From contig MFCX01000032.1 of the NCBI GenBank assembly GCA_001777055.1, positions 1 through 41,358 of the forward strand: a stretch of 41,358 nt of DNA, given 5' to 3'. Positions 1 through 41,358 of the stretch are shown in pieces; positions within the stretch are counted from its first letter, which is position 1, and every line of letters begins with the position of its first letter. The DNA comes from Candidatus Daviesbacteria bacterium RIFCSPHIGHO2_02_FULL_39_12 (GTDB taxonomy: Bacteria; Patescibacteriota; Microgenomatia; Daviesbacterales; UBA10151). The translations under genes were made by a program, and so were the position numbers. The notes under the pieces are model-generated. The model was not told the origin of the DNA. It was given only the letters and a program-made list of their open reading frames with translations, and did not search any database.

Positions 1-464
1 CCAAAAAGCTTAAGATCCCTATAGATCAGGAAGAAGTTACCCAACTATCTAAAAGAGCCCGCGGTACACCTAGGATTGCCTTAAAACTTTTAAAAAGAGT
101 AAGGGATGTTACTGAAGTTCATGGACAGGGAAAAGTGACTAAAGAGCTTTTAAGTCAAACGCTAGATTTACTTGAGGTTGACCCTCTTGGGCTTGATGAT
201 TCAGATAGAAGATTACTTTTAACTATAATTGATAAATTTAACGGCGGACCGGTAGGAATAGAGACTTTGGCTGCCACTATTTCTGAGGATATTGGTACTA
301 TTGAGGAGGTTATTGAGCCATATCTTATGCAGGTTGGCTTTTTAAAGCGTACTTCCAGAGGGCGAGTAGTTACCGAGTCAGCCTATATACATTTAGGTAA
401 AGTTGTTCCTTCGTCGACTGAACAGAAATCATTAGAAGGTACTAAAAAAGGGTCATCATCCTAA
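1..464 (+). CDS. ruvB: Holliday junction helicase RuvB, C-terminal part (5' end lies outside the window)
   Basis: Frame 3 is open from base 3. The translation ...SKRARGTPRIALKLLKRVRDV...DRRLLLTIIDKFNGGPVGIETLAATISEDIGTIEEVIEPYLMQVGFLKRTSRGRVVT matches the conserved RuvB C-terminal winged-helix region. Confidence 0.9.
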   Translation, partial: KKLKIPIDQEEVTQLSKRARGTPRIALKLLKRVRDVTEVHGQGKVTKELLSQTLDLLEVDPLGLDDSDRRLLLTIIDKFNGGPVGIETLAATISEDIGTIEEVIEPYLMQVGFLKRTSRGRVVTESAYIHLGKVVPSSTEQKSLEGTKKGSSS

Positions 465-515
465 CGTGTTATTCCCTCTGGAGGTAATTTTATGATAATC
501 TGTATATAAGAGTAT

Positions 516-1289
516 ATGGAATCTGGAACTGACGGGTCTGCACCGCTACCTACGCCCAAATCAGAGTCTCGGTTAGGGGGGTTTGGTGGTATTAAAAAAT
601 GGTTAGAAAAACGAGGTCTTTCAAGACATGGACATTCACGACAGGAAGTTTTATCTGAAGATGCTCCTCAAACAATGAGCGAGGTAGTGACCTCTGTTTC
701 TCTACCTGAAAACTTAGTAAAGCCTGAAATTCCTATACCAGGTGTTGCTTCAATTCCCGAAGGCAATATCCGTCTGTTTCATTTCACATATCCCGAAAAT
801 CTTGACAGTATTCGGAGTCGCGGAATCACCAGCCCAAACGTAGACATAAATGAGAATGGGTTGAATAGTGCTCCCAATAGTACTTGGGTTTACTCAGACT
901 TGAATTTTAATGAACTCCCTGAATGGACAATTGGGATACCATTCCTTGAGTTTTCTGCACCACCCAACGAAATGGGTCCACACAATGCGGTTGGAAAAGA
1001 GGGTACCGCTAGAACGTTAAAGCCTGGAATTAATATACCCTTAGAAAGGATCGTTGCTATTCACGAGCCATGGCATGAAATGGTTCGTCAATCTAACAAT
1101 GGTGTTATTGATCCTGAATGGCTGAAATCCTATACGGATAGATCCGTACAAGTTGCTGGTACGAGAGGTACTCGTGGAGGCTACACTAATTATAGTGAAA
1201 TTGCTAGACAGAAGCAGTACCTTGAATCACAGGTTATTGAGGCCAATAAATATCTTAATTCCCCCGACAACCAGCCAGAGCTGGTATAA
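516..1289 (+). CDS. hypothetical protein (257 aa)
   Basis: ATG-initiated ORF in a compact same-strand block between ruvB and ychF. I recognise no motif. Confidence 0.55.
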   Translation: MESGTDGSAPLPTPKSESRLGGFGGIKKWLEKRGLSRHGHSRQEVLSEDAPQTMSEVVTSVSLPENLVKPEIPIPGVASIPEGNIRLFHFTYPENLDSIRSRGITSPNVDINENGLNSAPNSTWVYSDLNFNELPEWTIGIPFLEFSAPPNEMGPHNAVGKEGTARTLKPGINIPLERIVAIHEPWHEMVRQSNNGVIDPEWLKSYTDRSVQVAGTRGTRGGYTNYSEIARQKQYLESQVIEANKYLNSPDNQPELV

Positions 1290-1298
1290 TCTCAAAAT

Positions 1299-2435
1299 AT
1301 GGTCAAAGCGGGGATTGTGGGTCTCCCGAATGTAGGGAAGTCAACATTATTTAATGCCCTTTTAAAAAAGAGGGTGGCTTTGAGCGCTAACTATCCATTT
1401 GCTACCATTGAGCCAAATATTGGGGTTGTTGCTGTGCCGGATGCCCGCCTCAGCAAGCTAGGCGAGCTGGTAAAAGAGGAGGAACATATGGATCAAATGC
1501 CTCCCCTGGTACCGGCAGTAGTCGAATTCGTCGACATTGCGGGTTTAGTTAAAGGCGCTTCAACCGGCGCAGGTTTGGGTAATCAGTTTTTATCACATAT
1601 AAGAGAGGTGGATGCTATTTTGCATGTAATCAGGGATTTTGAGGATGTTGAAGTAATTAGGGAAGGCAGTATTAGTCCTGATGAGGATAAATTGACTATA
1701 GAAATAGAATTGGGGTTGGCTGATCTGCAGACTATAGAAAAAGTTCAAAGTTCAAAGTTCCCCGGCCTCGCTCCGCGAAGCCACGCCAAAGGCGGGCGAA
1801 GCGGGGCGGGCAAAGTTCAAAGCGACAATTTAAAATTCAAAGTTTCTGCAATAGAAAAAATCAGAGTAGTCTTAAATGCAGGGCAAATGGCAAATGCAGC
1901 AAATTTAACAGATGACGAACAGGAGGTGGTTCGGGAATTACATTTACTTACACTCAAGCCAATCTTATATGCCTATAATGTTTCCGAAGCAGAGTACGCA
2001 GATAAACTGCGAGATTCTTCGTTAATCACTCAGAATGACAAGTTTGTTATATGTGCAAAGGTTGAGGAAGAGCTAGCTGATTTGACAGAGGAAGAAAGAA
2101 TTGAGTACTTAAAAGAGTTAGGAATTGAGGAGACGGGTTTGGAGAGATTAATTAAAAAGGCCTACTTTTTTTTGGGGCTAATCTCATTTTTAACAGCTGG
2201 CAAAAAAGAAGTTAGGGCTTGGACTATAAAGCGGGGAACTAAAGCTCCACAGGCTGCAGGAGTAATTCATACTGACTTTGAGAAAAAATTTATAAGAGCA
2301 GAAGTTGTAGAGTATGGCAAATTAATAGAAGCAGGCTCTCATTCGGCTGCTAAAACAAAAGGCTGGGTAAGAACTGAAGGTAAAGATTATATTATGCAAG
2401 ATGGAGATGTTGTGGAATTTTTAATTGGGAGTTAA
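1299..2435 (+). CDS. ychF: ribosome-binding ATPase YchF (Obg-like GTPase family)
   Basis: G1 motif GLPNVGKST, DIAGLVKGAS and NQFL are present. The C-terminal TGS-type region reads AWTIKRGTKAPQAAGVIHTDFEKKFIRAEV. The helical insert region carries a repeat-derived segment (see repeat 1740-1845). Confidence 0.93.
   Translation: MVKAGIVGLPNVGKSTLFNALLKKRVALSANYPFATIEPNIGVVAVPDARLSKLGELVKEEEHMDQMPPLVPAVVEFVDIAGLVKGASTGAGLGNQFLSHIREVDAILHVIRDFEDVEVIREGSISPDEDKLTIEIELGLADLQTIEKVQSSKFPGLAPRSHAKGGRSGAGKVQSDNLKFKVSAIEKIRVVLNAGQMANAANLTDDEQEVVRELHLLTLKPILYAYNVSEAEYADKLRDSSLITQNDKFVICAKVEEELADLTEEERIEYLKELGIEETGLERLIKKAYFFLGLISFLTAGKKEVRAWTIKRGTKAPQAAGVIHTDFEKKFIRAEVVEYGKLIEAGSHSAAKTKGWVRTEGKDYIMQDGDVVEFLIGS
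1740..1845. repeat. in-frame composite repeat inside ychF: AAAGTTC heptamers flanking a GC-rich imperfect palindrome
   Basis: AAAGTTC x3 (1740-1760), then cccggcctcgctccgcgaagccacgccaaaggcgggcgaagcggggcggg, then further caaagttc / aaattcaaagtt copies. It translates as KVQSSKFPGLAPRSHAKGGRSGAGKVQSDNLKFKV. The 12-mer cctcgctccgcg (1766-1777) recurs in galU at 27464-27475. Confidence 0.7.
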
Positions 2436-3445
2436 AACTTATCTTTGGGCCGGAATTGATGAGATTCAATTTCATAATATGCTCCTTTTGTTACTCCTTT
2501 TTTTCTAATAAACCCACTATTTTGTAGCTTTTTCAAATCATAACGTAAGGTTCTTTCATTTACCGCCATAAACCTTCTTCTAATTTCATCAAAACTGACT
2601 AATTTGTGATCCTCTATGATACTTAGAATCTCAGCCCTCCTTGGAAGAAGGTAGTCTACGGCTTTTGATTGTTGTTTTGCTAAAACTTCTCTTTTGCCAT
2701 CTTCTGCGCTTTTAGCAATAACTTCCAGCATAAATTCCAAATAATCAGTAGTGTCTTTTTCTGGTTCATCTAAGGATCTATAATAATTATTTCTTTCTTG
2801 GTCTAAGTATTCCTCTAGGGCAAGTAGACCCTTCATTCCATAACCGCCTTTGGCCAAGATTGCCAACAAAAGTAATCTGCCAACTCTACCATTACCATCC
2901 AAAAAGGGATGAATTTTTTCAAAAATATAATGGGCAAGACAGGCTCTTATGGGAATAAATTGCTCCTTATTACTATTTATAAACATAAATAATTTATTTA
3001 TATGGGAGATAATCTGACTTGGTTTGGGAGGTAGGTAAATAGCAATACCAGCAGTGTTAAAAATAGCACTACTTTCTGTTCTGAATTTCCCCAAATCGCT
3101 TTTTTGAACAATTTCTTCTAGTACAATTTGATGAAAATGCAAGATATCTTTGAGACTTAACTCTTTTGCACTTCTTTGATAAATCAAATTTAAGCCTTTT
3201 AAAATATTGAACACTTCTTTTTTCTTTTGATCCTGAGAGGATGTTTTAGGTAATTGATCTAAGGTTAAATCGTTTCCTTCAATACGAGCAGAAAAAAGTG
3301 AGCTTTTAAGGGTGGATTGTCTTCTGATATTCATTTCAATTTCAGGAGGGATTGAAACAGAATTGATTACTTCTTTACTTGATTCAATTGAAGCAAGGAG
3401 TTGTGAAATTTTAGGGATGAGAGTGTATTTTGGAGGAATTAACAT
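2432..3445 (-). CDS. Fic family protein (putative AMPylase) with N-terminal inhibitory helix and C-terminal wHTH
   Basis: HPFLDGNGRVGRLL matches the Fic motif HxFx(D/E)GNGRxxR. SARIEG matches the (S/T)xxxE(G/N) inhibitory motif. The basic C-terminal tail resembles a winged helix. Confidence 0.9.
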   Translation of the reverse strand: MLIPPKYTLIPKISQLLASIESSKEVINSVSIPPEIEMNIRRQSTLKSSLFSARIEGNDLTLDQLPKTSSQDQKKKEVFNILKGLNLIYQRSAKELSLKDILHFHQIVLEEIVQKSDLGKFRTESSAIFNTAGIAIYLPPKPSQIISHINKLFMFINSNKEQFIPIRACLAHYIFEKIHPFLDGNGRVGRLLLLAILAKGGYGMKGLLALEEYLDQERNNYYRSLDEPEKDTTDYLEFMLEVIAKSAEDGKREVLAKQQSKAVDYLLPRRAEILSIIEDHKLVSFDEIRRRFMAVNERTLRYDLKKLQNSGFIRKKGVTKGAYYEIESHQFRPKDKF

Positions 3446-3450
3446 TATTG

Positions 3451-3493
3451 CCTAATATTACCAAATATTTCCTAATATTACCAGATATTACCG
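3451..3493 (-). promoter_or_regulatory. direct repeats (cctaatattacca x2 plus gatattaccg) immediately upstream of the Fic start; possible promoter/operator
   Basis: On the minus strand this reads cGGTAATATctGGTAATATTAGGaaatattTGGTAATATTAGGcaataATG. It contains TAATAT -10-like hexamers. Confidence 0.3.
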
Positions 3494-3533
3494 AAAATTC
3501 TAATTTCTAAGCTTAAAATGATCTCAGTATTTT

Positions 3534-4927
3534 CTCATTGAATAATGAGCATGAAACGTCTTTTAAAAATCGATAGGTTTTAGATTAATTTTGTCAAATA
3601 ATTTAGTCTTTTCTTCATCCATGATACTAGCATATTCATTGTCAGATTGCTGCATGGAAATTTGATCAAGTTGGTTAAAAGTAATTCCTGGTTTTAAATA
3701 TTTTTTGGCATTAGGAATATTCTTTAATGCCTCATATGGGGTGAGGTAGGTTTTGTATATTTTCTTCTGTTTACCTTTAGAGTTTGTGGTAATGGTAGCA
3801 AACCCACAAGGCCTATGGAAGTTAAGATATGGGTTAAAAACCTTTAAGTAAAAGTCATTAATCTCTGGGGCATATTTCTGATGGATGTAGAAATACCCCA
3901 TGTGTTTTCTGATGATTGAGCCATTTTTGCTCTCAACTAAGGCATTGTCATTTGTTTGTCTGGCTCTGGATTTAGTCAGTCTGATTAAGAGTTTGTTTAA
4001 AAGTCGGGCTACAGTTTTGTTGATGTATTCAGAGCCGTTATCTGCATGAAACTCAATGATGATAAATGGGTATTGCTCAATGATTAACTTTAAAATTGGT
4101 TCCAGGTAGGATTCAGAGATTTGTTCCACTGAAGCAATGATTTCCCATTGAGTTATCTCATCAACTGAGTTGATGTGGTAAACACCTTTGGTATACTTTT
4201 GTCCACCAGATTGTCCTTTATCTACCAAATCTGTGGCTAAATCACCCTGATGGACAGTATCTATCCTGATATATCCGGGTTTACCTTGAGGCTCCGGTTT
4301 TGCCCTTTCTCCAATATTTCTCTGGACTGCCTGGGTGTTTTTAAAGGTTAAATTTTTAGATAAATATATTCTGGTAGTTCTTAACCGATAGATTGTGGCA
4401 ACTGAAATATGACTGATGCTTTCATACTCAGTTTTACCATATTTTTGGTACTCCCTGATTAAAATCTTCTGAGTAGCAGGACCGTTAAGTCTTTGGTGAA
4501 CATTGTCAGTTTTACACAAAAGGACAATATCCCCCGGAGAATATCTAGTTGGGAAAGAATGTCTCTCATACTCTACAAAGGCCAGCCTACCCTTTAAATA
4601 TTTAGCGATTAATCTTGAGAGTTGGGCATTTGAATAACCGGTAATCTTTTGGATATATTCCCTGACTTCTCCTCTGTCACCTTTCCTTAACTTTCTGAAA
4701 TTAAACCTCACTAAAACTTCCTTTACCCATTCATACTTTTGTTTCTTGGAACCCCCTGAAAACTTAACAGGCAGGTTTCCATTTAGGAATTTCCCCAGAG
4801 CATTAAAGTCATTTAAGTTTGTATCAATCATAGTTATATTCATAACCTATGATTTTACAAGACCTTAGCTTCTACATGCTCATCTTGTACTGGAATTACC
4901 AGTTATTTCATGCTCATCTTGTATGAG
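3534..4927 (-). mobile_element. insertion sequence carrying one DDE transposase; boundaries approximate
   Basis: A 12-bp terminal inverted repeat pairs ATGAGCATGAAA (3545-3556) with TTTCATGCTCAT (4906-4917). Both ends also carry CTCAT-N5/6-ATGAG mini-palindromes (3534-3549, 4913-4927). The right end has a 15-nt direct repeat catgctcatcttgta (4875-4889, 4909-4923). Confidence 0.5.
3563..4843 (-). CDS. DDE-type transposase/integrase (rve-like catalytic core)
   Basis: The D, D, E contexts IRIDTVHQGD ... FHADNGSEYIN ... NALVESKNGSIIRK are typical of retroviral-integrase-type cores. The N-terminal region is HTH-like. The IS family is not assigned. Confidence 0.8.
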   Translation of the reverse strand: MNITMIDTNLNDFNALGKFLNGNLPVKFSGGSKKQKYEWVKEVLVRFNFRKLRKGDRGEVREYIQKITGYSNAQLSRLIAKYLKGRLAFVEYERHSFPTRYSPGDIVLLCKTDNVHQRLNGPATQKILIREYQKYGKTEYESISHISVATIYRLRTTRIYLSKNLTFKNTQAVQRNIGERAKPEPQGKPGYIRIDTVHQGDLATDLVDKGQSGGQKYTKGVYHINSVDEITQWEIIASVEQISESYLEPILKLIIEQYPFIIIEFHADNGSEYINKTVARLLNKLLIRLTKSRARQTNDNALVESKNGSIIRKHMGYFYIHQKYAPEINDFYLKVFNPYLNFHRPCGFATITTNSKGKQKKIYKTYLTPYEALKNIPNAKKYLKPGITFNQLDQISMQQSDNEYASIMDEEKTKLFDKINLKPIDF

Positions 4928-4977
4928 ACAAGACTATCTCTTGAATTATCTCTTGCTCCTTAGTACAATATCGTTTC

Positions 4978-5286
4978 ATGAATAGTTATTATTTAACTTT
5001 GGTTCTAAAAGTTGATTTGGAAGACAAAGAGAAAAAGGCTCTTTTGGACTCTATTACCAAAAAATTACTAGGAGAAGATGGTAAAATGGAAAAGGAAGAT
5101 ATATGGGGAAGCAAAGATTTAGCATATCCAATCAAAAGGCAGACTAAGGGGGATATGGTTCACTTTGAGATTACGGCTGATCCTAAAAATGCTAAGGCTA
5201 TTGACAAAACATTAAAGTTGGAAGAAGATATATTGCGTTATCTTTTGGTAAGGGTTAAGGGGCAGACTCTTCACGCTTTACCCTAA
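4978..5286 (+). CDS. rpsF: 30S ribosomal protein S6
   Basis: YYLTLVLKVDL...WGSKDLAYPIKRQTKGDMVHFE...ILRYLLVRV matches S6. It sits in the conserved rpsF-ssb-rpsR order. Confidence 0.9.
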   Translation: MNSYYLTLVLKVDLEDKEKKALLDSITKKLLGEDGKMEKEDIWGSKDLAYPIKRQTKGDMVHFEITADPKNAKAIDKTLKLEEDILRYLLVRVKGQTLHALP

Positions 5287-5289
5287 CAT

Positions 5290-5820
5290 ATGGCATCAAG
5301 ATCTTGGAATAGGGTTGAACTAATAGGTAACTTAACAAGGGATCCTGAACTCCGATATACTCCAAATGGCGCTGCTGTTTGTACGTTTGGCTTGGCCACC
5401 AATAGAACATATATTTCCGAAGGCGAGAAGAGAGAAGAAGTTGATTTTCATAGACTGGTAGCCTGGAATAAACTGGCAGAGCTTTGTAACCAGCTGCTTA
5501 AAAAGGGTACTAAAGTTTTTATCTCCGGCAGATTGCAAACCCGTTCCTGGGAAGGTCAGGACGGAATACAAAGACAAACCACGGAAGTTGTGATAGAAGA
5601 TATGATTATACTCTCGCCCCGACAAAATGGTGAAGTTACAGCGCCGCCACTGTCTGAACCGCCACTGCCTGAAGAAGTTAATGCAGAGGCAGTAATTCAA
5701 GCTAAATCTAAGGCTGAAGAAAAGGAAGAGCCAAAGAAAGCTGAAGAAGCTAAACCTGCTGAAATAAAAAAGACTTCTCCCCAAGAAGATATCAAAGACG
5801 ATGAGGATCTTCCATTCTAG
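5290..5820 (+). CDS. ssb: single-stranded DNA-binding protein
   Basis: OB-fold N-terminus NRVELIGNLTRDPELRYTPNGAAVCTFGLATNR...FHRLVAWNKLAE. An acidic/Pro-rich tail ends in the canonical DDEDLPF tip. Confidence 0.93.
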   Translation: MASRSWNRVELIGNLTRDPELRYTPNGAAVCTFGLATNRTYISEGEKREEVDFHRLVAWNKLAELCNQLLKKGTKVFISGRLQTRSWEGQDGIQRQTTEVVIEDMIILSPRQNGEVTAPPLSEPPLPEEVNAEAVIQAKSKAEEKEEPKKAEEAKPAEIKKTSPQEDIKDDEDLPF

Positions 5821-5847
5821 TATACTTTAATATATAATCTCCAAATT

Positions 5848-6198
5848 ATGGCTGAGAAGAAAAAGATTACCAGAAAAGTAATATCGTCTAAATTGCCCCG
5901 CAAAGAGGAAACTTTGCAGCAGACATCGGAACAATTTACCCAAGTAAGTAGGGAAGCAAAAACTAATCAGAGCTTGCCTTTTTCTGATGAAAAACGTAAA
6001 AGGGGTTGTTATTTTTGCCAGCGCCAAAATAGCCCCTCTTATACAGATTTGGCTACATTAAAAAAATATTTAACAGATAGAGTTAAAATTTTACCACGGT
6101 TCCGGTCAGCCCTTTGCGCAAAACACCAAAGAGAAATTGCTAAAAATATAAAATATGCCAGACATTTAGCATTGCTGCCGTTTGTCCCCAAAGTTTGA
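5848..6198 (+). CDS. rpsR: 30S ribosomal protein S18 with about 45-aa N-terminal extension
   Basis: CYFCQRQNSPSYTDLATLKKYLTDRVKILPRFRSALCAKHQREIAKNIKYARHLALLPF matches the S18 core. Confidence 0.9.
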   Translation: MAEKKKITRKVISSKLPRKEETLQQTSEQFTQVSREAKTNQSLPFSDEKRKRGCYFCQRQNSPSYTDLATLKKYLTDRVKILPRFRSALCAKHQREIAKNIKYARHLALLPFVPKV

Positions 6199-6230
6199 CT
6201 AACTTACTTAAGTGACTTAAGATATTTAAG

Positions 6231-6893
6231 ATGCCCAAGGCTAGCGGTCCTTTTGATAGTTTTGATAATCTTGATAAGATAGATATAAATTCAGTTTTAT
6301 ACTGGCTTAAAACTCCTCCCGCACCTGCTAAATTAGAAGATTATTTGGCTAATAAAATATTATATCCTAGCGCCTTTTCCCTCTCCATTGATGATATGAA
6401 AATTGATCTGGCAATTTTAAGGGAGGCTTTAAGGATGAATGGTCCAAAGCCAGGGCAGAAAATGGGACCTTTGTTAGGGGATAATCCGTTTTTAAATTTT
6501 ACCTTAAGAAAGATTATTATTCCGCAAAACTTTTTACGTTTTTATCCTGATCTTGTCAGTTTAACCTGGGCCTTTGTAGACGGTTTGCTTTTAAACAGAA
6601 AAAAAGAAGATTGGTTTGGAGATCTTTGGATAGTGGTGGTATCGGATGATATAGATGAGGTAGTCGGAACAGTATTACTGCCGCAGTTTATGAATTTACA
6701 AGCCAGTTTGGAGTTTAATTTGTTGGGTAATACCTACAAAGTAAGGGTGGGCAGTTTGACTGTTTTACCCTGTCCGAAAGAGCGGTGCGAGCTATCTTAT
6801 AAAGTTTCAGGCGGACAGATTTTAGGTAAAAATGAAAGCGCGCTGGAAGTTTATGGCGGCAGATTGGGACTGATGATAGACGGAAGGGTTTAA
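6231..6893 (+). CDS. hypothetical protein (220 aa)
   Basis: ATG ORF, 7 nt upstream of the next gene on the same strand. No recognisable motif. Confidence 0.6.
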   Translation: MPKASGPFDSFDNLDKIDINSVLYWLKTPPAPAKLEDYLANKILYPSAFSLSIDDMKIDLAILREALRMNGPKPGQKMGPLLGDNPFLNFTLRKIIIPQNFLRFYPDLVSLTWAFVDGLLLNRKKEDWFGDLWIVVVSDDIDEVVGTVLLPQFMNLQASLEFNLLGNTYKVRVGSLTVLPCPKERCELSYKVSGGQILGKNESALEVYGGRLGLMIDGRV

Positions 6894-6899
6894 ACTATT

Positions 6900-8036
6900 A
6901 TGCAAATACCCCAAACAGTCAGAGTAGAAAAAGATGTGATTGTCAGAATCCATAGAAATTTAAGGGGTAAAGGCAGCTTAAATGTGGCCAAAAATCAACA
7001 GGTGAGCCCTTCTGATATTTTGGGCACTGCCCAACTTTCTTCCGGGTTTAGAATCTTAAACTTGGCCAAGCTTTTACAAGTTGCGCCCCCAAACGTAGAA
7101 AAGTTTCTAAAAAGGGGTCTGGGACAAAGGATTTATAAAGGGGAGTTACTGGCCGGCAAAAGCGGCAGGTTGTTTGGCAGCCAATATATAGTGACTTCTC
7201 CAAGTGATGGTGTGCTGGATTTTTTAAACCCTGCGACAGGGGAATTGAAGCTCACTTTTTTACCCAGGAAAATAGATCTTCCGGCAGGTGTTTACGGGAT
7301 CGTTGAGGAAGCAGATTATGAAAAAGGGTTGGTAGTAATTAGAACTCAGTCAACCTTAATACATGGATTATTCGGCTCCGGGAAACTGCGGGATGGGAAT
7401 TTGCAAATAGTCAGTAAAAGAGATGAGTTTATTTCCAACTTGTCAATATTATCAAAACTAACCGATCAAATAATTGTATTAGGCAGTATAATTTCCAAAG
7501 AAGCCATAGGAGAGGCAATCTCAGCAGAAACTAACGGCATAATTTGCGGCGGAATTGCGGCCGGAGACTATAAAGCGATGGCAGGAGGCAGATTAAGCTT
7601 TCCCCACAAATTGGAAAACGATATCGGGATTTCTGTTGTAGTTTGTGAAGGCTTTGGCGCTGCTGCGATCGGGGAAGATATTTATCAGGTTCTTGTGCAA
7701 CATAACGGCCGGTTTGCTTCCATTAACGGCAACAGGGCAACAATCTACTTACCTTCTTTTGAATCCAGTAGTATAATACGGGTAAAGAATACTAATCTGC
7801 CTTCTTTAGCGGATACGTCCACTGCCGAGGAGGAAAGCATAAGAAGGGTTGAGTTGAAACCGGGTTTGAAAGTGAGGGTAGTTGGCAATTCATTTTTGGG
7901 TGAGCAGGGGAAGGTTTTGGTCATTGATAAAACAGAAACTATTTTGCCTTCCGGCATTAAAGATGTGATGGTAACAATAGCAACCAGCCGACGCAAAATC
8001 CAAATTCCCGTAAACAATCTGGAAGTGATAGAATAA
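6900..8036 (+). CDS. hypothetical protein (378 aa) with possible barrel-sandwich and C-terminal KOW-like segments
   Basis: VTSPSDGVLDFLNPATGELKL resembles lipoyl/hybrid-barrel motifs. LKPGLKVRVVGNSFLGEQGKVLVIDK is KOW-like. This is a weak, motif-level call only. Confidence 0.6.
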   Translation: MQIPQTVRVEKDVIVRIHRNLRGKGSLNVAKNQQVSPSDILGTAQLSSGFRILNLAKLLQVAPPNVEKFLKRGLGQRIYKGELLAGKSGRLFGSQYIVTSPSDGVLDFLNPATGELKLTFLPRKIDLPAGVYGIVEEADYEKGLVVIRTQSTLIHGLFGSGKLRDGNLQIVSKRDEFISNLSILSKLTDQIIVLGSIISKEAIGEAISAETNGIICGGIAAGDYKAMAGGRLSFPHKLENDIGISVVVCEGFGAAAIGEDIYQVLVQHNGRFASINGNRATIYLPSFESSSIIRVKNTNLPSLADTSTAEEESIRRVELKPGLKVRVVGNSFLGEQGKVLVIDKTETILPSGIKDVMVTIATSRRKIQIPVNNLEVIE

Positions 8037-8048
8037 TCTATTTAAATT

Positions 8049-9266
8049 ATGAAAATTTTGACAAAAATGGATGTTAAATTAGCGCTTATTGCCATTTTAA
8101 CCTTTCTTTTGGGCTGGCAACTGGGGCATCGTGACATCCAAATAAAATGGGCAAAATTTAATCCGACGGTTTCTGTTGTAAATCGCGATGTGCCTAAAAA
8201 TATTGATATAGACTTTAAATTATTTTGGGATACCTGGGATTTGCTTTCTAAAAACTATATTGATAAGACAGCCCTGAATCCGGAAAAGTTATTTTACGGG
8301 GCAATTTTCGGCATGGTAGCGGCAGTAGGCGATCCTTACACAGTTTTTCTGCCTCCTGATCAGCAAAAATCTTCCCAAGAAGAATTAAGCGGCAGTTTCG
8401 AGGGAGTAGGCATCCAGCTTGGTTTTAATAAAGAGAAAAGATTGGTGGTTATCGCACCGCTTGAGGGAACGCCGGCAAAAGCAGCCGGGATTAAACCCCA
8501 GGATATGATTGTCAAGATAGACGAAAAAGATACCGCCGGGATGAGTTTGCCGGAAGCTGTCAAGCTGATCAGAGGAGACAAACGCACAAAGGTTAATTTA
8601 ACAATCCTCCGGGGTGAAGATACAGAGACAAAATCTTATACTTTAATCCGCGATACAATTATCGTAAAAAGCGTTGAAGCAAGTTTTAAGAACACAAAGA
8701 ACGATAAGAGCGTAGCTGTGATTAAACTGTCCCGCTTCGGTGAGAAGACCAGTGATGAGTGGGCTCAGGCTGTTTCTGAAATAACTGACAAAGGGGTGAA
8801 CGGTATTATTTTGGATATGAGGAACAACCCGGGAGGTTTTTTGGAAGGGGCTGTTTTTATTGCTTCGGAATTTTTAGACGGAGGCGATGTGGTTTTACAG
8901 GAAAATAATCAGGGTCAAAGGACGCCTTTTAAGGTTAACAGGGAGGGGAAATTGACAAAAATCCCCTTGGCGGTTTTAATTAACAAGGGTTCAGCTTCGG
9001 CATCGGAGATTGTGGCGGGAGCTTTGCAGGATCGCAGGCGGGGTACTTTGATCGGGGAAAAATCATTTGGCAAAGGTACTATCCAGGAAGCGCAGGATTT
9101 GTCTGAAGGGACAGGGATTCATATTACCGTGGCCAAATGGCTGACTCCCAACGGCAGGTGGGTTAATGACACTTTAGGTCTTGAGCCGGATGTTACAATA
9201 GAAATGGATAAAAATGATGAAAGTAAGGATTTGCAGTTGGAAAAGGCGCTGGAACTACTGGACTAA
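8049..9266 (+). CDS. carboxyl-terminal processing protease (peptidase S41) with PDZ domain, membrane anchored
   Basis: N-terminal TM segment. PDZ region GVGIQLG...VIAPLEGTPAKAAGIKPQDMIVKID. S41 catalytic region LINKGSASASEIVAGALQD...GEKSFGKGT. Confidence 0.9.
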   Translation: MKILTKMDVKLALIAILTFLLGWQLGHRDIQIKWAKFNPTVSVVNRDVPKNIDIDFKLFWDTWDLLSKNYIDKTALNPEKLFYGAIFGMVAAVGDPYTVFLPPDQQKSSQEELSGSFEGVGIQLGFNKEKRLVVIAPLEGTPAKAAGIKPQDMIVKIDEKDTAGMSLPEAVKLIRGDKRTKVNLTILRGEDTETKSYTLIRDTIIVKSVEASFKNTKNDKSVAVIKLSRFGEKTSDEWAQAVSEITDKGVNGIILDMRNNPGGFLEGAVFIASEFLDGGDVVLQENNQGQRTPFKVNREGKLTKIPLAVLINKGSASASEIVAGALQDRRRGTLIGEKSFGKGTIQEAQDLSEGTGIHITVAKWLTPNGRWVNDTLGLEPDVTIEMDKNDESKDLQLEKALELLD

Positions 9267-10396
9267 TGGATTATTCTAATTTAAAATTACCAAAACCGAA
9301 TATTTCAGGGATACTGCTAGCAATTGCAGCAGGAGTAGTTGTGGCAGTTGGGCTCTACCAGGCTCAAGTTAGAGGTTTGATACCTTCGGCAAATATCAAT
9401 CTGCCAAAAATTCAAAATCAGGAAACCAGGACTATTTTGAAAGAAGAAAACGCCATAGTGGCAGTAGTTGACAAAGTCTCTTCTTCTGTGGTGGCAATTG
9501 GAGTTTCCAGAAGGGTGATAAATCCGTTTGATCCGTTTGCTCTCCCCAGAAAGGAAGATTCAACAATCGGCACAGGGTTTGTGGTATCTGATAACGGGAT
9601 GATTGTCACAAATAAACATGTAGTGTCCGATACTGATGTGAAATATACAGTGGTGACCAAGGACGGGCAAAAATACGAAACACAAAGAATATACCGCGAT
9701 CCGGTATTGGATTTGGCTTTGGTGCAAATTAAGGCTTTGGGTTTAAAGCCGCTGGAACTGGGGGATTCCAGCAAGTTACAGGTTGGGCAGACTGCTATTG
9801 CCATAGGCAATGCCTTGGGCAGGTTTACCAATACCGTGACTACCGGAGTGGTATCCGGTTTGGGCAGAAGGGTGGTGGCAGGCGATCCTTTTTCCGGCGC
9901 TGCAGAGAGTTTGGATAATTTAATACAAACTGATGCGGCTATTAATCCCGGCAATTCAGGCGGGCCTTTGCTTAACAGCGCGGGGCAAGTAATTGGCTTG
10001 AATGTGGCTACCACTGAGGGGGCGCAAAATATCGGTTTTGCCATACCTTCCAATATAATTAAGCCGATTATTGATGAATTTCTTTCTAAAGGGTCAGTCT
10101 CCAGGCCCTTCATGGGAATACAATACAGGTTTATTTCCAAGGATGTGGCTATTTTAAATGAAGTGCCCCAGGGAGCCTATATACAGGATTTAGTAGAGGG
10201 GGGGCCTGCCCAAAAAGCAGGGGTGGAGGCAGGGGATATTATAACTAAAATTAATGGCCAGACAGTTGATTCGGAAAATAAAATATCGGAGATTGTGTCT
10301 AAAAGTAATATCGGTCAAAGATTGGATTTGGATATTTGGCGGGACGGTAAAACCTTAAGTATTCAAGTGATATTAAGTGATTTGCCTTCAGAATAG
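9266..10396 (+). CDS. HtrA/DegP-family serine protease (S1C) with one PDZ domain
   Basis: Catalytic contexts TNKHVV, DLALVQI and NPGNSGGPLLN. C-terminal PDZ GGPAQKAGVEAGDIITKINGQ. N-terminal TM segment. The start overlaps the upstream stop (TAATG). Confidence 0.9.
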   Translation: MDYSNLKLPKPNISGILLAIAAGVVVAVGLYQAQVRGLIPSANINLPKIQNQETRTILKEENAIVAVVDKVSSSVVAIGVSRRVINPFDPFALPRKEDSTIGTGFVVSDNGMIVTNKHVVSDTDVKYTVVTKDGQKYETQRIYRDPVLDLALVQIKALGLKPLELGDSSKLQVGQTAIAIGNALGRFTNTVTTGVVSGLGRRVVAGDPFSGAAESLDNLIQTDAAINPGNSGGPLLNSAGQVIGLNVATTEGAQNIGFAIPSNIIKPIIDEFLSKGSVSRPFMGIQYRFISKDVAILNEVPQGAYIQDLVEGGPAQKAGVEAGDIITKINGQTVDSENKISEIVSKSNIGQRLDLDIWRDGKTLSIQVILSDLPSE

Positions 10397-10401
10397 TATT
10401 T

Positions 10402-11229
10402 TCAGAATAGTATTTTTAAAATCCTTTGCTTTTTGGCAAGATCAGTTTTAACTTCTACTTGAGCATCGGGGAAATATTTTAGAGCTTCGTTTATAGCCAA
10501 TTCTCCGTGAGTATAGTCAATTTCACCAACCAATAGCTTTAGGCTCAAAAGGGGACGCCTTGCAAGGCTAGAAATTTGCTTGAGGAGTTTACGGTAGAGT
10601 TCAAAGCCATCTTCGCCGCCATCTAAGGCAACACGGGGCTCAAAGTCTTTGACAGAAGATTCTAAATAAGGAATTCTAGAGGAGGGAATATAAGGTAAAT
10701 TAGTAACAATAATTATCTCCTCCTCGTTATTGCGAGCGAACCGAGTCTGACTCGGGAGCGTGGCCCGCTTCGCCCGTCTTTGACGAGGCTTCGTCTGCGA
10801 AGCGAGGCGAGCAATCTTGTTTGGATTTGTTTCTGAGCTAGATTGCTTCACTTCGTTCGCAATGACGGATAAAAGATCACTTTGGAGGAATTGGATTTGG
10901 TTCTCTACTCCATGAAGTTTGGCATTTTGTTTGGCAATTTTTAAAGCTTTTGGGGAAATATCTGTGGCAATTATCCTTAGGCGTGGAGCTAGTAAACCCC
11001 TGGGGTTAGTAATAAGGTTTTTGGCTATGGAGATAGCGATGTTGCCGGAGCCGGTGCCGAGATCAATCAGGGTATAGGGTATAGGGTATAGGGTATAGAA
11101 TTTTAACACCTCATCTACTAAAAGCTCTGTTTCCGGGCGGGGGATTAAGACATCAGGGGTGACTTTAAACTTTAGTTTATAGAATTCTATCCAGCCTTTA
11201 ATGTATTGAGAGGGCTTGGATGATGTCAT
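10402..11229 (-). CDS. prmC: release factor glutamine N5-methyltransferase PrmC (short form, with repeat-derived insert)
   Basis: SAM motif [14 protein letters not shown] and substrate motif VTNLPYIP (NPPY-type). It lies directly downstream of prfA and overlaps it by 32 nt. Confidence 0.85.
10725..10867. repeat. GC-rich palindromic repeat units inserted in frame in prmC
   Basis: Inverted ends CGTTATTGCGAGCGAA (10725-10740) and TTCGTTCGCAATGACG (10852-10867) match 14/16 as reverse complement. The interior is rich in GCGAAG/CTTCGC. The unit GTCATTGCGA..CGAAG..GCAATC is shared with pepN 25091-25122. Confidence 0.7.
11070..11097. repeat. tandem heptamer GGGTATA x4 inside prmC
   Basis: Four perfect 7-nt units, read directly. 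On the minus strand they encode YPIPYTL just N-terminal of SAM motif I. Confidence 0.9.
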
Positions 11230-12130
11230 CTAAATCTCCTTCTAAAATCCTATCCAGATTATGCCAGGATTTGCCAATTCGGTGATCCGTTACCCTGTTT
11301 TGAGGAAAATTGTATGTTCTGATTTTTTCTGATCTTTCACCGGTTCCAACCTGTAAAGCTCTTTGTGCTTCTATGTTACCAACCTTTTTTTGCTGTTCAA
11401 TCTCCCAAAGTTTGGCTCGAAGCAAAGCAAAGGCATTTTCCCTGTTTTGCAGTTGGGATCTTTCTGTCTGGCAGGTAACTACAATTCCTGTTGGAATATG
11501 CTTTAATCTGACAGCTGTTGAGACTTTATTAACGTTTTGTCCTCCTGCCCCGCCTGATCTGAAGGCCTCAAATTCTATTTCAGCAGGATTAATGCTGATT
11601 TGGGTTTCTGTTACCTGAGGAAGTACGACTACAGTGGCGGTTGAAGTATGAATCCTGCCTGAGGATTCAGTAACCGGGACTCTTTGCACTCTATGCACAC
11701 CTGATTCAGCCTTGAAAGACGGGTAGGCATTATTACCCTTTATCTTAATAATTACTTCTTTGATTTGGCCTAATTTACCCTCTGATCTGTCTAATTCCTC
11801 TACAGCCCATTTTTTACTTTCGGCATATTTGGCATACATCTTTAGTAAATCCCCCGCAAAAAGACCGGCTTCGTCCCCGCCAGCTGCAGAACGGATTTCC
11901 AAAATAGCGATGCTAGGATTGACTCCATCTTGGTCCACCTCGAAGGTGCCAACGTAATCCACCTTCGAGGTGTCTCCCGTCGCTGATTGCTCAAGCTCCT
12001 GCTTCTGTTTTTCCAGTTCTGCAATTTCTTCAGCTGCCAGTTGCGCCATTTCCGGATCTTCCAGTAAGGGTTTTATTTCCTTGATTCTGGTGTTAATTTC
12101 ATCAATTTGTTGTTGTAAATAGTCGTTCAT
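11198..12130 (-). CDS. prfA: peptide chain release factor 1 (short, 310 aa)
   Basis: GGQ motif [11 protein letters not shown]. The PxT tripeptide anticodon is present as PVT ([10 protein letters not shown]), which is RF1-type. Confidence 0.92.
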
Positions 12131-12172
12131 AGCTAGAGATCCTTCGGCTTCGCCTCAGGATGACATGTGTAT

Positions 12173-12499
12173 CTAAGAAGGGATTTGTTTGCGGGTCTGC
12201 ATGAGTAAGTCTTTCAAAGAAGGTCTCTCAGTTTTCTTTTGTGTTACTTTGGATTTTCTAGCTTCCAAAATGCTTCTTCTTTCCTCTTGTTTGGCCTTTG
12301 AAGTCTCCATCTTTTTAACGAATCTGTCCACCTGACCTAAAGTATCAACAAATTTTTGCGCTCCGGTATAAAAAGGATGGCAGTTTGAGCAAAGTTCCAC
12401 TCTAATTGCCGGCACTGTTGAGCCGGTAGTGAAAGAGTTGCCGCAGGCACAGGTTACTTTGGCCTCCGGATACCAAGTTGGATGAATATTTGCTTTCAT
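12173..12499 (-). CDS. rpmE: 50S ribosomal protein L31 with Lys-rich C-terminal extension
   Basis: [23 protein letters not shown]...[10 protein letters not shown] is the L31 zinc-ribbon core. Confidence 0.9.
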
Positions 12500-12542
12500 G
12501 TAAAGGATAGTATAGCAAAATTAAGTTCAAAATTCAAACACT

Positions 12543-13478
12543 TTACACCCTATGAGCCTTGTGGCGGTGGTGGATTTGCTTGGCTAAAGTGCCAATGTAT
12601 AGTCCTACGACTATGAATACAGCTCCGATAGTAAAGGAGGTGGATATTTGTTCTTCTAAAATGGCGATAGCAAGGAAGGTAGCTATGAAGGGTTCTATGT
12701 ACTGGAATAAATCTGCAGCTATAATGCCTACTTTGGACAGGCCCCATTCGAACAGGAAGTAGGCAGAGATAGAGGAGAGTAAGGTGATATAAGAAAGGCC
12801 TAATAAACCTAAGACTGTAACCTTCGAAGGCCAACCTGGATCTTCAAGATATTCCAAAGCAGCTGGTATAAACATTACCATTGTTGAAACCATAAAAGCA
12901 ATAGCAGTGATAATCAAGGTTGGATATTTATGAGAGATTTGCTTGGAAATGGTAGCTCCGATTACCCAGGAAAGTGAGGCTAAAACTATTAGAGTATTAC
13001 CGGTTAAGGTTTCCGGAGAAAAATTGCCGGATAAAATTTGCGGCAGACCAATAATTATCATTGCTCCGGCCAAACTTAATGTAATTCCCACCAGATTAAT
13101 TACCAGGATTTTTTCCTTTAAAAACCACCAGCCGGAAAGGACGGAAAAAACAGGAATGACCAATGTTAGCAGTGAGGCATTAATGGCAGTGGTTTTCTGA
13201 ATACCTTCAAAGAAAAAGGCAATATTTAAAGAGGTAATAAAGACGCCTATCGCCACAAGCTTTGGTAAATCTTTTTTGTCAATTTTAACTTTCTTGGTTT
13301 GGGATAAGAAAAATGGGGCTAAAAAAAGAGAGGCTAAGGCAAATCTTAAAAAAGCCAAACTCATAGGAGGGAATTCCTGTAAAGTTACCTTAGCCACCAC
13401 AAAATTTGCTCCCCAGATAATGTGAGCAAGAATTAGGGCTAAATAGGGTAATGGAGTTTTTAGAATCTGTGAAGACAT
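12543..13478 (-). CDS. EamA/DMT-family transporter
   Basis: About 10 hydrophobic segments arranged as two EamA-like halves. The N-terminus ILAHIIWGANFVVAK is typical of the family. Confidence 0.8.
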   Translation of the reverse strand: MSSQILKTPLPYLALILAHIIWGANFVVAKVTLQEFPPMSLAFLRFALASLFLAPFFLSQTKKVKIDKKDLPKLVAIGVFITSLNIAFFFEGIQKTTAINASLLTLVIPVFSVLSGWWFLKEKILVINLVGITLSLAGAMIIIGLPQILSGNFSPETLTGNTLIVLASLSWVIGATISKQISHKYPTLIITAIAFMVSTMVMFIPAALEYLEDPGWPSKVTVLGLLGLSYITLLSSISAYFLFEWGLSKVGIIAADLFQYIEPFIATFLAIAILEEQISTSFTIGAVFIVVGLYIGTLAKQIHHRHKAHRV

Positions 13479-13513
13479 TAGTAAGTATAGTGTAGCATGA
13501 TACTTTATACTAT

Positions 13514-14707
13514 TTACGATGTCAGTTTAGAGATTGCTTCGTCAATTGAAAGTACCTCTTGAGTCTTATTTGTAAGATTTTTCAAGGTGACTACATTTTT
13601 GGCTGCTTCCTCAGGTCCTATGATTATTACATAGGGAATTCCTTTTTGATCGGCATATTTAAGTTGTTTTTCTAACTTTGTATTGGGATCAAGCCAACTT
13701 TCTGTATTTATATTGGCTTGTCTAAGGGAAGTTAGGGTGGTTAGGGAGGTTGGGAAAAGATCGGGAGAAAATACTGTCACCAAAACTTTGGTGGTAGTTA
13801 AATCTTTGGGGAATAAGTTTTGCCCATCCATTGCTTCAATGAGGCGGTCAAAGCCAAAAGCAAAACCAACAGCCGGAATTTGTTTACCGGCAAACATGCC
13901 AATTAAGTTATCGAACCTGCCGCCGCCACAAACTGACCCGGCCTCATAACCCTCAATTTCTGCCTCAAAGATTAATCCTGTGTAATAGTCTAAGCCTCTA
14001 GCTAATGTTGAATCAAACACAACCCGACAGTCGTTAACTATTTTTGTAATCTGTTTAAGTTTCTCTGTTAGGCTTTTATTTAATATCTCATTTAGTGATG
14101 AGGCAGGAAGACCTTTCTTTTTTAGCTCCTCCAATACTGCCTCTTTGCCAATCTTTTTTAACTTGTCGATAGTTACTATGGCAGATGGGTTAATTTCAGT
14201 AAAATTATTTCTGTCATTGATTAACACTTTAAATTTGTTAAAGCCTAAACTCTCTAAAGATTTAATAACTACCTGAATAATTTCCGCATCAGCCAGGGAA
14301 GAGCTTAAGCCGACTGTGTCTATATCACATTGTAAAAATTCCCGGAAACGCCCTTTTTGAGGGTTTTCAGCCCGCCAGACTGGTTGAATCTGATATCTTT
14401 TAAAAGGGATGGGGAGTTGGTTTTGGTACTGGGCTACAACTCTTGATAAGGGTACAGTTTGATCATACCTTAAGGCTACTTTTCTACCACCGTTATCAGT
14501 AAACCTATACATTAATTTATCGCCCTCTTCCCCATATTTACCGAGTAATACTTCCTCATACTCCAAAGCAGGAGTTTCCAAGGGCTCAAAGCCAAAGGAT
14601 TCAAAAACTGCTTTGAGCTTATTTATGGCATACTGACGTTTTCGCTGTTGGGCCGGCAAAAAATCCCTAAACCCCTTTAATGTCTGCGCTTTAATGTTTT
14701 TGTCCAT
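13514..14707 (-). CDS. hisS: histidine--tRNA ligase
   Basis: TLKGFRDFLP, ALRYDQTVPLSRV and GRFREFLQCDIDTVG are class II HisRS motifs. The C-terminal anticodon-binding domain is present. Confidence 0.93.
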   Translation of the reverse strand: MDKNIKAQTLKGFRDFLPAQQRKRQYAINKLKAVFESFGFEPLETPALEYEEVLLGKYGEEGDKLMYRFTDNGGRKVALRYDQTVPLSRVVAQYQNQLPIPFKRYQIQPVWRAENPQKGRFREFLQCDIDTVGLSSSLADAEIIQVVIKSLESLGFNKFKVLINDRNNFTEINPSAIVTIDKLKKIGKEAVLEELKKKGLPASSLNEILNKSLTEKLKQITKIVNDCRVVFDSTLARGLDYYTGLIFEAEIEGYEAGSVCGGGRFDNLIGMFAGKQIPAVGFAFGFDRLIEAMDGQNLFPKDLTTTKVLVTVFSPDLFPTSLTTLTSLRQANINTESWLDPNTKLEKQLKYADQKGIPYVIIIGPEEAAKNVVTLKNLTNKTQEVLSIDEAISKLTS

Positions 14708-14749
14708 TTTTTTTACTCCTTTATCATAGCATGAGCAGGTTACTAAATT

Positions 14750-15022
14750 TTAAGATATTGCATAAGGTGGGTTTGATAGTTGCCACTCTTGCCCATAAAT
14801 TACCCTCATCATTCTATTTACTTCAGGATCATCTAGGTTTGGATAAACCTTCTCCACTGTTTCTAAAACCGCATCCCTAGCTCCTTTCTCAAGCAATTTG
14901 CCTACCCATTGATCTACTTTAGTCTTGGAAATAAGAACTTTTGCAGCACCCCTGGCAATAGTTAGATCTGCCAGACTGATAGGTTCCGAATAGGGGATAT
15001 CATCTCTAACGCCTAATTTCAA
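14750..15022 (-). CDS. hypothetical ORF (90 aa), TTG start only; possibly a gene remnant
   Basis: The reading frame stays open upstream of the TTG with no ATG. It lies in a low-density region. Confidence 0.3.
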   Translation of the reverse strand: MKLGVRDDIPYSEPISLADLTIARGAAKVLISKTKVDQWVGKLLEKGARDAVLETVEKVYPNLDDPEVNRMMRVIYGQEWQLSNPPYAIS

Positions 15023-15569
15023 CCTACAAAAACTAAACCCAAGCTCCTTGACGAGGATTAGTGGCGACTTTGGTTTTCCAACATCGTCTGTTAAATTTTA
15101 CAGTTTAACTTCTGGTCCGCATTTTGGCGGACAGCTTGTGAATCGTGACTTCACTCAAACGCTTTTGAAATATTTAATTGTAATAATAGTATATCACAAA
15201 AAATTTGTTTGTCAAATTGCTATGGGGTAATCAGGTGTTGCACTTCGTTTACGAATTAGACTGATGATTTAATAGAGGTAATTACAGAACACGCGCAAGG
15301 TGATCAAGACAGTTTTGAGGAGGCATTTAACTCCAGAAGCTGGACAAAAAGAGTGCAGGAGATATTCAGTTGTGCTTCGATAAGGAACTATGACATTGAT
15401 CCTGATTCTTTAGAATTGACTGGTTTAGCGTTACTTTCTTTCTTAAGAGTGCAATTTGATAGGGATACCAATCATAGATTTCTGGTTGTTTTTGGGTTTG
15501 CCAATGATTTGGGTGAGGAAAGCAGAAGTTGCTACGCATGGCAGGAGGCGGGAAAAACCAAGAGTTAAA

Positions 15570-15977
15570 CTACCTCCCAGGTGGATTATCAGGAAATGGG
15601 ATTATATTTTGTTGGTGAGGCAATCTATTAATAACGTGTGTCAGGAATCCGCCTTGTTGCAGCAGTGGTTCTCCAAGTGCGCTGGCAACGCGTCTTGCAA
15701 TCATAGTGCCTGTAGCAAAAGGTAATTCAAAATAATCAGTGTAATATGTGCCGTTGCTTCTTTGGTCTGGGTTTGCTTGTTTAGTGAGTCTTCGGATATC
15801 TTGCCAATTCAGTCCTGGCTTTGGTATATAACATATCATCATCTTTGATCCAGAGAAAAAGGTAGCTTCTGCTAAAGCGGGAGTTTTACCCTTTCTGACC
15901 AGATCTTCTATAATCTCAGGTTGAGATAAGCTCTCTGCAGTTAAGTTTGGAAATTGTTCGTGTTCGACTGTGCTCAT
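15570..15977 (-). CDS. hypothetical protein (135 aa)
   Basis: ATG-initiated ORF. No motif recognised. Confidence 0.5.
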   Translation of the reverse strand: MSTVEHEQFPNLTAESLSQPEIIEDLVRKGKTPALAEATFFSGSKMMICYIPKPGLNWQDIRRLTKQANPDQRSNGTYYTDYFELPFATGTMIARRVASALGEPLLQQGGFLTHVINRLPHQQNIIPFPDNPPGR

Positions 15978-16176
15978 TATACTCTAATTTTTGTTCTCAA
16001 ATTATATCCGGAGCTGTCATGTTTTTCAAGTCACTTGCAGGCTGAGTTATTTACTCCCAATGAACGTAATGGAGTGGATTAGGGAGAAGTGGGGTTTGAG
16101 GTGAGGGAGCTTTGGGAGGCTCTAAACTGAATTTATTATATATTATTGGGATATTATGGTATAGTAATCAGTGGTT

Positions 16177-17259
16177 ATGAAGATTGTTATCTTTGCAGGC
16201 GGAGTGGGTACCAGACTCTGGCCGCTTTCCAGAAAAAACACCCCTAAACAGTTTGAAAAAATTATCGGTGATCAATCTACTTTGCAACTGGCTGTCCAAA
16301 AGCTTTTCCCGGATTTTTCCTGGGAAGATGTATACATTTCCACTAATGAACAGTATAAAAAGATTATCGAGGATCAACTGCCAAAACTGCCTAAAGACAA
16401 CATTATCACAGAGCCGGCTTTAAGAGATGTTGGTCCGGCAGTAGGTTTGGCTGTGGCAAACTTTATGAAAACTTCCCCCAATGAGCCAATGGCAATACTT
16501 TGGGGAGATCATTTAATCAGGAAAGAAGATGTTTTTAGAAATGCTCTTAAAGCAGCTGAAAAATTAGTAGAAAAAGATCCGGAGAAAATTGTTTTTATAG
16601 GTCAAAAACCTAGATTTGCTAGTCAAAACCTGGGTTATATTGAGTTTAATTCCGAGGCAGAAAAGACTGATGGATTTCCAGTTTATGGATTTTCCGGCTT
16701 TGAGTATAGACCTCACTTATCAACTGCAGAAAGATTCTTAAAGGATGGTAAGCATAGTTGGAATTTAGGATACTTTGTGGCTACACCAACATTTCTTTGG
16801 AAGTTATTTGAGCAATTTGCCCCTAAACTTTTTGTTGATTTACAAAAAATCAGTGAAAGTGTAGGCGCTAAAGAATATAATCAAGTTTTACAAGCAGTTT
16901 ACCCTCAAATAGAAAAAATTTCATTTGATAACGCGATTTTAGAGAAATTAAAGAAAGAAAATGGGTTGGTAATTTCCGTGGATATAGGCTGGTCTGACAT
17001 TGGAGCTTGGGAAGCCTTAAAAGAAGCCCTGGCAGGATCTGATGATGAGAATGTAGTCAAAGGCAACGTGGAACTTTTGGATTCTAAAGACAGCTTGGCT
17101 TTTAATTACAATGGTCAACTGCTAGTTGGAATTGATCTTGCAGGGATGCTTGTTATTAATACAGAGGATGTATTGTTGGTTTGCCCCAAGTCCTCGGTGC
17201 CTAAAATTAAAAAATATGTGGAAAGTTTGGCAGGCGGGCCAAACGAAAAGTTTACTTAG
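16177..17259 (+). CDS. mannose-1-phosphate guanylyltransferase-like nucleotidyltransferase
   Basis: MKIVIFAGGVGTRLWPLSR is the sugar-nucleotidyltransferase glycine loop. The length and WSDIGAW motif fit ManC/CpsB-type enzymes without the PMI domain. I prefer the ATG at 16177 over the GTG at 16171. Confidence 0.85.
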   Translation: MKIVIFAGGVGTRLWPLSRKNTPKQFEKIIGDQSTLQLAVQKLFPDFSWEDVYISTNEQYKKIIEDQLPKLPKDNIITEPALRDVGPAVGLAVANFMKTSPNEPMAILWGDHLIRKEDVFRNALKAAEKLVEKDPEKIVFIGQKPRFASQNLGYIEFNSEAEKTDGFPVYGFSGFEYRPHLSTAERFLKDGKHSWNLGYFVATPTFLWKLFEQFAPKLFVDLQKISESVGAKEYNQVLQAVYPQIEKISFDNAILEKLKKENGLVISVDIGWSDIGAWEALKEALAGSDDENVVKGNVELLDSKDSLAFNYNGQLLVGIDLAGMLVINTEDVLLVCPKSSVPKIKKYVESLAGGPNEKFT

Positions 17260-17974
17260 GTTTAGCAGCAGGGGAAGATGTTTGGGCAGAAGGAGTGGCG
17301 AACCTTTTTGGTTTTAAGATTCCTCCTTGGGGAATAATGTAAGTAAAATCCGTCTCAAAGAAATTATTTTTGCCAAAACTTCCTGTTAGGATGATAAAAT
17401 TGCCTATTTTGAAATCAGCAGAATCCGGCAACGAAACAGCCATATTTTTAAAGCTACGATCTTTTAAGGTGATTATTTTATCTGAAATAGCGGCAATTTG
17501 ACCCCAAAGGTAAGTTTTAGGTCGTGAGTCGTCTGTAGGCAGCAAGATAACCTCTCTGGCTGTAAGTACTCCATTTTCATCCACATCACCCAAGGCAGCA
17601 ATATAATCTTCCTCAAAGATTACTTTGGCACTAAAATTTTTCTTTTTAACTTTAGACGCAAAATTAGTATCCTGGTTAATATTAACTATTCTTGGACCGT
17701 AATCAGTTGCTAATGTTAAAGCAGTCTCGGATTTGAGTTTGACTTGACCTACATAAGCTTTGTCTTTTAATTTTTGATCAATAACTTCTTTTAACTTGGC
17801 AGCTTTTGAGGCAATTTCTTTTTTTAATTCTTCAAGCTTAATCTTAACTTCTGCAGAAGGGGTGGAATCAGCCGCGATCGCGGTTGCAGTGTAAAGTGTA
17901 AAGTTAAAAGTTAAAAGTGTAATTGCAACAATAATTTTGAACTTTGAACTTTGAATTTTGAACTTGTTTATCAT
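17252..17974 (-). CDS. secreted hypothetical protein (240 aa)
   Basis: N-terminal signal-like segment IIVAITLLTFNFTLYTATAIA. The N-terminus is encoded by two heptamer tandem arrays. Confidence 0.6.
   Translation of the reverse strand: MINKFKIQSSKFKIIVAITLLTFNFTLYTATAIAADSTPSAEVKIKLEELKKEIASKAAKLKEVIDQKLKDKAYVGQVKLKSETALTLATDYGPRIVNINQDTNFASKVKKKNFSAKVIFEEDYIAALGDVDENGVLTAREVILLPTDDSRPKTYLWGQIAAISDKIITLKDRSFKNMAVSLPDSADFKIGNFIILTGSFGKNNFFETDFTYIIPQGGILKPKRFATPSAQTSSPAAKPK
17891..17963. repeat. two adjacent heptamer arrays (GTAAAGT x2 + TAAAAGT x2 at 17891-17918; TTTGAAC-type x4 at 17936-17963)
   Basis: Read directly. They encode the N-terminal KFKIQSSKFKI and LLTFNFTLY segments on the minus strand. 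Confidence 0.85.
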
Positions 17975-18402
17975 ATTTTCTCCTTTGAATAGTACAATGT
18001 CCTTTGGATTTGCTTTGAGTCTCCATTGTTATCAAATACTACTGCTGTAATTTTGTTAACGCCTTCATTTAGGTCTAAAGTAGTGGAAAAACTGCCATTA
18101 AGCTTGGATTTTGTCACCAAGCTTTTGGAATCTGTGAAAATTAAGACCTCTTTTGCAGGAGAAGTTTGACCTGATACTAAAATAGGGCTTTGGAAGACTA
18201 AACTGTCTTCATCAGGATGGCTTAAGTCTAAGATTAAAGTTTTGGGAGGAGTAGTGACAGGGCCTTTGGAGAATGGTTTGGACCCCCTTTGATACTGAAT
18301 ATTCAATATGTAATATAAACCTCCTAAAAATAACAATCCTGCAATTAAAATTGAAATTTGAGAAACCACGAAGACTTTAAGGGATAATTTCTTATTAACC
18401 AC
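17971..18402 (-). CDS. membrane-anchored hypothetical protein (143 aa), Ig-like C-terminal part possible
   Basis: GTG start and a single N-terminal TM segment. It has a 4-nt overlap with the downstream gene. Confidence 0.55.
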   Translation of the reverse strand: MVNKKLSLKVFVVSQISILIAGLLFLGGLYYILNIQYQRGSKPFSKGPVTTPPKTLILDLSHPDEDSLVFQSPILVSGQTSPAKEVLIFTDSKSLVTKSKLNGSFSTTLDLNEGVNKITAVVFDNNGDSKQIQRTLYYSKEKI

Positions 18403-18442
18403 TTGTATATATTAAATCTCTCTTGTTGGACAGTCAACCTTT

Positions 18443-19123
18443 ATGTTAATATCCAAACCGATGGATATTTACTGGTTAGGCCAAGCTTGTTTTAGGCTAA
18501 GAGGCAAAAATGCCCAAGTTGTAATCGATCCGTTTGATTCTACATTTACCGGCCTGAAATTACCAAAAGAGTTATCTGCAGATATAGTTTTATCTACTCA
18601 CGAGCATCAAGACCACAATAATACAGGCGACGTGACTACTACTCCTTCAGGCGCCGGTAAACCAATGGTTTTTAAAAAGCCTGGAGAATACGAAGTAGCA
18701 GGAGTGGTTATTACCGCGATAGAGTCTTTTCATGATAATACGAGTGGCTCAGAAAGAGGTAAAAATACTATTTTTCATCTAAATTTAGACGGTTTAAACA
18801 TAGTTCATTTAGGAGATTTAGGTCAATTGGAGTTAACAGAGAAACAAGTAGCTCAAATCGGCCAAACGGATATTTTATTGTTGCCTGTAGGTTCAGTTTA
18901 TACTATTGATGGTAAGCAGGCTGCTGCTATTGTGGCTCAACTTGAGCCAAAAATTATTATTCCTATGCATTACAAAATAGATGATTTAAAGTTTGAACTT
19001 GAGGGAATGGAGAAATTCCTAAAAGAAATGGGAGCAGAAGGGGTAGTTGCCCAACCTAAGATAAGTATTACTAAAGAGAAGTTACCTGAAGAGTCCCAGG
19101 TAGTAGTTTTAAGTAAAACATAA
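18443..19123 (+). CDS. metallo-beta-lactamase-fold hydrolase (UPF0173-like)
   Basis: HEHQDH (HxHxDH) motif and a YWLGQACFRL N-terminus. An alternative start at 18461 is possible. Confidence 0.85.
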   Translation: MLISKPMDIYWLGQACFRLRGKNAQVVIDPFDSTFTGLKLPKELSADIVLSTHEHQDHNNTGDVTTTPSGAGKPMVFKKPGEYEVAGVVITAIESFHDNTSGSERGKNTIFHLNLDGLNIVHLGDLGQLELTEKQVAQIGQTDILLLPVGSVYTIDGKQAAAIVAQLEPKIIIPMHYKIDDLKFELEGMEKFLKEMGAEGVVAQPKISITKEKLPEESQVVVLSKT

Positions 19124-19145
19124 CTCAAAACTCAAATGCGATTTT

Positions 19146-20504
19146 ATGTCACAGGCAACAAAGCTTCCTCCACAAAATATTGAGGCTGAACAATCCCTTC
19201 TTGGGGCGCTTCTGATTGATAAAGATTCTATTGTCAGAGTTTCCGAACTTTTGCACCCTACAGCCTTTTACCGCAGTGAACAGCATGGCCCTATTTATGA
19301 GGCAATCCAATCGTTATTTGAAAGAAGGGAACCAATTGATTTGGTAACTGTCACAGAAGAGTTAAAAAGAAAAGGTTTTTATGACAAAATAGGCGGGGCT
19401 GCCTACTTGACTACTCTAGTTAACGTAGTCCCAACCTCTGCGCATATCGAACACTATGCCAAAATCATTAAAGAGCACGCCGTCCGCAGAAGCTTAATTG
19501 TCCAAGCCACCAGATTAATAGAAAAAGCATATGATGAATCGGAAGGTGTTGATGAGTTACTGGAAGGAGCAGAAGCAGGCATCTTTGCTATTTCCCAAGA
19601 GCATGTCAGCCGGGATTTTTTGCCAATTAAAGATGCTTTAACTGAGTCTTTTGACCGCTTAGATGAGCTGCAAAAATCTTCCGGCAAACTCAGAGGAGTG
19701 CCAACCGGCTTTAGGGATTTGGATAATAAACTGGCAGGTATGCAAAACTCTAATTTAATAATTCTGGCTTCTAGACCCGGTCAAGGGAAAACAAGCATGG
19801 CTTTGAATATTGCCCAATATGTAGCTGTTACAGCAGGTTTGCCTGTAGGTATTTTCTCTTTGGAAATGAGCCAGGAAGAATTGGTAGATAGGTTACTGGT
19901 GGGTCAGGCAGATATTGATGCCTGGAAATTAAAAACAGGTAAATTAGATGAACAGGATTTTGACAAGCTGTCTTTGGCTATGGGTGAGCTGGCTGAGGCC
20001 CCAATTTATATAGATGACACTCCGGGTATAACTATTTCGGAAATGAGAACCAAAGCAAGAAGGTTACAGATTGAACATGGGTTAAAATTTCTGATTGTTG
20101 ATTATTTGCAGCTTGTGCACGGCAGGAATTTGGAAAATAGAGTGCAGGAAGTCTCAGAAATCTCTCAAAATTTAAAAAATTTGGCCAGGGAGTTAAAAAT
20201 TCCGGTGTTGGCTATCAGCCAGCTTTCCCGGGCGGTCGAACAAAGGGGTACCAGAAGGCCGCAACTGGCAGACTTAAGGGAATCAGGGGCCATTGAGCAG
20301 GATGCGGATGTAGTAATGTTTATTTACAGGGAAGACCCGGAAAAGCCGGAACTGGTGACTTTGGATATTCAAAAACACAGAAATGGCTCTGTGGGGGAGA
20401 TAGCATTAATGTTTAGAGCGGACAGGACTAAATTTTATGGTATGGAGAAAACCAGAACTCCCAAAGGTGAAAAAGATACAAAGGAGTTGTCTAAAGCAGC
20501 CTAA
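19146..20504 (+). CDS. dnaB: replicative DNA helicase DnaB
   Basis: PPQNIEAEQSLLGALL N-terminus, Walker A ASRPGQGKTS, IVDYLQL, ISQLSRAVE and LRESGAIEQDADVV. Confidence 0.95.
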   Translation: MSQATKLPPQNIEAEQSLLGALLIDKDSIVRVSELLHPTAFYRSEQHGPIYEAIQSLFERREPIDLVTVTEELKRKGFYDKIGGAAYLTTLVNVVPTSAHIEHYAKIIKEHAVRRSLIVQATRLIEKAYDESEGVDELLEGAEAGIFAISQEHVSRDFLPIKDALTESFDRLDELQKSSGKLRGVPTGFRDLDNKLAGMQNSNLIILASRPGQGKTSMALNIAQYVAVTAGLPVGIFSLEMSQEELVDRLLVGQADIDAWKLKTGKLDEQDFDKLSLAMGELAEAPIYIDDTPGITISEMRTKARRLQIEHGLKFLIVDYLQLVHGRNLENRVQEVSEISQNLKNLARELKIPVLAISQLSRAVEQRGTRRPQLADLRESGAIEQDADVVMFIYREDPEKPELVTLDIQKHRNGSVGEIALMFRADRTKFYGMEKTRTPKGEKDTKELSKAA

Positions 20505-20638
20505 AAATTTTACTGACTGCGGGTCGCACCCAACGAGCGGGAACATGGCGTTGCCCTCAGTGATGGGTCTTTATACCTTAACTTTGCGGGGGCGGCGGAA
20601 GCCGCCACAAGACAAAAAGAAAATGATATACTGATTTC

Positions 20639-21022
20639 ATGGACAATCTGCCCAAAGATCCACCAGATGATAATAATTCCACCCCTGCCTCGCCCGCAGG
20701 CGGGCCACCTACCTTTGGTTCTAATTTCAACCCCCATATCAATCCAATAGACCCAAACAATCCTTACCAACCACAACCTAATCCTGTCCCGCCTCCGCTA
20801 CAAACTCCTCCCCCAAATGTCCCCATTCCTCCGAATCCCTTGAATACTCCTGAAAACCCCGATGCTTTAAAACACGAACACTATTCAGAAGCAGCCCAAA
20901 ACAAACCAAGAGATGAACATGGTCACTTCATTCATACTAATCCTGACCCCCAAACCCCAATCCAATCAGGGCAAACACCCCCTGCGCCCCAAACCGCCCC
21001 TAATACTCCCAGCTGTAGGTAA
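20639..21022 (+). CDS. proline-rich protein, probably the N-terminal part of a frameshifted gene
   Basis: ATG ORF encoding PxP-rich low-complexity sequence. It stops at 21020-21022 while the next frame stays open. Confidence 0.45.
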   Translation: MDNLPKDPPDDNNSTPASPAGGPPTFGSNFNPHINPIDPNNPYQPQPNPVPPPLQTPPPNVPIPPNPLNTPENPDALKHEHYSEAAQNKPRDEHGHFIHTNPDPQTPIQSGQTPPAPQTAPNTPSCR

Positions 21023-21629
21023 ACTATTCCCCAATTTCTCTCCAATCCTTCACAGGTCAATCATTGCCCAAGGGATTATCCAAAAATCTACCAAAGGATA
21101 TTACCTGCAGGCAAATGATAAAGATAAAACCCTCTGGACTCTTCAGCCCAAATCACAAAATGTTAATCTGGCTGATTTTCAGGATCAGAAAGTAGAAGTT
21201 AAAGGCAACATGACCCCAACACCTAATTTAATAGAAATTTCAGAAGTTGTTTCTTTTGACCCTAAACCTTCGCCTACTCCTACTGTCCCAGCCATCCTTT
21301 TTTCCCCGAATACCCCCAATTCCCCGAACCTCCCTGATTCTTCTGTTTTACCTGCTCTTTATTCAGGGTTAACTTGGGAACTGACTCAAAGCAAAACTAT
21401 TCTATTTACTTCCGGCAAAAGAAGGATTGAGCAGGAAGGTGTTTATCTGCAATCCTCACAAGTTACAGATTTCCCTCAAGCATTTTTAGATTACTATACG
21501 AATGAGCTTACTAACTTAGGTTTTAAACAAAGCCTAAATTCTTCTGAGCCCTCCGGTACGACAATAACTTTTGCTAAAGATGACTTATTCTTAACTTTTG
21601 GAGTAAAACATATACTCCGGTTCGGGTGA
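20913..21629 (+). CDS. hypothetical protein; the real start is uncertain, probably the continuation of 20639-21022 after a frameshift
   Basis: The frame overlaps the previous ORF by 110 nt, and there is no plausible independent start near the overlap end. Confidence 0.45.
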   Translation: MNMVTSFILILTPKPQSNQGKHPLRPKPPLILPAVGKLFPNFSPILHRSIIAQGIIQKSTKGYYLQANDKDKTLWTLQPKSQNVNLADFQDQKVEVKGNMTPTPNLIEISEVVSFDPKPSPTPTVPAILFSPNTPNSPNLPDSSVLPALYSGLTWELTQSKTILFTSGKRRIEQEGVYLQSSQVTDFPQAFLDYYTNELTNLGFKQSLNSSEPSGTTITFAKDDLFLTFGVKHILRFG

Positions 21630-21675
21630 AAATAAAAAGATTATTGGTTATAAAGCCTTTATTGAACATAATTAA

Positions 21676-21985
21676 ATGAAAGGGTTTACCCTTGTTGAAC
21701 TTTTGGTTGTTATAGCAATTATTGCCATTTTGGCAGCTGTTGTTGTTTTGATTATTAACCCTCTGGAGCTAATCCACCGCAACTCTGCCCATAGATCCTT
21801 TAAACAATTCTGATTATCACTATACTTACTGTGCTGATGCTGATTCCTGGGAAATTAATGCAGCTTTGGAATCAGATCAACAATCATACAGAATGGCTGC
21901 TGACGGAGGCAACGAACCGGATAAATACGAGGTAGGCTCAAACTACTTCCTGATTTCTTCTGCAGGAGGAAGCTGTACATATTAG
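21676..21985 (+). pseudogene. type IV pilin-like gene, truncated and frameshifted
   Basis: MKGFTLVELLVVIAIIAILAAVVV is a prepilin N-terminal cleavage/methylation motif (G|FTLxE). The frame stops at 21811-21813. The +1 frame from 21785 continues LPIDPLNNSDYHYTYCADADSWEINAALESD...YEVGSN to a stop at 21983-21985. The middle of a normal pilin is missing. Confidence 0.55.
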
Positions 21986-22424
21986 CAGTAGATGTATATA
22001 TAATGTAGATATGGGTAAATTAATTACGGTTTCAGGTTTTGATTTACTCATTTTTTCGATCGTTCTAACAACCTTCCCGGATTCAGTTTTTTCCTCAGAA
22101 GCCCTCAAAGCCCTGATTCTTGGAGCCTCCTTAACTAGATATAATTCCGGAATACTAACCATCGGACCTCTCTGGGATCATTAGTAGTCATTGCATGTAA
22201 ATCTGCTACAAAGACTACGGGATGCTTGTCTTGTAATTCTAATCCCAGTAAAAAATTCTACTTGGTATTTTGGTTCTTTTTCTTTCATTTCTATTTTTTT
22301 GACATCAACTATATCTTTTCCGTTCTTTTCTTTTTTATTATACCACTTTATAGGCTGTTGTAAAGTAACCGATATTCAGCCTTCAATAAAATAACTCATA
22401 AGCTGATTTTGGTATAATACTTTT

Positions 22425-22968
22425 GTGGTTACTATAGTTTTTGAATCACATTCAACAAGTCTGGATGATGAAAATCATCTTTCATCGGGATGGAATGATG
22501 TTGAGCTTTCACCATTAGGAACACAGCAAGCAAAGGACTTAGGAGAACGAAGAAAAGATGAAAAATTTGATGCAATTTTTTTGTTCCGATCTTCAAAGAT
22601 CTTATAAAACAGCTGAAATTGCTTTTGATGATAAATTCCCAATAATTCGTGATGAAAGATTAAGGGAATGTAACTATGGTGATTTAACCCAAAGTCCTAG
22701 CGCACAAGTAACTCAAGAAAAGATTAAAAGAATTGATACCCCTTTTCCTAATGGAGAAAGTTATGAACAAGCTTCTGAAAGAATGAAAAGTTTCTTAAAA
22801 GATCTAGCTAAAAATTATAGCGGTAAAAAAATAATGATTATTGGTCACAGAGCTACGCAATACGGACTTGAACATTGGATAAAAGGAATACCATTACAAA
22901 AAGTTATTCCGGCTTCTTGGAGGTGGCAACCGGGATGGGTTTACAAACTTGAATACGAGACAATTTAA
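22425..22968 (+). pseudogene. histidine phosphatase (phosphoglycerate mutase-like) family gene split by a frameshift in a T7 run
   Basis: ORF 22425-22607 (MVTIVFESHSTSLDDENH...EKFDAIF) and ORF 22558-22968 (...CSDLQRSYKTAEIAF...IIGHRATQ) join into one typical protein if one base is removed or added at the T-run 22576-22582. Confidence 0.7.
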
Positions 22969-22989
22969 TGATTTATCCATCTAGTTTAC

Positions 22990-23030
22990 TTTGAGTAACA
23001 AAAGTGTTCTTTAGACAAAAGTTACTCAAA
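22990..23030 (+). terminator. perfect 10-bp inverted repeat after the phosphatase gene
   Basis: TTTGAGTAAC (22990-22999) pairs with GTTACTCAAA (23021-23030). The loop is 21 nt, which is long for an intrinsic terminator. Confidence 0.3.
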
Positions 23031-23091
23031 ATCAATAAAATAGAAAGATAGGAAAGAAAAAGCGAAAATTTCTCCAAAAAGAATCCTTCAA

Positions 23092-23212
23092 TTGGAGTTA
23101 GCTCCGATTTAATCGGAGTTAGCGAAGTCGCCGAAGGCGACTGAGCGAAGCGACACAATGCGATTAGCGAAGACCCGCGAAGCGGGGCTGAGCGACGAGG
23201 CGATACGCCGAC
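23092..23212. repeat. intergenic cluster of GC-rich mini-hairpins with GAA loops (GCGAAG family)
   Basis: ggagttagc x2, tccgatttaatcgga, gtcgccGAAggcgac and cccgcGAAgcggg are present. The AGCGAAG/GCGAAGC motif occurs four times within about 120 nt in an otherwise AT-rich context. Confidence 0.65.
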
Positions 23213-23382
23213 GAAAAATGCCTGGCTCGAACCAATGAAACAATGGATAGTGGAAGCTGCTAACGCAGCTAATATCGCAAGAGGAGATAACCTGGATGAG
23301 AAAAAGGTACTTTCTTTAAAAATCTTCGGCTCGAACAGCACACTAAAAGGCAGAAAAGTTTGTTGTGAAGCTCTGAATCAAT

Positions 23383-23403
23383 GGTCCGCCCTACGGGCGG
23401 ACC
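23383..23403 (-). terminator. 9-bp GC hairpin just 3' of tRNA-Leu
   Basis: GGTCCGCCC-tac-GGGCGGACC is a perfect stem. No U-tract follows on the minus strand. Confidence 0.3.
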
Positions 23404-23421
23404 CGCCCACTCGGGACTCTG

Positions 23422-23503
23422 TGCCGAGAGAGGGAGTCGAACCCTCATGCTTTTTGGGCACACGATTTTGAGTCGTGCGTGTCTGCCATTCCACCACCTC
23501 GGC
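23422..23503 (-). tRNA. tRNA-Leu (anticodon CAA), class II with long variable arm, CCA not encoded
   Basis: The reverse complement reads GCCGAGG-TG-GTGGAATGGCAGACAC-GCACGA-CT-CAA-AA-TCGTGT-GCCCAAAAAGCAT-GAGGG-TTCGACT-CCCTC-TCTCGGC-A. The acceptor stem has 7 bp (one G-U), the T-loop is TTCGACT, and the anticodon loop is CTCAAAA. Confidence 0.9.
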
Positions 23504-23570
23504 GTAAATTGAATTATATCAGCTTTAATGGGCTAGACAAAGGAGCTTTATTTGGATACACTCAGCACAT

Positions 23571-26171
23571 ATGAAAAGAAGCGTAAGATTACCAAGCCAT
23601 GTTAAGCCTGAGAGATACAAAATTATGCTCAAGCCTGATTTCAATGAGTTTACTTTTACGGGTATAGAAACTATTTACTTGTTGTTGGAAAAACCTACTA
23701 AACAGATTACCCTGCATGCAGTTGAATTGGAAATTGAATCAGCTGAATTTATTCATGAAAGCAAAGAAATCTGGGCTGGCAAAATTTCCTATGATTCTAA
23801 ATCCGAAACTGCCACCTTTACCTTCCCAAAGCTTTTGCCAAAGGGCAAAGGAGAATTAAAGCTACAATTTAAGGGTATTTTAAATGATAAAATGCGCGGT
23901 TTTTATAGAAGTAAATACCATCTGGCTGGTGAAGAAAAGCATTTGGCTACCAGCCAATTTGAATCAACTGATGCCAGACGTTCATTTCCTTGTTTTGATG
24001 AACCTAGCCAAAAGGCTGTTTTTGATGTGACCTTAATGGTACCAGCGCATACGACTGCCATTTCTAATACTATTGAATCAAATATTTTAGAGCATGAAAA
24101 TGGCTATAAAGTAGTTGAATTTGCGCCAACCCCCAAAATGAGTACCTATCTTTTGGCCTTCATTGTGGGGGAGTTTGAATATATTGAAGGGGAAAGCCAT
24201 GCCTGCCAGCAGGCAGGGGAAAAGGGGAAAGGGGAAAGAAAAGGACTGGTTAGAGTTTTCACAACTCCCGGAAAAAAAGACCAGGCAAGATTTGCCTTGG
24301 ATGTAGCCATTAAATGCCTGGATTTTTATGAAGATTATTTTGGAATAGATTATCCTCTACCGGTTTTAGATTTAATTGCCATTCCTGATTTTGCAGCCGG
24401 AGCCATGGAAAATTGGGGAGCTGTTACTTATAGAGAATCTACTCTTTTAATAGATGAGAAAAAATCGTCTACTGCCAATAAACAATGGGTGGCTTTAGTG
24501 ATTGCTCATGAACTGGCTCATCAGTGGTTTGGGAATTTGGTGACCATGCAATGGTGGACACACCTTTGGTTAAATGAGGGATTTGCTTCTTTTATTGAGT
24601 TTTTGGCAATTGATCATATTTTCCCGCAGTGGGAAATTTGGACTCAATTTGTCTCAACAGAATTATCAGATGCATTTGCGCTAGATTCATTAAAAAACAC
24701 TCATCCAATTGAGGTTGAGGTAGGTCATCCTACAGAAATATCTGAAATTTTTGACAAAGTTTCTTACTCGAAAGGAGCCTCTGTTTTACGTATGCTTTGG
24801 AAATATCTAGGAGAAAAAGATTTTCAAAAAGGTCTGCAGCATTATCTAAAAAGACATGCCTATGGTAATGCCCAGACTGAGGATTTATGGAAAGCTTTAG
24901 AGGAAGTAAGTGGTAAGCCAGTAGGTAAATTCATGAAAAACTGGACTTCAAAGGCAGGACACCCGGTAATAAATGTAAAAATCAAAAATCAAAAATCAAA
25001 AATAGAACTCAGACAAAGCAGGTTTTTCTCAAGCCCAATTTCCAGAAAGGAGGTTAAAGATAGGACTGTCTGGTCTATCCCGCTTTCCTTGTCATTGCGA
25101 GGAGCGAAGCGATGCGGCAATCTTTCTTATGACAAGGTTCTTCTAATGGATAAAAAGACTATGATTATTCCCAATAAGTGGGAAAAATTAAACGTTGGGG
25201 AAGTAAGTTTAGTAAGAGTAGATTATCCACATGAATATTTGAAAAAGTTTGAAGAGCAAGTGAGAACTGGAAAATTATCTGCACCAGATAGATTAGGGTT
25301 GATCAGAGACAGCTTTGATTTAGCCCAGTCCGGACAAAGTCCGACCAGCTTAGCTTTAGAACTTGCCCAAAGTTATGTAGCGGAGACAGATTACACTGTT
25401 TGGTCCGAACTAACTTCCCGTATCAGCTGGCTGGATTCACTGCTAGCCTATGAAGATTTATATAACAGTTATAAAAATTATGGTAGATATATTTATTCGG
25501 GGATAGCTCAAAAAATGGGTTGGGAGAAAAAGAAGGATGAAAAACATACAGATTCACTTTTAAGAAGTGTAGTTTTAAACATGCTTGGGAGGTTTGGAGA
25601 TAAAGAAACCATCAAAAAAGCCCAGGAATTATTTGGTAAAAGAATAGACCCTGACTTGGCTGGTGTTGTTTATAATTTAGTAGCAGAAAACGGGGGAATT
25701 AAAGAATTTAATACTTTAATTAAAATGTACAAGGCAGAAGAAAATCAGCAGGAGAAAGAAAGGATCGGCAGGTCTTTGGGCCTCTTCAAATCTAAAAGTA
25801 TTTTACAGCAAACTTTAGATTTTGCCATCTCAAAGCATGTAAGATTCCAAAATTCCTTACAAATTATTGCCTCAGTTTGGAGTAACTTTCATGGAAGGTA
25901 TTTAGCCTGGGAATTTGTAAAGGGAAATTGGAAGTTATTAAAAGAAAGATACGCGGGAGGCCATTATTTCACCAGGGTTTTCGGGCTGGCCGGAGAATTT
26001 ACCCACACGGAAGATGCCAAAAATATAGAAAAGTTTGTTGCTAAAAATCCTGTTCCTGAAGCCAAAAGGACTATAGCTCAAGCCTTAGAGCAAATTTATT
26101 CAAATGTAGAATGGTTAAAAAGGGATAGGGAAGGAATTAGAAAATTTCTCCAAAATACCAGTTCGTTATAG
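23571..26171 (+). CDS. pepN: M1-family aminopeptidase N (866 aa, with ERAP-like C-terminal helical domain)
   Basis: Exopeptidase motif AGAMENWG (GAMEN) and HELAHQWFGNLVTMQWWTHLWLNEGFA (HExxH-18-E). Confidence 0.92.
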   Translation: MKRSVRLPSHVKPERYKIMLKPDFNEFTFTGIETIYLLLEKPTKQITLHAVELEIESAEFIHESKEIWAGKISYDSKSETATFTFPKLLPKGKGELKLQFKGILNDKMRGFYRSKYHLAGEEKHLATSQFESTDARRSFPCFDEPSQKAVFDVTLMVPAHTTAISNTIESNILEHENGYKVVEFAPTPKMSTYLLAFIVGEFEYIEGESHACQQAGEKGKGERKGLVRVFTTPGKKDQARFALDVAIKCLDFYEDYFGIDYPLPVLDLIAIPDFAAGAMENWGAVTYRESTLLIDEKKSSTANKQWVALVIAHELAHQWFGNLVTMQWWTHLWLNEGFASFIEFLAIDHIFPQWEIWTQFVSTELSDAFALDSLKNTHPIEVEVGHPTEISEIFDKVSYSKGASVLRMLWKYLGEKDFQKGLQHYLKRHAYGNAQTEDLWKALEEVSGKPVGKFMKNWTSKAGHPVINVKIKNQKSKIELRQSRFFSSPISRKEVKDRTVWSIPLSLSLRGAKRCGNLSYDKVLLMDKKTMIIPNKWEKLNVGEVSLVRVDYPHEYLKKFEEQVRTGKLSAPDRLGLIRDSFDLAQSGQSPTSLALELAQSYVAETDYTVWSELTSRISWLDSLLAYEDLYNSYKNYGRYIYSGIAQKMGWEKKKDEKHTDSLLRSVVLNMLGRFGDKETIKKAQELFGKRIDPDLAGVVYNLVAENGGIKEFNTLIKMYKAEENQQEKERIGRSLGLFKSKSILQQTLDFAISKHVRFQNSLQIIASVWSNFHGRYLAWEFVKGNWKLLKERYAGGHYFTRVFGLAGEFTHTEDAKNIEKFVAKNPVPEAKRTIAQALEQIYSNVEWLKRDREGIRKFLQNTSSL
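24977..25004. repeat. tandem heptamer AAAAATC x3 plus AAAAATA inside pepN
   Basis: Read directly. It encodes KIKNQKSKIE. Confidence 0.85.
25087..25137. repeat. 51-nt palindromic GC-rich unit inserted in frame in pepN
   Basis: CCTTGTCAT (25087-25095) and ATGACAAGG (25129-25137) are perfect reverse complements. They flank tgcgaggagcgaagcgatgcggcaatctttctt. The 51 nt equal 17 codons (LSLRGAKRCGNLSYDK region). Confidence 0.75.
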
Positions 26172-26244
26172 CTATTCCGATACAGTTTCGTTAGGGAGGT
26201 TACTAATAGTGAATTTTGAGGGGAATTCTGATAAAATCTTTACT

Positions 26245-26808
26245 ATGGCGTTAAATGTAACAGAGCTGCGAAACGGCACTTTTTATAAAGAAGGGAATAA
26301 TATCCTGCTGGTTTTAATTTATGAACATGTTAAAACAGGCAGAGGCTCAGGTAATATTAAACTAAAGGTTAGAAACATTAAGACAGGAGCGGTAATAGAG
26401 AAATCCTTTATTACTGGCGCCAGAGTTGATGAGGCCAATGTTGAGAAGAAAAAAGCTCAGTTTTTGTACAGAGAGGGGGATACTTTTAACTTAATGGATC
26501 CAATTTCTTTTGAACAATTTTCCGTTTCCTCACAAGTAATTGGTGATCAGGCAAAATATTTAAAGGACGGACTGGAAGTTTTGTTAATTGTATCAGACGG
26601 TGAAGCTTTAGGATTAGAATTACCCATGAGCTTAGTTTATGCCATTTCAGAAACCGGGCCCGGTGAAAAGGGTAATACTGTTTCCAATGTATTTAAAGAA
26701 GCTGTTTTGGATAATGATTTGGTGGTTAAAGTACCTATGTTTATGAGAGTAGGAGAAAAGGTGAAGGTGGATACAAGGACCGGGGAATATGTAGAACGGG
26801 TGAAGTAA
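26245..26808 (+). CDS. efp: elongation factor P
   Basis: LRNGTFYKEGNNILLVLIYEHVKTGRGSGNIKLKVRNIKTG aligns with the EF-P domain I loop region. I prefer the ATG at 26245 over the upstream GTG at 26209. Confidence 0.9.
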   Translation: MALNVTELRNGTFYKEGNNILLVLIYEHVKTGRGSGNIKLKVRNIKTGAVIEKSFITGARVDEANVEKKKAQFLYREGDTFNLMDPISFEQFSVSSQVIGDQAKYLKDGLEVLLIVSDGEALGLELPMSLVYAISETGPGEKGNTVSNVFKEAVLDNDLVVKVPMFMRVGEKVKVDTRTGEYVERVK

Positions 26809-26911
26809 TTTATTCTTCGAGGGAGCAAAGCGACTCGAGAAGTTACCTTAAAAACTATGATATTATATTTTAAAGGAATGTTCTCGACTAATCGCTCGAA
26901 TAATAACTAGT

Positions 26912-27829
26912 ATGGTAAAGAAGATTACAAAAGCTTTAATTCCTGCAGCCGGGTTTGGAACTAGATTCCTTCCTCAAACCAAGGCCATGCCCAAGGAAAT
27001 GCTGCCAATTGTAGACAAGCCGGTTATTCAATATGTGGTGGAGGAAATAGTTGAATCAGGCATTGAAAATATTGTCATTGTCACAGGTTCCACCAAAAGA
27101 GCAATCGAAGATCATTTTGATGCTCCAAACCAGGATTTAGTTCAAAATTTAGTCAATGGCAAAAAAGATGCTTTACTTGAACAAATCAACCGTATTTCAA
27201 ATATGGCCAACTTTATTTATATTCGTCAAAAAGGGCCTTATGGTAATGGTACTCCCGTGCTTGCTGGAGAATCAGTAATAGAAGATGAGCCTTTTGCTGT
27301 TGTTTGGGGAGATGAATTTATCTATGCTGAACCTCCAAGATTAAAACAAATGATTGAGGTCCACGAGAAATACGGCGGAATTGTTATATCCGGAGTTAAG
27401 ATTGAAAAAAAGGAAGATCTAAAACGTTATGGAATAGCGGATTTAGAGCCGGTAGAAGGCTCGCCTCGCTCCGCGGGCGGAGTGGGAAATGTGTACAAAA
27501 TCAAGTCTATAGTGGAAAAACCTGAACCGGACAAAGCTCCTTCCAACATTGCCACTCATGGAGCCTATATTTTACCTCCGGAAATATTTAGCGCTTTAAA
27601 ACGTTTAACCCCGGGGCAAGGTGGAGAAATTTGGCTGGTTGATGCAATTAATCTGCTAAAAAATGAAGGAATACCGCTCTATGCGGTAGAGATTGAAAAC
27701 GGCAAATATTATGATACCGGCAATAAATTAGAATATATGAAGACAGTAGTTGAGCTGGCTAAAATTCATCCTGAAATAGGCAAAGAATTTAGCCGGTATC
27801 TTAAAGAATTAATAAGTGGTAAGTTATAA
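26912..27829 (+). CDS. galU: UTP--glucose-1-phosphate uridylyltransferase
   Basis: KALIPAAGFGTRFLPQTKAMPKEMLPIVDKPVIQY and VEKP...APSN are GalU signatures. Confidence 0.92.
   Translation: MVKKITKALIPAAGFGTRFLPQTKAMPKEMLPIVDKPVIQYVVEEIVESGIENIVIVTGSTKRAIEDHFDAPNQDLVQNLVNGKKDALLEQINRISNMANFIYIRQKGPYGNGTPVLAGESVIEDEPFAVVWGDEFIYAEPPRLKQMIEVHEKYGGIVISGVKIEKKEDLKRYGIADLEPVEGSPRSAGGVGNVYKIKSIVEKPEPDKAPSNIATHGAYILPPEIFSALKRLTPGQGGEIWLVDAINLLKNEGIPLYAVEIENGKYYDTGNKLEYMKTVVELAKIHPEIGKEFSRYLKELISGKL
27458..27487. repeat. short GC-rich palindromic segment in frame in galU
   Basis: ggctcgcctcgctccgcgggcggagtggg encodes GSPRSAGGVG in a variable loop. It contains ctccgc-gg-gcggag and the 12-mer cctcgctccgcg shared with ychF. 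Confidence 0.6.
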
Positions 27830-27926
27830 ACGGTTCTGCCCGATAGAATGAGTATGGCAGAGAAAGATATTAATTCTAAACCACGCAGTGGAGTATTTTT
27901 GATTGAAGGAGCCAAACGAGCAGCGT

Positions 27927-27955
27927 TTGACAGAATGAAATGTTGATACTATACT
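27927..27955 (+). promoter_or_regulatory. sigma70-type promoter of the radical SAM operon, predicting a leaderless or near-leaderless mRNA
   Basis: TTGACA (27927-27932), a 17-nt spacer, then TATACT (27950-27955). The ATG of the rSAM gene starts at 27962, 6 nt after the -10 hexamer. No Shine-Dalgarno is present. Confidence 0.45.
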
Positions 27956-27961
27956 CGGCCT

Positions 27962-29092
27962 ATGGCGATAGAAGAGGATCAAGTAAGATCCTCGGATATT
28001 TATAAAACTCTTTCTGCGCCACTTGATGTTCAGGTAGAGGTGACGACTCTATGTAATGAAGCATGTGTGCACTGTTATAATTTTTGGCGAGGAAAACAGT
28101 TCAAAAAAGAGGTTGCCAATTTCCCTCAGAAAACCCTACAGAAAGATCAACTTTCACATATTATGGCAGGGTTAATTCAGGATCAAGTTTTTAGCGTTAC
28201 CTTTACCGGAGGAGAACCATTTCTTTATAGATCAACAGTTATTGAGGGAATTAGGCAAGCCCGAGAAGGAGGCTTAGATTGTTCCTTAAACAGTAACTTA
28301 ACAACCATGACCCCTGCTACGGCAGATCGTCTTAGAAAGATGGGTTTAGGCTCCATACTTACGTCGTTGCATTCTTTTGATGAGGAAATTCATGATGCTA
28401 TAACTCAAAGAGAAGGATTTTTTAAACGTACAGTGCGTGGTATAAAGATCTGTCAAGAAGCCGGATTAAGTGTAGCAGCGAATATGGTAGTAACGAGAAT
28501 GAACCAAAATCAGGTTTTTGAGACAGGTGCATTTGTGAAGAAATTAGGGGTAAAATCTTTTTCAGCGACCAAAGCCACTCCTTGTTTAGGCGGAACTAAT
28601 TTTTCAGAGATTGGTATTAATCGGGGAGCATTTAAACAGATGCTTGAAGATTTATTAAGATTAGAAAAGGATGAAGGAATAGATGTTGACGTTTTAATGT
28701 CCTATCCACTTTGCGCTTTGGGGGATGGCAACCATTTCAGAAAATTTGCTGGCGATAGAAAAGGCATGGATCCATTAGCAACAGATTCTCTAGATGCAAG
28801 ATGCTCTCCGGTGGCAGAGCTTGATCATGCCCCATCCGATTTTTGGGAGAAACAACTTATTGTTACTCCTAATCTTAGACTAAGGAGAGAAAATTTTGGA
28901 GGAATTATAGCACCCCAAGGACGTCAACCAGTTTTTATTGATAATACCGCCTACGAAATTATTGACAAATTAAAAAACGCATCGTCACAGTTTTCTTTTA
29001 AGGGAATTGAACGTGATTTTAAGCTATCGCAAACTTCATCTGATTTCTTTTTTGCGCTCTTTAGAAAAGAGTTTTTTGGAGAAGTCCAATGA
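27962..29092 (+). CDS. radical SAM enzyme, putative peptide-modifying maturase with C-terminal PqqD/RRE-like segment
   Basis: CNEACVHC (CX3CX2C), FTGGEPFLY, SLNSNLT and SLHSFD are radical SAM core elements. The C-terminal LRLRRENFGGIIAPQGRQPVFIDNTAYEIIDKLKN resembles PqqD-type peptide-binding domains. There is no Cys-rich SPASM block. Confidence 0.85.
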   Translation: MAIEEDQVRSSDIYKTLSAPLDVQVEVTTLCNEACVHCYNFWRGKQFKKEVANFPQKTLQKDQLSHIMAGLIQDQVFSVTFTGGEPFLYRSTVIEGIRQAREGGLDCSLNSNLTTMTPATADRLRKMGLGSILTSLHSFDEEIHDAITQREGFFKRTVRGIKICQEAGLSVAANMVVTRMNQNQVFETGAFVKKLGVKSFSATKATPCLGGTNFSEIGINRGAFKQMLEDLLRLEKDEGIDVDVLMSYPLCALGDGNHFRKFAGDRKGMDPLATDSLDARCSPVAELDHAPSDFWEKQLIVTPNLRLRRENFGGIIAPQGRQPVFIDNTAYEIIDKLKNASSQFSFKGIERDFKLSQTSSDFFFALFRKEFFGEVQ

Positions 29093-29826
29093 GTAAGGAT
29101 ATAAACTCAGAGAAGGATTTAACAGGCATAGAATTAGGACCTCAATCAAAAGGTTTTGTTTCTTTTCTCTCAAAAGACCCAAGTCTAAATGGGGTTATAA
29201 AAGATTTTAGATATGGTTATATTAGAGCTTCAAGTTTTTTTAAAAAGAAAATTCCCGAAGTAAAACTCACTCTTGTCTATAGCAGGGAGGAGATGAATAA
29301 TTTAATTGGATATAAAACATCTAGTTGGTTTGTTGGATACGCCGATTCTTCTAGTAAAATATTTATGTTTAGCCCATCTGTTTTTGACAGAGAAAGCAAT
29401 CATAATAAAAAGGATTTTAGAAAAGTTCTTTGTCACGAAATCAGCCATTTATTTATTCGGCAAATTCATAACTCTTATGAACCCGTATGGCTTGAAGAAG
29501 GACTCGCTTATTATGTGGCGGGTCAAGAAAGTAGGTTAAAAAATAGCAACCCTATTTTTAATAATCCGAAAGCTTTATTCCTTATAGATACGAGGAATCG
29601 ATGGAATAAAACTATTGGTAGTCAGCCGGATGTACCATATGCGTTAGCATTTTTGTTGGTAGACTTTTTGATTAGTTGTTATAGTAAAGACAGGGTTATT
29701 AAACTTCTAATGTCTCTAGAGGGTAGATATAACAAAAAGAGGTTTTGCCAAAAATTTAGGAAGCTTTATGGAAAAGATATAAAGTTAATCTTGAAGGAAT
29801 TCTTTTCTAGACAGAATATTAAGTAG
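29089..29826 (+). CDS. HExxH zinc metallopeptidase (Peptidase_MA-like), putative leader peptidase
   Basis: VLCHEISHLFIRQIHNSYEPVWLEEGLAYYVAG gives HExxH plus a downstream Glu (gluzincin pattern). There is no signal peptide. The start overlaps the rSAM stop (ATGA). Confidence 0.7.
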   Translation: MSKDINSEKDLTGIELGPQSKGFVSFLSKDPSLNGVIKDFRYGYIRASSFFKKKIPEVKLTLVYSREEMNNLIGYKTSSWFVGYADSSSKIFMFSPSVFDRESNHNKKDFRKVLCHEISHLFIRQIHNSYEPVWLEEGLAYYVAGQESRLKNSNPIFNNPKALFLIDTRNRWNKTIGSQPDVPYALAFLLVDFLISCYSKDRVIKLLMSLEGRYNKKRFCQKFRKLYGKDIKLILKEFFSRQNIK

Positions 29827-29842
29827 AAAGGGGGTGAGAAAT

Positions 29843-30121
29843 ATGCCTCTAATAGAACTCGAGGGAACACCTAGTACCGCTGCTGCCAATGGCAGTAAGG
29901 ACGTAAGTGTGGTGCCTCAGTTTGTATCAATATTAAATAGTAAAGGATTGGAGTTGTCCATAGGGGAACAGGTAGAAACTGCATTTAGTCCTGGTCCACC
30001 GCTACCACCACCTTGCTTTGGTAAGCCACCACCTCCTTGTGTTGGTAGGCCACCAGAACCTTGCTATGGTAAGCCGCCAGGTGGGCCACCACCTTGTTAT
30101 GGTGGTTGCTATGGTCGGTAA
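29843..30121 (+). CDS. 92-aa putative RiPP precursor: leader plus Cys-Pro-Gly repeat core
   Basis: A Shine-Dalgarno aaaggggg lies 8 nt upstream of the ATG at 29843. The C-terminal 43 aa are PGPPLPPPCFGKPPPPCVGRPPEPCYGKPPGGPPPCYGGCYGR. The gene begins 16 nt after the peptidase gene. Confidence 0.6.
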   Translation: MPLIELEGTPSTAAANGSKDVSVVPQFVSILNSKGLELSIGEQVETAFSPGPPLPPPCFGKPPPPCVGRPPEPCYGKPPGGPPPCYGGCYGR

Positions 30122-30258
30122 ATGGGAAGTAGGTATAAAACATAAAATCGGGAAAATCCGGCGGCTGTAAACCTACGCTCCACCAATTTTCTAGGACTTG
30201 AAGGTTAAGTTATGATTTGGGAGTTAACTAGAAAGGGCTAAAATTGCTTCTTAAAGAC

Positions 30259-30702
30259 TTAGTGGATGACTCTCAAAACTAAAACTAAACCTGTGACTGT
30301 GGCTGCCTGAGTTAAAATACCCCAAGGCAATTTTGCTGTTGAATTCGTTTGGTGACCAAAATTATAAAAATAGGAAAACGGAGGAAATTTCCAATTGAGC
30401 AGCCAGTAAGGAGCCTGTAATATATCCCATGATTCAGAGATCAAGATCGCCAGAAAAAGATAGGTAAGACTAACTGATTGGCCAAAAAGGATATAAGATA
30501 AAATTACCCCAAAAGTTAGATCCGCTATGCTTTGAAAAAATAAAACAAGCTTTTTTTTGCTTTTCCAGCCCCGGCCAAAATCCCAATGGGGAATCATATC
30601 GGCAATAGGGTGTGAAATGGCAACAAGCGGAATGCCTATGGCAGGGTCAGGTATGGCAGCGGCAATGCTGGCTCCTATTAATGCGTGTGCGGTAGCGGTC
30701 AT
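30259..30702 (-). CDS. small integral membrane protein, possibly YdjM/DUF457-like metal-dependent hydrolase
   Basis: MTATAHALIGASIAAAI...ISHPIADMIPHWDF with 4-5 TM segments. The start is taken at the internal ATG (30700-30702) because the longer ORF would overlap the lgt promoter region. Confidence 0.5.
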   Translation of the reverse strand: MTATAHALIGASIAAAIPDPAIGIPLVAISHPIADMIPHWDFGRGWKSKKKLVLFFQSIADLTFGVILSYILFGQSVSLTYLFLAILISESWDILQAPYWLLNWKFPPFSYFYNFGHQTNSTAKLPWGILTQAATVTGLVLVLRVIH

Positions 30703-30771
30703 ACGGCAGGAAACAGTGTAGCACACTTTGTCAATTTGATTCAACCTTGTTGTTATGGTAGGCTAAATATC

Positions 30772-31686
30772 ATGTTTCCGGTACTTTTCACTATTGCTAA
30801 TATACCCATTTCTTCTTTTGGATTGTTTCTGGCAGTAGGCTTTTTAGTGGGGGTATTTTTAATATGGAGACTGTCAAGAGCTTGGGATTTAAATGAAGAA
30901 AAAATTTTGGATTTAACTTTGCTGACCTTTTTAGGAGGATTAATTGGGGCCAGAGCTTACTTTGTACTGGAAAATTTATCATTTTTTTCTCAAAATCTTT
31001 TAGGGATTATACTGTTTAATAAATTTCCGGGCTTTTCTTTCTGGGGCGCTTTTTTGGGGGGCTGGTTAACTCTTTTTTATTTGGCCAAACGAGCCAAACT
31101 GGACTTTTGGCAACTGGGAGATATTGCCACAATTGGCTTGCTGGGAGGATTAGTTTTTTCGAATTTAGGTTGTTTTCTGGGAGGTTGTAATGTCGGAATC
31201 ATCAGTGATTCATTTTTGGCAGTTAATATGGTAGGAGTTTTAGCTAAAAGATTTCCCGTGCAGGTTTTGGAGTCATTGCTTTTCTTATTTATTTTGTCCT
31301 CTCTTTGGTCTAAAGCCACCCGCTTCCATCAAAATGGTAAGGTTTTGAGTTTGTCTTTAATTTATATCGGAGCAATAAAGCTTTTAACCGGAAATTTAAA
31401 GGATGTTCAAGGCGCCGATACCTTTTTGTCTGCCGTATTGGTGATTTTAGGAGTCAGCATCTTTTATACAGTAACCAGAAGAAACCTGTTTTCGGATTGT
31501 AAGGAGTTTACCGAATTTACCCTCAAACTTTTTACCGATTCTTTAACCCGCAAGAGATATCTGGAAAGCCTAAAGAAATACTGGTATAATAAAAAAACAG
31601 CCCTTTGGTGGAATCTGAGAAACTTAAAGAAAAATTTACAAAAAATCAATGTTAAATTTTCCTACAAAAACAATAAATTACATTAA
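30772..31686 (+). CDS. lgt: prolipoprotein diacylglyceryl transferase
   Basis: MFPVLFTIANIPISSFGLFLAVGFLVG..., LGGLIGARAYF and FPVQVLESLLF (equivalent to HPxQLYE) fit Lgt. I prefer the start at 30772 over the 30685 extension. Confidence 0.85.
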   Translation: MFPVLFTIANIPISSFGLFLAVGFLVGVFLIWRLSRAWDLNEEKILDLTLLTFLGGLIGARAYFVLENLSFFSQNLLGIILFNKFPGFSFWGAFLGGWLTLFYLAKRAKLDFWQLGDIATIGLLGGLVFSNLGCFLGGCNVGIISDSFLAVNMVGVLAKRFPVQVLESLLFLFILSSLWSKATRFHQNGKVLSLSLIYIGAIKLLTGNLKDVQGADTFLSAVLVILGVSIFYTVTRRNLFSDCKEFTEFTLKLFTDSLTRKRYLESLKKYWYNKKTALWWNLRNLKKNLQKINVKFSYKNNKLH

Positions 31687-32014
31687 GAATAATTTGCTCA
31701 GGCAGCAAAAAGAGGTGGAAAAGAATCTGAAAGAAGTATCAGAGGATGATCCGGCTAAACCCCAGATACTGGCGGAAACTTCCGAACCCGGCACGGATGC
31801 TTATATTGCCGATTCCCACATCAAAACAATAGTTTTAGAAAAACAATTAAAAAAAGCAAATAACAGCATTAAAACTGCTTTACAAAGAATCAAACAGGGA
31901 ACTTACGGAAAATGTGATAGATGCGGCCACAACATAGAAATCGGCAGGCTCTTAATTATGCCGATGACATCACTTTGTGTTTCCTGTTCCAAGAAAACCT
32001 CTAAAAGACTTTAA
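31649..32014 (+). CDS. DksA/TraR-family C4 zinc-finger protein
   Basis: GTYGKCDRCGHNIEIGRLLIMPMTSLCVSC gives CxxC-N17-CxxC after a coiled-coil region. Confidence 0.85.
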   Translation: MLNFPTKTINYIKNNLLRQQKEVEKNLKEVSEDDPAKPQILAETSEPGTDAYIADSHIKTIVLEKQLKKANNSIKTALQRIKQGTYGKCDRCGHNIEIGRLLIMPMTSLCVSCSKKTSKRL

Positions 32015-32358
32015 TCTTTTTGCCAGGGCAAACGGGCTTTAGGATTACTCCAGAAACTGGCCAGGTATGCCCCAACCGCGAATCCGCCTGTCAGAAACAC
32101 CCAAAGGTTTATTCCGCTTAAATCAGCATTCCAGGGCAAAGTTAATCCGCCGCTGCCTGTTGCCGCTCCTAATACATACAACCCTAAGACTATATTTGTA
32201 AATGCCCAAACCACATTTAACACCGGTGAAGAAACCCTTTTAAAGGGTGTCATATGAGTCTGGCCGGTAATGCCTTTAACTAAATGCGGGACAGAGTTAA
32301 AAAGAAAAAACCCTGCCACAAAATACCAAAGAAGTTCCAATTTTTCACCCCCTTTCAT
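32011..32358 (-). CDS. small membrane protein (115 aa)
   Basis: ATG start and 3-4 hydrophobic segments. It converges on the dksA-like gene with a 4-nt overlap. Confidence 0.55.
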   Translation of the reverse strand: MKGGEKLELLWYFVAGFFLFNSVPHLVKGITGQTHMTPFKRVSSPVLNVVWAFTNIVLGLYVLGAATGSGGLTLPWNADLSGINLWVFLTGGFAVGAYLASFWSNPKARLPWQKD

Positions 32359-32399
32359 TCCGCTGCTTATTCCATCATGGTCATAACTTTAACCATTTG

Positions 32400-32465
32400 T
32401 CAACAGCCCTAAATTAATCCTGGTATTGGAATGCATATCTCCTTCAACCTGTATCCAGGATGGTT
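32400..32465. repeat. R1: orphan copy of the surface-protein gene 3' end (cassette boundary repeat)
   Basis: The 39-nt core at 32421-32459 differs by 1 nt from R3/R4. On the minus strand it reads WIQVEGDMHSNTRINLG, with a stop two codons upstream. Confidence 0.75.
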
Positions 32466-32476
32466 AAGATTTTATG

Positions 32477-32505
32477 TTGACTCCAGTCAAGTTTTATGAT
32501 AATAT
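32477..32505 (+). promoter_or_regulatory. candidate promoter of the AAA+ ATPase gene with flanking inverted repeat
   Basis: TTGACT (32477-32482), a 17-nt spacer, then TAATAT (32500-32505). TTGACTCCA (32477-32485) and TGGAGTCAA (32514-32522) are reverse complements. GGAG lies 7 nt before the ATG at 32526. Confidence 0.4.
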
Positions 32506-32525
32506 TTTTTGAGTGGAGTCAAAAT

Positions 32526-33737
32526 ATGGATATACTGATTGAAATTTACCACCGTCTTTTAAAAGAGACAGTGCCTTTATACAGAAGGAAATTTTACGAT
32601 GATTTTCAAATGGACAGCCGATTTGTCGGTGTCATCGGGGCCAGAGGAGTAGGTAAAACTACCTTTCTTGTAAACTACTTAAGGGATAATTATCTCAATT
32701 CTCAGCAAGCTTTATATATATCAGCAGATAATCTTTATTTTGTTGAACATAATCTTTTTGGGACAGTTGACCGGTTTGTTAAAGAATTTAATGGTCAGAT
32801 TATCTGCATTGATGAAATTCATAGATATAAAGATTGGGAGCAAGAGCTAAAGAATATTTATGATTCTTTTCCTAGGCTATCCGTGATTTTCTCGGGTTCC
32901 TCAAGTATTAATCTGGCTCACGGTAAAACTGATTTATCCAGAAGACTGGTTTTAAAAACTATGTATGGTTTTTCTTTCCGGGAATTTCTGGAAGTACAAA
33001 CTCATAAATCATATCCTTTGCTAACCTTTGATAATCTGATTGGTGATTATTACCGGTATGCTCAAAATTTTGCCCAAACGCCAAAGCTTTTGGGGTACTT
33101 AAAAGAATACCTGAAACAAGGCTACTATCCCACATTTCTCGAGCTTAAAAGCTATGAAAGCTATCAAAATACCCTCCAAAATATTGTTGATAAAGTTATC
33201 TACGAAGACATTAGCAGTTTTTATTCCCTTCACACATCAAATCTTGAGACTCTTAAAAAAATTATTTACTTTTTCGCAACTTCCCAGCCCGGCAGTATTA
33301 ATATAAACAGATTGGCCCAGAATCTAAAAAAAGATCATACAACCATTGCAGAATATATTCAAATCTTAAAAGATACAGGACTTTTACGCTTTCTTTTAAA
33401 AAACAAACAGGGATATGCTTTAGTGCGGGATGCTGAGAAAATATTCCTTGACAATACCAATCTTTTATATGCTTTAAACAGAGAAATAGGCAAAGAGCCC
33501 CCAACCGGTCTGATGCGTGAGATGTTTATTGTTTGCACTCTCCAAAATGCCGGATACTTTGTATTCTCAAAAGAGTCAGCAGATATTGAATCCGGCGGTT
33601 ATTATTTTGAAATCGGAGGAAAAAACAAAACTTCTGCTTTTATTCAAAAAAGCAGAAAAGGCTACATAATTAAAGATGATATTTTGATCGGAGATAAGAA
33701 AAACATCCCCCTTTACTTATTTGGGTTTCTCTCCTGA
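32526..33737 (+). CDS. AAA+ superfamily ATPase (COG1373-like, AAA_14 + DUF4143-type architecture)
   Basis: Walker A GARGVGKTT and Walker B-like ICIDEIHRY. The length and C-terminal part fit this family. The start is placed at 32526 because the promoter elements lie inside the longer ORF. Confidence 0.8.
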   Translation: MDILIEIYHRLLKETVPLYRRKFYDDFQMDSRFVGVIGARGVGKTTFLVNYLRDNYLNSQQALYISADNLYFVEHNLFGTVDRFVKEFNGQIICIDEIHRYKDWEQELKNIYDSFPRLSVIFSGSSSINLAHGKTDLSRRLVLKTMYGFSFREFLEVQTHKSYPLLTFDNLIGDYYRYAQNFAQTPKLLGYLKEYLKQGYYPTFLELKSYESYQNTLQNIVDKVIYEDISSFYSLHTSNLETLKKIIYFFATSQPGSININRLAQNLKKDHTTIAEYIQILKDTGLLRFLLKNKQGYALVRDAEKIFLDNTNLLYALNREIGKEPPTGLMREMFIVCTLQNAGYFVFSKESADIESGGYYFEIGGKNKTSAFIQKSRKGYIIKDDILIGDKKNIPLYLFGFLS

Positions 33738-33746
33738 ATATTTTAA

Positions 33747-33812
33747 CTTTTCCATTCTCAATTCTCCATTCTCAATTCCTATGGCGGTCCTCCGGATAGG
33801 TTAATTTTGGTA
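33747..33812. repeat. R2: partial copy (distal half) of the boundary repeat, with an internal 14-nt duplication
   Basis: ccattctcaattct-ccattctcaattcctatggcggtcctccggataggttaattttggta matches the first half of R3. The minus strand reads ...KINLSGGPP*. Confidence 0.7.
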
Positions 33813-33838
33813 AAAGTTGCTTATGTTAAAATGATTTT

Positions 33839-34195
33839 ATGGACGAGGGATGGAAAATAGAGTATTATAAAACTACCGGTAAAAAATCTCCTGTGGAAGA
33901 ATTCATCTTTAGCTTAGATGTTAAAGCACAAAATAAAATTGTTGATATGCTAACTTTACTGAAAGAATTCGGGATTACTTTAAGTCTGCCTCACGTTAAG
34001 AAAGTAACCGGAACTTCTTTGTGGGAACTTAGAATTTTAGGCAGTAACAATTTTAGATTCTTTTATATCGTTCAGACAGGAAAGATTTTTCTGCTGCTGC
34101 ATGGATTCCAAAAGAAAAAACAAAAAACTGACCAAAGGAAGATAGATATAGCTCTTAAGAGATTAGCTGAGTATCAACTAAGATCTGGAAATTAA
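33839..34195 (+). CDS. RelE/ParE-superfamily toxin, HigB/Gp49-like
   Basis: About 118 aa, with SPVEEFI...LWELRI...FRFFY...LLLHGFQKKKQKT typical of Gp49/HigB-like toxins. It is followed by an XRE antitoxin (toxin-first order). Confidence 0.8.
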   Translation: MDEGWKIEYYKTTGKKSPVEEFIFSLDVKAQNKIVDMLTLLKEFGITLSLPHVKKVTGTSLWELRILGSNNFRFFYIVQTGKIFLLLHGFQKKKQKTDQRKIDIALKRLAEYQLRSGN

Positions 34196-34232
34196 CACTT
34201 GTAATATTACAATTTTGTGATATTATTCAATC

Positions 34233-34505
34233 ATGGACGATTTTGAAAAAATGAAAAAAAGATTGCTTAAAAACCCTGAGTTTAAAAAACTCTACGAAGA
34301 TAGTCGGCCTGAGTTCGAGATTGCAAGGGCAGTTATCCGTGCTCGTATAGAAAAGGGTTTGACACAAAAGCAGCTGGCAGAGAAATTGCATACAGGGCAA
34401 TCAGTAATTTCTCGTGTTGAAAGAGCCAATACTACACCATCTTTATCATTCCTCAAAAGACTCGCATCAGCCTTAAATACAACCCTTCAGGTGCAATTTA
34501 AGTAA
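34233..34505 (+). CDS. XRE-family HTH antitoxin (HigA-like)
   Basis: GLTQKQLAEKLHTGQSVISRVERANTTPSLSFLKRLASAL is a classic Cro/C1-type HTH. Confidence 0.85.
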   Translation: MDDFEKMKKRLLKNPEFKKLYEDSRPEFEIARAVIRARIEKGLTQKQLAEKLHTGQSVISRVERANTTPSLSFLKRLASALNTTLQVQFK

Positions 34506-34523
34506 AAGTGTATAAATTCTTTC

Positions 34524-34636
34524 CCTTTTCCATTCTCAATTCCTATGGCGGTCCTCCTGACAGATCAATTTTGGTATTGGAATGCATATCTCCTTCCACC
34601 TGTATCCAGGACTGCCATGGGGGGGCAATAACTGTA
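34524..34636. repeat. R3: full orphan copy of the surface-protein gene 3' end
   Basis: The 39-nt core at 34572-34610 is identical to R4. The minus strand reads PPWQSWIQVEGDMHSNTKIDLSGGPP*. There is an internal inverted repeat ATGGCGGTCCT (34545-34555) / AGGACTGCCAT (34608-34618). Confidence 0.8.
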
Positions 34637-34645
34637 TGAGATATA

Positions 34646-34674
34646 TTGACAAATCTTATGAATAGAGGTACATT
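34646..34674 (+). promoter_or_regulatory. candidate promoter of the abiE-like pair
   Basis: TTGACA (34646-34651), a 17-nt spacer, then TACATT (34669-34674). Confidence 0.3.
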
Positions 34675-34718
34675 GATTAATGTAACTTAACAAAAATGTT
34701 AAGTATATATAACTAACT

Positions 34719-35417
34719 ATGGATTTAATCGCAGCTCAAACATTAAGCCAAAAACTCCAAATTAGTCTAGAACAGGTAGTGCGGGAAGAGTATGAAATAC
34801 TGCTTCTTAAAGAAATTTTTGAAAGTGAATTTGGTGCCAATTTGGTTTTTAAAGGTGGTACAGCTTTGAGATTGGTATACAACTCGCCGCGCTTTTCAGA
34901 GGATTTGGATTTTACTTTGATAAAAGATTTTGACAGGGAGGGATTTATTTCTGAAGGAAAGAACTCATTCACTAGTTTTTTAAAAGAACTTGAGCATACA
35001 TACCCGGCAATCATATCTGTCGAGGCAAAAGAGAAATATTACACAATTTTTGGCTTAATTAAGATTAAAGAAGATTATCTAAATCTTGCTTTTTCAATTA
35101 AAGTTGAAGTTTCTAAGAGGAAAGGGGAATGGATAAAAGATAAAGATTATAGCGACAAGATTATTAGAAGTGAGGTAACGCCTTTAACTGTTTTAGTTCA
35201 GGTAGCGCAGCTTGAGCGGATACTTGAGGAAAAAGAAGATGCCATTAAAAACAGAAAAGCGCCCAGGGATATTTTTGATTACTGGTACATCAACCAGCTG
35301 TTGAAGAAGGAAGTAAAAGTAAGATTTGAGGGTTACGATAAAACACACACTAAGGCGGAGCTGCACAGGTTACTATCAAGAACATATTGGAGGATTATTG
35401 ATTCATGGTTAGAGTGA
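34719..35417 (+). CDS. AbiEii/AbiGii-family nucleotidyltransferase toxin (DUF1814-like), short form
   Basis: LVFKGGTALRLVYNSPRFSEDLDFT matches the conserved N-terminal NTase motif of AbiEii toxins. Confidence 0.78.
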   Translation: MDLIAAQTLSQKLQISLEQVVREEYEILLLKEIFESEFGANLVFKGGTALRLVYNSPRFSEDLDFTLIKDFDREGFISEGKNSFTSFLKELEHTYPAIISVEAKEKYYTIFGLIKIKEDYLNLAFSIKVEVSKRKGEWIKDKDYSDKIIRSEVTPLTVLVQVAQLERILEEKEDAIKNRKAPRDIFDYWYINQLLKKEVKVRFEGYDKTHTKAELHRLLSRTYWRIIDSWLE

Positions 35418-36079
35418 ATAACTTCTTCTCTGCGAGAAAAAGACCTAAAGATATTGAACTGATTAAAAAGCTAAGAGGCTTTGACAAGTCTTATTTTACT
35501 GTAGCTGATTTAGAAAAAGTGTTGAATCTTAAAAGGAGCAGTCTTTATGTGACTTTAAATAGGTTGGTCAAATCAGGGGTGTTGGTTAGATTGGGAAAAG
35601 ACCTTTATTCGCCTTTCACAGAGGCTCCTGATATAGAAAAGATCGCCAACGAGCTATATTTTCCTTCTTACCTATCTTTCGAACAAGCATTATCCCAATA
35701 TGGTATTTTATCGCAAATTCCTTATGTCAAAACCTTTGCTACCATCAGGCCTACTAAAAAAATGGTTATTGCCGGCGTAGATGTAGAGTTTAGCCATTTG
35801 AAAAAACAGCTATTTTTTGGCTATAATCTCAGGAACGGTAAATATATTGCCGAGAAGGAAAAAGCATTACTAGATCAACTCTATATGGTAAGTATGGGCA
35901 AAAGGAGTATTAACATTGAGGAATTGGATATAAGAGATATCAACAAACTTAAGTTGGAAGATTATGCTAGAAAATTTCCTGCCCAGATGAAACCTTTGCT
36001 TAGTCGGATAAAAAAATACATGGGAACTACACCTGTGACACTTGAGGGTGAGGGGAGGATAGTTTGGGGCAAACGATAA
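35405..36079 (+). CDS. AbiEi-like antitoxin / wHTH transcriptional regulator
   Basis: The N-terminal wHTH YFTVADLEKVLNLKRSSLYVTLNRLVKSGVLVRLGKDLY resembles AbiEi_4-type antitoxin domains. It overlaps the NTase gene by 13 nt. Confidence 0.65.
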   Translation: MVRVNNFFSARKRPKDIELIKKLRGFDKSYFTVADLEKVLNLKRSSLYVTLNRLVKSGVLVRLGKDLYSPFTEAPDIEKIANELYFPSYLSFEQALSQYGILSQIPYVKTFATIRPTKKMVIAGVDVEFSHLKKQLFFGYNLRNGKYIAEKEKALLDQLYMVSMGKRSINIEELDIRDINKLKLEDYARKFPAQMKPLLSRIKKYMGTTPVTLEGEGRIVWGKR

Positions 36080-36085
36080 GGTTAT

Positions 36086-36175
36086 CTGTTCTCAATTCCT
36101 AAGGTCCTCCTGATAAATCAATCCTGGTATTGGAATGCATATCTCCTTCCACCTGTATCCAGGGCTGCCATGGGG
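36086..36175. repeat. R4: boundary repeat forming the actual 3' end of the 848-aa surface-protein gene
   Basis: The core is at 36125-36163. It encodes ...SPWQPWIQVEGDMHSNTRIDLSGGP*. Confidence 0.8.
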
Positions 36176-38645
36176 AAATAACATTAAAAGTTTTAGATAC
36201 ACAGTTGTTATTCTCACTGGTTTCAGTAATGACTCTACTAGTATCAGCGCAAAAATATACAGTATGATTTCCAGCAGTAGCTGCCCTTGGGCCATATCCA
36301 TTTGCGGCCGAGCTATAATTAGTGGTTTGTCCGGCATTAAGGTACCAGTTAATATCGAAACTGGCACGTATGGCATCAATGTTAGTGGTATAGCAATTGG
36401 TTTCAGTACCTGCATCCCGACAAAAGTGGCTGTAAAAATAACCCGCATTACTTATTCCGTTATTGAGTAAGGTAGCCATAAAATATAGACTATCACCAGC
36501 ATAAATATTGCCTTCATCTGGAATAGGTGTTAACTCACTGCCTCTGTATATATTGATTGTCGGATCTGGATCAAGATCAGGAAGAGGAGCAGGAGCAATT
36601 GTAAAAGGAACTTCTCTACTGCAATTATCGGAATAACTTGTTTCAGCAAAACGATTAGTTGCATTAGCACAGATTTTAAACGCATAATTTCCAGCACTTT
36701 GCAAAGAATTGCTGTTTGTTCCATTTAAGTCATCCCATCGTTCATTTTCTTCGCCTGTTCTTTTTGTTAGATTGTCCGTAGTTTTATCAAAAGGCACTTG
36801 ATAAAATGAGGTATCGCTGCCAGTTGTTTTTTTGATATAAAGCCTGGTTATTGAACTAGGGGCATTTAATCCCCAGCCTTGTTCTTTAACAGTTCCCCAG
36901 AAACTCATATTACCGCCTAATTCAGAATTTGCAGGAGAAAAGCCGGGTTCAACAACGACCAAATTAGGAGGGCATTGCTGCGCAGAGGAAATCCAACCAC
37001 TGGATGGCGAAGAAGCTTCCCAAGCATCATCATAATTATAACCTCTAATTAGCAGAGAATGATAGGTAGCATTGTTACTAGTATTATATATTTCTAAGTC
37101 ATTATAAGCATAGCTTCTGTTAGCAGCTCCTGATATATCTGTATCATATCTACAGCCGTTGCGGGCATCTCCGGTATTATCAGTACCTCTAAAGCATTCC
37201 CGCCCTATAGCATCAGTAAAAGAAAAGTCAATCCAGGCTTTATAGTGATGGAAAGCATAGTTATTATTGTCAGATGTTGTCCAGTTAACACCAATATTCA
37301 ATCTATTATCATCATAAGGAGGCCCGCATGAAGGATTATACTCAAGAGATACAAAGTCCCCTGTTGCTCCAGTTGTGACTACACCACCTATCTGTCCAGT
37401 TCCGGGTGCCGGATTTGAAAAAGATGTGAGGCAGGTTGTTATTACTGGTGGTGATGTTGTTGGATTTACATAATCGCCATCTATGGCAGATTTAATTTTT
37501 GTCTCAAGTGTCCCATTTGACGTATATTCTACACAATTCATAGTTCTTGTTAGAGAGGTTCTAGAAGAAGGATCATTTAACATACTGCTAGTTCCATCCT
37601 TACCCAGCCTCCAACTAATCTCTGCATATGAAGGTATATTATTAATTGTGACAGTGCCAATTACATTTTTGCCAATTGGCTCATTGAGAGCATTTTTACA
37701 GTCTGTGCCGGTAGGGACTGCGGTTACCGTACAGTTGGGAGTGGTTGGTGGGGGGGCAGCAGTTAAATCTAAACTAAATTCAGTATAATGTGACACACTG
37801 TTGTCTGCGGCTGTGCCTGTAACCTTGATAGTACGGTTGCCTGTGGTAGCAGTGCTGCTGGCAGTTATAGTTAGTGTGCTGGAACAGGTATCACTAGGAG
37901 TACAGGAGGTGGGAGAAAAGGAAAATGTCACGCCGCTACCGCTTAAGGTAGAGGCAGCTAGGGAAACACTTTGGGTAGTGCCTTGACTGCGGGTTATGGA
38001 AATGCTGTTTGTGACAGATGATCCTTGCTGGACGGTTTTATCTCCACCATTACTTAAACTGAAATTAAATGGAGGGGTTATTTCAGCCCCAGTACAGTCG
38101 TTGGTAGTTGTCTGGTATATGCTCCCTGTAATAATTGCATTGCGTTCCGAATCAAAATCACGTTCATCCGGGTCAGGCCCCAGGTCTGCCTGTACCTTGC
38201 CGCAAGGGTAACCAGGGTCGCTGATATTAAAAGTAAAGCTGTTATATGGCAGCGCATTTGTCCCTGCAGCGGGAACAGTATAATTGAAAACTGTTGCATA
38301 CTGGAGGTTGTTATAATCAGTGCTATTAGGGCTACAGTCTCCTCCGGCTCTGTTCTTACACCAAAAAGCGGAAAATCTTAAATTTACATTATTGTTTGTT
38401 TCATAACCTAAATAAGAGGTACTGGTATCATATCTGCAATAACTCCCGTCAGGATTTAAAACTGTTTTAAATCCTATTCTTGCAGTCCAATTTTTACCGT
38501 TTGTGCCGGTAACACCGGGAATTGTATCTGTTGCATCATTAAACTGTCCGCATAGACCTCTCCACCCCTGATTTTCTGCATATGAAGTTTTGGGCAGAAT
38601 AAATAATAAGGTTATTAGTAATAGGAGCTTGATTATTTTTTTCAT
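36099..38645 (-). CDS. large secreted Cys-rich surface protein with Ig-like/CARDB-like repeats
   Basis: Signal peptide MKKIIKLLLLITLLFILPKTSYA. It has a Thr/Ser-rich Ig-like module (TLTITASSTATTGNRTIKVTGTA), a PPPTTP linker, and two C-terminal modules with the CARDB-like pattern (GNYAFKICANATN...SDNC; GNHTVYFCADTS...NNNC). Confidence 0.8.
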   Translation of the reverse strand: MKKIIKLLLLITLLFILPKTSYAENQGWRGLCGQFNDATDTIPGVTGTNGKNWTARIGFKTVLNPDGSYCRYDTSTSYLGYETNNNVNLRFSAFWCKNRAGGDCSPNSTDYNNLQYATVFNYTVPAAGTNALPYNSFTFNISDPGYPCGKVQADLGPDPDERDFDSERNAIITGSIYQTTTNDCTGAEITPPFNFSLSNGGDKTVQQGSSVTNSISITRSQGTTQSVSLAASTLSGSGVTFSFSPTSCTPSDTCSSTLTITASSTATTGNRTIKVTGTAADNSVSHYTEFSLDLTAAPPPTTPNCTVTAVPTGTDCKNALNEPIGKNVIGTVTINNIPSYAEISWRLGKDGTSSMLNDPSSRTSLTRTMNCVEYTSNGTLETKIKSAIDGDYVNPTTSPPVITTCLTSFSNPAPGTGQIGGVVTTGATGDFVSLEYNPSCGPPYDDNRLNIGVNWTTSDNNNYAFHHYKAWIDFSFTDAIGRECFRGTDNTGDARNGCRYDTDISGAANRSYAYNDLEIYNTSNNATYHSLLIRGYNYDDAWEASSPSSGWISSAQQCPPNLVVVEPGFSPANSELGGNMSFWGTVKEQGWGLNAPSSITRLYIKKTTGSDTSFYQVPFDKTTDNLTKRTGEENERWDDLNGTNSNSLQSAGNYAFKICANATNRFAETSYSDNCSREVPFTIAPAPLPDLDPDPTINIYRGSELTPIPDEGNIYAGDSLYFMATLLNNGISNAGYFYSHFCRDAGTETNCYTTNIDAIRASFDINWYLNAGQTTNYSSAANGYGPRAATAGNHTVYFCADTSRVITETSENNNCVSKTFNVISPWQPWIQVEGDMHSNTRIDLSGGP

Positions 38646-39247
38646 TTGGCTTGGCTTGTAAAATCAATATCTCCAACAGAGATTATTTGATCCCGATTGT
38701 CTGTCAACAGAAATATTAAATTATTATTGTCATAAGTGGTGATTAATTCTTTTGGTACTTTGGTGATTTCCTCACCCTGTTTATACTGATGTTTTATATC
38801 AGGATTGCCTTTAATAAAGTAAAAGGCTTTAAGATTTTTGTCTTTATTAACCAACTCTATCTGAAGGAAAGTTTCATTGTTTGGTTTGGCTGCCACAGAT
38901 CTGGTCCGCAATATTATCTCTCCATCAAAAACAGCATAAATTGGAGTGTTTGCTTCAAGTTTTGCTCCCAGGCCCCAAAAAGCTTTATCCTTAATAACCG
39001 GTTTTGCGCCGGAGCAAAATACAGCTGAAGACGGACAGGGTAACTGGATTTTCGGCTTAACCGAAGGTAAGACAGAAGGTTGAGTAGTTGGTGGTTGTTT
39101 AGGCAATATTGGTGGGCGGATAAGCGCGTAAATGATTATGAATACAGGGCTGACCGCCAGCAGGATAATAAATAACTTTTTTATTACAGGCGGTATTTTT
39201 CTTTGGGATTGAATCACGAGTACCTCCGGCTGCGGGTCATCGGCCAT
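38642..39247 (-). CDS. membrane-anchored hypothetical protein (201 aa)
   Basis: One N-terminal TM segment after a short cytoplasmic tail. It has a 4-nt overlap with the surface-protein gene. Confidence 0.6.
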   Translation of the reverse strand: MADDPQPEVLVIQSQRKIPPVIKKLFIILLAVSPVFIIIYALIRPPILPKQPPTTQPSVLPSVKPKIQLPCPSSAVFCSGAKPVIKDKAFWGLGAKLEANTPIYAVFDGEIILRTRSVAAKPNNETFLQIELVNKDKNLKAFYFIKGNPDIKHQYKQGEEITKVPKELITTYDNNNLIFLLTDNRDQIISVGDIDFTSQAK

Positions 39248-39305
39248 GTCAGCTTACATTGTAGAAGGATTTGCTCTAAAATGTCAAACAACAATTCAGC
39301 GCTTT

Positions 39306-40517
39306 TTATGGCCGATGTGAAGAATAATATTTAAGATTAACATCAACAAAATTTATAACGGTTACATATATGTTACCCAACTGATCTCGATGTTTTTCAG
39401 CCCATATTTTCGTCCACAGAACCTTATCTATACCGGGTTTATTATCAAGTTTATCTTCTCCCACAAGTATTTCCCCTCCCTCTCTCGCCTCAGACTTTTT
39501 TAAAGTATGGATAATGCGCGCCTCAGCTAAGAATGGTTGGATGATTTCGCCTAGACTTCGTTTATATGGGAATTGAGCTTCGTTGAATTGTACAATACCT
39601 CTTTTTGGATCATAAGTGGAAAAGTATCCTTTCGGTCCAAAGTACAAATTAGATATACCCTTTAAACCATATTCATCACTAGTTAATAGGGGAATCATTT
39701 CCGGATCCATAAGGTTTATCAGTCTGATTGCCTCTTCAGTAGTGGCAATATTACCCAAATTAAAACTCAAGCCGGATTTCCCTCCTGTTAATAAAAATAA
39801 TCTTGGTTCATTTTTAGGACCAGGGAGAATTCTAAAAGTTTTAAAAACTCTTTGGTCTGGATTTTTCTCAAAGGTTTCTACTTCATCAGGATTTAATGGG
39901 GTAAAAAAATCCGGCGCATTATTTAATCCTTCATCACTTAATAATTCCCTTAAATTTTTAACCACTTTTTGATGAGGCGTTAATTCTGTAATAGATTTTT
40001 CAGGGAAGGTTTGGCTGACTATTGCTGGTTCATCCGGATTAGTTGCAATTTCACCCAATACATCGGGATTTTCAGCAAGTATGTCTGCCGCTTTTGCCTC
40101 TGCCTCGCTGGCATCTGCCTGTACTCCTGCCACTTCTGTTTCTTTCTCATCTTCTTCAGTTTCTTCATCTTCTGCAGTAGATATAGTGGTAAGCCCTGAT
40201 TCCTGAGCATGAGCAATAGCAGAGGAATTATCAAGCAGCCTTTCCTGTACCATCGGGGTTATCGCATAACCAACTGCTGTAAGACCTGCTGTTGCTCCTG
40301 ATTGTGCTGCTAAAGAAAGGGAAAACCGTTCTCTGCCGCTTACTCCATGAAGAAAAGTATCTATATTATAAATGAATTCACTGAATCTGCCTTTTGTAAA
40401 GTGGTCGAGTGTTCCGAGGATGTTTTTTTTACCCTCTTGACAGGGAATCCCGTCTGGTGTATCGTTAATATCACGACTTGGAAGTTCATATCTTCCAAGC
40501 CTATTTTCGTAAGACAT
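39306..40517 (-). CDS. hypothetical protein (403 aa) with central acidic low-complexity region
   Basis: ATG ORF, first gene of the minus-strand three-gene block. It contains an EDEETEEDEKETE acidic stretch. No motif recognised. Confidence 0.6.
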   Translation of the reverse strand: MSYENRLGRYELPSRDINDTPDGIPCQEGKKNILGTLDHFTKGRFSEFIYNIDTFLHGVSGRERFSLSLAAQSGATAGLTAVGYAITPMVQERLLDNSSAIAHAQESGLTTISTAEDEETEEDEKETEVAGVQADASEAEAKAADILAENPDVLGEIATNPDEPAIVSQTFPEKSITELTPHQKVVKNLRELLSDEGLNNAPDFFTPLNPDEVETFEKNPDQRVFKTFRILPGPKNEPRLFLLTGGKSGLSFNLGNIATTEEAIRLINLMDPEMIPLLTSDEYGLKGISNLYFGPKGYFSTYDPKRGIVQFNEAQFPYKRSLGEIIQPFLAEARIIHTLKKSEAREGGEILVGEDKLDNKPGIDKVLWTKIWAEKHRDQLGNIYVTVINFVDVNLKYYSSHRP

Positions 40518-40619
40518 ATATAGGCCTATATAATTGTAGTTATTATATCCTAAATCTTCACCTCTTGCAAGTGGAGGTTTTTTGTGGTTAAATATGGTTA
40601 AGTTTATTATAAACTATAT

Positions 40620-41358
40620 ATGGCCGAAAGTATTTATAGTGATAAAATTCAAACTCTTGAAAAAGTTTTTGGTGAGCAACAAATAGATCAAGGGGGGCAT
40701 TGGAAAAAACAGCCTCTTCCTCCAAATATTCACTGGTTTGCTAGGGCATTAGAAAATCGATTTGGTCCTAGACCACGGATTATAGATACTGGGTCTGGTA
40801 CAGGGGAGCATACCCTTCAGCTCGCAGCAGATCATGGTTTTAGGGCAACCGGACTTGAAATTACTTCAACCGGCGTCAGATCGGCTCGATTACTAGCTTA
40901 TCGAGAAAGACTTATAGGAAATGGAGTAGAATTTGTACAGGGAAATATGCTTGCACAACCATTCCGAAAAGGAACATTTGAAGGTTTCCATACCTTTTGC
41001 GCACTATGTCATTTACATCGTAAGGATTGGCCAAAGTACTTCCAGCAGATGGTTGAGATTACAGTGCCAGGCGCTTTGGGGGTCACGACAGAGTTTTGCG
41101 GAGAGGATGATGAATTTTACGGTGTTCCAATAAGAGAAGCAAATATTGGTTGGTTAGAATTTAGAAACGGATTTGTTAATTTGGAAACCAGGAAAGGCGA
41201 AGAACTTAGCAGACTTCATAATTATCCTAATAAATACGAAACTTTTAACTGGTGGTTTGGTACGGTAGAAGATCTTGAACAAGCTTCAAGAAGCTATTTT
41301 CGGGTTGTTGATGCATACCATTGGGATCATCCTGAGCCGAAACCCGGGCAGGCTGGCA
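40620..41358 (+). CDS. class I SAM-dependent methyltransferase (3' end outside the window)
   Basis: The ORF is open from the ATG at 40620 to the window end; it is absent from the ORF track because no stop is reached. RIIDTGSGTGEHTLQLA is SAM-binding motif I. Confidence 0.7.
   Translation, partial: MAESIYSDKIQTLEKVFGEQQIDQGGHWKKQPLPPNIHWFARALENRFGPRPRIIDTGSGTGEHTLQLAADHGFRATGLEITSTGVRSARLLAYRERLIGNGVEFVQGNMLAQPFRKGTFEGFHTFCALCHLHRKDWPKYFQQMVEITVPGALGVTTEFCGEDDEFYGVPIREANIGWLEFRNGFVNLETRKGEELSRLHNYPNKYETFNWWFGTVEDLEQASRSYFRVVDAYHWDHPEPKPGQAG

Follow-up and report, generated by a model that had tools for sequence, protein, structure and literature searches.

The release-factor glutamine methyltransferase gene prmC of this Daviesbacteria genome carries an in-frame insert that is probably a gene-less inverted dimer from the CGTC/TGTC-tagged REP superfamily (also known as Ssn-related motifs, SRM) and would have spread as selfish DNA with the nuclease Ssn as its agent. 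The family that recurs in the window, that is, the whole 41,358-nt stretch of DNA analyzed, is already described, both as CGTC/TGTC-tagged REPs (Di Nocera, De Gregorio & Rocco 2013, BMC Genomics 14:522; PMC3733652) and as SRM (Chenal et al. 2025, Nat Commun 16:2388; PMC11893778). The element itself is likewise already explained: tagged in-frame REP hairpins were catalogued in 2013, and their partner nuclease Ssn was characterized in 2025. New are the extension of the family to the Candidate Phyla Radiation (CPR), the high intragenic load with about half of the units in open reading frames (ORFs), the repeated occupation of the PrmC and YchF loops, and apparently of the rpmE-prfA spacer, by different subfamilies, and the failure of the published search pattern to capture the commonest subfamilies.

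The host gene prmC (10402..11229, minus strand) is an ORF of 275 aa. Its identity was supported by matches to PrmC/HemK entries of the PDB (E 8e-27), by methyltransferase Pfam domains in the product and by homologues named PrmC in Ca. Daviesbacteria; roughly 400 Daviesbacteria genomes contain prmC. The insert (10725..10867, minus strand) had been described in a sequence-only reading as about 140 nt of GC-rich DNA that interrupts the gene without breaking the frame. It measures 141 nt (~47 aa) and keeps the frame, and the peptide quoted for it, which ends in RFARNN, was correct. GC content over 10700-10849 rises up to 0.55-0.56 in 100-nt windows, compared to 0.39 for the whole window. The insert ends, CGTTATTGCGAGCGAA (10725-10740) and TTCGTTCGCAATGACG (10852-10867), are inverted copies over 16 nt with 88% complementarity, matching the 14 of 16 positions counted before, and an inner inverted pair (10796-10817 and 10840-10861) is 73% complementary over 22 nt. 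Folded as single-stranded DNA (ssDNA), the whole dimer reaches -34.4 kcal/mol (z -4.6).

The insert is located in the variable PrmC loop leading from the fourth beta-strand to the NLPY motif, where solved PrmC structures have 16-25 residues versus 57-65 here. Among 120 aligned PrmC proteins from Daviesbacteria the site was mostly empty, and loop extraction, which covered 71 of 80 related loci, returned a basal loop of 11 aa. As most of the 120 orthologues and the solved structures lack the insert, we rejected the reading as an ancestral segment, in agreement with the earlier proposal of a lineage-specific insertion. An assembly artefact was rejected as well, because the same 275-aa PrmC with the same unit recurs on contigs from independent samples. 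In the AlphaFold model, the insert forms a low-confidence excursion between the strands 112-116 and 171-177 of a confident core, with a pLDDT of 51-61 over residues about 131-170 and of 81-96 in the flanking blocks. The insert would represent a hydrophilic, disordered surface loop tolerated by the enzyme and, judging from the frames, is probably transcribed and translated with the gene. The nearest empty prmC sites available for comparison occur in genomes only about 60% identical, which leaves the insertion boundaries approximate; on that basis, no consistent target-site duplication was seen at the prmC site in 13 filled loci and a three-way alignment.

Two tagged hairpin units, their tags facing outward, make up the dimer. 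The left unit A (10841..10867, minus strand), identified by the regex census, comprises a CGTC tag, an ATTGC stem, the loop GAACGAAGTGAA and the closing GCAAT-C. It matched the TGC-subfamily model (nhmmer E 0.007) and differs by two mismatches from GTCATTGCGAGCGAAGCGAAGCAATC, with 0 such occurrences expected by chance. A spacer (10818..10840, minus strand) separates it from the right unit B (10725..10817, plus strand), which starts with the degenerate tag CGTT, runs from ATTGC (10729-10733) to GCAAT-C (10811-10816) and gave a partial nhmmer match (10729-10746). The loop of unit B is expanded to about 77 nt by nested GCGAAG-rich modules; it holds a small hairpin with the predicted stem CCGAGTC-T-GACTCGG (10741..10755, plus strand) and a GCGAAG-rich module (10764..10793, minus strand) that is also present in ychF. 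Two related loci, L087 and L088, hold a shorter orthologous dimer at the prmC site, in which the unit B loops are 17-19 nt long between the same GATTGC and CGCAATGAC frames. Unit A is identical to its orthologues at 25/27 (L087) and 24/27 (L088) positions. Across the window, L087 and L088, left-unit identity amounts to 89-93%, versus 67-73% for the gene and 71% for the spacer, the latter (17/24 identical to both L087 and L088) being conserved about as well as the host gene. The dimer has passed by descent to at least three related lineages of Daviesbacteria.

Further copies lie elsewhere in the window, which contains five tagged units, with two more in 8 kb of the left flank. The regex counted 4 units in the window versus 0.7 expected (2 of 300 simulations reached 4), and the core motif GCGAAGCG, counted over the 41 kb against 100 shuffles, occurred 6 times versus 0.29 expected, a number reached by none of the shuffles. 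The sequence-only reading had placed a unit in pepN at 25091-25122, and a TGC-type unit with a TGTC tag is indeed found there (25090..25122, plus strand; GTCATTGCGAGGAGCGAAGCGATGCGGCAATC; nhmmer E 9e-6), translated as SLSLRGAKRCGNLS. It occupies a loop that is variable with respect to solved M1 aminopeptidases, with a net gain of only about 4 residues. The core reported at 1761-1811 in ychF also held: this tag-less, GC-rich in-frame module of 51 nt (1761..1811, plus strand; PGLAPRSHAKGGRSGAG) lies between copies of an AAAGTTC heptamer repeat, and 1776-1805 correspond, inverted, to prmC 10764-10793 with 90% identity over 30 nt. The module accounts for about 14 extra residues compared with H. 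influenzae YchF and, among 50 YchF orthologues, is present in that of the window only. Over 29 nt it is 100% identical to 20583-20611 of locus L034, where the GCGAAG-rich module of prmC and ychF lies within a TCT-type unit; the PrmC of L034 is 53% identical. A second ychF copy had been missed, namely a TCT-type unit with a TGTC tag (2013..2040, minus strand; GTCATTCTGAGTGATTAACGAAGAATC; nhmmer E 0.001) that reads RDSSLITQNDK in antisense. The GC-rich segment at 12131-12172, described as lacking the core, contains GCGAAGC on the minus strand and is a bona fide tagged unit of the CCT type in the rpmE-prfA spacer (12138..12165, minus strand; TGTC tag; GTCATCCTGAGGCGAAGCCGAAGGATC; nhmmer E 1e-4).

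Two further recurrences stood in part. The intergenic cores proposed at 23092-23212 correspond to a GCGAAG-rich array (23114..23216, plus strand) with 4 of the window's 15 GCGAAG sites and two GAAG-loop hairpins, TCGCC/GGCGA and CCCGC/GCGGG. The array has no tag and may be related to the tagged-unit family; the sole ORF across it, a frame of 122 aa, is unsupported and matched no family. The galU copy proposed at 27458-27487 corresponds to a GC-rich, 9-aa extra segment (27454..27482, plus strand), whose 29 nt are 79% complementary to prmC 10789-10817 and at which B. subtilis YngB shows a 9-residue gap. This match is weak, the segment has neither a tag nor an nhmmer match, and on sequence grounds its membership in the family is doubtful. 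Compared with solved structures, pepN and galU were unconvincing as insertions, with only 4 and 9 extra residues, respectively. All units of the window start with ATTGC, ATCCT or ATTCT and end with GCAAT, AGGAT or AGAAT. Their perfect stems span only 5 bp, followed by a 12-22-nt interior, and when folded as single units they do no better than shuffles (z -1.2 to +0.4).

More globally, we surveyed 80 related loci (1.36 Mb). The unit pattern matched 159 times; the reversed sequences used as a control gave about 26 matches and alternative 5-mer heads 22-69, and six main subfamilies account for 122 of the 159 matches. Copies are present in and between genes in 36 of the 80 loci with the frame kept, which bears out the earlier suggestion of a REP/MITE-type family tolerated in essential genes. 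Each unit combines an unpaired (C/T)GTC tag with a loop and a stem that opens on AT, and ends in a short tail whose first letter is C, mostly followed by T (CTCT, CTCG, CTCA, CTAG); for copies with perfect stems, the tails CCA/CTA are implied by TGG/TAG on the opposite strand. When nothing but the tag, the loop motif and ATC was fixed, all 25 copies retrieved had complementary stem triplets, of five types, indicating covariation. Complementarily, TGTC or CGTC preceded 26 of 26 motif-anchored hairpins in the 80 loci in a search that did not require the tag. The true family unit is the tag plus AT-stem hairpin, and the GCGAAG core is merely a common loop sequence. Most units in the loci form convergent dimers, a plus-strand followed by a minus-strand unit with spacers of 3-60 nt, and their halves often differ in subfamily, as in L006, L015 and L048. 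Sister genomes and the left flank also contain copies with an 8-9-bp stem and a 4-5-nt loop, such as ATTCCCGC-GGAG-GCGGGAAT. The arrangements ...TCGCAATGAC AGAGGGGA TCGCAATGAC in L049 and GGGAATGAC...GGGAATGAT in L048 are read as remnants of repeated insertion at tags. Global 8-mer enrichment over the 1.36 Mb was uninformative for the repeat, as codon-usage words such as GCCGGAGG dominated. Rfam returned only tRNA-Leu, both at the gathering threshold and with the E cut-off relaxed to 1, so the units match no curated RNA family. A literature search for the literal unit GTCATTGCGAG gave unrelated primer matches only, and one combining palindromic elements with CPR gave nothing relevant.

Within the main subfamilies, 65 of 122 units (53%) are contained in ORFs of 150 aa or more, 43 of them in antisense and 22 in sense orientation. 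The antisense units use the ND/DD frame in 39 cases, the MT frame in 4 and the TGA frame in none. The frame stays open in every one of the 65 intragenic units and the TGA-containing frame is never used, as would be expected only if the units are translated. Certain sites are occupied again and again, and by different subfamilies in different genomes, as seen for the PrmC and YchF loops. The ychF region ahead of the VICAK motif, where the window has its TCT-type unit, holds other subfamilies in L004, L031, L048, L064, L065 and L074. In L009, L015, L040, L044, L061 and L065, dimers are found some 950-1200 nt upstream of prmC, which would place them in the rpmE-prfA spacer if gene order is kept. 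The same sites are filled in genomes whose PrmC is only 50-65% identical, and from genome to genome one site can differ freely in subfamily, in the number of units and in what the loop contains. Translated units yield spurious 'hypothetical protein' motifs (VIASEAKQS, RFARND, DPSLRSG, EILKQVQDD), inflate the apparent count of lineage-specific inserts in CPR proteins and can mislead alignments and structure models. Similar motifs (SLRGAKR.., IA..), which the sequence-only reading had mentioned for other CPR assemblies, are present in other Daviesbacteria proteins.

The link to Ssn comes from related genomes. In L069, a GIY-YIG ORF lies between outward-tagged inverted units, and such a flanking dimer was found at five of five distinct CPR ssn loci (L069 and four further ones). 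A TGTCAT hairpin precedes the start codon by 10-20 nt in L069, L090, L091/L092 and L093, and a unit in inverted orientation coincides with or follows the stop codon. In the same line, 64 of 120 Ssn homologues end in a translated 3' unit, the stop being the TGA of ATGAC. One CPR Ssn homologue (P0121, encoded outside the window) is a single-domain protein of 105 aa with PF01541 only; NCBIfam and PDB searches with it returned no specific family and no solved structure. A tblastn search against two N. gonorrhoeae chromosomes gave a single match (47% identity, residues 10-96, E 5e-19), and the matching ORF is flanked by CGTCATTCCCGC...GCGGGAATC repeats (NTS). Neither the window nor about 14 kb of same-genome flank (about 8 kb plus about 6 kb) contains an ssn gene; the 80 loci hold one in 1.3 Mb (L069), none near the window. 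The GIY-YIG link, initially considered new, is already described in PMC11893778. In that study, and for Neisseria and Wolbachia proteins only, the cognate Ssn was shown to bind hairpins of this kind as ssDNA and to cleave immediately 5' of the tag, on one strand only; transposition by Ssn is raised there as a hypothesis.

Together, these findings suggest that the units spread as selfish DNA, with the small GIY-YIG single-strand nuclease Ssn as the presumed mobilizing agent. Since ssn of CPR genomes sits inside the same outward-tagged dimer, empty dimers may be read as miniature derivatives of an SRM-ssn-SRM cassette. Occupied sites may then be re-targeted or converted, which would lead to hot spots with differing subfamilies, heterodimers and duplicated tag remnants. 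A bolder version, possible though on balance improbable, is that Ssn-associated tagged hairpins actively supply essential CPR proteins with lineage-specific inserts and re-target themselves. A resident unit would offer its tag as the place where new units are installed, and a colonized surface loop would stay a hot spot that cycles through subfamilies, heterodimers and nested loop modules. If true, Daviesbacteria metagenomes, with their filled and empty orthologous sites and compact cassettes, would offer a natural test of whether Ssn nucleases mobilize DNA, a question settled by neither the 2013 nor the 2025 paper.

Alternatively, the units could be functional elements that selection by the host keeps in coding loops, for example as Ssn sites or mRNA hairpins, which we consider unlikely. 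As Ssn cleavage sites they would restrict the replacement of flanking genes by transforming ssDNA, like NTS/SsnA in Neisseria meningitidis; as mRNA-level hairpins they would act on message stability or on pauses in translation. A dependence of CPR bacteria on DNA uptake would count for this explanation. Also in its favor are the stronger conservation of the left unit relative to spacer and host gene, the occupation of the same positions in genomes 50-65% identical in PrmC and the orientation and frame bias (43 antisense versus 22 sense; 39:4:0). NTS/SsnA, moreover, modulates transformation in Neisseria (PMC11893778). Most orthologues, however, do without the element, so no site is required, and subfamilies, unit numbers and loop contents differ freely from genome to genome at one site. 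As single hairpins, the units of the window are thermodynamically weak, and unit conservation may equally result from concerted evolution or recent copying.

It is very improbable that the units represent conventional MITEs or REPINs of the GTAG type, mobilized in trans by either a DDE transposase or a RAYT (an IS200/IS605-like tyrosine transposase), the association with GIY-YIG genes being incidental. Although the inverted-dimer architecture equals that of REPINs and BIMEs, and REP-RAYT acts on ssDNA hairpins beside a conserved tag (PMC3733652, PMC11893778), the tag here is (C/T)GTC and not GTAG (TGTC or CGTC in 26/26), and no target-site duplication is visible at the prmC site. For CGTC REPs, no accompanying transposase was found by Di Nocera et al. 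(PMC3733652). The fixed distances of units from start and stop codons, seen in five of five CPR ssn loci and 64 of 120 homologues, also speak against an incidental association. CPR rRNA genes carry intervening sequences, and the whole prmC dimer is strongly structured as RNA (fold z -3.95) and interrupts an essential enzyme beside its catalytic motif. That the insert is such an intron- or intein-like sequence, removed to leave a mature PrmC without it, is nevertheless scarcely credible, given the lack of an Rfam family at gathering threshold or E up to 1, a length (141 nt) far under that of self-splicing introns, the absence of intein motifs, open frames in 65 of 65 intragenic units with none in the TGA-containing frame, and the expression in vivo of RPE-1-decorated Rickettsia proteins, as cited in PMC3733652.

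With the CGTC-tagged REPs of Di Nocera et al. (PMC3733652), the window family shares the unpaired CGTC/TGTC tag and the first two stem pairs A-T and T-A. A short tail led by C appears in both; the published consensus CCA is implied here, next to CTA, for copies with perfect stems. The published tag variants are CGTC, TGTC and CCTC; in the window we found CGTC (unit A), TGTC (pepN, spacer and ychF) and CGTT (unit B). Inverted dimers, heterodimers or hybrid dimers, variable or structured spacers and in-frame intragenic copies that encode 20-80 aa are also common to both, and in neither case has a transposase come to light nearby. In contrast, CGTC-tagged REPs have stems of 8-9 bp and loops of 4-5 nt, whereas the window units (ATTGC, ATCCT, ATTCT) have five pairs followed by a GA-rich interior, with loops of up to about 77 nt through nested modules. 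The published elements are mostly intergenic and reside in Proteobacteria, Chlorobi, Bacteroidetes, Spirochaetes and Thermotogae, while about half of the units are intragenic here and the hosts are CPR.

A second known system is the NTS/SRM and Ssn system of Chenal et al. (PMC11893778), in which CPR is not mentioned. The sequence GTCATTCCCGCGAAAGCGGGAATC of L064 and L065 is identical to the NTS core CGTCATTCCCGCGMAVGCGGGAATC, and both settings feature a single-domain GIY-YIG gene of 94-105 aa flanked by hairpins on both sides. The tags around ssn point outward in CPR and inward around the N. gonorrhoeae gene, and 2% of NTS are intragenic in N. meningitidis compared to 53% of units here. The published SRM pattern, HGTCWYN(0-2)YYVSBRHN(0-5)WNVSBRGN(0-2)RNCYNB, had 0 matches in the window and 8 in the 80 loci, 7 of them obvious NTS-like units (reversed control: 2). 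Filing the window copies as SRM by this pattern thus failed, and their placement is based on anatomy and on sister-genome copies instead.

Rickettsia palindromic elements, or protein-coding palindromes (Ogata et al. 2000, 2002), as far as they are relayed in PMC3733652, are likewise palindromic repeats that sit in frame in conserved and often essential genes, in a symbiont with a reduced genome, and, like the prmC insert, are absent from orthologues and expected on the protein surface. They belong to another phylum and have other unit sequences, and here one loop holds different subfamilies in different genomes. RPE-4 and RPE-6 are stated in PMC3733652 to be the CGTC-4 and CGTC-1 REPs, and the link made here follows that statement. 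Finally, REPIN/BIME and RAYT (Bertels & Rainey 2011, PMC3116915) share inverted doublets of tagged hairpins and a single-copy flanked gene as presumed mobilizer, and REPIN/RAYT and SRM/Ssn are both thought to act on ssDNA. REPINs, however, are extragenic and combine a GTAG tag with a tyrosine HUH transposase, while the Daviesbacteria units combine a GTC tag with a GIY-YIG nuclease.

The GC-rich palindromic segment that a sequence-only reading had flagged at 10725-10867 is real, and its interpretation as a REP/MITE-type element within prmC (10402-11229, minus strand, 275 aa) was right. GC content reached 0.55-0.56 over 10700-10849 (100-nt windows) versus 0.39 for the whole window. The inverted ends reported there (10725-10740 and 10852-10867, 16 nt) were 88% complementary, and a second, inner pair (10796-10817 and 10840-10861, 22 nt) was 73% complementary; the reading frame stays open and the peptide had been given correctly. 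The insert is a dimer of two inverted hairpin units with outward tags, each unit comprising a (C/T)GTC tag, a stem starting with AT, a loop and ATC. Unit A (10867-10841, coding strand) carries the tag CGTC followed by ATTGC-GAACGAAGTGAA-GCAAT-C. Across a 23-nt spacer lies the inverted unit B (10725-10817, plus strand), with a tag decayed to CGTT and a loop of about 77 nt between ATTGC (10729-10733) and GCAAT (10811-10815); within this loop lie a small hairpin (10741-10755) and a GCGAAG-rich 30-nt module (10764-10793). Folded as ssDNA, the whole dimer reached -34.4 kcal/mol (z -4.6); the window's single units folded no better than shuffles.

Orthologue alignment identified the segment as an insertion, with nothing at the site in most of the best 120 PrmC proteins and 57-65 residues there in the window PrmC versus 16-25 in solved PrmC/HemK structures, which align on either side. 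The PrmC homologues belong to Candidatus Daviesbacteria, within CPR/Microgenomates. An assembly artefact was ruled out, because the identical 275-aa PrmC and its unit were found on contigs of independent samples. The same dimer occupies the same prmC site in two related loci, L087 (PrmC 66% identical) and L088 (60%), where unit B loops span 17-19 nt, indicating that the dimer was inherited in this sub-lineage and that loop expansion is specific to the window genome. Unit A is identical to these orthologues at 25/27 and 24/27 positions, respectively, the spacer at 17/24, and the remaining prmC gene at 67-73%. The module in the unit B loop shares 90% identity with ychF 1776-1805, and a perfect match (100%) to its 29-nt core lies inside a TCT-type unit (subfamilies are named by the stem triplet after AT) of locus L034, whose PrmC is only 53% identical. 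AlphaFold modelling with 37 orthologues (mean pLDDT 82) predicted an excursion for the insert, running from strand 112-116 to strand 171-177, which precedes NLPY; pLDDT was 51-61 for insert residues ~131-170 and 81-96 for the flanking blocks. In Rfam, the insert matched no family, intron or otherwise.

Recurrence of the unit elsewhere, also proposed from the sequence, held with some corrections. Tagged units were recovered by nhmmer in pepN as claimed (25091-25122, E 9e-6), in the rpmE-prfA spacer (12138-12164, E 1e-4) and, previously missed, in ychF (2013-2039, E 1e-3); prmC unit A scored E 7e-3 and unit B matched in part. The spacer segment at 12131-12172 had been described as related but without the core; it does contain GCGAAGC, however, and represents a regular CCT-type unit. 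The ychF piece at 1761-1811 does carry the loop module shared with prmC, but as the module alone, with no tag; compared with H. influenzae YchF it contributes ~14 extra residues, and of 50 YchF orthologues only the window's carries it. A GC-rich segment is likewise present in galU (27454-27482), but it is tag-less and the evidence for it is weak. The intergenic array at 23114-23216, also tag-less, contains two GAAG-loop hairpins. The sequence GCGAAGCG occurred 6 times in the window versus 0.29 expected, and two canonical units with GTCATTCCCGC stems lie just beyond the window in the same genome.

For a broader census, we searched 1.36 Mb (80 Daviesbacteria loci with prmC plus the window) for GTC + AT + NNN ... 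N'N'N' + AT + C, obtaining 159 matches versus 26 in a reversed-sequence control and 22-69 with other 5-mer heads. Six main stem types account for 122 of these matches: TGC (34), CCT (32), TCC (26), TCT (18), CCC (8) and CGC (4). With the tag, the common loop motif and the terminal ATC as the sole fixed elements, independently of pairing, stem triplets were complementary in 25/25 copies of five different types; when pairing but not the tag was required, the four bases preceding the stem were TGTC in 25 cases and CGTC in 1. Together, these tests indicate that the hairpin itself is conserved, with a one-sided tag. The majority of units form convergent pairs with outward tags and spacers of 3-60 nt, and the halves of one dimer often belong to different subfamilies.

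The prmC loop is a hot spot. Among the 71 of 80 species-level genomes from which it was extracted, the basal length is 11 aa, and 13 loci carry related GC-rich inserts of differing sequence types at the same site: VIARS...IASS..PRND types (L049, L016, L007, L043), half units DCRALRARNDK (L002, L003, L004), CHSERSEESL...DPSLITQDD (L015, L040), VIPANAGIQ...DPRLRGDD (L006, L048) and others (L014, L056). All 13 show GTCAT at the start and/or ATGAC at the end of their DNA. Duplicated tag remnants at this site (TCGCAATGAC...TCGCAATGAC in L049, GGGAATGAC...GGGAATGAT in L048) suggest repeated insertion beside a resident tag. Other positions are occupied repeatedly as well: the prmC N-terminus, just within the gene (L014, L016, L064, L065); a point ~950-1200 nt upstream of prmC (L009, L015, L040, L044, L061, L065), a distance that would match the rpmE-prfA spacer were gene order conserved; and the part of ychF that precedes the VICAK motif, with differing subfamilies (L004, L031, L048, L064, L065, L074 and the window).

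Main-subfamily units are depleted in genes yet far from excluded, as 65/122 fall in ORFs of 150 aa or more, which cover 83% of bases. Across the 80 loci and the window, intragenic units are antisense to the host gene in 43 cases versus sense in 22. The ATGAC end of antisense units is read as xAT GAC (ND/DD) in 39 and as ATG ACx (MT) in 4, and never in the frame containing TGA; sense units are spread over all three frames, all open (9, 5 and 8). Coding copies are thus presumably translated. With the antisense excess, the tagged strand, by analogy cleavable by Ssn (a small single-domain GIY-YIG ssDNA nuclease), falls on the template strand.

Several other repeats were noted. Heptanucleotide tandem repeats of 3-5 copies (AAAGTTC, AGGGTAT, AGTGTAA, TTTGAAC, AGGGGAA, AAAAATC, ATTCTCA) lie at 1740-1760 (ychF), 11069-11098 (prmC), 17888-17922, 17936-17965, 24215-24238 and 24977-25003 (both pepN) and 33754-33778. 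Several are intragenic and in frame, including that in prmC; peptides like its translation (LNYTLNPIPYTL, LNCNLLPVTCNL) occupy the prmC hot-spot loop of many orthologues, and AAAGTTC copies flank the ychF GC module. A second, tag-less palindrome family, CCTGCC(A/G)GCAGGCAGG, is translated in frame in several genomes (window 24200-24218, in pepN; L064 17343-17362; L074 7840-7858; L068 8167-8189; L057 7082-7100) and reads PACRQAG in the L030 prmC loop. Copies of a 50-95-nt repeat (32399-32471, 33762-33812, 34526-34622, 36082-36175; the two best 93% identical) follow each of three small gene modules (AAA_14 ATPase, Gp49/HTH, AbiEii/AbiEi), the last copy overlapping the 3' end of an 848-aa ORF (36099-38645, minus strand); these look like cassettes accreted in tandem at that 3' end, each re-creating the target. 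At 3446-3495, between ORFs 2432-3445 and 3563-4843, a 10-nt unit (TATTACCAAA / TATTGCCTAA) is repeated about five times in tandem, possibly as an iteron-like or regulatory array. Near a tRNA-Leu gene (23421-23503, minus strand), ~15-20 nt from its end, positions 23385-23405 form a perfect GC-rich hairpin, GGTCCGCCC-TAC-GGGCGGACC, possibly a terminator or a further palindromic insert.

The only GIY-YIG gene among the 80 loci (L069, 1388-1705) has a unit on each side: TGTCATCCTGAACTTGTTTCAGGATC ~5 nt upstream of its ATG and the inverted unit GATGCCGAAACAAGTTCGGCATGAC spanning its stop codon. Its product has 1771 homologues; 64 of the best 120 end in DAETSSA, DPETSSG, DAEINSA or similar, which is how the 3' unit reads in translation, its ATGAC supplying the TGA stop codon, and in several the 5' unit is translated as VILNLFQDL. 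Four further distinct CPR loci repeat this layout, placing ssn inside the same outward-tagged dimer that, gene-less, forms the prmC insert. No ssn gene was found in the window or ~14 kb of extra flanking sequence. The L069 protein shares 47% identity (E 5e-19) with a single match in N. gonorrhoeae chromosomes, two complete examples of which are filed as 'plasmids' in our PLSDB copy (one being L089, NZ_CP119140.1, 2.17 Mb); the ssnA orthologue has no listed annotation in either.

CGTC-tagged REPs, defined by Di Nocera et al. 2013 (PMC3733652), have an unpaired CGTC/TGTC tag, an 8-9 bp stem starting with A-T pairs, a 4-5 nt loop and a short tail; they occur mainly as inverted dimers, commonly heterodimers, include in-frame copies inside genes, lack a dedicated transposase and were equated with Neisseria dRS3 and Rickettsia RPE-4/RPE-6. 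Neisseria NTS (CGTCATTCCCGCGMAVGCGGGAATCYRG) and related Ssn-related motifs (SRMs) flank ssnA, whose 94-aa single-domain GIY-YIG product binds the single-stranded form of the hairpin and cleaves just one strand, at a position upstream of the tag; the authors likened NTS-ssnA-NTS to an insertion sequence, put the intragenic share of NTS at only 2% and do not mention CPR in their text (Chenal et al. 2025, PMC11893778). The published SRM pattern matched nowhere in the window, where the perfect stems of the units are shorter than in the published families, and the NTS repeats on either side of the N. gonorrhoeae orthologue point their tags inward, whereas the CPR ssn dimers point theirs outward. 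The prmC element belongs to this described CGTC-tagged REP/SRM superfamily, and its novelty is modest: a CPR host, subfamilies outside the published motif, nested loop modules, a high proportion of units inside genes, biased in frame and orientation, and different subfamilies recurrently occupying the same protein loops.

Follow-up and report, generated by a model that had tools for sequence, protein, structure and literature searches.

A conserved, putative radical SAM peptide-modification cassette of CPR bacteria, probably disabled in one lineage by loss of the SPASM domain from its maturase

The described systems that most resemble the locus reported here are those of the sactipeptides and ranthipeptides (SkfB/SkfA, AlbA/subtilosin, CteB/SCIFF and PapB/freyrasin). 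They share with its family a radical SAM (rSAM) enzyme with a SPASM/Twitch domain and a RiPP recognition element (RRE), together with a short precursor that contains several cysteines, and a leader peptidase belongs to the logic of these systems as well as to that of the cassette in CPR bacteria. SkfB is the best PDB match of the family rSAM, by sequence as well as by structure. However, the RRE is C-terminal in the CPR family, whereas it is N-terminal in TigE, CteB, SkfB and SuiB, and the CPR core is a polyproline and Cys-X-Gly repeat that has neither the usual acceptor pattern of sactipeptides and ranthipeptides nor a linked transporter. The PQQ and mycofactocin systems (PqqA/D/E/F and MftA/B/C/E) consist of the same minimal set of a peptide, an rSAM/SPASM enzyme, an RRE and a peptidase, likewise with no exporter, and PqqE is among the best structural matches of the CPR rSAM. 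They differ from the CPR family, in which the RRE is fused C-terminally, the core is repetitive and hypervariable, and no tailoring enzymes are linked. TvgB/TvgA and TigE/TigB likewise pair one rSAM/SPASM enzyme with a short tandem core motif (TVGG and TIGSVS, respectively) of variable repeat number; in contrast, the conserved residue of the CPR family is Cys and not Val or Ile, and its leader and RRE are arranged differently. Within the CPR, graspetide loci have been described that combine SPASM-family rSAM enzymes with zincin-type peptidases (Makarova et al. 2022, PMC8939145). Those loci are centred on an ATP-grasp ligase and its precursors, whereas the cassette described here lacks ATP-grasp, no such gene being present at any locus examined. 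In the literature on rSAM RiPPs of CPR/Patescibacteria, searched mostly outside subscription journals, we found no description of this cassette.

The window, by which we mean the whole stretch of 41,358 nucleotides that was analysed, comes from a CPR (Levybacteria-like) bacterium, in agreement with the CPR-type host that had been suspected from the letters of the sequence. Its operon contains the following features.

27927..27955, + strand: promoter-like site TTGACA-17 nt-TATACT, just 5' of the rSAM start, matching the consensus at 11 of 12 positions
27962..29092, + strand: rSAM gene, 376 aa, with a PF04055 match; an allele, lacking SPASM, from a family of CPR rSAM/SPASM/RRE maturases
28052..28075, + strand: CNEACVHC motif of the rSAM (residues 31-38); C31, C35 and C38 do not vary among 59 homologues
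28733..28756, + strand: deletion junction (about 28741/28742), codons HFRKFAGD, where 234 nt or 78 codons are missing
28838..29089, + strand: RRE-like domain of the rSAM (residues 293-376), predicted to form three to four beta-strands and then three helices (AF2 pLDDT 93)
29089..29826, + strand: HExxH...E zinc metallopeptidase gene, 245 aa (Pfam Peptidase_MA_2), the predicted leader peptidase
29827..29842, + strand: 16-nt spacer with the Shine-Dalgarno-like AAAGGGGGTGA, from direct reading of the sequence
29843..30121, + strand: precursor peptide gene, 92 aa from ATG, with 19 homologue clusters
29912..29938, + strand: leader motif VPQFVSILN (residues 24-32), conserved in the family, the predicted RRE-binding strand
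29987..30118, + strand: predicted core SPGPPLPPPCFGKPPPPCVGRPPEPCYGKPPGGPPPCYGGCYGR, with five Cys in P-C-[FVY]-G units

Direct reading of the sequence confirmed every feature of the sequence-only reading, in position as well as in kind, including the motifs CNEACVHC, FTGGEPF, SLNSNL and SLHSFD of the rSAM, the ATGA at 29089-29092 in which the rSAM stop overlaps the peptidase start, the spacer and the C-terminal repeat string. The peptide ORF has an alternative start, a GTG at 29834 that would give 95 aa. The promoter that had been claimed is present as a match to a consensus that is not validated for CPR promoters; it is the best of nine such sites in the region, and because shuffled sequences yield 6.6 we regard it as suggestive only. 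The housekeeping flanks that had been named (galU and lgt) are borne out by Pfam annotation of identical contigs, which marks an NTP_transferase (galU-like) gene and an LGT gene, and an Rfam scan of the window returned nothing but a tRNA-Leu, the operon giving neither a riboswitch nor a leader RNA match. In the peptidase, HEISH (29434-29448) is followed 14 residues later by WLEEGLA (29488-29508), which provides the downstream Glu ligand, and the protein matches Peptidase_MA_2 (PF13485) at 37.1 bits against a cut-off of 32.4. No signal sequence is visible in it. Its identity to 25 homologue clusters is 77-94%, and in loci of the Levybacteria type it invariably has the rSAM on one side and the peptide on the other.

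The arrangement of the three genes is conserved well beyond the window. Of the metagenome loci that were found through the peptide, ten extend far enough upstream to show its neighbours; in all ten the peptide gene lies downstream of genes for an rSAM of 454-501 aa and an HExxH protein of 245-261 aa, and the genes that flank the three differ from locus to locus. Loci L001 and L101 show the same three-gene arrangement. The wider family comprises 15 CPR loci whose rSAM proteins are 35-87% identical; a Cys-rich ORF of 39-93 aa directly follows the rSAM in 12 of them, with two more doubtful cases, and an HExxH protein is encoded nearby in 13. The expectation that homologues of the rSAM would neighbour similar small ORFs is thus borne out. 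At none of the approximately 25 loci does the cassette contain an exporter or immunity gene, as had been remarked for the window. The precursor itself is rare, with 19 clusters of homologues and just 16 matches among 1.84 billion representatives. Its conservation in these 19 clusters with a dN/dS of 0.30-0.57, together with the tandem unit described below, shows that the repeat is not a product of chance. Leader residues P25, F27, V28, S29 and I30 are invariant across 20 sequences, and a related motif is found in 10 of the 12 wider-family precursors by a pattern derived from the same sequences. The core behaves quite differently. In the window it holds a tandem repeat of a 24-nt unit (3.2 copies at 30004-30079 by TRF), and across the family it is built of P-C-[YVFI]-G units, with P-C-Y-G near the C-terminus invariant and C-Y-G invariant at two positions. 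In 20 members, all 105 Cys are followed by Y, V, I or F, and a G stands two positions after the Cys in 81 of the 105 cases. The core varies in repeat number and in sequence, carries 4-7 Cys and is wholly different between subfamilies. Distant members have metallothionein-like CX2C/C-x-D cores without regular Tyr, Val or Gly, leaving Cys as the sole feature common to all cores. A conserved leader joined to a variable Cys-rich core, encoded beside a modifying enzyme, is what is generally expected of a RiPP cassette, and it fits the precursor role that had been proposed for the repetitive peptide.

The rSAM also carries a C-terminal domain whose modelled fold resembles a RiPP recognition element, a winged helix-turn-helix built with a three-stranded sheet, and we count it as one. 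Foldseek matches of this domain in the PDB are almost solely RREs (ThcOx, MccB, the PbtF RRE, TigE, SuiB, TbiB1 and TruD/LynD); the list is uniform, with TMq values of 0.6-0.74 and weak E-values (0.02-0.7). When ten C-terminal domains were searched for PqqD/RRE models in Pfam, only weak and scattered winged-helix matches came up, and a profile of the domain run against PDB sequences gave the same, so that the RRE is visible only by fold comparison. The conserved three-gene cassette and the RRE-like domain together uphold the translationally coupled rSAM RiPP layout that had been proposed, and we conclude that the cassette is a real and conserved operon of CPR bacteria, with peptide modification as its predicted function.

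No curated family claims this operon. NCBIfam and Pfam scans covered all three proteins of the window, three intact relatives of the rSAM and five precursors from distant members. The matches were at superfamily level only; PF04055, Fer4_12 and Peptidase_MA_2 alone passed their cut-offs, and the precursors match no curated family. PF04055 matches the window rSAM at 82.5 bits (cut-off 29.5), which together with its CX3CX2C motif places it in the radical SAM superfamily, but neither this protein nor its intact relatives P0013, P0045 and P0093 score above the cut-off of any NCBIfam family. We rejected membership of the sactipeptide and ranthipeptide synthase families, since the models for AlbA (44-81 bits against 850), SkfB (44-61 against 300), StsB (53-82 against 625), PapB (57-68 against 340) and the SCIFF maturase all remain below cut-off. 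The mycofactocin and PQQ maturases were likewise rejected (TIGR03962, 59-88 bits against 265; TIGR02109, 48-97 against 381). TIGR04103, the model for nif11-class maturase 3, which we take to be the PlpX splicease, scores 57-79 bits against 725, and the three-gene cassette has no gene for a splicease partner of the PlpY kind; we therefore rejected spliceotide membership as well. Cyclopropyl synthases were set aside because none of the 59 family members has the GYW motif, which in these enzymes is strictly conserved as a ligand of auxiliary cluster I (PMC10878394). These results agree with the sequence-only reading, which recognised the core motif from no named rSAM RiPP class, and the profile search that it had proposed assigns the rSAM to no cofactor or housekeeping family with confidence. 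The least credible of the alternatives, that the small ORF is spurious or an unrelated proline-rich protein and the rSAM a housekeeping enzyme of heme or cofactor synthesis, can draw on the heme b synthase and NirJ2 models, which give the rSAM its best NCBIfam scores, but those scores (82-150 bits) fall far below the cut-off of 500, and we consider it most improbable in view of the strict synteny with the peptide, the RRE domain, the purifying selection on the peptide and the Cys-rich ORFs that follow the rSAM across the family.

At one point, which the sequence-only reading had missed, the window departs from its family. The rSAM has roughly 110 clusters of homologues. Homologues of the rSAM are 454-501 aa long and all have a seven-cysteine SPASM domain, many of them carrying PF13186; the AF2 model of a full-length relative (pLDDT 90.4) has the peptide-modifying enzymes SkfB, SuiB, anSME and PqqE as its best PDB matches. 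In protein alignments the window enzyme is about 78 aa shorter than all of these relatives because its SPASM domain is deleted. When its DNA is aligned with that of L090 and L002, exactly 234 nt are missing in frame, in agreement with the protein alignment, and the gap is flanked by (G/A)AA(G/A)TTTGC microhomology of 8-9 nt. The gap removes all seven of the residues that correspond to Cys267, 274, 285, 320, 324, 330 and 334 of P0007. These auxiliary-cluster cysteines are invariant in 59 of 59 aligned full-length relatives, and the window rSAM accordingly lacks the C-terminal seven-Cys domain with two auxiliary Fe-S clusters by which the SPASM subfamily is defined. At least four independent ENA assemblies, made from different samples and with different assemblers, contain the 376-aa allele, which shows that the deletion is real; an assembly artefact was ruled out on this ground and because the microhomology is just 8-9 nt long. 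The deleted gene remains an open reading frame with every motif of the radical SAM core, and the peptide and peptidase genes are intact and identical across eight contigs. The view that the window operon is an intact pathway therefore does not hold, its maturase having lost a whole domain that every full-length relative has kept, and we infer that the window copy is probably crippled: most likely the maturation step has been lost or badly impaired and the operon recently disabled.

The reading that we favour, and consider moderately probable, is that the window contains a three-gene, CPR-specific RiPP cassette of a type that is functional in intact relatives and was disabled here by the SPASM deletion. 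In the intact relatives, the C-terminal RRE of the rSAM/SPASM enzyme would bind the precursor through the leader strand VPQFVSILN, and 5'-deoxyadenosyl radical chemistry, assisted by the two auxiliary Fe-S clusters of the SPASM domain, would modify the repeated Cys-hydrophobic-Gly/Asp units of the core. We infer thioether crosslinks of the sactionine or ranthionine type as the likeliest products, and the cytoplasmic HExxH...E zinc peptidase would then remove the leader. In the window genome, the 234-nt in-frame deletion between microhomologies has removed SPASM with all seven of its cysteines; the rSAM keeps its radical SAM core and its RRE, and the genes for peptidase and precursor are intact. 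The family is probably a new rSAM/SPASM RiPP variant, with Cys-centred crosslinks as its predicted chemistry.

That the cassette is still functional in the window genome seems to us unlikely. The truncated enzyme might perform a SPASM-independent reaction, such as H-atom abstraction or epimerisation, or might serve as a leader-binding chaperone; since the analysis covered the 41-kb window, a second intact rSAM/SPASM enzyme might also be encoded elsewhere in the genome. The three ORFs are intact, several samples show the allele as fixed, neither the promoter-like site nor the translational coupling has been lost, and the truncated rSAM still has a pairwise dN/dS of 0.27-0.36. However, the nearest intact relative lies at a dS of only 0.16; the deletion is thus recent and intact ORFs are no proof of selection. 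Of the changes unique to the window lineage, 17 are non-synonymous and 8 synonymous; the corresponding counts for three intact relatives are 55 and 49. The non-synonymous excess is only a trend towards relaxed selection and falls short of significance (Fisher p = 0.19). The SPASM domain helps to enclose the active site in those relatives whose structures are solved. The role of the auxiliary clusters does differ between systems (PMC10114670), but single Cys-to-Ala changes in those of a related SPASM peptide cyclase already leave very low activity (PMC5491770), and conservation of every auxiliary-cluster Cys in the full-length relatives points in the same direction.

A different question is what the intact cassette makes. 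Instead of a secreted antimicrobial, the product could be an intracellular peptide-derived cofactor or a metal-binding peptide, after the model of PQQ and mycofactocin, a proposal that we find doubtful. It would suit the missing transporter and immunity genes, a peptidase without visible signal sequence, the invariant P-C-Y-G units near the C-terminus, the metallothionein-like cores of distant members and the presence of the mycofactocin and PqqE models among the sub-threshold matches. Yet those matches are far below their cut-offs, the core is hypervariable, unlike PqqA or MftA, and the cassette is not linked to tailoring enzymes such as PqqB/C or MftD. Very unlikely, in our opinion, is an rSAM that acts on the residue after Cys, either as a splicease that excises tyramine at X-Y-G or as a cyclopropyl synthase that cyclopropanates Val/Ile of a repeated motif in the manner of TvgB/TigE. 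The invariant C-Y-G positions, the likeness of C-V-G and C-I-S units to the repeated TVGG and TIGSVS substrates (PMC10878394) and the presence of TigE among the structural matches speak for such an enzyme. Against it, a given position of the repeat can hold Y, V, I or F, so that neither chemistry alone fits, the distant C-x-D cores lack the regular residues that it would use, and both the missing GYW motif and the TIGR04103 scores disagree with it.

Our favoured reading, a cassette functional in its relatives and disabled in the window, has a practical consequence. Co-expression of the window operon (27962-30121), as the sequence-only reading had proposed, would probably yield an unmodified peptide and falsely refute the RiPP idea, because the window maturase has no SPASM domain; an intact relative is preferable. 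A natural in-frame loss of SPASM with the rest intact offers a ready comparison, intact relative against deleted allele, for the contribution of the auxiliary clusters. What the cassette does for these organisms we can suggest only tentatively. We speculate, as a proposal that is itself unlikely in its full form, that the CPR rSAM/SPASM/C-terminal-RRE family installs an undescribed modification on Cys-hydrophobic-Gly/Asp units, displayed on polyproline in Levybacteria, that the product is a CPR-specific factor in interactions between episymbiont and host or among CPR bacteria, and that the SPASM-less allele of the window is not a dead gene but encodes a minimal enzyme that works, or else a regulator that binds the leader. 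Since no curated maturase or precursor model covers the family, its RRE is C-terminal and its Pro/Cys repeat core is unlike those of the named classes, the chemistry could be new. Few natural-product loci are recognised in the tiny genomes of CPR bacteria, and a conserved cassette of this kind may therefore provide a lead to how these episymbionts interact with their hosts or competitors.

Three genes of the window, encoding in order a radical SAM (rSAM) enzyme, an HExxH peptidase and a Cys-rich precursor peptide, were proposed by the sequence-only reading to form an undescribed rSAM RiPP operon. The features of the window considered here are listed below.

27927-27955, TTGACA-17-TATACT, candidate promoter
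27962-29092, rSAM gene, 376 aa
29089-29826, HExxH peptidase gene, 245 aa
29843-30121, Cys-rich precursor gene, 92 aa
30259-30744 (-), predicted membrane protein, 147-161 aa, no Pfam match, between the precursor gene and lgt
2432-3445, Fic-domain protein (defence/toxin-type)
33839-34195, Gp49/HigB-like protein, in a nearby defence/toxin-type gene group (33839-36079)
34719-35417, AbiEii toxin
35405-36079, AbiEi antitoxin, paired with the AbiEii toxin

The raw sequence agrees exactly with the rSAM ORF and its motifs CNEACVHC, FTGGEPF, SLNSNL and SLHSFD. Together with the ORF list it also confirms the peptidase ORF, whose start overlaps the rSAM stop in ATGA, and the 92-aa ORF with its terminal Pro/Cys/Gly string; the 16-nt spacer ahead of this ORF does bear AAAGGGGGTGA. 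The candidate promoter site is the best in the region (11/12 positions), but that region is rich in matches to the consensus. Above gathering scores, Pfam assigns the 376-aa protein to Radical_SAM and the 245-aa protein to Peptidase_MA_2; the small ORF, which carries a 24-nt tandem repeat inside its core, has no Pfam match. The membrane protein at 30259-30744 is not kept beside the cassette in other loci and is therefore probably not a member of it.

The 92-aa small ORF is a genuine, conserved gene, with homologues in 19 clusters from a search of 5.8 billion proteins and pairwise dN/dS of 0.30-0.57 against eight relatives. Its family has very few members: a profile search across 1.84 billion cluster representatives returned 16 matches at E <= 1e-3, 12 of them reaching 1e-10. 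In the alignment of the homologues the leader motif V-P-Q-F-V-S-I-L-N is invariant, an N-C-I-S-P element is usually present, and there is a varying number of P-P-P-C-[VFY]-G-[KRG]-P-P units that end in P-C-Y-G-G-(C-Y-G)-R. Across 20 sequences of the family the residue following Cys is without exception Y, V, I or F, and Gly stands two positions past Cys in 81 of 105 cases. One homologue (P0174, 84 aa) has a normal leader and a core in a different frame (PLVLVSHHPLVLVSHH…), owing either to a frameshift in this copy or to faulty sequencing of the Pro-codon repeat.

The three genes are one unit. Among the 15 loci that the peptide profile picked out in metagenomes, all ten with sufficient upstream DNA have the peptide preceded by genes for an HExxH protein (245-261 aa) and an rSAM enzyme (454-501 aa), an arrangement shared by L001 and L101, while flanking genes beyond the trio vary from locus to locus. 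Scanning genomes with the rSAM alignment yielded 12 true relatives, each in a metagenome-assembled genome of Patescibacteria/CPR (candidate phyla radiation); together with three direct look-ups these gave 15 rSAM loci (35-87% rSAM identity). An obvious Cys-rich ORF of 39-93 aa lies directly downstream of the rSAM gene in 12 of these 15 loci and a doubtful one in a further two. An HExxH protein lies within about 1.5 kb in 13 of the 15; these proteins belong to two unrelated families, one of them the window's. The cores of distant relatives are acidic, with abundant CX2C/C-x-D, such as CYDCVDCYDCD, and multiple Cys are the sole feature common to all cores. An F/L-x-S-I/L-hydrophobic-N/E/D leader motif occurs in 10 of 12 precursors, but because the pattern was derived from the same sequences, the shuffle control (mean 0.19 matches) overstates its significance. 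Such Cys-rich precursors are easily overlooked by annotation: on the 1.3-Mb CPR contig L106, a 63-aa candidate (…DCECVSCDCVDCNCDCYDCVSN) directly after the rSAM gene at 3879-4070 (+) is masked by a minus-strand gene (3852-4121) in the public annotation. At locus L002 (653-3027; 87% rSAM identity) a 1-nt insertion breaks the rSAM gene into two ORFs, and the precursor has a similar leader (PRFESVFNKDG) and a quite different core (CITPAPCQACYVGCVGC). The copy may be a further one that is decaying or diverging.

The peptidase is tightly linked and unusually conserved, with 77-94% identity among relatives against 64-68% for the rSAM. Against loci L091, L083 and L094, dS is 0.17-0.20 for the peptidase, whereas it is 1.07-1.30 for the adjacent rSAM. 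That the peptidase is far closer to its relatives even at synonymous sites suggests recombination within the operon or a cassette of mosaic origin.

The rSAM relatives all have lengths of 454-501 aa; in alignment with them the window protein shows one gap, of 78 residues, which the sequence-only reading missed. In the DNA the gap is an in-frame deletion of exactly 234 nt (junction ~28741/28742), bracketed by two (G/A)AA(G/A)TTTGC copies that encode the K-F-A present on either side. The missing segment corresponds to residues ~263-340 of the full-length relative P0007 and includes all seven Cys of the SPASM auxiliary Fe-S domain (267, 274, 285, 320, 324, 330 and 334), six of them invariant among 59 aligned relatives. 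The window protein retains just the Y-P-L-C cysteine that lies upstream. An assembly artefact is excluded, because the 376-aa allele occurs on contigs L096-L098 from different ENA samples and assemblers and a 99%-identical variant, P0001, shares the deletion. Another record, P0020 (652 aa, on a 2.5-kb ENA contig), joins the first 245 window-rSAM residues (27962-28696; 100% identical) to an Eco57I-like methylase domain (PF07669) and may be either an assembly chimera or a genuine rearrangement. The deletion is young, the nearest intact relative standing at a dS of 0.16. The window lineage has 17 non-synonymous and 8 synonymous unique changes and the three intact relatives compared have 55 and 49, a non-significant trend towards relaxed constraint (p = 0.19). 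SPASM auxiliary clusters are thought to serve substrate binding and electron transfer (PMC10114670), and a related peptide cyclase has very low activity when a single one of their cysteines is changed to Ala (PMC5491770). Given these roles and mutant effects, an enzyme that lacks the entire domain should be inactive or drastically altered in its catalysis, and maturation is the step at which the window's pathway is most likely disabled.

For the window rSAM and three intact relatives, no NCBIfam model reaches its cut-off; the top lower scores, including heme b synthase, NirJ2, GeoRSP, mycofactocin, WgkB, StsB, AlbA and PapB, reflect generic rSAM/SPASM similarity. P0007 (454 aa), the closest intact relative with a long record, gave a confident AlphaFold2 model (pLDDT 90.4) whose best PDB neighbours are the peptide-modifying SkfB, SuiB, anSME and PqqE; SkfB is also the best sequence match. 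The predicted structure ends in a separate domain of ~85 residues (beta-beta-beta-alpha-alpha-alpha), which modelled alone from the window sequence has a pLDDT of 93. Its structural neighbours are nearly all RiPP recognition elements (RREs; ThcOx, MccB, PbtF RRE, TigE, SuiB, TbiB1, TruD/LynD and McbB), with query-normalised TM-scores of 0.6-0.74 yet weak E-values (0.02 or higher). TigE, CteB, SkfB and SuiB carry an N-terminal RRE (PMC10878394), whereas in the window's family the predicted RRE lies at the C-terminus.

The best-supported sequence for the intact family is that the leader would bind the C-terminal RRE, the rSAM/SPASM enzyme would modify the repeated Cys-hydrophobic-Gly/Asp units by radical chemistry, and the cytoplasmic gluzincin-like peptidase would then remove the leader. 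As a first guess, given slightly less than an even chance, the modification may be thioether crosslinking, because Cys is the only core constant and thioether-forming enzymes are among the nearest solved and curated relatives. A serious alternative is that the peptide acts inside the cell, for instance by binding metal or as a cofactor of the PQQ/mycofactocin kind. It is favoured by the absence of an exporter or immunity gene, noted earlier for the window and now found to hold for every locus, although the hypervariable repeat core speaks against a cofactor. Spliceotide-like and cyclopropyl-synthase-like chemistries are rejected, as the cassette lacks defining features of each.

The cassette has the working logic of rSAM/SPASM RiPP systems and is a member of none of the curated classes testable here; a literature search of incomplete coverage found no description of it. 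Within CPR, the graspetide loci come closest as a precedent: they likewise combine SPASM enzymes and zincin peptidases but centre on an ATP-grasp ligase that the cassette lacks. What distinguishes the cassette is its restriction to CPR, its predicted C-terminal RRE, the close linkage and unusual conservation of its peptidase and, within the Levybacteria branch, the polyproline/Cys-X-Gly repeat core. The window's own copy is probably defective. The family is a good candidate, and its naturally occurring domain deletion is a curiosity; a great many other rSAM RiPP families are likewise uncharacterised.

Follow-up and report, generated by a model that had tools for sequence, protein, structure and literature searches.

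A candidate radical SAM-dependent RiPP cassette with a polyproline–cysteine precursor in CPR bacteria, and a maturase allele that lacks the SPASM region

What is encoded by the short ORF, rich in proline and cysteine, that follows a radical SAM gene in this Candidatus Daviesbacteria contig, and what would the enzyme do to its product? The first-pass annotation had read the ORF as a RiPP precursor, with residues 1-49 as its leader and a Cys core, and had listed three chemistries compatible with the core motif. We analysed the ORF, its neighbours and their homologues, starting from the window (the whole stretch of DNA that was analysed, 41,358 nucleotides).

The precursor ORF and its homologues

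The features of the peptide gene are as follows.

29843-30121, + strand: precursor ORF, 92-aa peptide, translation MPLIELEGTPSTAAANGSKDVSVVPQFVSILNSKGLELSIGEQVETAFSPGPPLPPPCFGKPPPPCVGRPPEPCYGKPPGGPPPCYGGCYGR
29830-29837, + strand: Shine-Dalgarno-like sequence GGGGGTGA, 5 nt 5' of the peptide ATG, read directly from the sequence
29843-29989, + strand: predicted precursor leader, residues 1-49, with PQFVSIL at residues 25-31 (29915-29935)
29990-30121, + strand: predicted precursor core, residues 50-92, and stop codon; five C-[FVY]-G units with proline runs between them
30004-30079, + strand: tandem repeat under the first three core units, 24 bp (8 codons) x 3.2 copies, 76% identity (Tandem Repeats Finder)

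Retranslation of the ORF placed the five cysteines at residues 58, 66, 74, 85 and 89, within the successive units CFGK, CVGR, CYGK, CYGG and CYGR between proline runs, at the same positions and in the same units as first described; residues 50-92 are encoded by 29990-30118. Read directly from the sequence, TGC and TGT alternate as Cys codons, again as reported. The earlier statement that each Cys follows two to five prolines has to be amended for C74, which is preceded by PPEP, and for C89, which is preceded by Gly. The repeat had also been described as something other than a recent slippage product. That view stands, but the core is a tandem repeat in the DNA as well (24-bp period, 76% identity). 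Since the number of units varies among homologues from 3 to 6 and a tandem repeat is present in the DNA, the units arise via duplication and loss: they are old duplications, gained and lost over time, and neither recent slippage copies nor a case of convergence at the peptide level.

A word-indexed search of 5.8 billion proteins returned 19 homologues of the peptide, and an HMM search run exhaustively over 1.84 billion cluster representatives returned 16 matches to the peptide profile. The distinct homologous peptides number 29, all with the leader motif: P-Q-F-V-S-I-L is invariant in the N-terminal half, whereas the number of PPPC-phi-G units varies in the C-terminal half (3-6 in the members added by the HMM search, for example ...NCVRPCYGQPPPCYGSPPPCYGGR). 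The leader is thus conserved and the core variable, in sequence as well as in unit number. The lone long Pro/Cys protein that matched the profile (P0027) was discarded, being the translation of a satellite-like repeat in which CFGQPP matched by chance. The polyproline form has so far come from Levybacteria and unclassified Patescibacteria MAGs.

Peptides of this polyproline subfamily carry 4-7 Cys (five in the window peptide). The residue after the core Cys, counted over 129 units, is Y in 77, V in 41, F in 9 and I in 2, which makes it aromatic in 86 units and Val/Ile in 43; C-Y-G accounts for 69 units. The residue before Cys is mostly Pro, and the second residue after it is Gly in 113 of 153 cases, a count over all Cys that includes the conserved leader-proximal one. 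Proline makes up 40% of the cores, which are devoid of Asp, Asn and Thr.

Searches of curated precursor families, even at E <= 10, gave no match reaching a cut-off for the window peptide or seven relatives. The nearest in kind are the uncharacterised TIGR04114 'Cxxx' peptides (NCBIfam), which are likewise short, have Cys every few residues and adjoin a radical SAM enzyme. The relative from L014 scored 12.8 bits against this model, below the cut-off of 20, and the window peptide and six other relatives did not match it.

The three-gene cassette and its maturase

Upstream of the peptide gene, on the same strand, lie the following.

27927..27955, + strand: sigma-70-like promoter TTGACA-17-TATACT, 11/12 match (scan), ending 6 nt before the maturase ATG
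27962..29092, + strand: radical SAM maturase, 376 aa, CxxxCxxC at C31/C35/C38; SPASM region deleted in frame
28856..29089, + strand: predicted C-terminal RRE of the maturase, winged helix, beta3-alpha3; kept in the window allele; R-x-E-x-FG invariant
29089..29826, + strand: Peptidase_MA_2 / gluzincin zinc metallopeptidase, 245 aa, HEISH at 116-120, then WLEEG

The peptide gene is the last of a cassette in the order radical SAM maturase, HExxH zinc peptidase, precursor peptide. This order was the same in L001 (a Candidatus Levybacteria MAG), L003, L004 and L005, where the flanking genes differ, and it recurred in L023-L025 at a maturase identity of 46-54%. All 19 loci with context, representing 12 distinct polyproline peptides, show the cassette, so that Pro/Cys repeat matches do adjoin radical SAM genes. 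The converse scenario raised at the outset, in which similar ORFs would be widespread without maturases, is at odds with the yield of the profile search, which was 16 matches only, with P0027 unrelated. A gap between the genes in L008 turned out to consist of scaffold Ns only. Estimates of dN/dS against six orthologous loci indicate purifying selection on all three cassette genes (maturase, 0.18-0.28; peptidase, 0.15-0.25; peptide, 0.14-0.54). Its 29 distinct homologues, these dN/dS values and the uniform neighbourhood in 19 loci show that ORF 29843-30121 is a real gene, beyond chance.

The window, L003 and L027 have the same promoter and the same 6-nt spacer, and the sequences upstream of the -35 hexamer are unrelated. 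Because identity begins at the -35 hexamer, the cassette carries its own promoter, which marks its conserved 5' boundary; the first cassette gene is probably leaderless. Genes next to the cassette include a copper ATPase and a YHS gene in L001, and thioredoxin and thioredoxin reductase in L004. These metal/redox neighbours are not conserved between loci, and among the cassette neighbours no transporter, immunity gene or PlpY-like partner recurs.

The peptidase start overlaps the maturase stop. All 31 distinct orthologues of the peptidase have the gluzincin signature, HExxH followed 10-25 residues on by (W)xxEG. No signal peptide was evident by eye, and no PDB sequence match was found. The gene is present in the polyproline subfamily and in some other subclades, sometimes 3' of the peptide; many acidic-core loci lack it. 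From its context it is presumed to be the leader peptidase. A resemblance between its N-terminus and the leader (GFVSFLSKD versus QFVSILNSK) was considered as possible mimicry and dismissed, the profile-profile alignment spanning 8 columns with P = 0.07.

Orthologues of the maturase are 454-476 aa long and match both Radical_SAM and SPASM (Pfam). The CxxxCxxC triad is invariant across an alignment of 60 sequences, and so are seven auxiliary Cys, namely C251, C267, C285, C320, C324, C330 and C334 in the numbering of P0032. This protein, the maturase of L003, is 87% identical to the window protein, and its AlphaFold2 model (pLDDT 90.2, pTM 0.90) found its best Foldseek matches in SPASM enzymes that modify peptides, namely SkfB, SuiB (PDB 5v1q), anSMEcpe, PqqE, TigE and ChlB. 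By sequence, too, the closest solved structure is SkfB.

The last ~80 residues of the maturase are predicted to form a beta-beta-beta-alpha-alpha-alpha domain (pLDDT 92.5 when modelled alone by AlphaFold2). The top 49 Foldseek matches to this domain were all RRE domains, with modest E-values (2e-3 to 0.8); structural matches include the MccB clamp, McbB, leader-bound TbiB1/TfuB1, LynD/TruD, the PbtF RRE, TigE and SuiB. PqqD gave no Pfam match in the domain, even at E <= 1, and a sequence-profile search against the PDB returned generic winged-helix matches only; it is the structure search that identifies the domain, as modelled, as a RiPP recognition element. The predicted domain order of the maturase is accordingly radical SAM, SPASM and then RRE, an uncommon one. 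In SPASM RiPP maturases the RRE is usually N-terminal. Proteusin epimerases of the PoyD type are also radical SAM peptide-modifying enzymes with a C-terminal RRE, but they lack auxiliary clusters (PMC8326336), whereas the orthologues of the present enzyme have an invariant seven-Cys SPASM region.

Being third in a cassette whose earlier genes encode a radical SAM maturase with a predicted RRE and a zinc peptidase, the ORF very probably encodes a radical SAM RiPP precursor, in agreement with its initial reading. The reading of residues 1-49 as a leader is likewise borne out, by the invariant PQFVSIL motif that they contain and by the RRE in the maturase.

Wider clade and candidate chemistries

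To our knowledge, CPR/Patescibacteria are usually reported with almost no biosynthetic gene clusters, and none were found in the Patescibacteria MAGs surveyed in one study (PMC11613949). Relatives of the maturase, counted at E <= 1e-20, form at least 211 protein clusters. Those with a named source all belong to CPR/Patescibacteria (Levybacteria, Saccharimonadales, Parcubacteria, Pacebacteria/Paceibacterota) and bear no annotation beyond 'radical SAM protein'. Among species-representative genomes, a scan placed relatives in Levybacteria, Tyrphobacter, Parcubacteria and unclassified Patescibacteria. At least 399 maturase loci were found in a metagenome scan. A Cys-rich small ORF lies directly 3' in 78 of the 92 loci that could be evaluated, compared with a background of 2.6% among small ORFs elsewhere in the same loci; an ORF was counted as directly downstream if its start lay no more than about 100 bp from the maturase or peptidase end. 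Adjacency and gene order are kept across 31-87% maturase identity.

In the wider family the peptides have a leader motif in common, [GQR]-[FY]-[VE]-[ST]-[ILM]-[LFVIM], seen for instance as GFESILD, GFVSLVE, GFETILD, YGYVSLL and PRFVSLLN. Their cores are diverse (...YCPDCYDCDYNCEECDNN; ...ACYCHCACACHV; ...CDCWCDW; ...GSCDCDAGPCYNCNCNCVIGCT; ...GSCYREPPPCYGVGKR) and acidic, with 18% Asp and 21% Cys. Every peptide contains Cys, and a Cys-aromatic pair occurs at least once in 47 of 53, while a PP run occurs in 5/53 and YG in 4/53. Because most of these peptides have neither polyproline nor Tyr-Gly, both are subfamily-specific elaborations; what the substrates have in common is Cys, which would be the target.

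The account of the locus that we find fairly likely as a whole is that of an uncharacterised radical SAM-dependent RiPP family in CPR bacteria, working by a thioether mechanism, with the window locus crippled. The leader motif would dock as a beta-strand on the C-terminal RRE of the maturase. The radical SAM cluster would then generate a 5'-deoxyadenosyl radical, which would abstract a hydrogen from a core residue, and the resulting radical would be captured by the thiol of a core Cys, probably bound at the time to an auxiliary Fe-S cluster. This would yield a thioether of the sactionine or ranthionine type, one per C-phi-G unit, with the proline runs as rigid spacers between small rings. The HExxH peptidase would finally cut off the leader, probably near a conserved (I/F)-S-P before the core, at residues 47-50.

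Thioether formation itself is put forward tentatively, as a plausible assignment that falls somewhat short of probable. It was chosen because Cys is universal, because the nearest characterised sequence relatives form thioethers, and because multi-Cys cores are typical of such products. SkfB is a thioether-forming enzyme, AlbA, StsB and SkfB occur among the NCBIfam matches of the maturase, and multi-Cys cores are a hallmark of cross-linked sacti- and ranthipeptides. Of the three chemistries offered initially, Cys as thioether donor fits best, Cys being the one core feature that peptides of orthologous maturases have as well. Against it, equally good fold matches include enzymes of other chemistry (SuiB, C-C; anSME, Cys oxidation; PqqE; TigE), the polyproline cores offer none of the acceptors usual in ranthipeptides (Asp, Asn, Thr), and the maturase scores far below the cut-off of every curated sacti- or ranthipeptide maturase model. 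The same holds for all NCBIfam models: NirJ2/AhbD-type models lead, and the best, NirJ2, scores 150 bits against a cut-off of 500. AlbA reaches 80.6 bits (cut-off 850), StsB 82 (625) and SkfB 60.8 (300), and these three together with WgkB, DynA and TIGR04103 each attain roughly a quarter of their cut-off or less. The PlpX-type model TIGR04103 gives a full-length but weak match of 56.7-72.3 bits (cut-off 725), below many other SPASM families.

It is also conceivable that the enzyme performs a different radical reaction, directed at Cys or its neighbour, that leaves no cross-link: an anSME-like oxidation of Cys to formylglycine or thioaldehyde, or an EpeE/YydG-like epimerisation of the hydrophobic residue after Cys. 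The presence of anSMEcpe among the best structural matches is consistent with the former. For the latter, the residue after Cys in the subfamily is always Y, V, F or I, reminiscent of the Val/Ile targets of epimerases (PMC8326336). The count of seven invariant auxiliary Cys, not eight, points to atypical cluster ligation and would suit either reaction. We consider such a reaction unlikely, however. The sulfatase-type motif C-x-P/A-x-R is absent from the window peptide, no epimerase or anSME model appears among the best 25 NCBIfam matches, and cores with several Cys typify cross-linked sacti- and ranthipeptides.

The two other chemistries proposed initially would act on Tyr, by tyramine excision at X-Y-G (splicease) or by formation of three-residue cyclophanes (triceptides). 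Tyr follows Cys very commonly in the polyproline subfamily (77/129 units), which leaves room for a Tyr-directed reaction there. The prevalence of C-Y-G, the invariance of C74-Y75-G76 in the first 20-sequence alignment, the Cys-aromatic pairs of the wider family and the full-length, if weak, TIGR04103 match all speak for one. Three CYG units of the window peptide contain the X-Y-G motif, and FGK, YGK and YGR, but not YGG, fit aromatic-X-X3. Cyclophanes are nonetheless poorly compatible with the 43 of 129 units that have Val/Ile after Cys, and with Gly, which has no beta-carbon, as the third residue in 33 of the 86 aromatic units. Splicing at X-Y-G is also a poor fit, given the rarity of YG among peptides of orthologous maturases, a TIGR04103 score of 57-72 bits against 725 and the lack of a PlpY-like partner. 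The likeness to PlpX-type spliceases and triceptide synthases lies in a radical SAM/SPASM enzyme acting on short repeated Tyr motifs; here that motif is frequent in the polyproline subfamily but is not conserved among the substrates of orthologous maturases. A Tyr-directed reaction seems quite improbable.

Finally, the peptide could be an unmodified Cys/Pro-rich metal-binding or structural peptide that travels with the cassette, or in this genome a functionless remnant. The window maturase without its SPASM domain, the lack of a recurrent transporter, the metal/redox neighbours in L001 (copper ATPase, YHS) and L004 (thioredoxin and its reductase), and acidic Cys-rich cores that could chelate metals would all suit this explanation. 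It does not account well for adjacency and order so strictly kept over the full range of maturase identity, nor for the dedicated RRE and the conservation of the leader motif, which imply recognition between enzyme and peptide; the metal/redox neighbours, moreover, change from locus to locus. We regard it as very unlikely.

The closest known systems, and those whose cassettes this one resembles in its workings, are the sacti- and ranthipeptides (AlbA/subtilosin, SkfB, CteB/thermocellin, PapB/freyrasin, SCIFF). These share the combination of radical SAM, SPASM and RRE in a compact cassette and a precursor made of a leader and a C-terminal multi-Cys core, and SkfB is the closest solved structure by both sequence and fold. 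They differ in that here the RRE follows SPASM at the C-terminus and is not N-terminal, all curated maturase and precursor models stay below their cut-offs, proline accounts for 40% of the core, which is built of C-phi-G units and has no Asp/Asn/Thr acceptors, a gluzincin peptidase belongs to the operon, and the named members of the clade are all CPR; the thioether, moreover, is here only predicted. No curated family covers the maturase or the peptide, and a literature search on CPR/Patescibacteria RiPPs, CXXX repeats, proline-rich thioethers and C-terminal RREs did not find a description of the system. Its logic is known (a radical SAM/SPASM/RRE maturase, a leader-core precursor and a leader peptidase); the precursor family is new, the domain order unusual and the polyproline scaffold distinctive.

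The compact cassette is widespread in CPR groundwater and sediment metagenomes and is missed by standard family models; groundwater samples with such contigs include 'Hain-H41/H43' from Hainich and 'ANAN16'. As a scaffold for a radical SAM enzyme to act on, the polyproline/Cys-phi-Gly core is unusual. Small and sharply defined, the family is tractable in experiments (three genes, peptides of 40-95 aa), and its chemistry, possibly along with a role in CPR-host biology, is open to direct test. A more speculative idea, to which we give little credence at present, is that a CPR-wide clade installs an undescribed modification on the pair of Cys and hydrophobic residue found in almost every substrate, one possibility being a Cys cross-linked to the neighbouring residue. 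If this were true, products of the polyproline subfamily would carry a series of very small rings along a stiff polyproline-II rod, these peptides could have a part in the interaction of episymbiotic CPR cells with their hosts, and the system would be among the first widespread natural-product systems in a group seen as biosynthetically empty.

The SPASM deletion in the window allele

The SPASM/twitch auxiliary domain, present in the orthologues, is absent from the window allele, and the lesion maps to a single point.

28741..28749, + strand: deletion junction AAAATTTGC; 234 bp (78 codons) missing relative to L003

In L003 the 234 bp that are missing from the window lie between two copies of AAA(A/G)TTTGC. 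Compared with four orthologues, the window maturase lacks exactly 78 residues, at ...HFR / KFAGD..., and with them six of the seven invariant auxiliary-cluster Cys. The SPASM region has thus been lost via a 234-bp deletion between direct repeats. An assembly artefact was ruled out, as L006 and L007, assembled independently from other samples and with different assemblers, carry the same 376-aa allele. In the other maturase relatives examined SPASM is intact. One of these, P0040 (377 aa), had been a candidate for a second SPASM-less allele and proved to be an N-terminally truncated fragment at a contig edge, with SPASM intact. The first-pass annotation had overlooked the absence of SPASM from the window maturase.

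AlbA-type enzymes with mutated auxiliary clusters cleave SAM but carry out no cross-linking. Because such mutants fail to cross-link, the window enzyme is, by analogy, probably inactive for maturation, its cross-linking either abolished or altered, and we lean towards regarding this maturase allele as non-functional. The locus in this genome is likely to be at an early stage of decay. The radical SAM core, RRE, peptidase and peptide are all intact, however, and dN/dS of the maturase is not elevated; the lesion is therefore probably recent. That the maturase fragments still show dN/dS of 0.18-0.28 counts against decay. The 376-aa allele, a small cluster of near-identical variants (P0050) found only in the strain cluster of the window, amounts to a natural experiment on the role of the auxiliary clusters.

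Promoter and maturase gene of the cassette

The start of the maturase gene was compared among the window and two loci with orthologous cassettes, L003 and L027. The promoter segment at 27927-27961 was identical in all three despite unrelated sequences further upstream, which suggests that the cassette travels as a unit along with its own promoter. Within this segment, the -10 hexamer ends 6 nt upstream of the maturase ATG, and no Shine-Dalgarno sequence was found for that ATG; the close spacing and the missing ribosome-binding motif suggest that the first gene of the cassette is leaderless.

The maturase itself (27962-29092) lacks 234 bp in frame, with the junction at 28741-28749, between two AAA(A/G)TTTGC direct repeats. 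The entire SPASM auxiliary-cluster region is lost with this deletion, and six of the seven invariant Cys residues are among the losses. The deletion recurs in independent assemblies and is confined to the strain cluster of the window.

Peptidase gene and peptide cores

Synonymous divergence was markedly uneven across the cassette. Between the window and the orthologous loci L001, L005, L028 and L031, pS was 0.15-0.28 for the peptidase gene but 0.54-0.60 for the adjacent maturase gene in the same locus pairs; values this much lower in the peptidase suggest recombination, or a mosaic origin, inside the cassette. The peptidase also carries a conserved N-terminal GFVSFLSKD (residues 21-30, window 29149-29178) similar to QFVSILNSK in the peptide leader (residues 26-35, 29918-29947). 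Judged by this similarity, the peptidase motif might be a leader mimic, either competing for the RiPP recognition element (RRE) of the maturase or bridging to it. Profile-profile comparison of the peptidase N-terminus with the leader motif aligned only 8 columns and was not significant (P = 0.07).

Two homologues of the window peptide, P0024 and P0025, have intact leaders followed by cores read out of frame (...PPLPPAILL and ...PLVLVSHHPLVLVSHH..., respectively), a pattern that frameshifts within the proline-codon repeats could explain, whether these occurred in vivo or during sequencing.

Genes flanking the cassette

An elongation factor P gene (26209-26808, +) lies two genes 5' of the peptide, whose residues are 40% proline and include several PPP/PPPP runs. 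Sequences of this type depend on EF-P for their translation. The proximity is probably coincidental, since efp does not adjoin the cassette in any of the four loci compared (L001, L003, L004 and L005). Other features of the window are as follows.

23422-23503, (-), tRNA gene, the sole Rfam gathering-score match within the window
30259-30744, (-), hydrophobic ORF of 161 aa, directly 3' of the peptide gene and in the opposite orientation
32496-33737, (+), AAA_14/DUF4143 ATPase
33839-34195, (+), Gp49 (HigB-like) family gene, as annotated in matching contigs

Pfam yielded nothing for the 161-aa ORF at E <= 1, and the ORF was found only in contigs of the window's own strain.

Some related loci have a second radical SAM gene beside the cassette (768-2367, -, in L024; 1255-2250, + in L025), and these extra genes may represent paired or duplicated maturation systems. 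The one in L024 runs divergently and is accompanied by a small Cys-rich ORF of its own (...GGCYDGPECDECDPSPL). Elsewhere, a copper-type P-type ATPase (HMBD) and a YHS-domain gene adjoin the cassette in L001 (718-3080), and thioredoxin and thioredoxin reductase genes do so in L004 (384-1749). These neighbours, which are not conserved between loci, raise the possibility that the Cys-rich peptides have a function related to metals or redox.

Follow-up and report, generated by a model that had tools for sequence, protein, structure and literature searches.

Toxin-antitoxin and defence modules between orphan copies of a surface-protein gene end in Candidatus Daviesbacteria

Gene-end arrays in other bacteria

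Site-specific accretion is known from integrative elements and CIMEs (cis-mobilizable elements), for example those related to ICESt1/ICESt3 that occupy the fda 3' end in Streptococcus thermophilus (PMC5704250). CIMEs descend from ICEs or IMEs, and a cognate integrase can excise them at a fixed crossover site. A similar arrangement is found in Candidatus Daviesbacteria, an uncultured groundwater bacterium, in the stretch of 41,358 nucleotides analysed here (the window). Behind a surface-protein gene lie three small toxin-antitoxin (TA) or defence modules (A to C), with leftover copies of the gene end (its last ~25 codons) between them. As in CIMEs, the units are in tandem and lack integration and transfer genes, the direct repeats take in the target gene's 3' end, which is restored, and the most recent unit adjoins the gene: repeats R1 to R4 bracket modules A to C, and R4 is the functional gene end. 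By analogy, the array would resemble CIME-like accretion without an integrase, combined with displaced orphan gene ends. However, no integrase or relic of one was found here, the stretch common to R1-R4 is only ~16 nt, and no two junctions have repeats of the same extent. Each unit is one TA or defence module (0.7-1.4 kb) and not a decayed ICE, and the target is a peptide tag common to different genes and not one housekeeping gene.

Tandem islands also occur at tRNA and tmRNA genes, as in the tycheposons of Prochlorococcus (10.1101/2020.12.28.424599) and the ssrA islands of Dehalococcoides (PMC3146451). They are alike in that successive integrations at one site shift older elements inward with partial target copies between them, and in that the hosts are streamlined and have few classical mobile elements. 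However, they or some of their neighbours carry tyrosine recombinases and their targets are RNA genes, while the target here is protein-coding and no recombinase was found in the window. In displaced orphan cdiA-CT/cdiI and rhs-CT/rhsI modules (PMC4927057), truncated 3' ends of large surface genes are likewise displaced downstream, and a short conserved stretch that matches the main gene permits homologous recombination. Those orphans pair a variable toxin domain with an immunity gene, both oriented like the main gene, whereas here only the last ~25 codons are left and the intervening modules are unrelated and convergent. A polymorphic-toxin orphan array of the cdi/rhs type was rejected, since the orphan copies encode only 10-47 codons and what lies between them, on the opposite strand, is TA or defence modules.

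In chromosomal integrons TA cassettes are typical cargo, and attC sites are imperfect hairpins (R''-L''/L'-R') with RYYYAAC...GTTRRRY ends; a complete integron also has the tyrosine recombinase IntI next to an attI site. The array shares with them cassettes that all face one way, a repeat at the 3' end of each and TA cargo that may stabilise it, but no IntI was found among the window ORFs scanned, attC structure and consensus are lacking, and its repeats are coding. Composite SCC islands of staphylococci, including ccr-less pseudo-SCC, lie at the 3' end of rlmH (orfX), and ccr serine recombinases mobilise SCC. They too are tandem cassettes at a gene 3' end, with direct repeats containing the integration site and some cassettes without a recombinase. 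The target gene and lineage are different, and nothing like ccr was found here.

The array and its conserved gene end

The first-pass annotation had described a repeat in four same-orientation copies, one of them (R2) a half copy, and this was confirmed with refined extents (Table 1). In all four, the copied sequence is the 3' end of an 848-aa minus-strand gene, and each interval holds one module. The 39-nt core TGGTATTGGAATGCATATCTCCTTCCACCTGTATCCAGG is present three times, at 34572-34610 and 36125-36163 (R3 and R4, 0 mismatches) and at 32421-32459 (R1, one mismatch), with the mismatch counts first reported; R2 lacks most of it. The window contains no further match at ≤10 mismatches, and 100 shuffles gave 0 matches. 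The repeats are unequal (50-126 nt), with no fixed-length duplication.

Table 1. Features of the array and its surroundings (window coordinates; L021 is the syntenic locus of a related Daviesbacteria genome)
Feature	Position	Strand	Description
115-aa membrane-protein gene	32011-32358	-	Conserved left flank of the variable region; 83% identical to L021 counterpart
R1, distal orphan tail	32410-32460	-	11 nt and 39-nt core with 1 mismatch
Module A	32461-33737	+	AAA_14 and DUF4143-like ATPase
R2, orphan half copy	33737-33812	-	~28 nt 3'UTR-like, stop codon, tail end, only TGGTA of the core
Module B, HigBA-like block	33815-34505	+	Gp49/RelE-type toxin 33839-34195; HTH_3 antitoxin 34233-34505
R3, fullest orphan copy	34515-34640	-	3'UTR-like part, stop codon, whole tail, core, ~30 nt of gene body
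Module C	34641-36079	+	AbiEii toxin 34719-35417; AbiEi antitoxin 35405-36079
R4, current gene end and short 3'UTR	~36082-36186	-	Stop codon 36099-36101
Secreted/surface protein gene, 848 aa	36099-38645	-	Pfam CARDB at 1e-5
Operon partners upstream (two genes: 201 aa, 403 aa)	38642-40517	-	No family hits

Minus-strand translations bear out that R4 (...SPWQPWIQVEGDMHSNTRIDLSGGP*) is the true end of the 848-aa ORF and the others are orphan copies: R3 gives ...PPWQSWIQVEGDMHSNTKIDLSGGPP*, R2 TKINLSGGPP* and R1 PSWIQVEGDMHSNTRINLGLLTNG*. The R3 orphan reads ...TVIAPPWQSWIQVEGDMHSNTKIDLSGGPP*, and R1 reads PSWIQVEGDMHSNTRINL..., its frame continuing into the promoter of the 115-aa gene. The "K...GGPP*" ending is found in the left parts of R2 and R3, as in the real gene P0002, and R4 and R1 are of the R type. 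R2 is identical to the left part of R3 at 46/51 positions and contains an internal 14-nt tandem duplication (33751-33778). The left end of R1 does not match that of R2 or R3.

The 848-aa protein has an N-terminal signal-like sequence, Ig/CARDB-like repeats and the C-terminal tag PW[IV]Q..GD.HSNT.I[DN]L. This peptide is a genuine conserved C-terminal tag of Daviesbacteria surface proteins that otherwise have little or no similarity. Its carriers include P0002 and P0041, homologues of the 848-aa protein, a 657-aa protein of L021 and a CARDB/PA14 protein of another genome, L024. By blastp, the 657-aa protein resembles the window protein and the L024 protein in the tail alone. The tail is conserved at the peptide level; its codons vary at synonymous sites between carriers.

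The proposal of one self-contained module per interval (an ATPase, a HigBA-like pair and an AbiEii/AbiEi pair) agrees with Pfam, PADLOC and NCBIfam, and the intervals hold TA or defence genes alone, with no integration or transfer genes. The module A ATPase was detected by Pfam AAA_14 (9e-29) and as PADLOC candidate PDC-S01 (1e-32). Its ORF opens at 32496, with the CDS start probably at 32526, and the product is called as 403 aa in other assemblies. A promoter-like site (32477-32505) overlaps an inverted repeat (32473-32490/32509-32526). In module B, matched by PF05973 (Gp49, 9e-22) and PF01381 (HTH_3, 2e-15), the predicted toxin lies upstream of the antitoxin, and by its domains the block is classed as a HigBA/RelE-type putative type II TA system. 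Module C, with a promoter-like site at 34646-34674 in a promoter scan, was matched by Pfam (AbiEii PF08843, 4e-21; AbiEi_4 PF13338, 4e-7) and PADLOC (AbiEii, 4e-22; AbiEi, 9e-28) and is a predicted AbiE type IV TA system (nucleotidyltransferase toxin, winged-helix antitoxin) with the gene order toxin, antitoxin.

No terminators were predicted between the module genes and R2-R4, which are directly downstream of them. Functional orphan copies might act as silent donors in C-terminal gene conversion (pilS-like) or, as antisense sequence within module read-through transcripts, as regulators of the surface gene. This is very improbable. The missing terminators would fit it, as would the core, perfect in non-coding R3 and 38/39 in R1, and the last 8-10 residues, which vary among copies. 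However, that variable part is only a few residues, R2 has no core, and R1 is upstream of the module A promoter, hence outside any module transcript.

Assembly and candidate mobilising machinery

The 4.4-kb array is 100% identical (0-1 SNP) in at least 12 contigs from independent assemblies and assemblers. It is therefore not an assembly artefact, a possibility raised earlier. The deletion variants that had been suggested as evidence were not seen, nor were excision variants, in ~20 contigs of the clonal population.

A domain scan found no recombinase in the 41-kb window or in the flanks of related loci. For integrases and reverse transcriptases it covered most window ORFs of ≥100 aa. This confirmed that no integrase or recombinase lies in the array and that the sole transposase-like gene in the window is distant (3563-4843, a weak rve hit). 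Transposon or IS insertion was rejected, the array having no transposase and its repeats being of unequal length. A diversity-generating retroelement, whose copies would differ at adenines of the template repeat, was also rejected: no reverse transcriptase was found among the scanned ORFs, R3 and R4 differ by C/T, T/C and G/A changes, among others, and by an indel, and the A-rich core is identical. A Xer-mediated module (IMEX) would have a 28-bp dif-like site at each junction, with XerC and XerD arms around a 6-bp spacer. By inspection the core is unlike the E. coli dif consensus, which may not be that of this lineage, and no dif-like site was recognised by this comparison; the weak palindromy of the core is absent from the L021 and L024 tails.

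An integron-like array (CALIN), in which folded single strands of attC-type repeats would be recombined by an IntI encoded elsewhere, has in its favour the cassettes of one orientation, the repeat at each 3' end and TA cargo like that of chromosomal integrons. However, when folded as single strands, R1, R3 and R4 were no better than shuffles (z-scores -0.5 to +1.0), so the attC-like hairpin suggested earlier was not borne out. The 11-bp inverted repeat first noticed in R3 is present as part of a 14-bp stem, but it is missing from R4 and its fold does not surpass that of shuffled sequence. Neither GTTRRRY nor RYYYAAC was found at the repeat boundaries, the repeats are protein-coding and vary at synonymous sites, and there is no IntI among the scanned window ORFs. 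The CALIN reading is effectively refuted.

Related loci and the origin of the orphan copies

The same architecture with other cargo was found in two further genomes, at the syntenic locus L021 and at a second locus, L026. L021 (LGT 79% identical) has the order 115-aa gene, His_Phos_1, MNT and HEPN, orphan tail, AbiE, end of the 657-aa gene. Its orphan tail (7903-8046, ~144 nt) is 93-96% identical to the gene end. At its tail-bearing locus L026 has AbiE-like and AAA_14/DUF4143 genes, an orphan tail and the native downstream gene; in L024 the tail-to-downstream-gene junction of this locus is uninterrupted. Across the three arrays, every one of the six TA or defence modules is oriented convergently with the surface gene. 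The comparison of relatives proposed in the first-pass annotation thus gave different cargo at two loci and an uninterrupted second locus, and this supports its idea of repeated insertion with regeneration of the gene end.

Our preferred reading, held with about even confidence, is that the array records repeated recombination within the conserved 3'-terminal coding segment of the surface-protein gene. In each event, one small, self-promoted, addictive module (a TA pair or a candidate defence ATPase) would be inserted convergent to the gene. The insertion would bring or regenerate a gene end in full, from the tail codons through the stop codon to the short 3'UTR, and shove the older end downstream as an orphan, R4 being the current end and R3, R2 and R1 successively displaced. 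The recombination site would be the ~13-codon tag-coding core: as the only sequence common to otherwise dissimilar surface genes of the lineage, it could be a portable patch of homology. Insertion would be by single crossover (Campbell), through host homologous recombination or an unlinked site-specific recombinase.

What is observed is the array structure, arrays with differing cargo at two loci across three genomes, a single site without interruption, and mosaic junctions at the core. Compared with L024, the L026 orphan has 9/39 mismatches in the core and then 1/88 from the 3' edge of the core onward (Fisher p=9e-5), and its core is nearer to that of L021 (3/39 differences). R3 and R4 have 0/39 differences in the core against 6/48 in the flanks (p=0.03), which also contain a 3-nt indel and are ~10% diverged. 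The array structure, the peptide-level tag, the recurrence at two loci, these mosaics with the K/R-type endings, and the convergence of the modules count for recombination in the tail. All orphan boundaries lie ~-34 to +213 nt from the core, as expected if the tail itself is the recombination site. Against this reading count the failure to find a recombinase in the window or related flanks or an excision variant, and the gene-body-side boundaries of the orphans, which all differ and, with R2 lacking the core, are hard to reconcile with a single fixed crossover. The comparative sample, three arrays and one empty site, also counts against it, large-collection scans having given few or no matches.

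The HigBA block was also found in L031, L032 and L037 (76-85% nucleotide identity) without a tail copy, and its ends there are alike, starting 18-24 nt before the ATG and finishing with the stop codon. The earlier suggestion of a cassette made of ORFs and their own 3' recombination site is not supported, given these three contexts. In L037 the block lies between an unrelated 27-nt direct repeat (26/27 identical). This suggests that insertion may create the repeats out of target sequence, instead of the element bringing them in. A serious rival, although an unlikely one, is that minimal modules insert by a recombinase-independent or break-repair mechanism that duplicates 27-285 nt of target. 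The tail repeats would then be target-site duplications and not att sites, and inserts near the gene 3' end would survive because the duplication spares one intact gene end. It would explain why the same block has direct repeats of local sequence at two unrelated sites (~66-76 nt, 2 nt and 9 nt from the block in the window; 27 nt, 4 and 17 nt from it in L037), the ~96% identity of the L021 orphan to its gene end over ~144 nt, and the missing recombinase. However, the diverged R3/R4 flanks around an identical core and the L026 mosaic of two tail types speak against duplication, the dissimilar R1 left end needs an extra deletion, and no repeats flank the L031 and L032 blocks. We know of no prokaryotic mechanism with duplications so long and variable.

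The whole surface operon is hypervariable: no DNA or protein similarity to the L021 operon was detected, while both flanks are ~80% identical. Synteny with L021 at the DNA level stops at window position 32404, and the divergence point in all four lineages is just upstream of ...TTTGTCAAC. The promoter-like site of the 115-aa gene is at 32403-32374 (TTGACA-18-CATGAT). In L034 the equivalent position has no R1, and the module-A promoter there is 21 nt from the same flank. The operon may have been repeatedly replaced by relatives' DNA, through homologous recombination on the side of the gene and illegitimate recombination on the far side, each replacement dragging in the donor's downstream module and leaving behind the end of the old gene as an orphan. 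The hypervariability, the varying lengths and allele-like nature of the orphans (K/R, GGPP/GGP variants) and the parallel with the model for displaced cdiA-CT/cdiI orphans (PMC4927057) fit such replacement, but it is rather improbable. Illegitimate junctions would be expected anywhere, yet the ends of the five orphans all fall in the gene's last 50-290 nt, with exactly one compact module per interval. The same ~20-28-nt 3'UTR adjoins three different modules, and this in itself calls for an insertion step with a site preference.

Under recombination within the tail, TA addiction would guard the repeat-flanked modules against loss through repeat-repeat recombination. Since different modules are found at the same kind of site in related genomes (three arrays, one empty site), the conserved surface-gene end appears from these sequences to be a recurrent landing pad for TA and defence modules.

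The repeat copies and the modules between them

The window contains four same-orientation copies (R1-R4) of the 3' end of an 848-aa minus-strand surface-protein gene. The repeats are real: the 39-nt core, TGGTATTGGAATGCATATCTCCTTCCACCTGTATCCAGG, is found in two exact copies and one with a single mismatch, no further copies with up to 10 mismatches exist in the window, and none appeared in 100 shuffles. Translation confirmed R4 as the true end of the gene. The repeat extents were taken from gapped and ungapped alignments. R2, R3 and R4 share 16-28 nt past the stop codon, and the repeat unit is therefore a short 3'UTR, the stop codon, the tail (a conserved C-terminal tag) and the core, with a little gene body. 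The 3'UTR-like part of R2 has a 14-nt tandem duplication not found in R3 or R4.

Positions and readings of the repeat copies and other features (window coordinates unless a related locus is named)
Feature	Position	Strand read	Reading or description
Fic/DOC-domain protein	2432-3445		C-terminal wHTH
Transposase-like gene	3563-4843		weak rve match
tRNA-Leu	23421-23503
115-aa hydrophobic protein	32011-32358		conserved, without family assignment
R1	32410-32460	minus	PSWIQVEGDMHSNTRINLGLLTNG*
Core, one mismatch	32421
Palindrome before module A	32477-32490		TTGACT...AGTCAA
R2	33737-33812	minus	TKINLSGGPP*; left part and only TGGTA of the core
Tandem duplication in R2	33751-33778		TCCATTCTCAATTC, two copies
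HigBA block	33815-34505		18-24 nt before ATG to stop codon
R3	34515-34640	minus	...PPWQSWIQVEGDMHSNTKIDLSGGPP*
Core, exact	34572
R4	about 36082-36186	minus	...PWQPWIQVEGDMHSNTRIDLSGGP*; end of 848-aa ORF
Core, exact	36125
848-aa ORF	36099-38645	minus
Surface operon	36099-40517
L021 30-nt element	7094-7123; 8137-8166		TATCGTATG..TTTAGTCAA
L021 orphan tail	7903-8046		...ILPWVQFNGDVHSNTRIDLPLAP*
L021 657-aa surface gene end			...RIDLPLAPSEPL*
L021 surface operon	9072-13372
L026 stretch near-identical to L024	2330-2420		compared with L024 in reverse complement
L034 83-aa ORF	104-355
L001 ATPase gene	190-1350
L037 direct repeats	46-72; 784-810		GTTATATCTATTCCG[G/A]TACAGTATCGT

The intervals between the copies hold the plus-strand genes described in the first-pass annotation, and their family identities were confirmed. 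Module A is an AAA_14/DUF4143-type ATPase (PADLOC candidate PDC-S01), module B a HigB/HigA-like pair (Gp49/RelE-type toxin and HTH_3 antitoxin) and module C an AbiEii/AbiEi pair. All module genes are convergent to the surface gene, and each module's last stop codon lies at most 10 nt from the next repeat. Modules A and C have their own sigma-70-like promoter match and module A an operator-like inverted repeat. About 6 kb past the right end of the window, at the end of contig L001, another AAA_14/DUF4143 ATPase gene adjoins a HAD hydrolase; its identity to module A is 28%.

The remaining window is ordinary chromosome (ychF, rpsF-ssb-rpsR, a release factor, hisS, dnaB, efp, lgt). Its sole transposase-like gene adjoins a Fic/DOC-domain gene, and the pair, between ychF and rpsF, may be a small inserted islet. 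The Rfam/tRNA scan gave one tRNA-Leu and no matches within the repeats.

An assembly artefact, a possibility raised beforehand, is excluded: the 4.4-kb region is intact and 100% identical (0-1 SNP) in at least 12 contigs from differing samples and assemblers. The k-mer-based Logan contigs L013 and L018 end within the core, as expected because the 39-nt repeat exceeds the k-mer. No deletion or rearrangement variants of the array were seen among these contigs, which makes the population clonal at this array as far as sampled.

Related loci

Homologues of LGT place the window in Candidatus Daviesbacteria, a CPR/Patescibacteria lineage. A syntenic locus was found in a relative (L021, GCA_964645555.1; LGT 79% identical). 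Both of its flanks have ~80% nucleotide identity to the window and the middle is entirely different. The order is the 115-aa gene, a His_Phos_1 gene, an MNT and HEPN pair, an orphan tail (a tail copy without gene body), a small ORF with AbiEii, and the end of a 657-aa surface gene. The orphan is 93-96% identical to the resident gene end save for a 141-nt in-frame gap. A tail-like fragment in the His_Phos_1 gene (15/17 nt) was judged a chance match. A 30-nt element, its two copies 83% identical, is located 5' of the MNT/HEPN and AbiE start codons and may be a common promoter or operator, or a cassette 5' end. The palindrome before module A resembles it. Between the surface operons of the two loci no DNA or protein similarity is detectable except the ~21-aa tail, while the flanking genes are ~80% identical; the operon is either hypervariable or horizontally replaced.

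A first degenerate DNA pattern was too strict and gave 0 matches in genome and metagenome collections. A broader tail pattern matched 3 genome loci and no metagenome or viral sequences; a search of 185,579 species genomes with the degenerate tail pattern yielded just two more loci, L024 and L026. L024 is in the same genome as L021. Its CARDB/PA14 gene ends in ...NINLPTAGQ* with a stop codon overlapping the start of the next gene (ATGA), an uninterrupted site. L026 (GCA_964432475.1) shares this stop/start junction and the downstream gene, preceded by just a ~58-codon orphan, which is adjoined by an AAA_14/DUF4143 ATPase and an AbiE-like pair, both directed away from it. This is the window's architecture at another locus. 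The L026 orphan is a mosaic: compared with L024 it mismatches at 9/39 positions of the core but at 1/88 positions starting from the 3' edge of the core (Fisher p = 9e-5), and in the core it is nearer to L021 (3/39 mismatches). The two loci share a 91-nt near-identity (1 mismatch) over the tail end, ATGA and ~20 downstream codons, and the downstream proteins are 53% identical overall.

The 115-aa gene and its promoter are present in at least four Daviesbacteria lineages, always at the border of the variable region. In the fourth (L034-L036) the sequence changes exactly upstream of this promoter. In L034 a module-A-like promoter and the first 15 ATPase codons are found 21 nt from the change point, with no core between. 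Where this ATPase breaks off there is an 83-aa ORF, which by eye resembles a transposase's N-terminal HTH. The more distant LGT relatives (L027-L030) lose synteny past dksA and are uninformative. The GTDB/NCBI records CAZYBP01 and CAYSNN01, from which L024, L025 and L026 come, bear the title "uncultured Gammaproteobacteria bacterium", probably a mislabelling: they resemble Daviesbacteria in proteins and synteny, and the LGT of GCA_964645555.1 is assigned by NCBI to Candidatus Daviesbacteria.

The tail and known recombination systems

The only full-length homologue of the 848-aa protein in 5.8 billion proteins is P0002 (47% identical), which ends in ...DPWIQADGDVHSNTKIDLSGGPP*; the DNA after it is unrelated and has a terminator-like hairpin. 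Residues 320-848, used in an exhaustive phmmer search, also uncovered P0041, a CARDB and PA14 protein ending in ...PWVQFNGDIHSNTNINLPTAGQ*. Among the best 150 of 216 phmmer matches the tail was found in these two only, and a tail-only profile search had no matches; on these searches a widespread sorting signal was rejected. The tail has no hydrophobic anchor. In the functional copies W, Q, G, D, H, S, N and T are invariant and synonymous differences are many, so it is the peptide that is under selection and not the DNA. The L021 657-aa protein resembles the window protein and the L024 CARDB/PA14 protein only in the last ~21 residues; the latter two share a further Ig/CARDB-like stretch (121 aa, 35% identity). 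The tail is a short tag at the C-terminus of surface proteins that are dissimilar elsewhere.

The proposal of attC-like cassettes was not supported: single-stranded folds of both strands of all four repeats had no attC-like hairpin signal in R1, R3 or R4, and integron attC sites were rejected. R2, a truncated copy, folds somewhat better than shuffles. A DGR was rejected since the mismatch spectrum is not adenine-specific and RT is absent, a transposon since the array has no transposase and its repeats are long and unequal, and polymorphic-toxin orphans since content and orientation are wrong. Inspection gave no convincing resemblance to a dif/Xer site.

Tandem accretion of integrase-less units at a gene 3' end is known from cis-mobilizable elements (CIMEs; PMC5704250), which the array resembles. 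Tycheposons (10.1101/2020.12.28.424599) and Dehalococcoides ssrA islands (PMC3146451) are likewise tandem islands with partial target copies between them, and gene ends are displaced much as in cdi/rhs orphans (PMC4927057). The array differs in that no recombinase or relic was found, each unit is one minimal toxin-antitoxin (TA) or defence module, different genes share the peptide-tag-coding sequence that forms the target, the repeat extents are unequal, and the host belongs to the CPR bacteria.

Origin and meaning of the array

Serial insertion with regeneration of the target, as first suggested, is supported in outline by the orphan gene ends and their recurrence in L021 and L026. The array would have arisen as sequences carrying the tail recombined in pairs through a single crossover, placed at or close to the conserved core. 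R3 and R4 have 0/39 mismatches in the core, and 6/48 and an indel in the flanks (p = 0.03). The "K...GGPP*" ending of P0002 also occurs in the left parts of R2 and R3, and an "R" type ending in R4 and the short left part of R1. The gene-body-side orphan boundaries differ: measured from the core end, they are at -34, 0 and +30 nt in the window, beyond +70 nt in L021, and in L026 at +60 nt or more. Taken together, the junction features fit a single crossover in or near the core; a fixed-point site-specific crossover or random illegitimate junctions fit them less well. Whether R1 is a native gene end still in place is uncertain, as the promoter of the 115-aa gene has its conserved -35 region at the last codons of R1 ("LTNG*"). 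In a third reading the hypervariable surface gene is replaced and the module next to it in the donor comes in with it; this accounts for the allele-like orphans but leaves the clustering of every junction at the tail unexplained.

The main rival to a crossover between tails is a long target duplication by an undescribed mechanism. Eight variants of the HigA antitoxin occur on other contigs at 90-94% identity, and the HigBA block recurs in three other contexts (76-85% nucleotide identity). L031 and L032 have neither a tail copy nor a flanking repeat, and HigBA recurrence without the tail argues against a module bringing its own tail-like recombination site. In L037, from the same sample as P0002 (SRR22388088), the block (82% identical to module B) lies between 27-nt direct repeats (26/27 identical), one 4 nt before and the other 17 nt after it; the repeat is unrelated to the tail and contains the palindrome CGATAC-A-GTATCG. 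HigBA is thus flanked by direct repeats of local sequence at two unrelated sites, as target duplication would give, and this rival was retained for that reason. The feature is real and recurrent, and its evidence base is three arrays and one empty site, none with evidence of excision.

Although the genomes of CPR bacteria are tiny and few mobile elements can be recognised in them, these bacteria do exchange defence and TA genes. The locus is a concrete repeatable structure, at two loci in three genomes, in which each acquisition is marked by an orphan gene end. It indicates a specific landing site that spares the target gene, and it ties defence-gene turnover to hypervariable surface operons (a probable receptor or adhesin). 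Even on an ordinary reading, orphan tails are markers for acquisition order and for similar arrays in metagenomes. Between direct repeats, TA cargo would be expected to be retained more often than other genes, since its loss through the repeats would lead to post-segregational killing. If the insertion chemistry is recombinase-independent or new, genes would be captured here in a way distinct from integrons and integrase-borne islands. A broader and rather unlikely reading is that Daviesbacteria, perhaps with other CPR, have a recombinase-unlinked cassette platform: the 13-codon C-terminal tag of unrelated surface genes would be a portable landing pad where minimal TA or defence modules insert, the gene end being regenerated each time and addictive cargo locking the repeat-flanked units, through host recombination, an undescribed enzyme or an undescribed long-target-duplication process. 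If true, such a platform would be integron-like gene capture built on protein-coding sequence.
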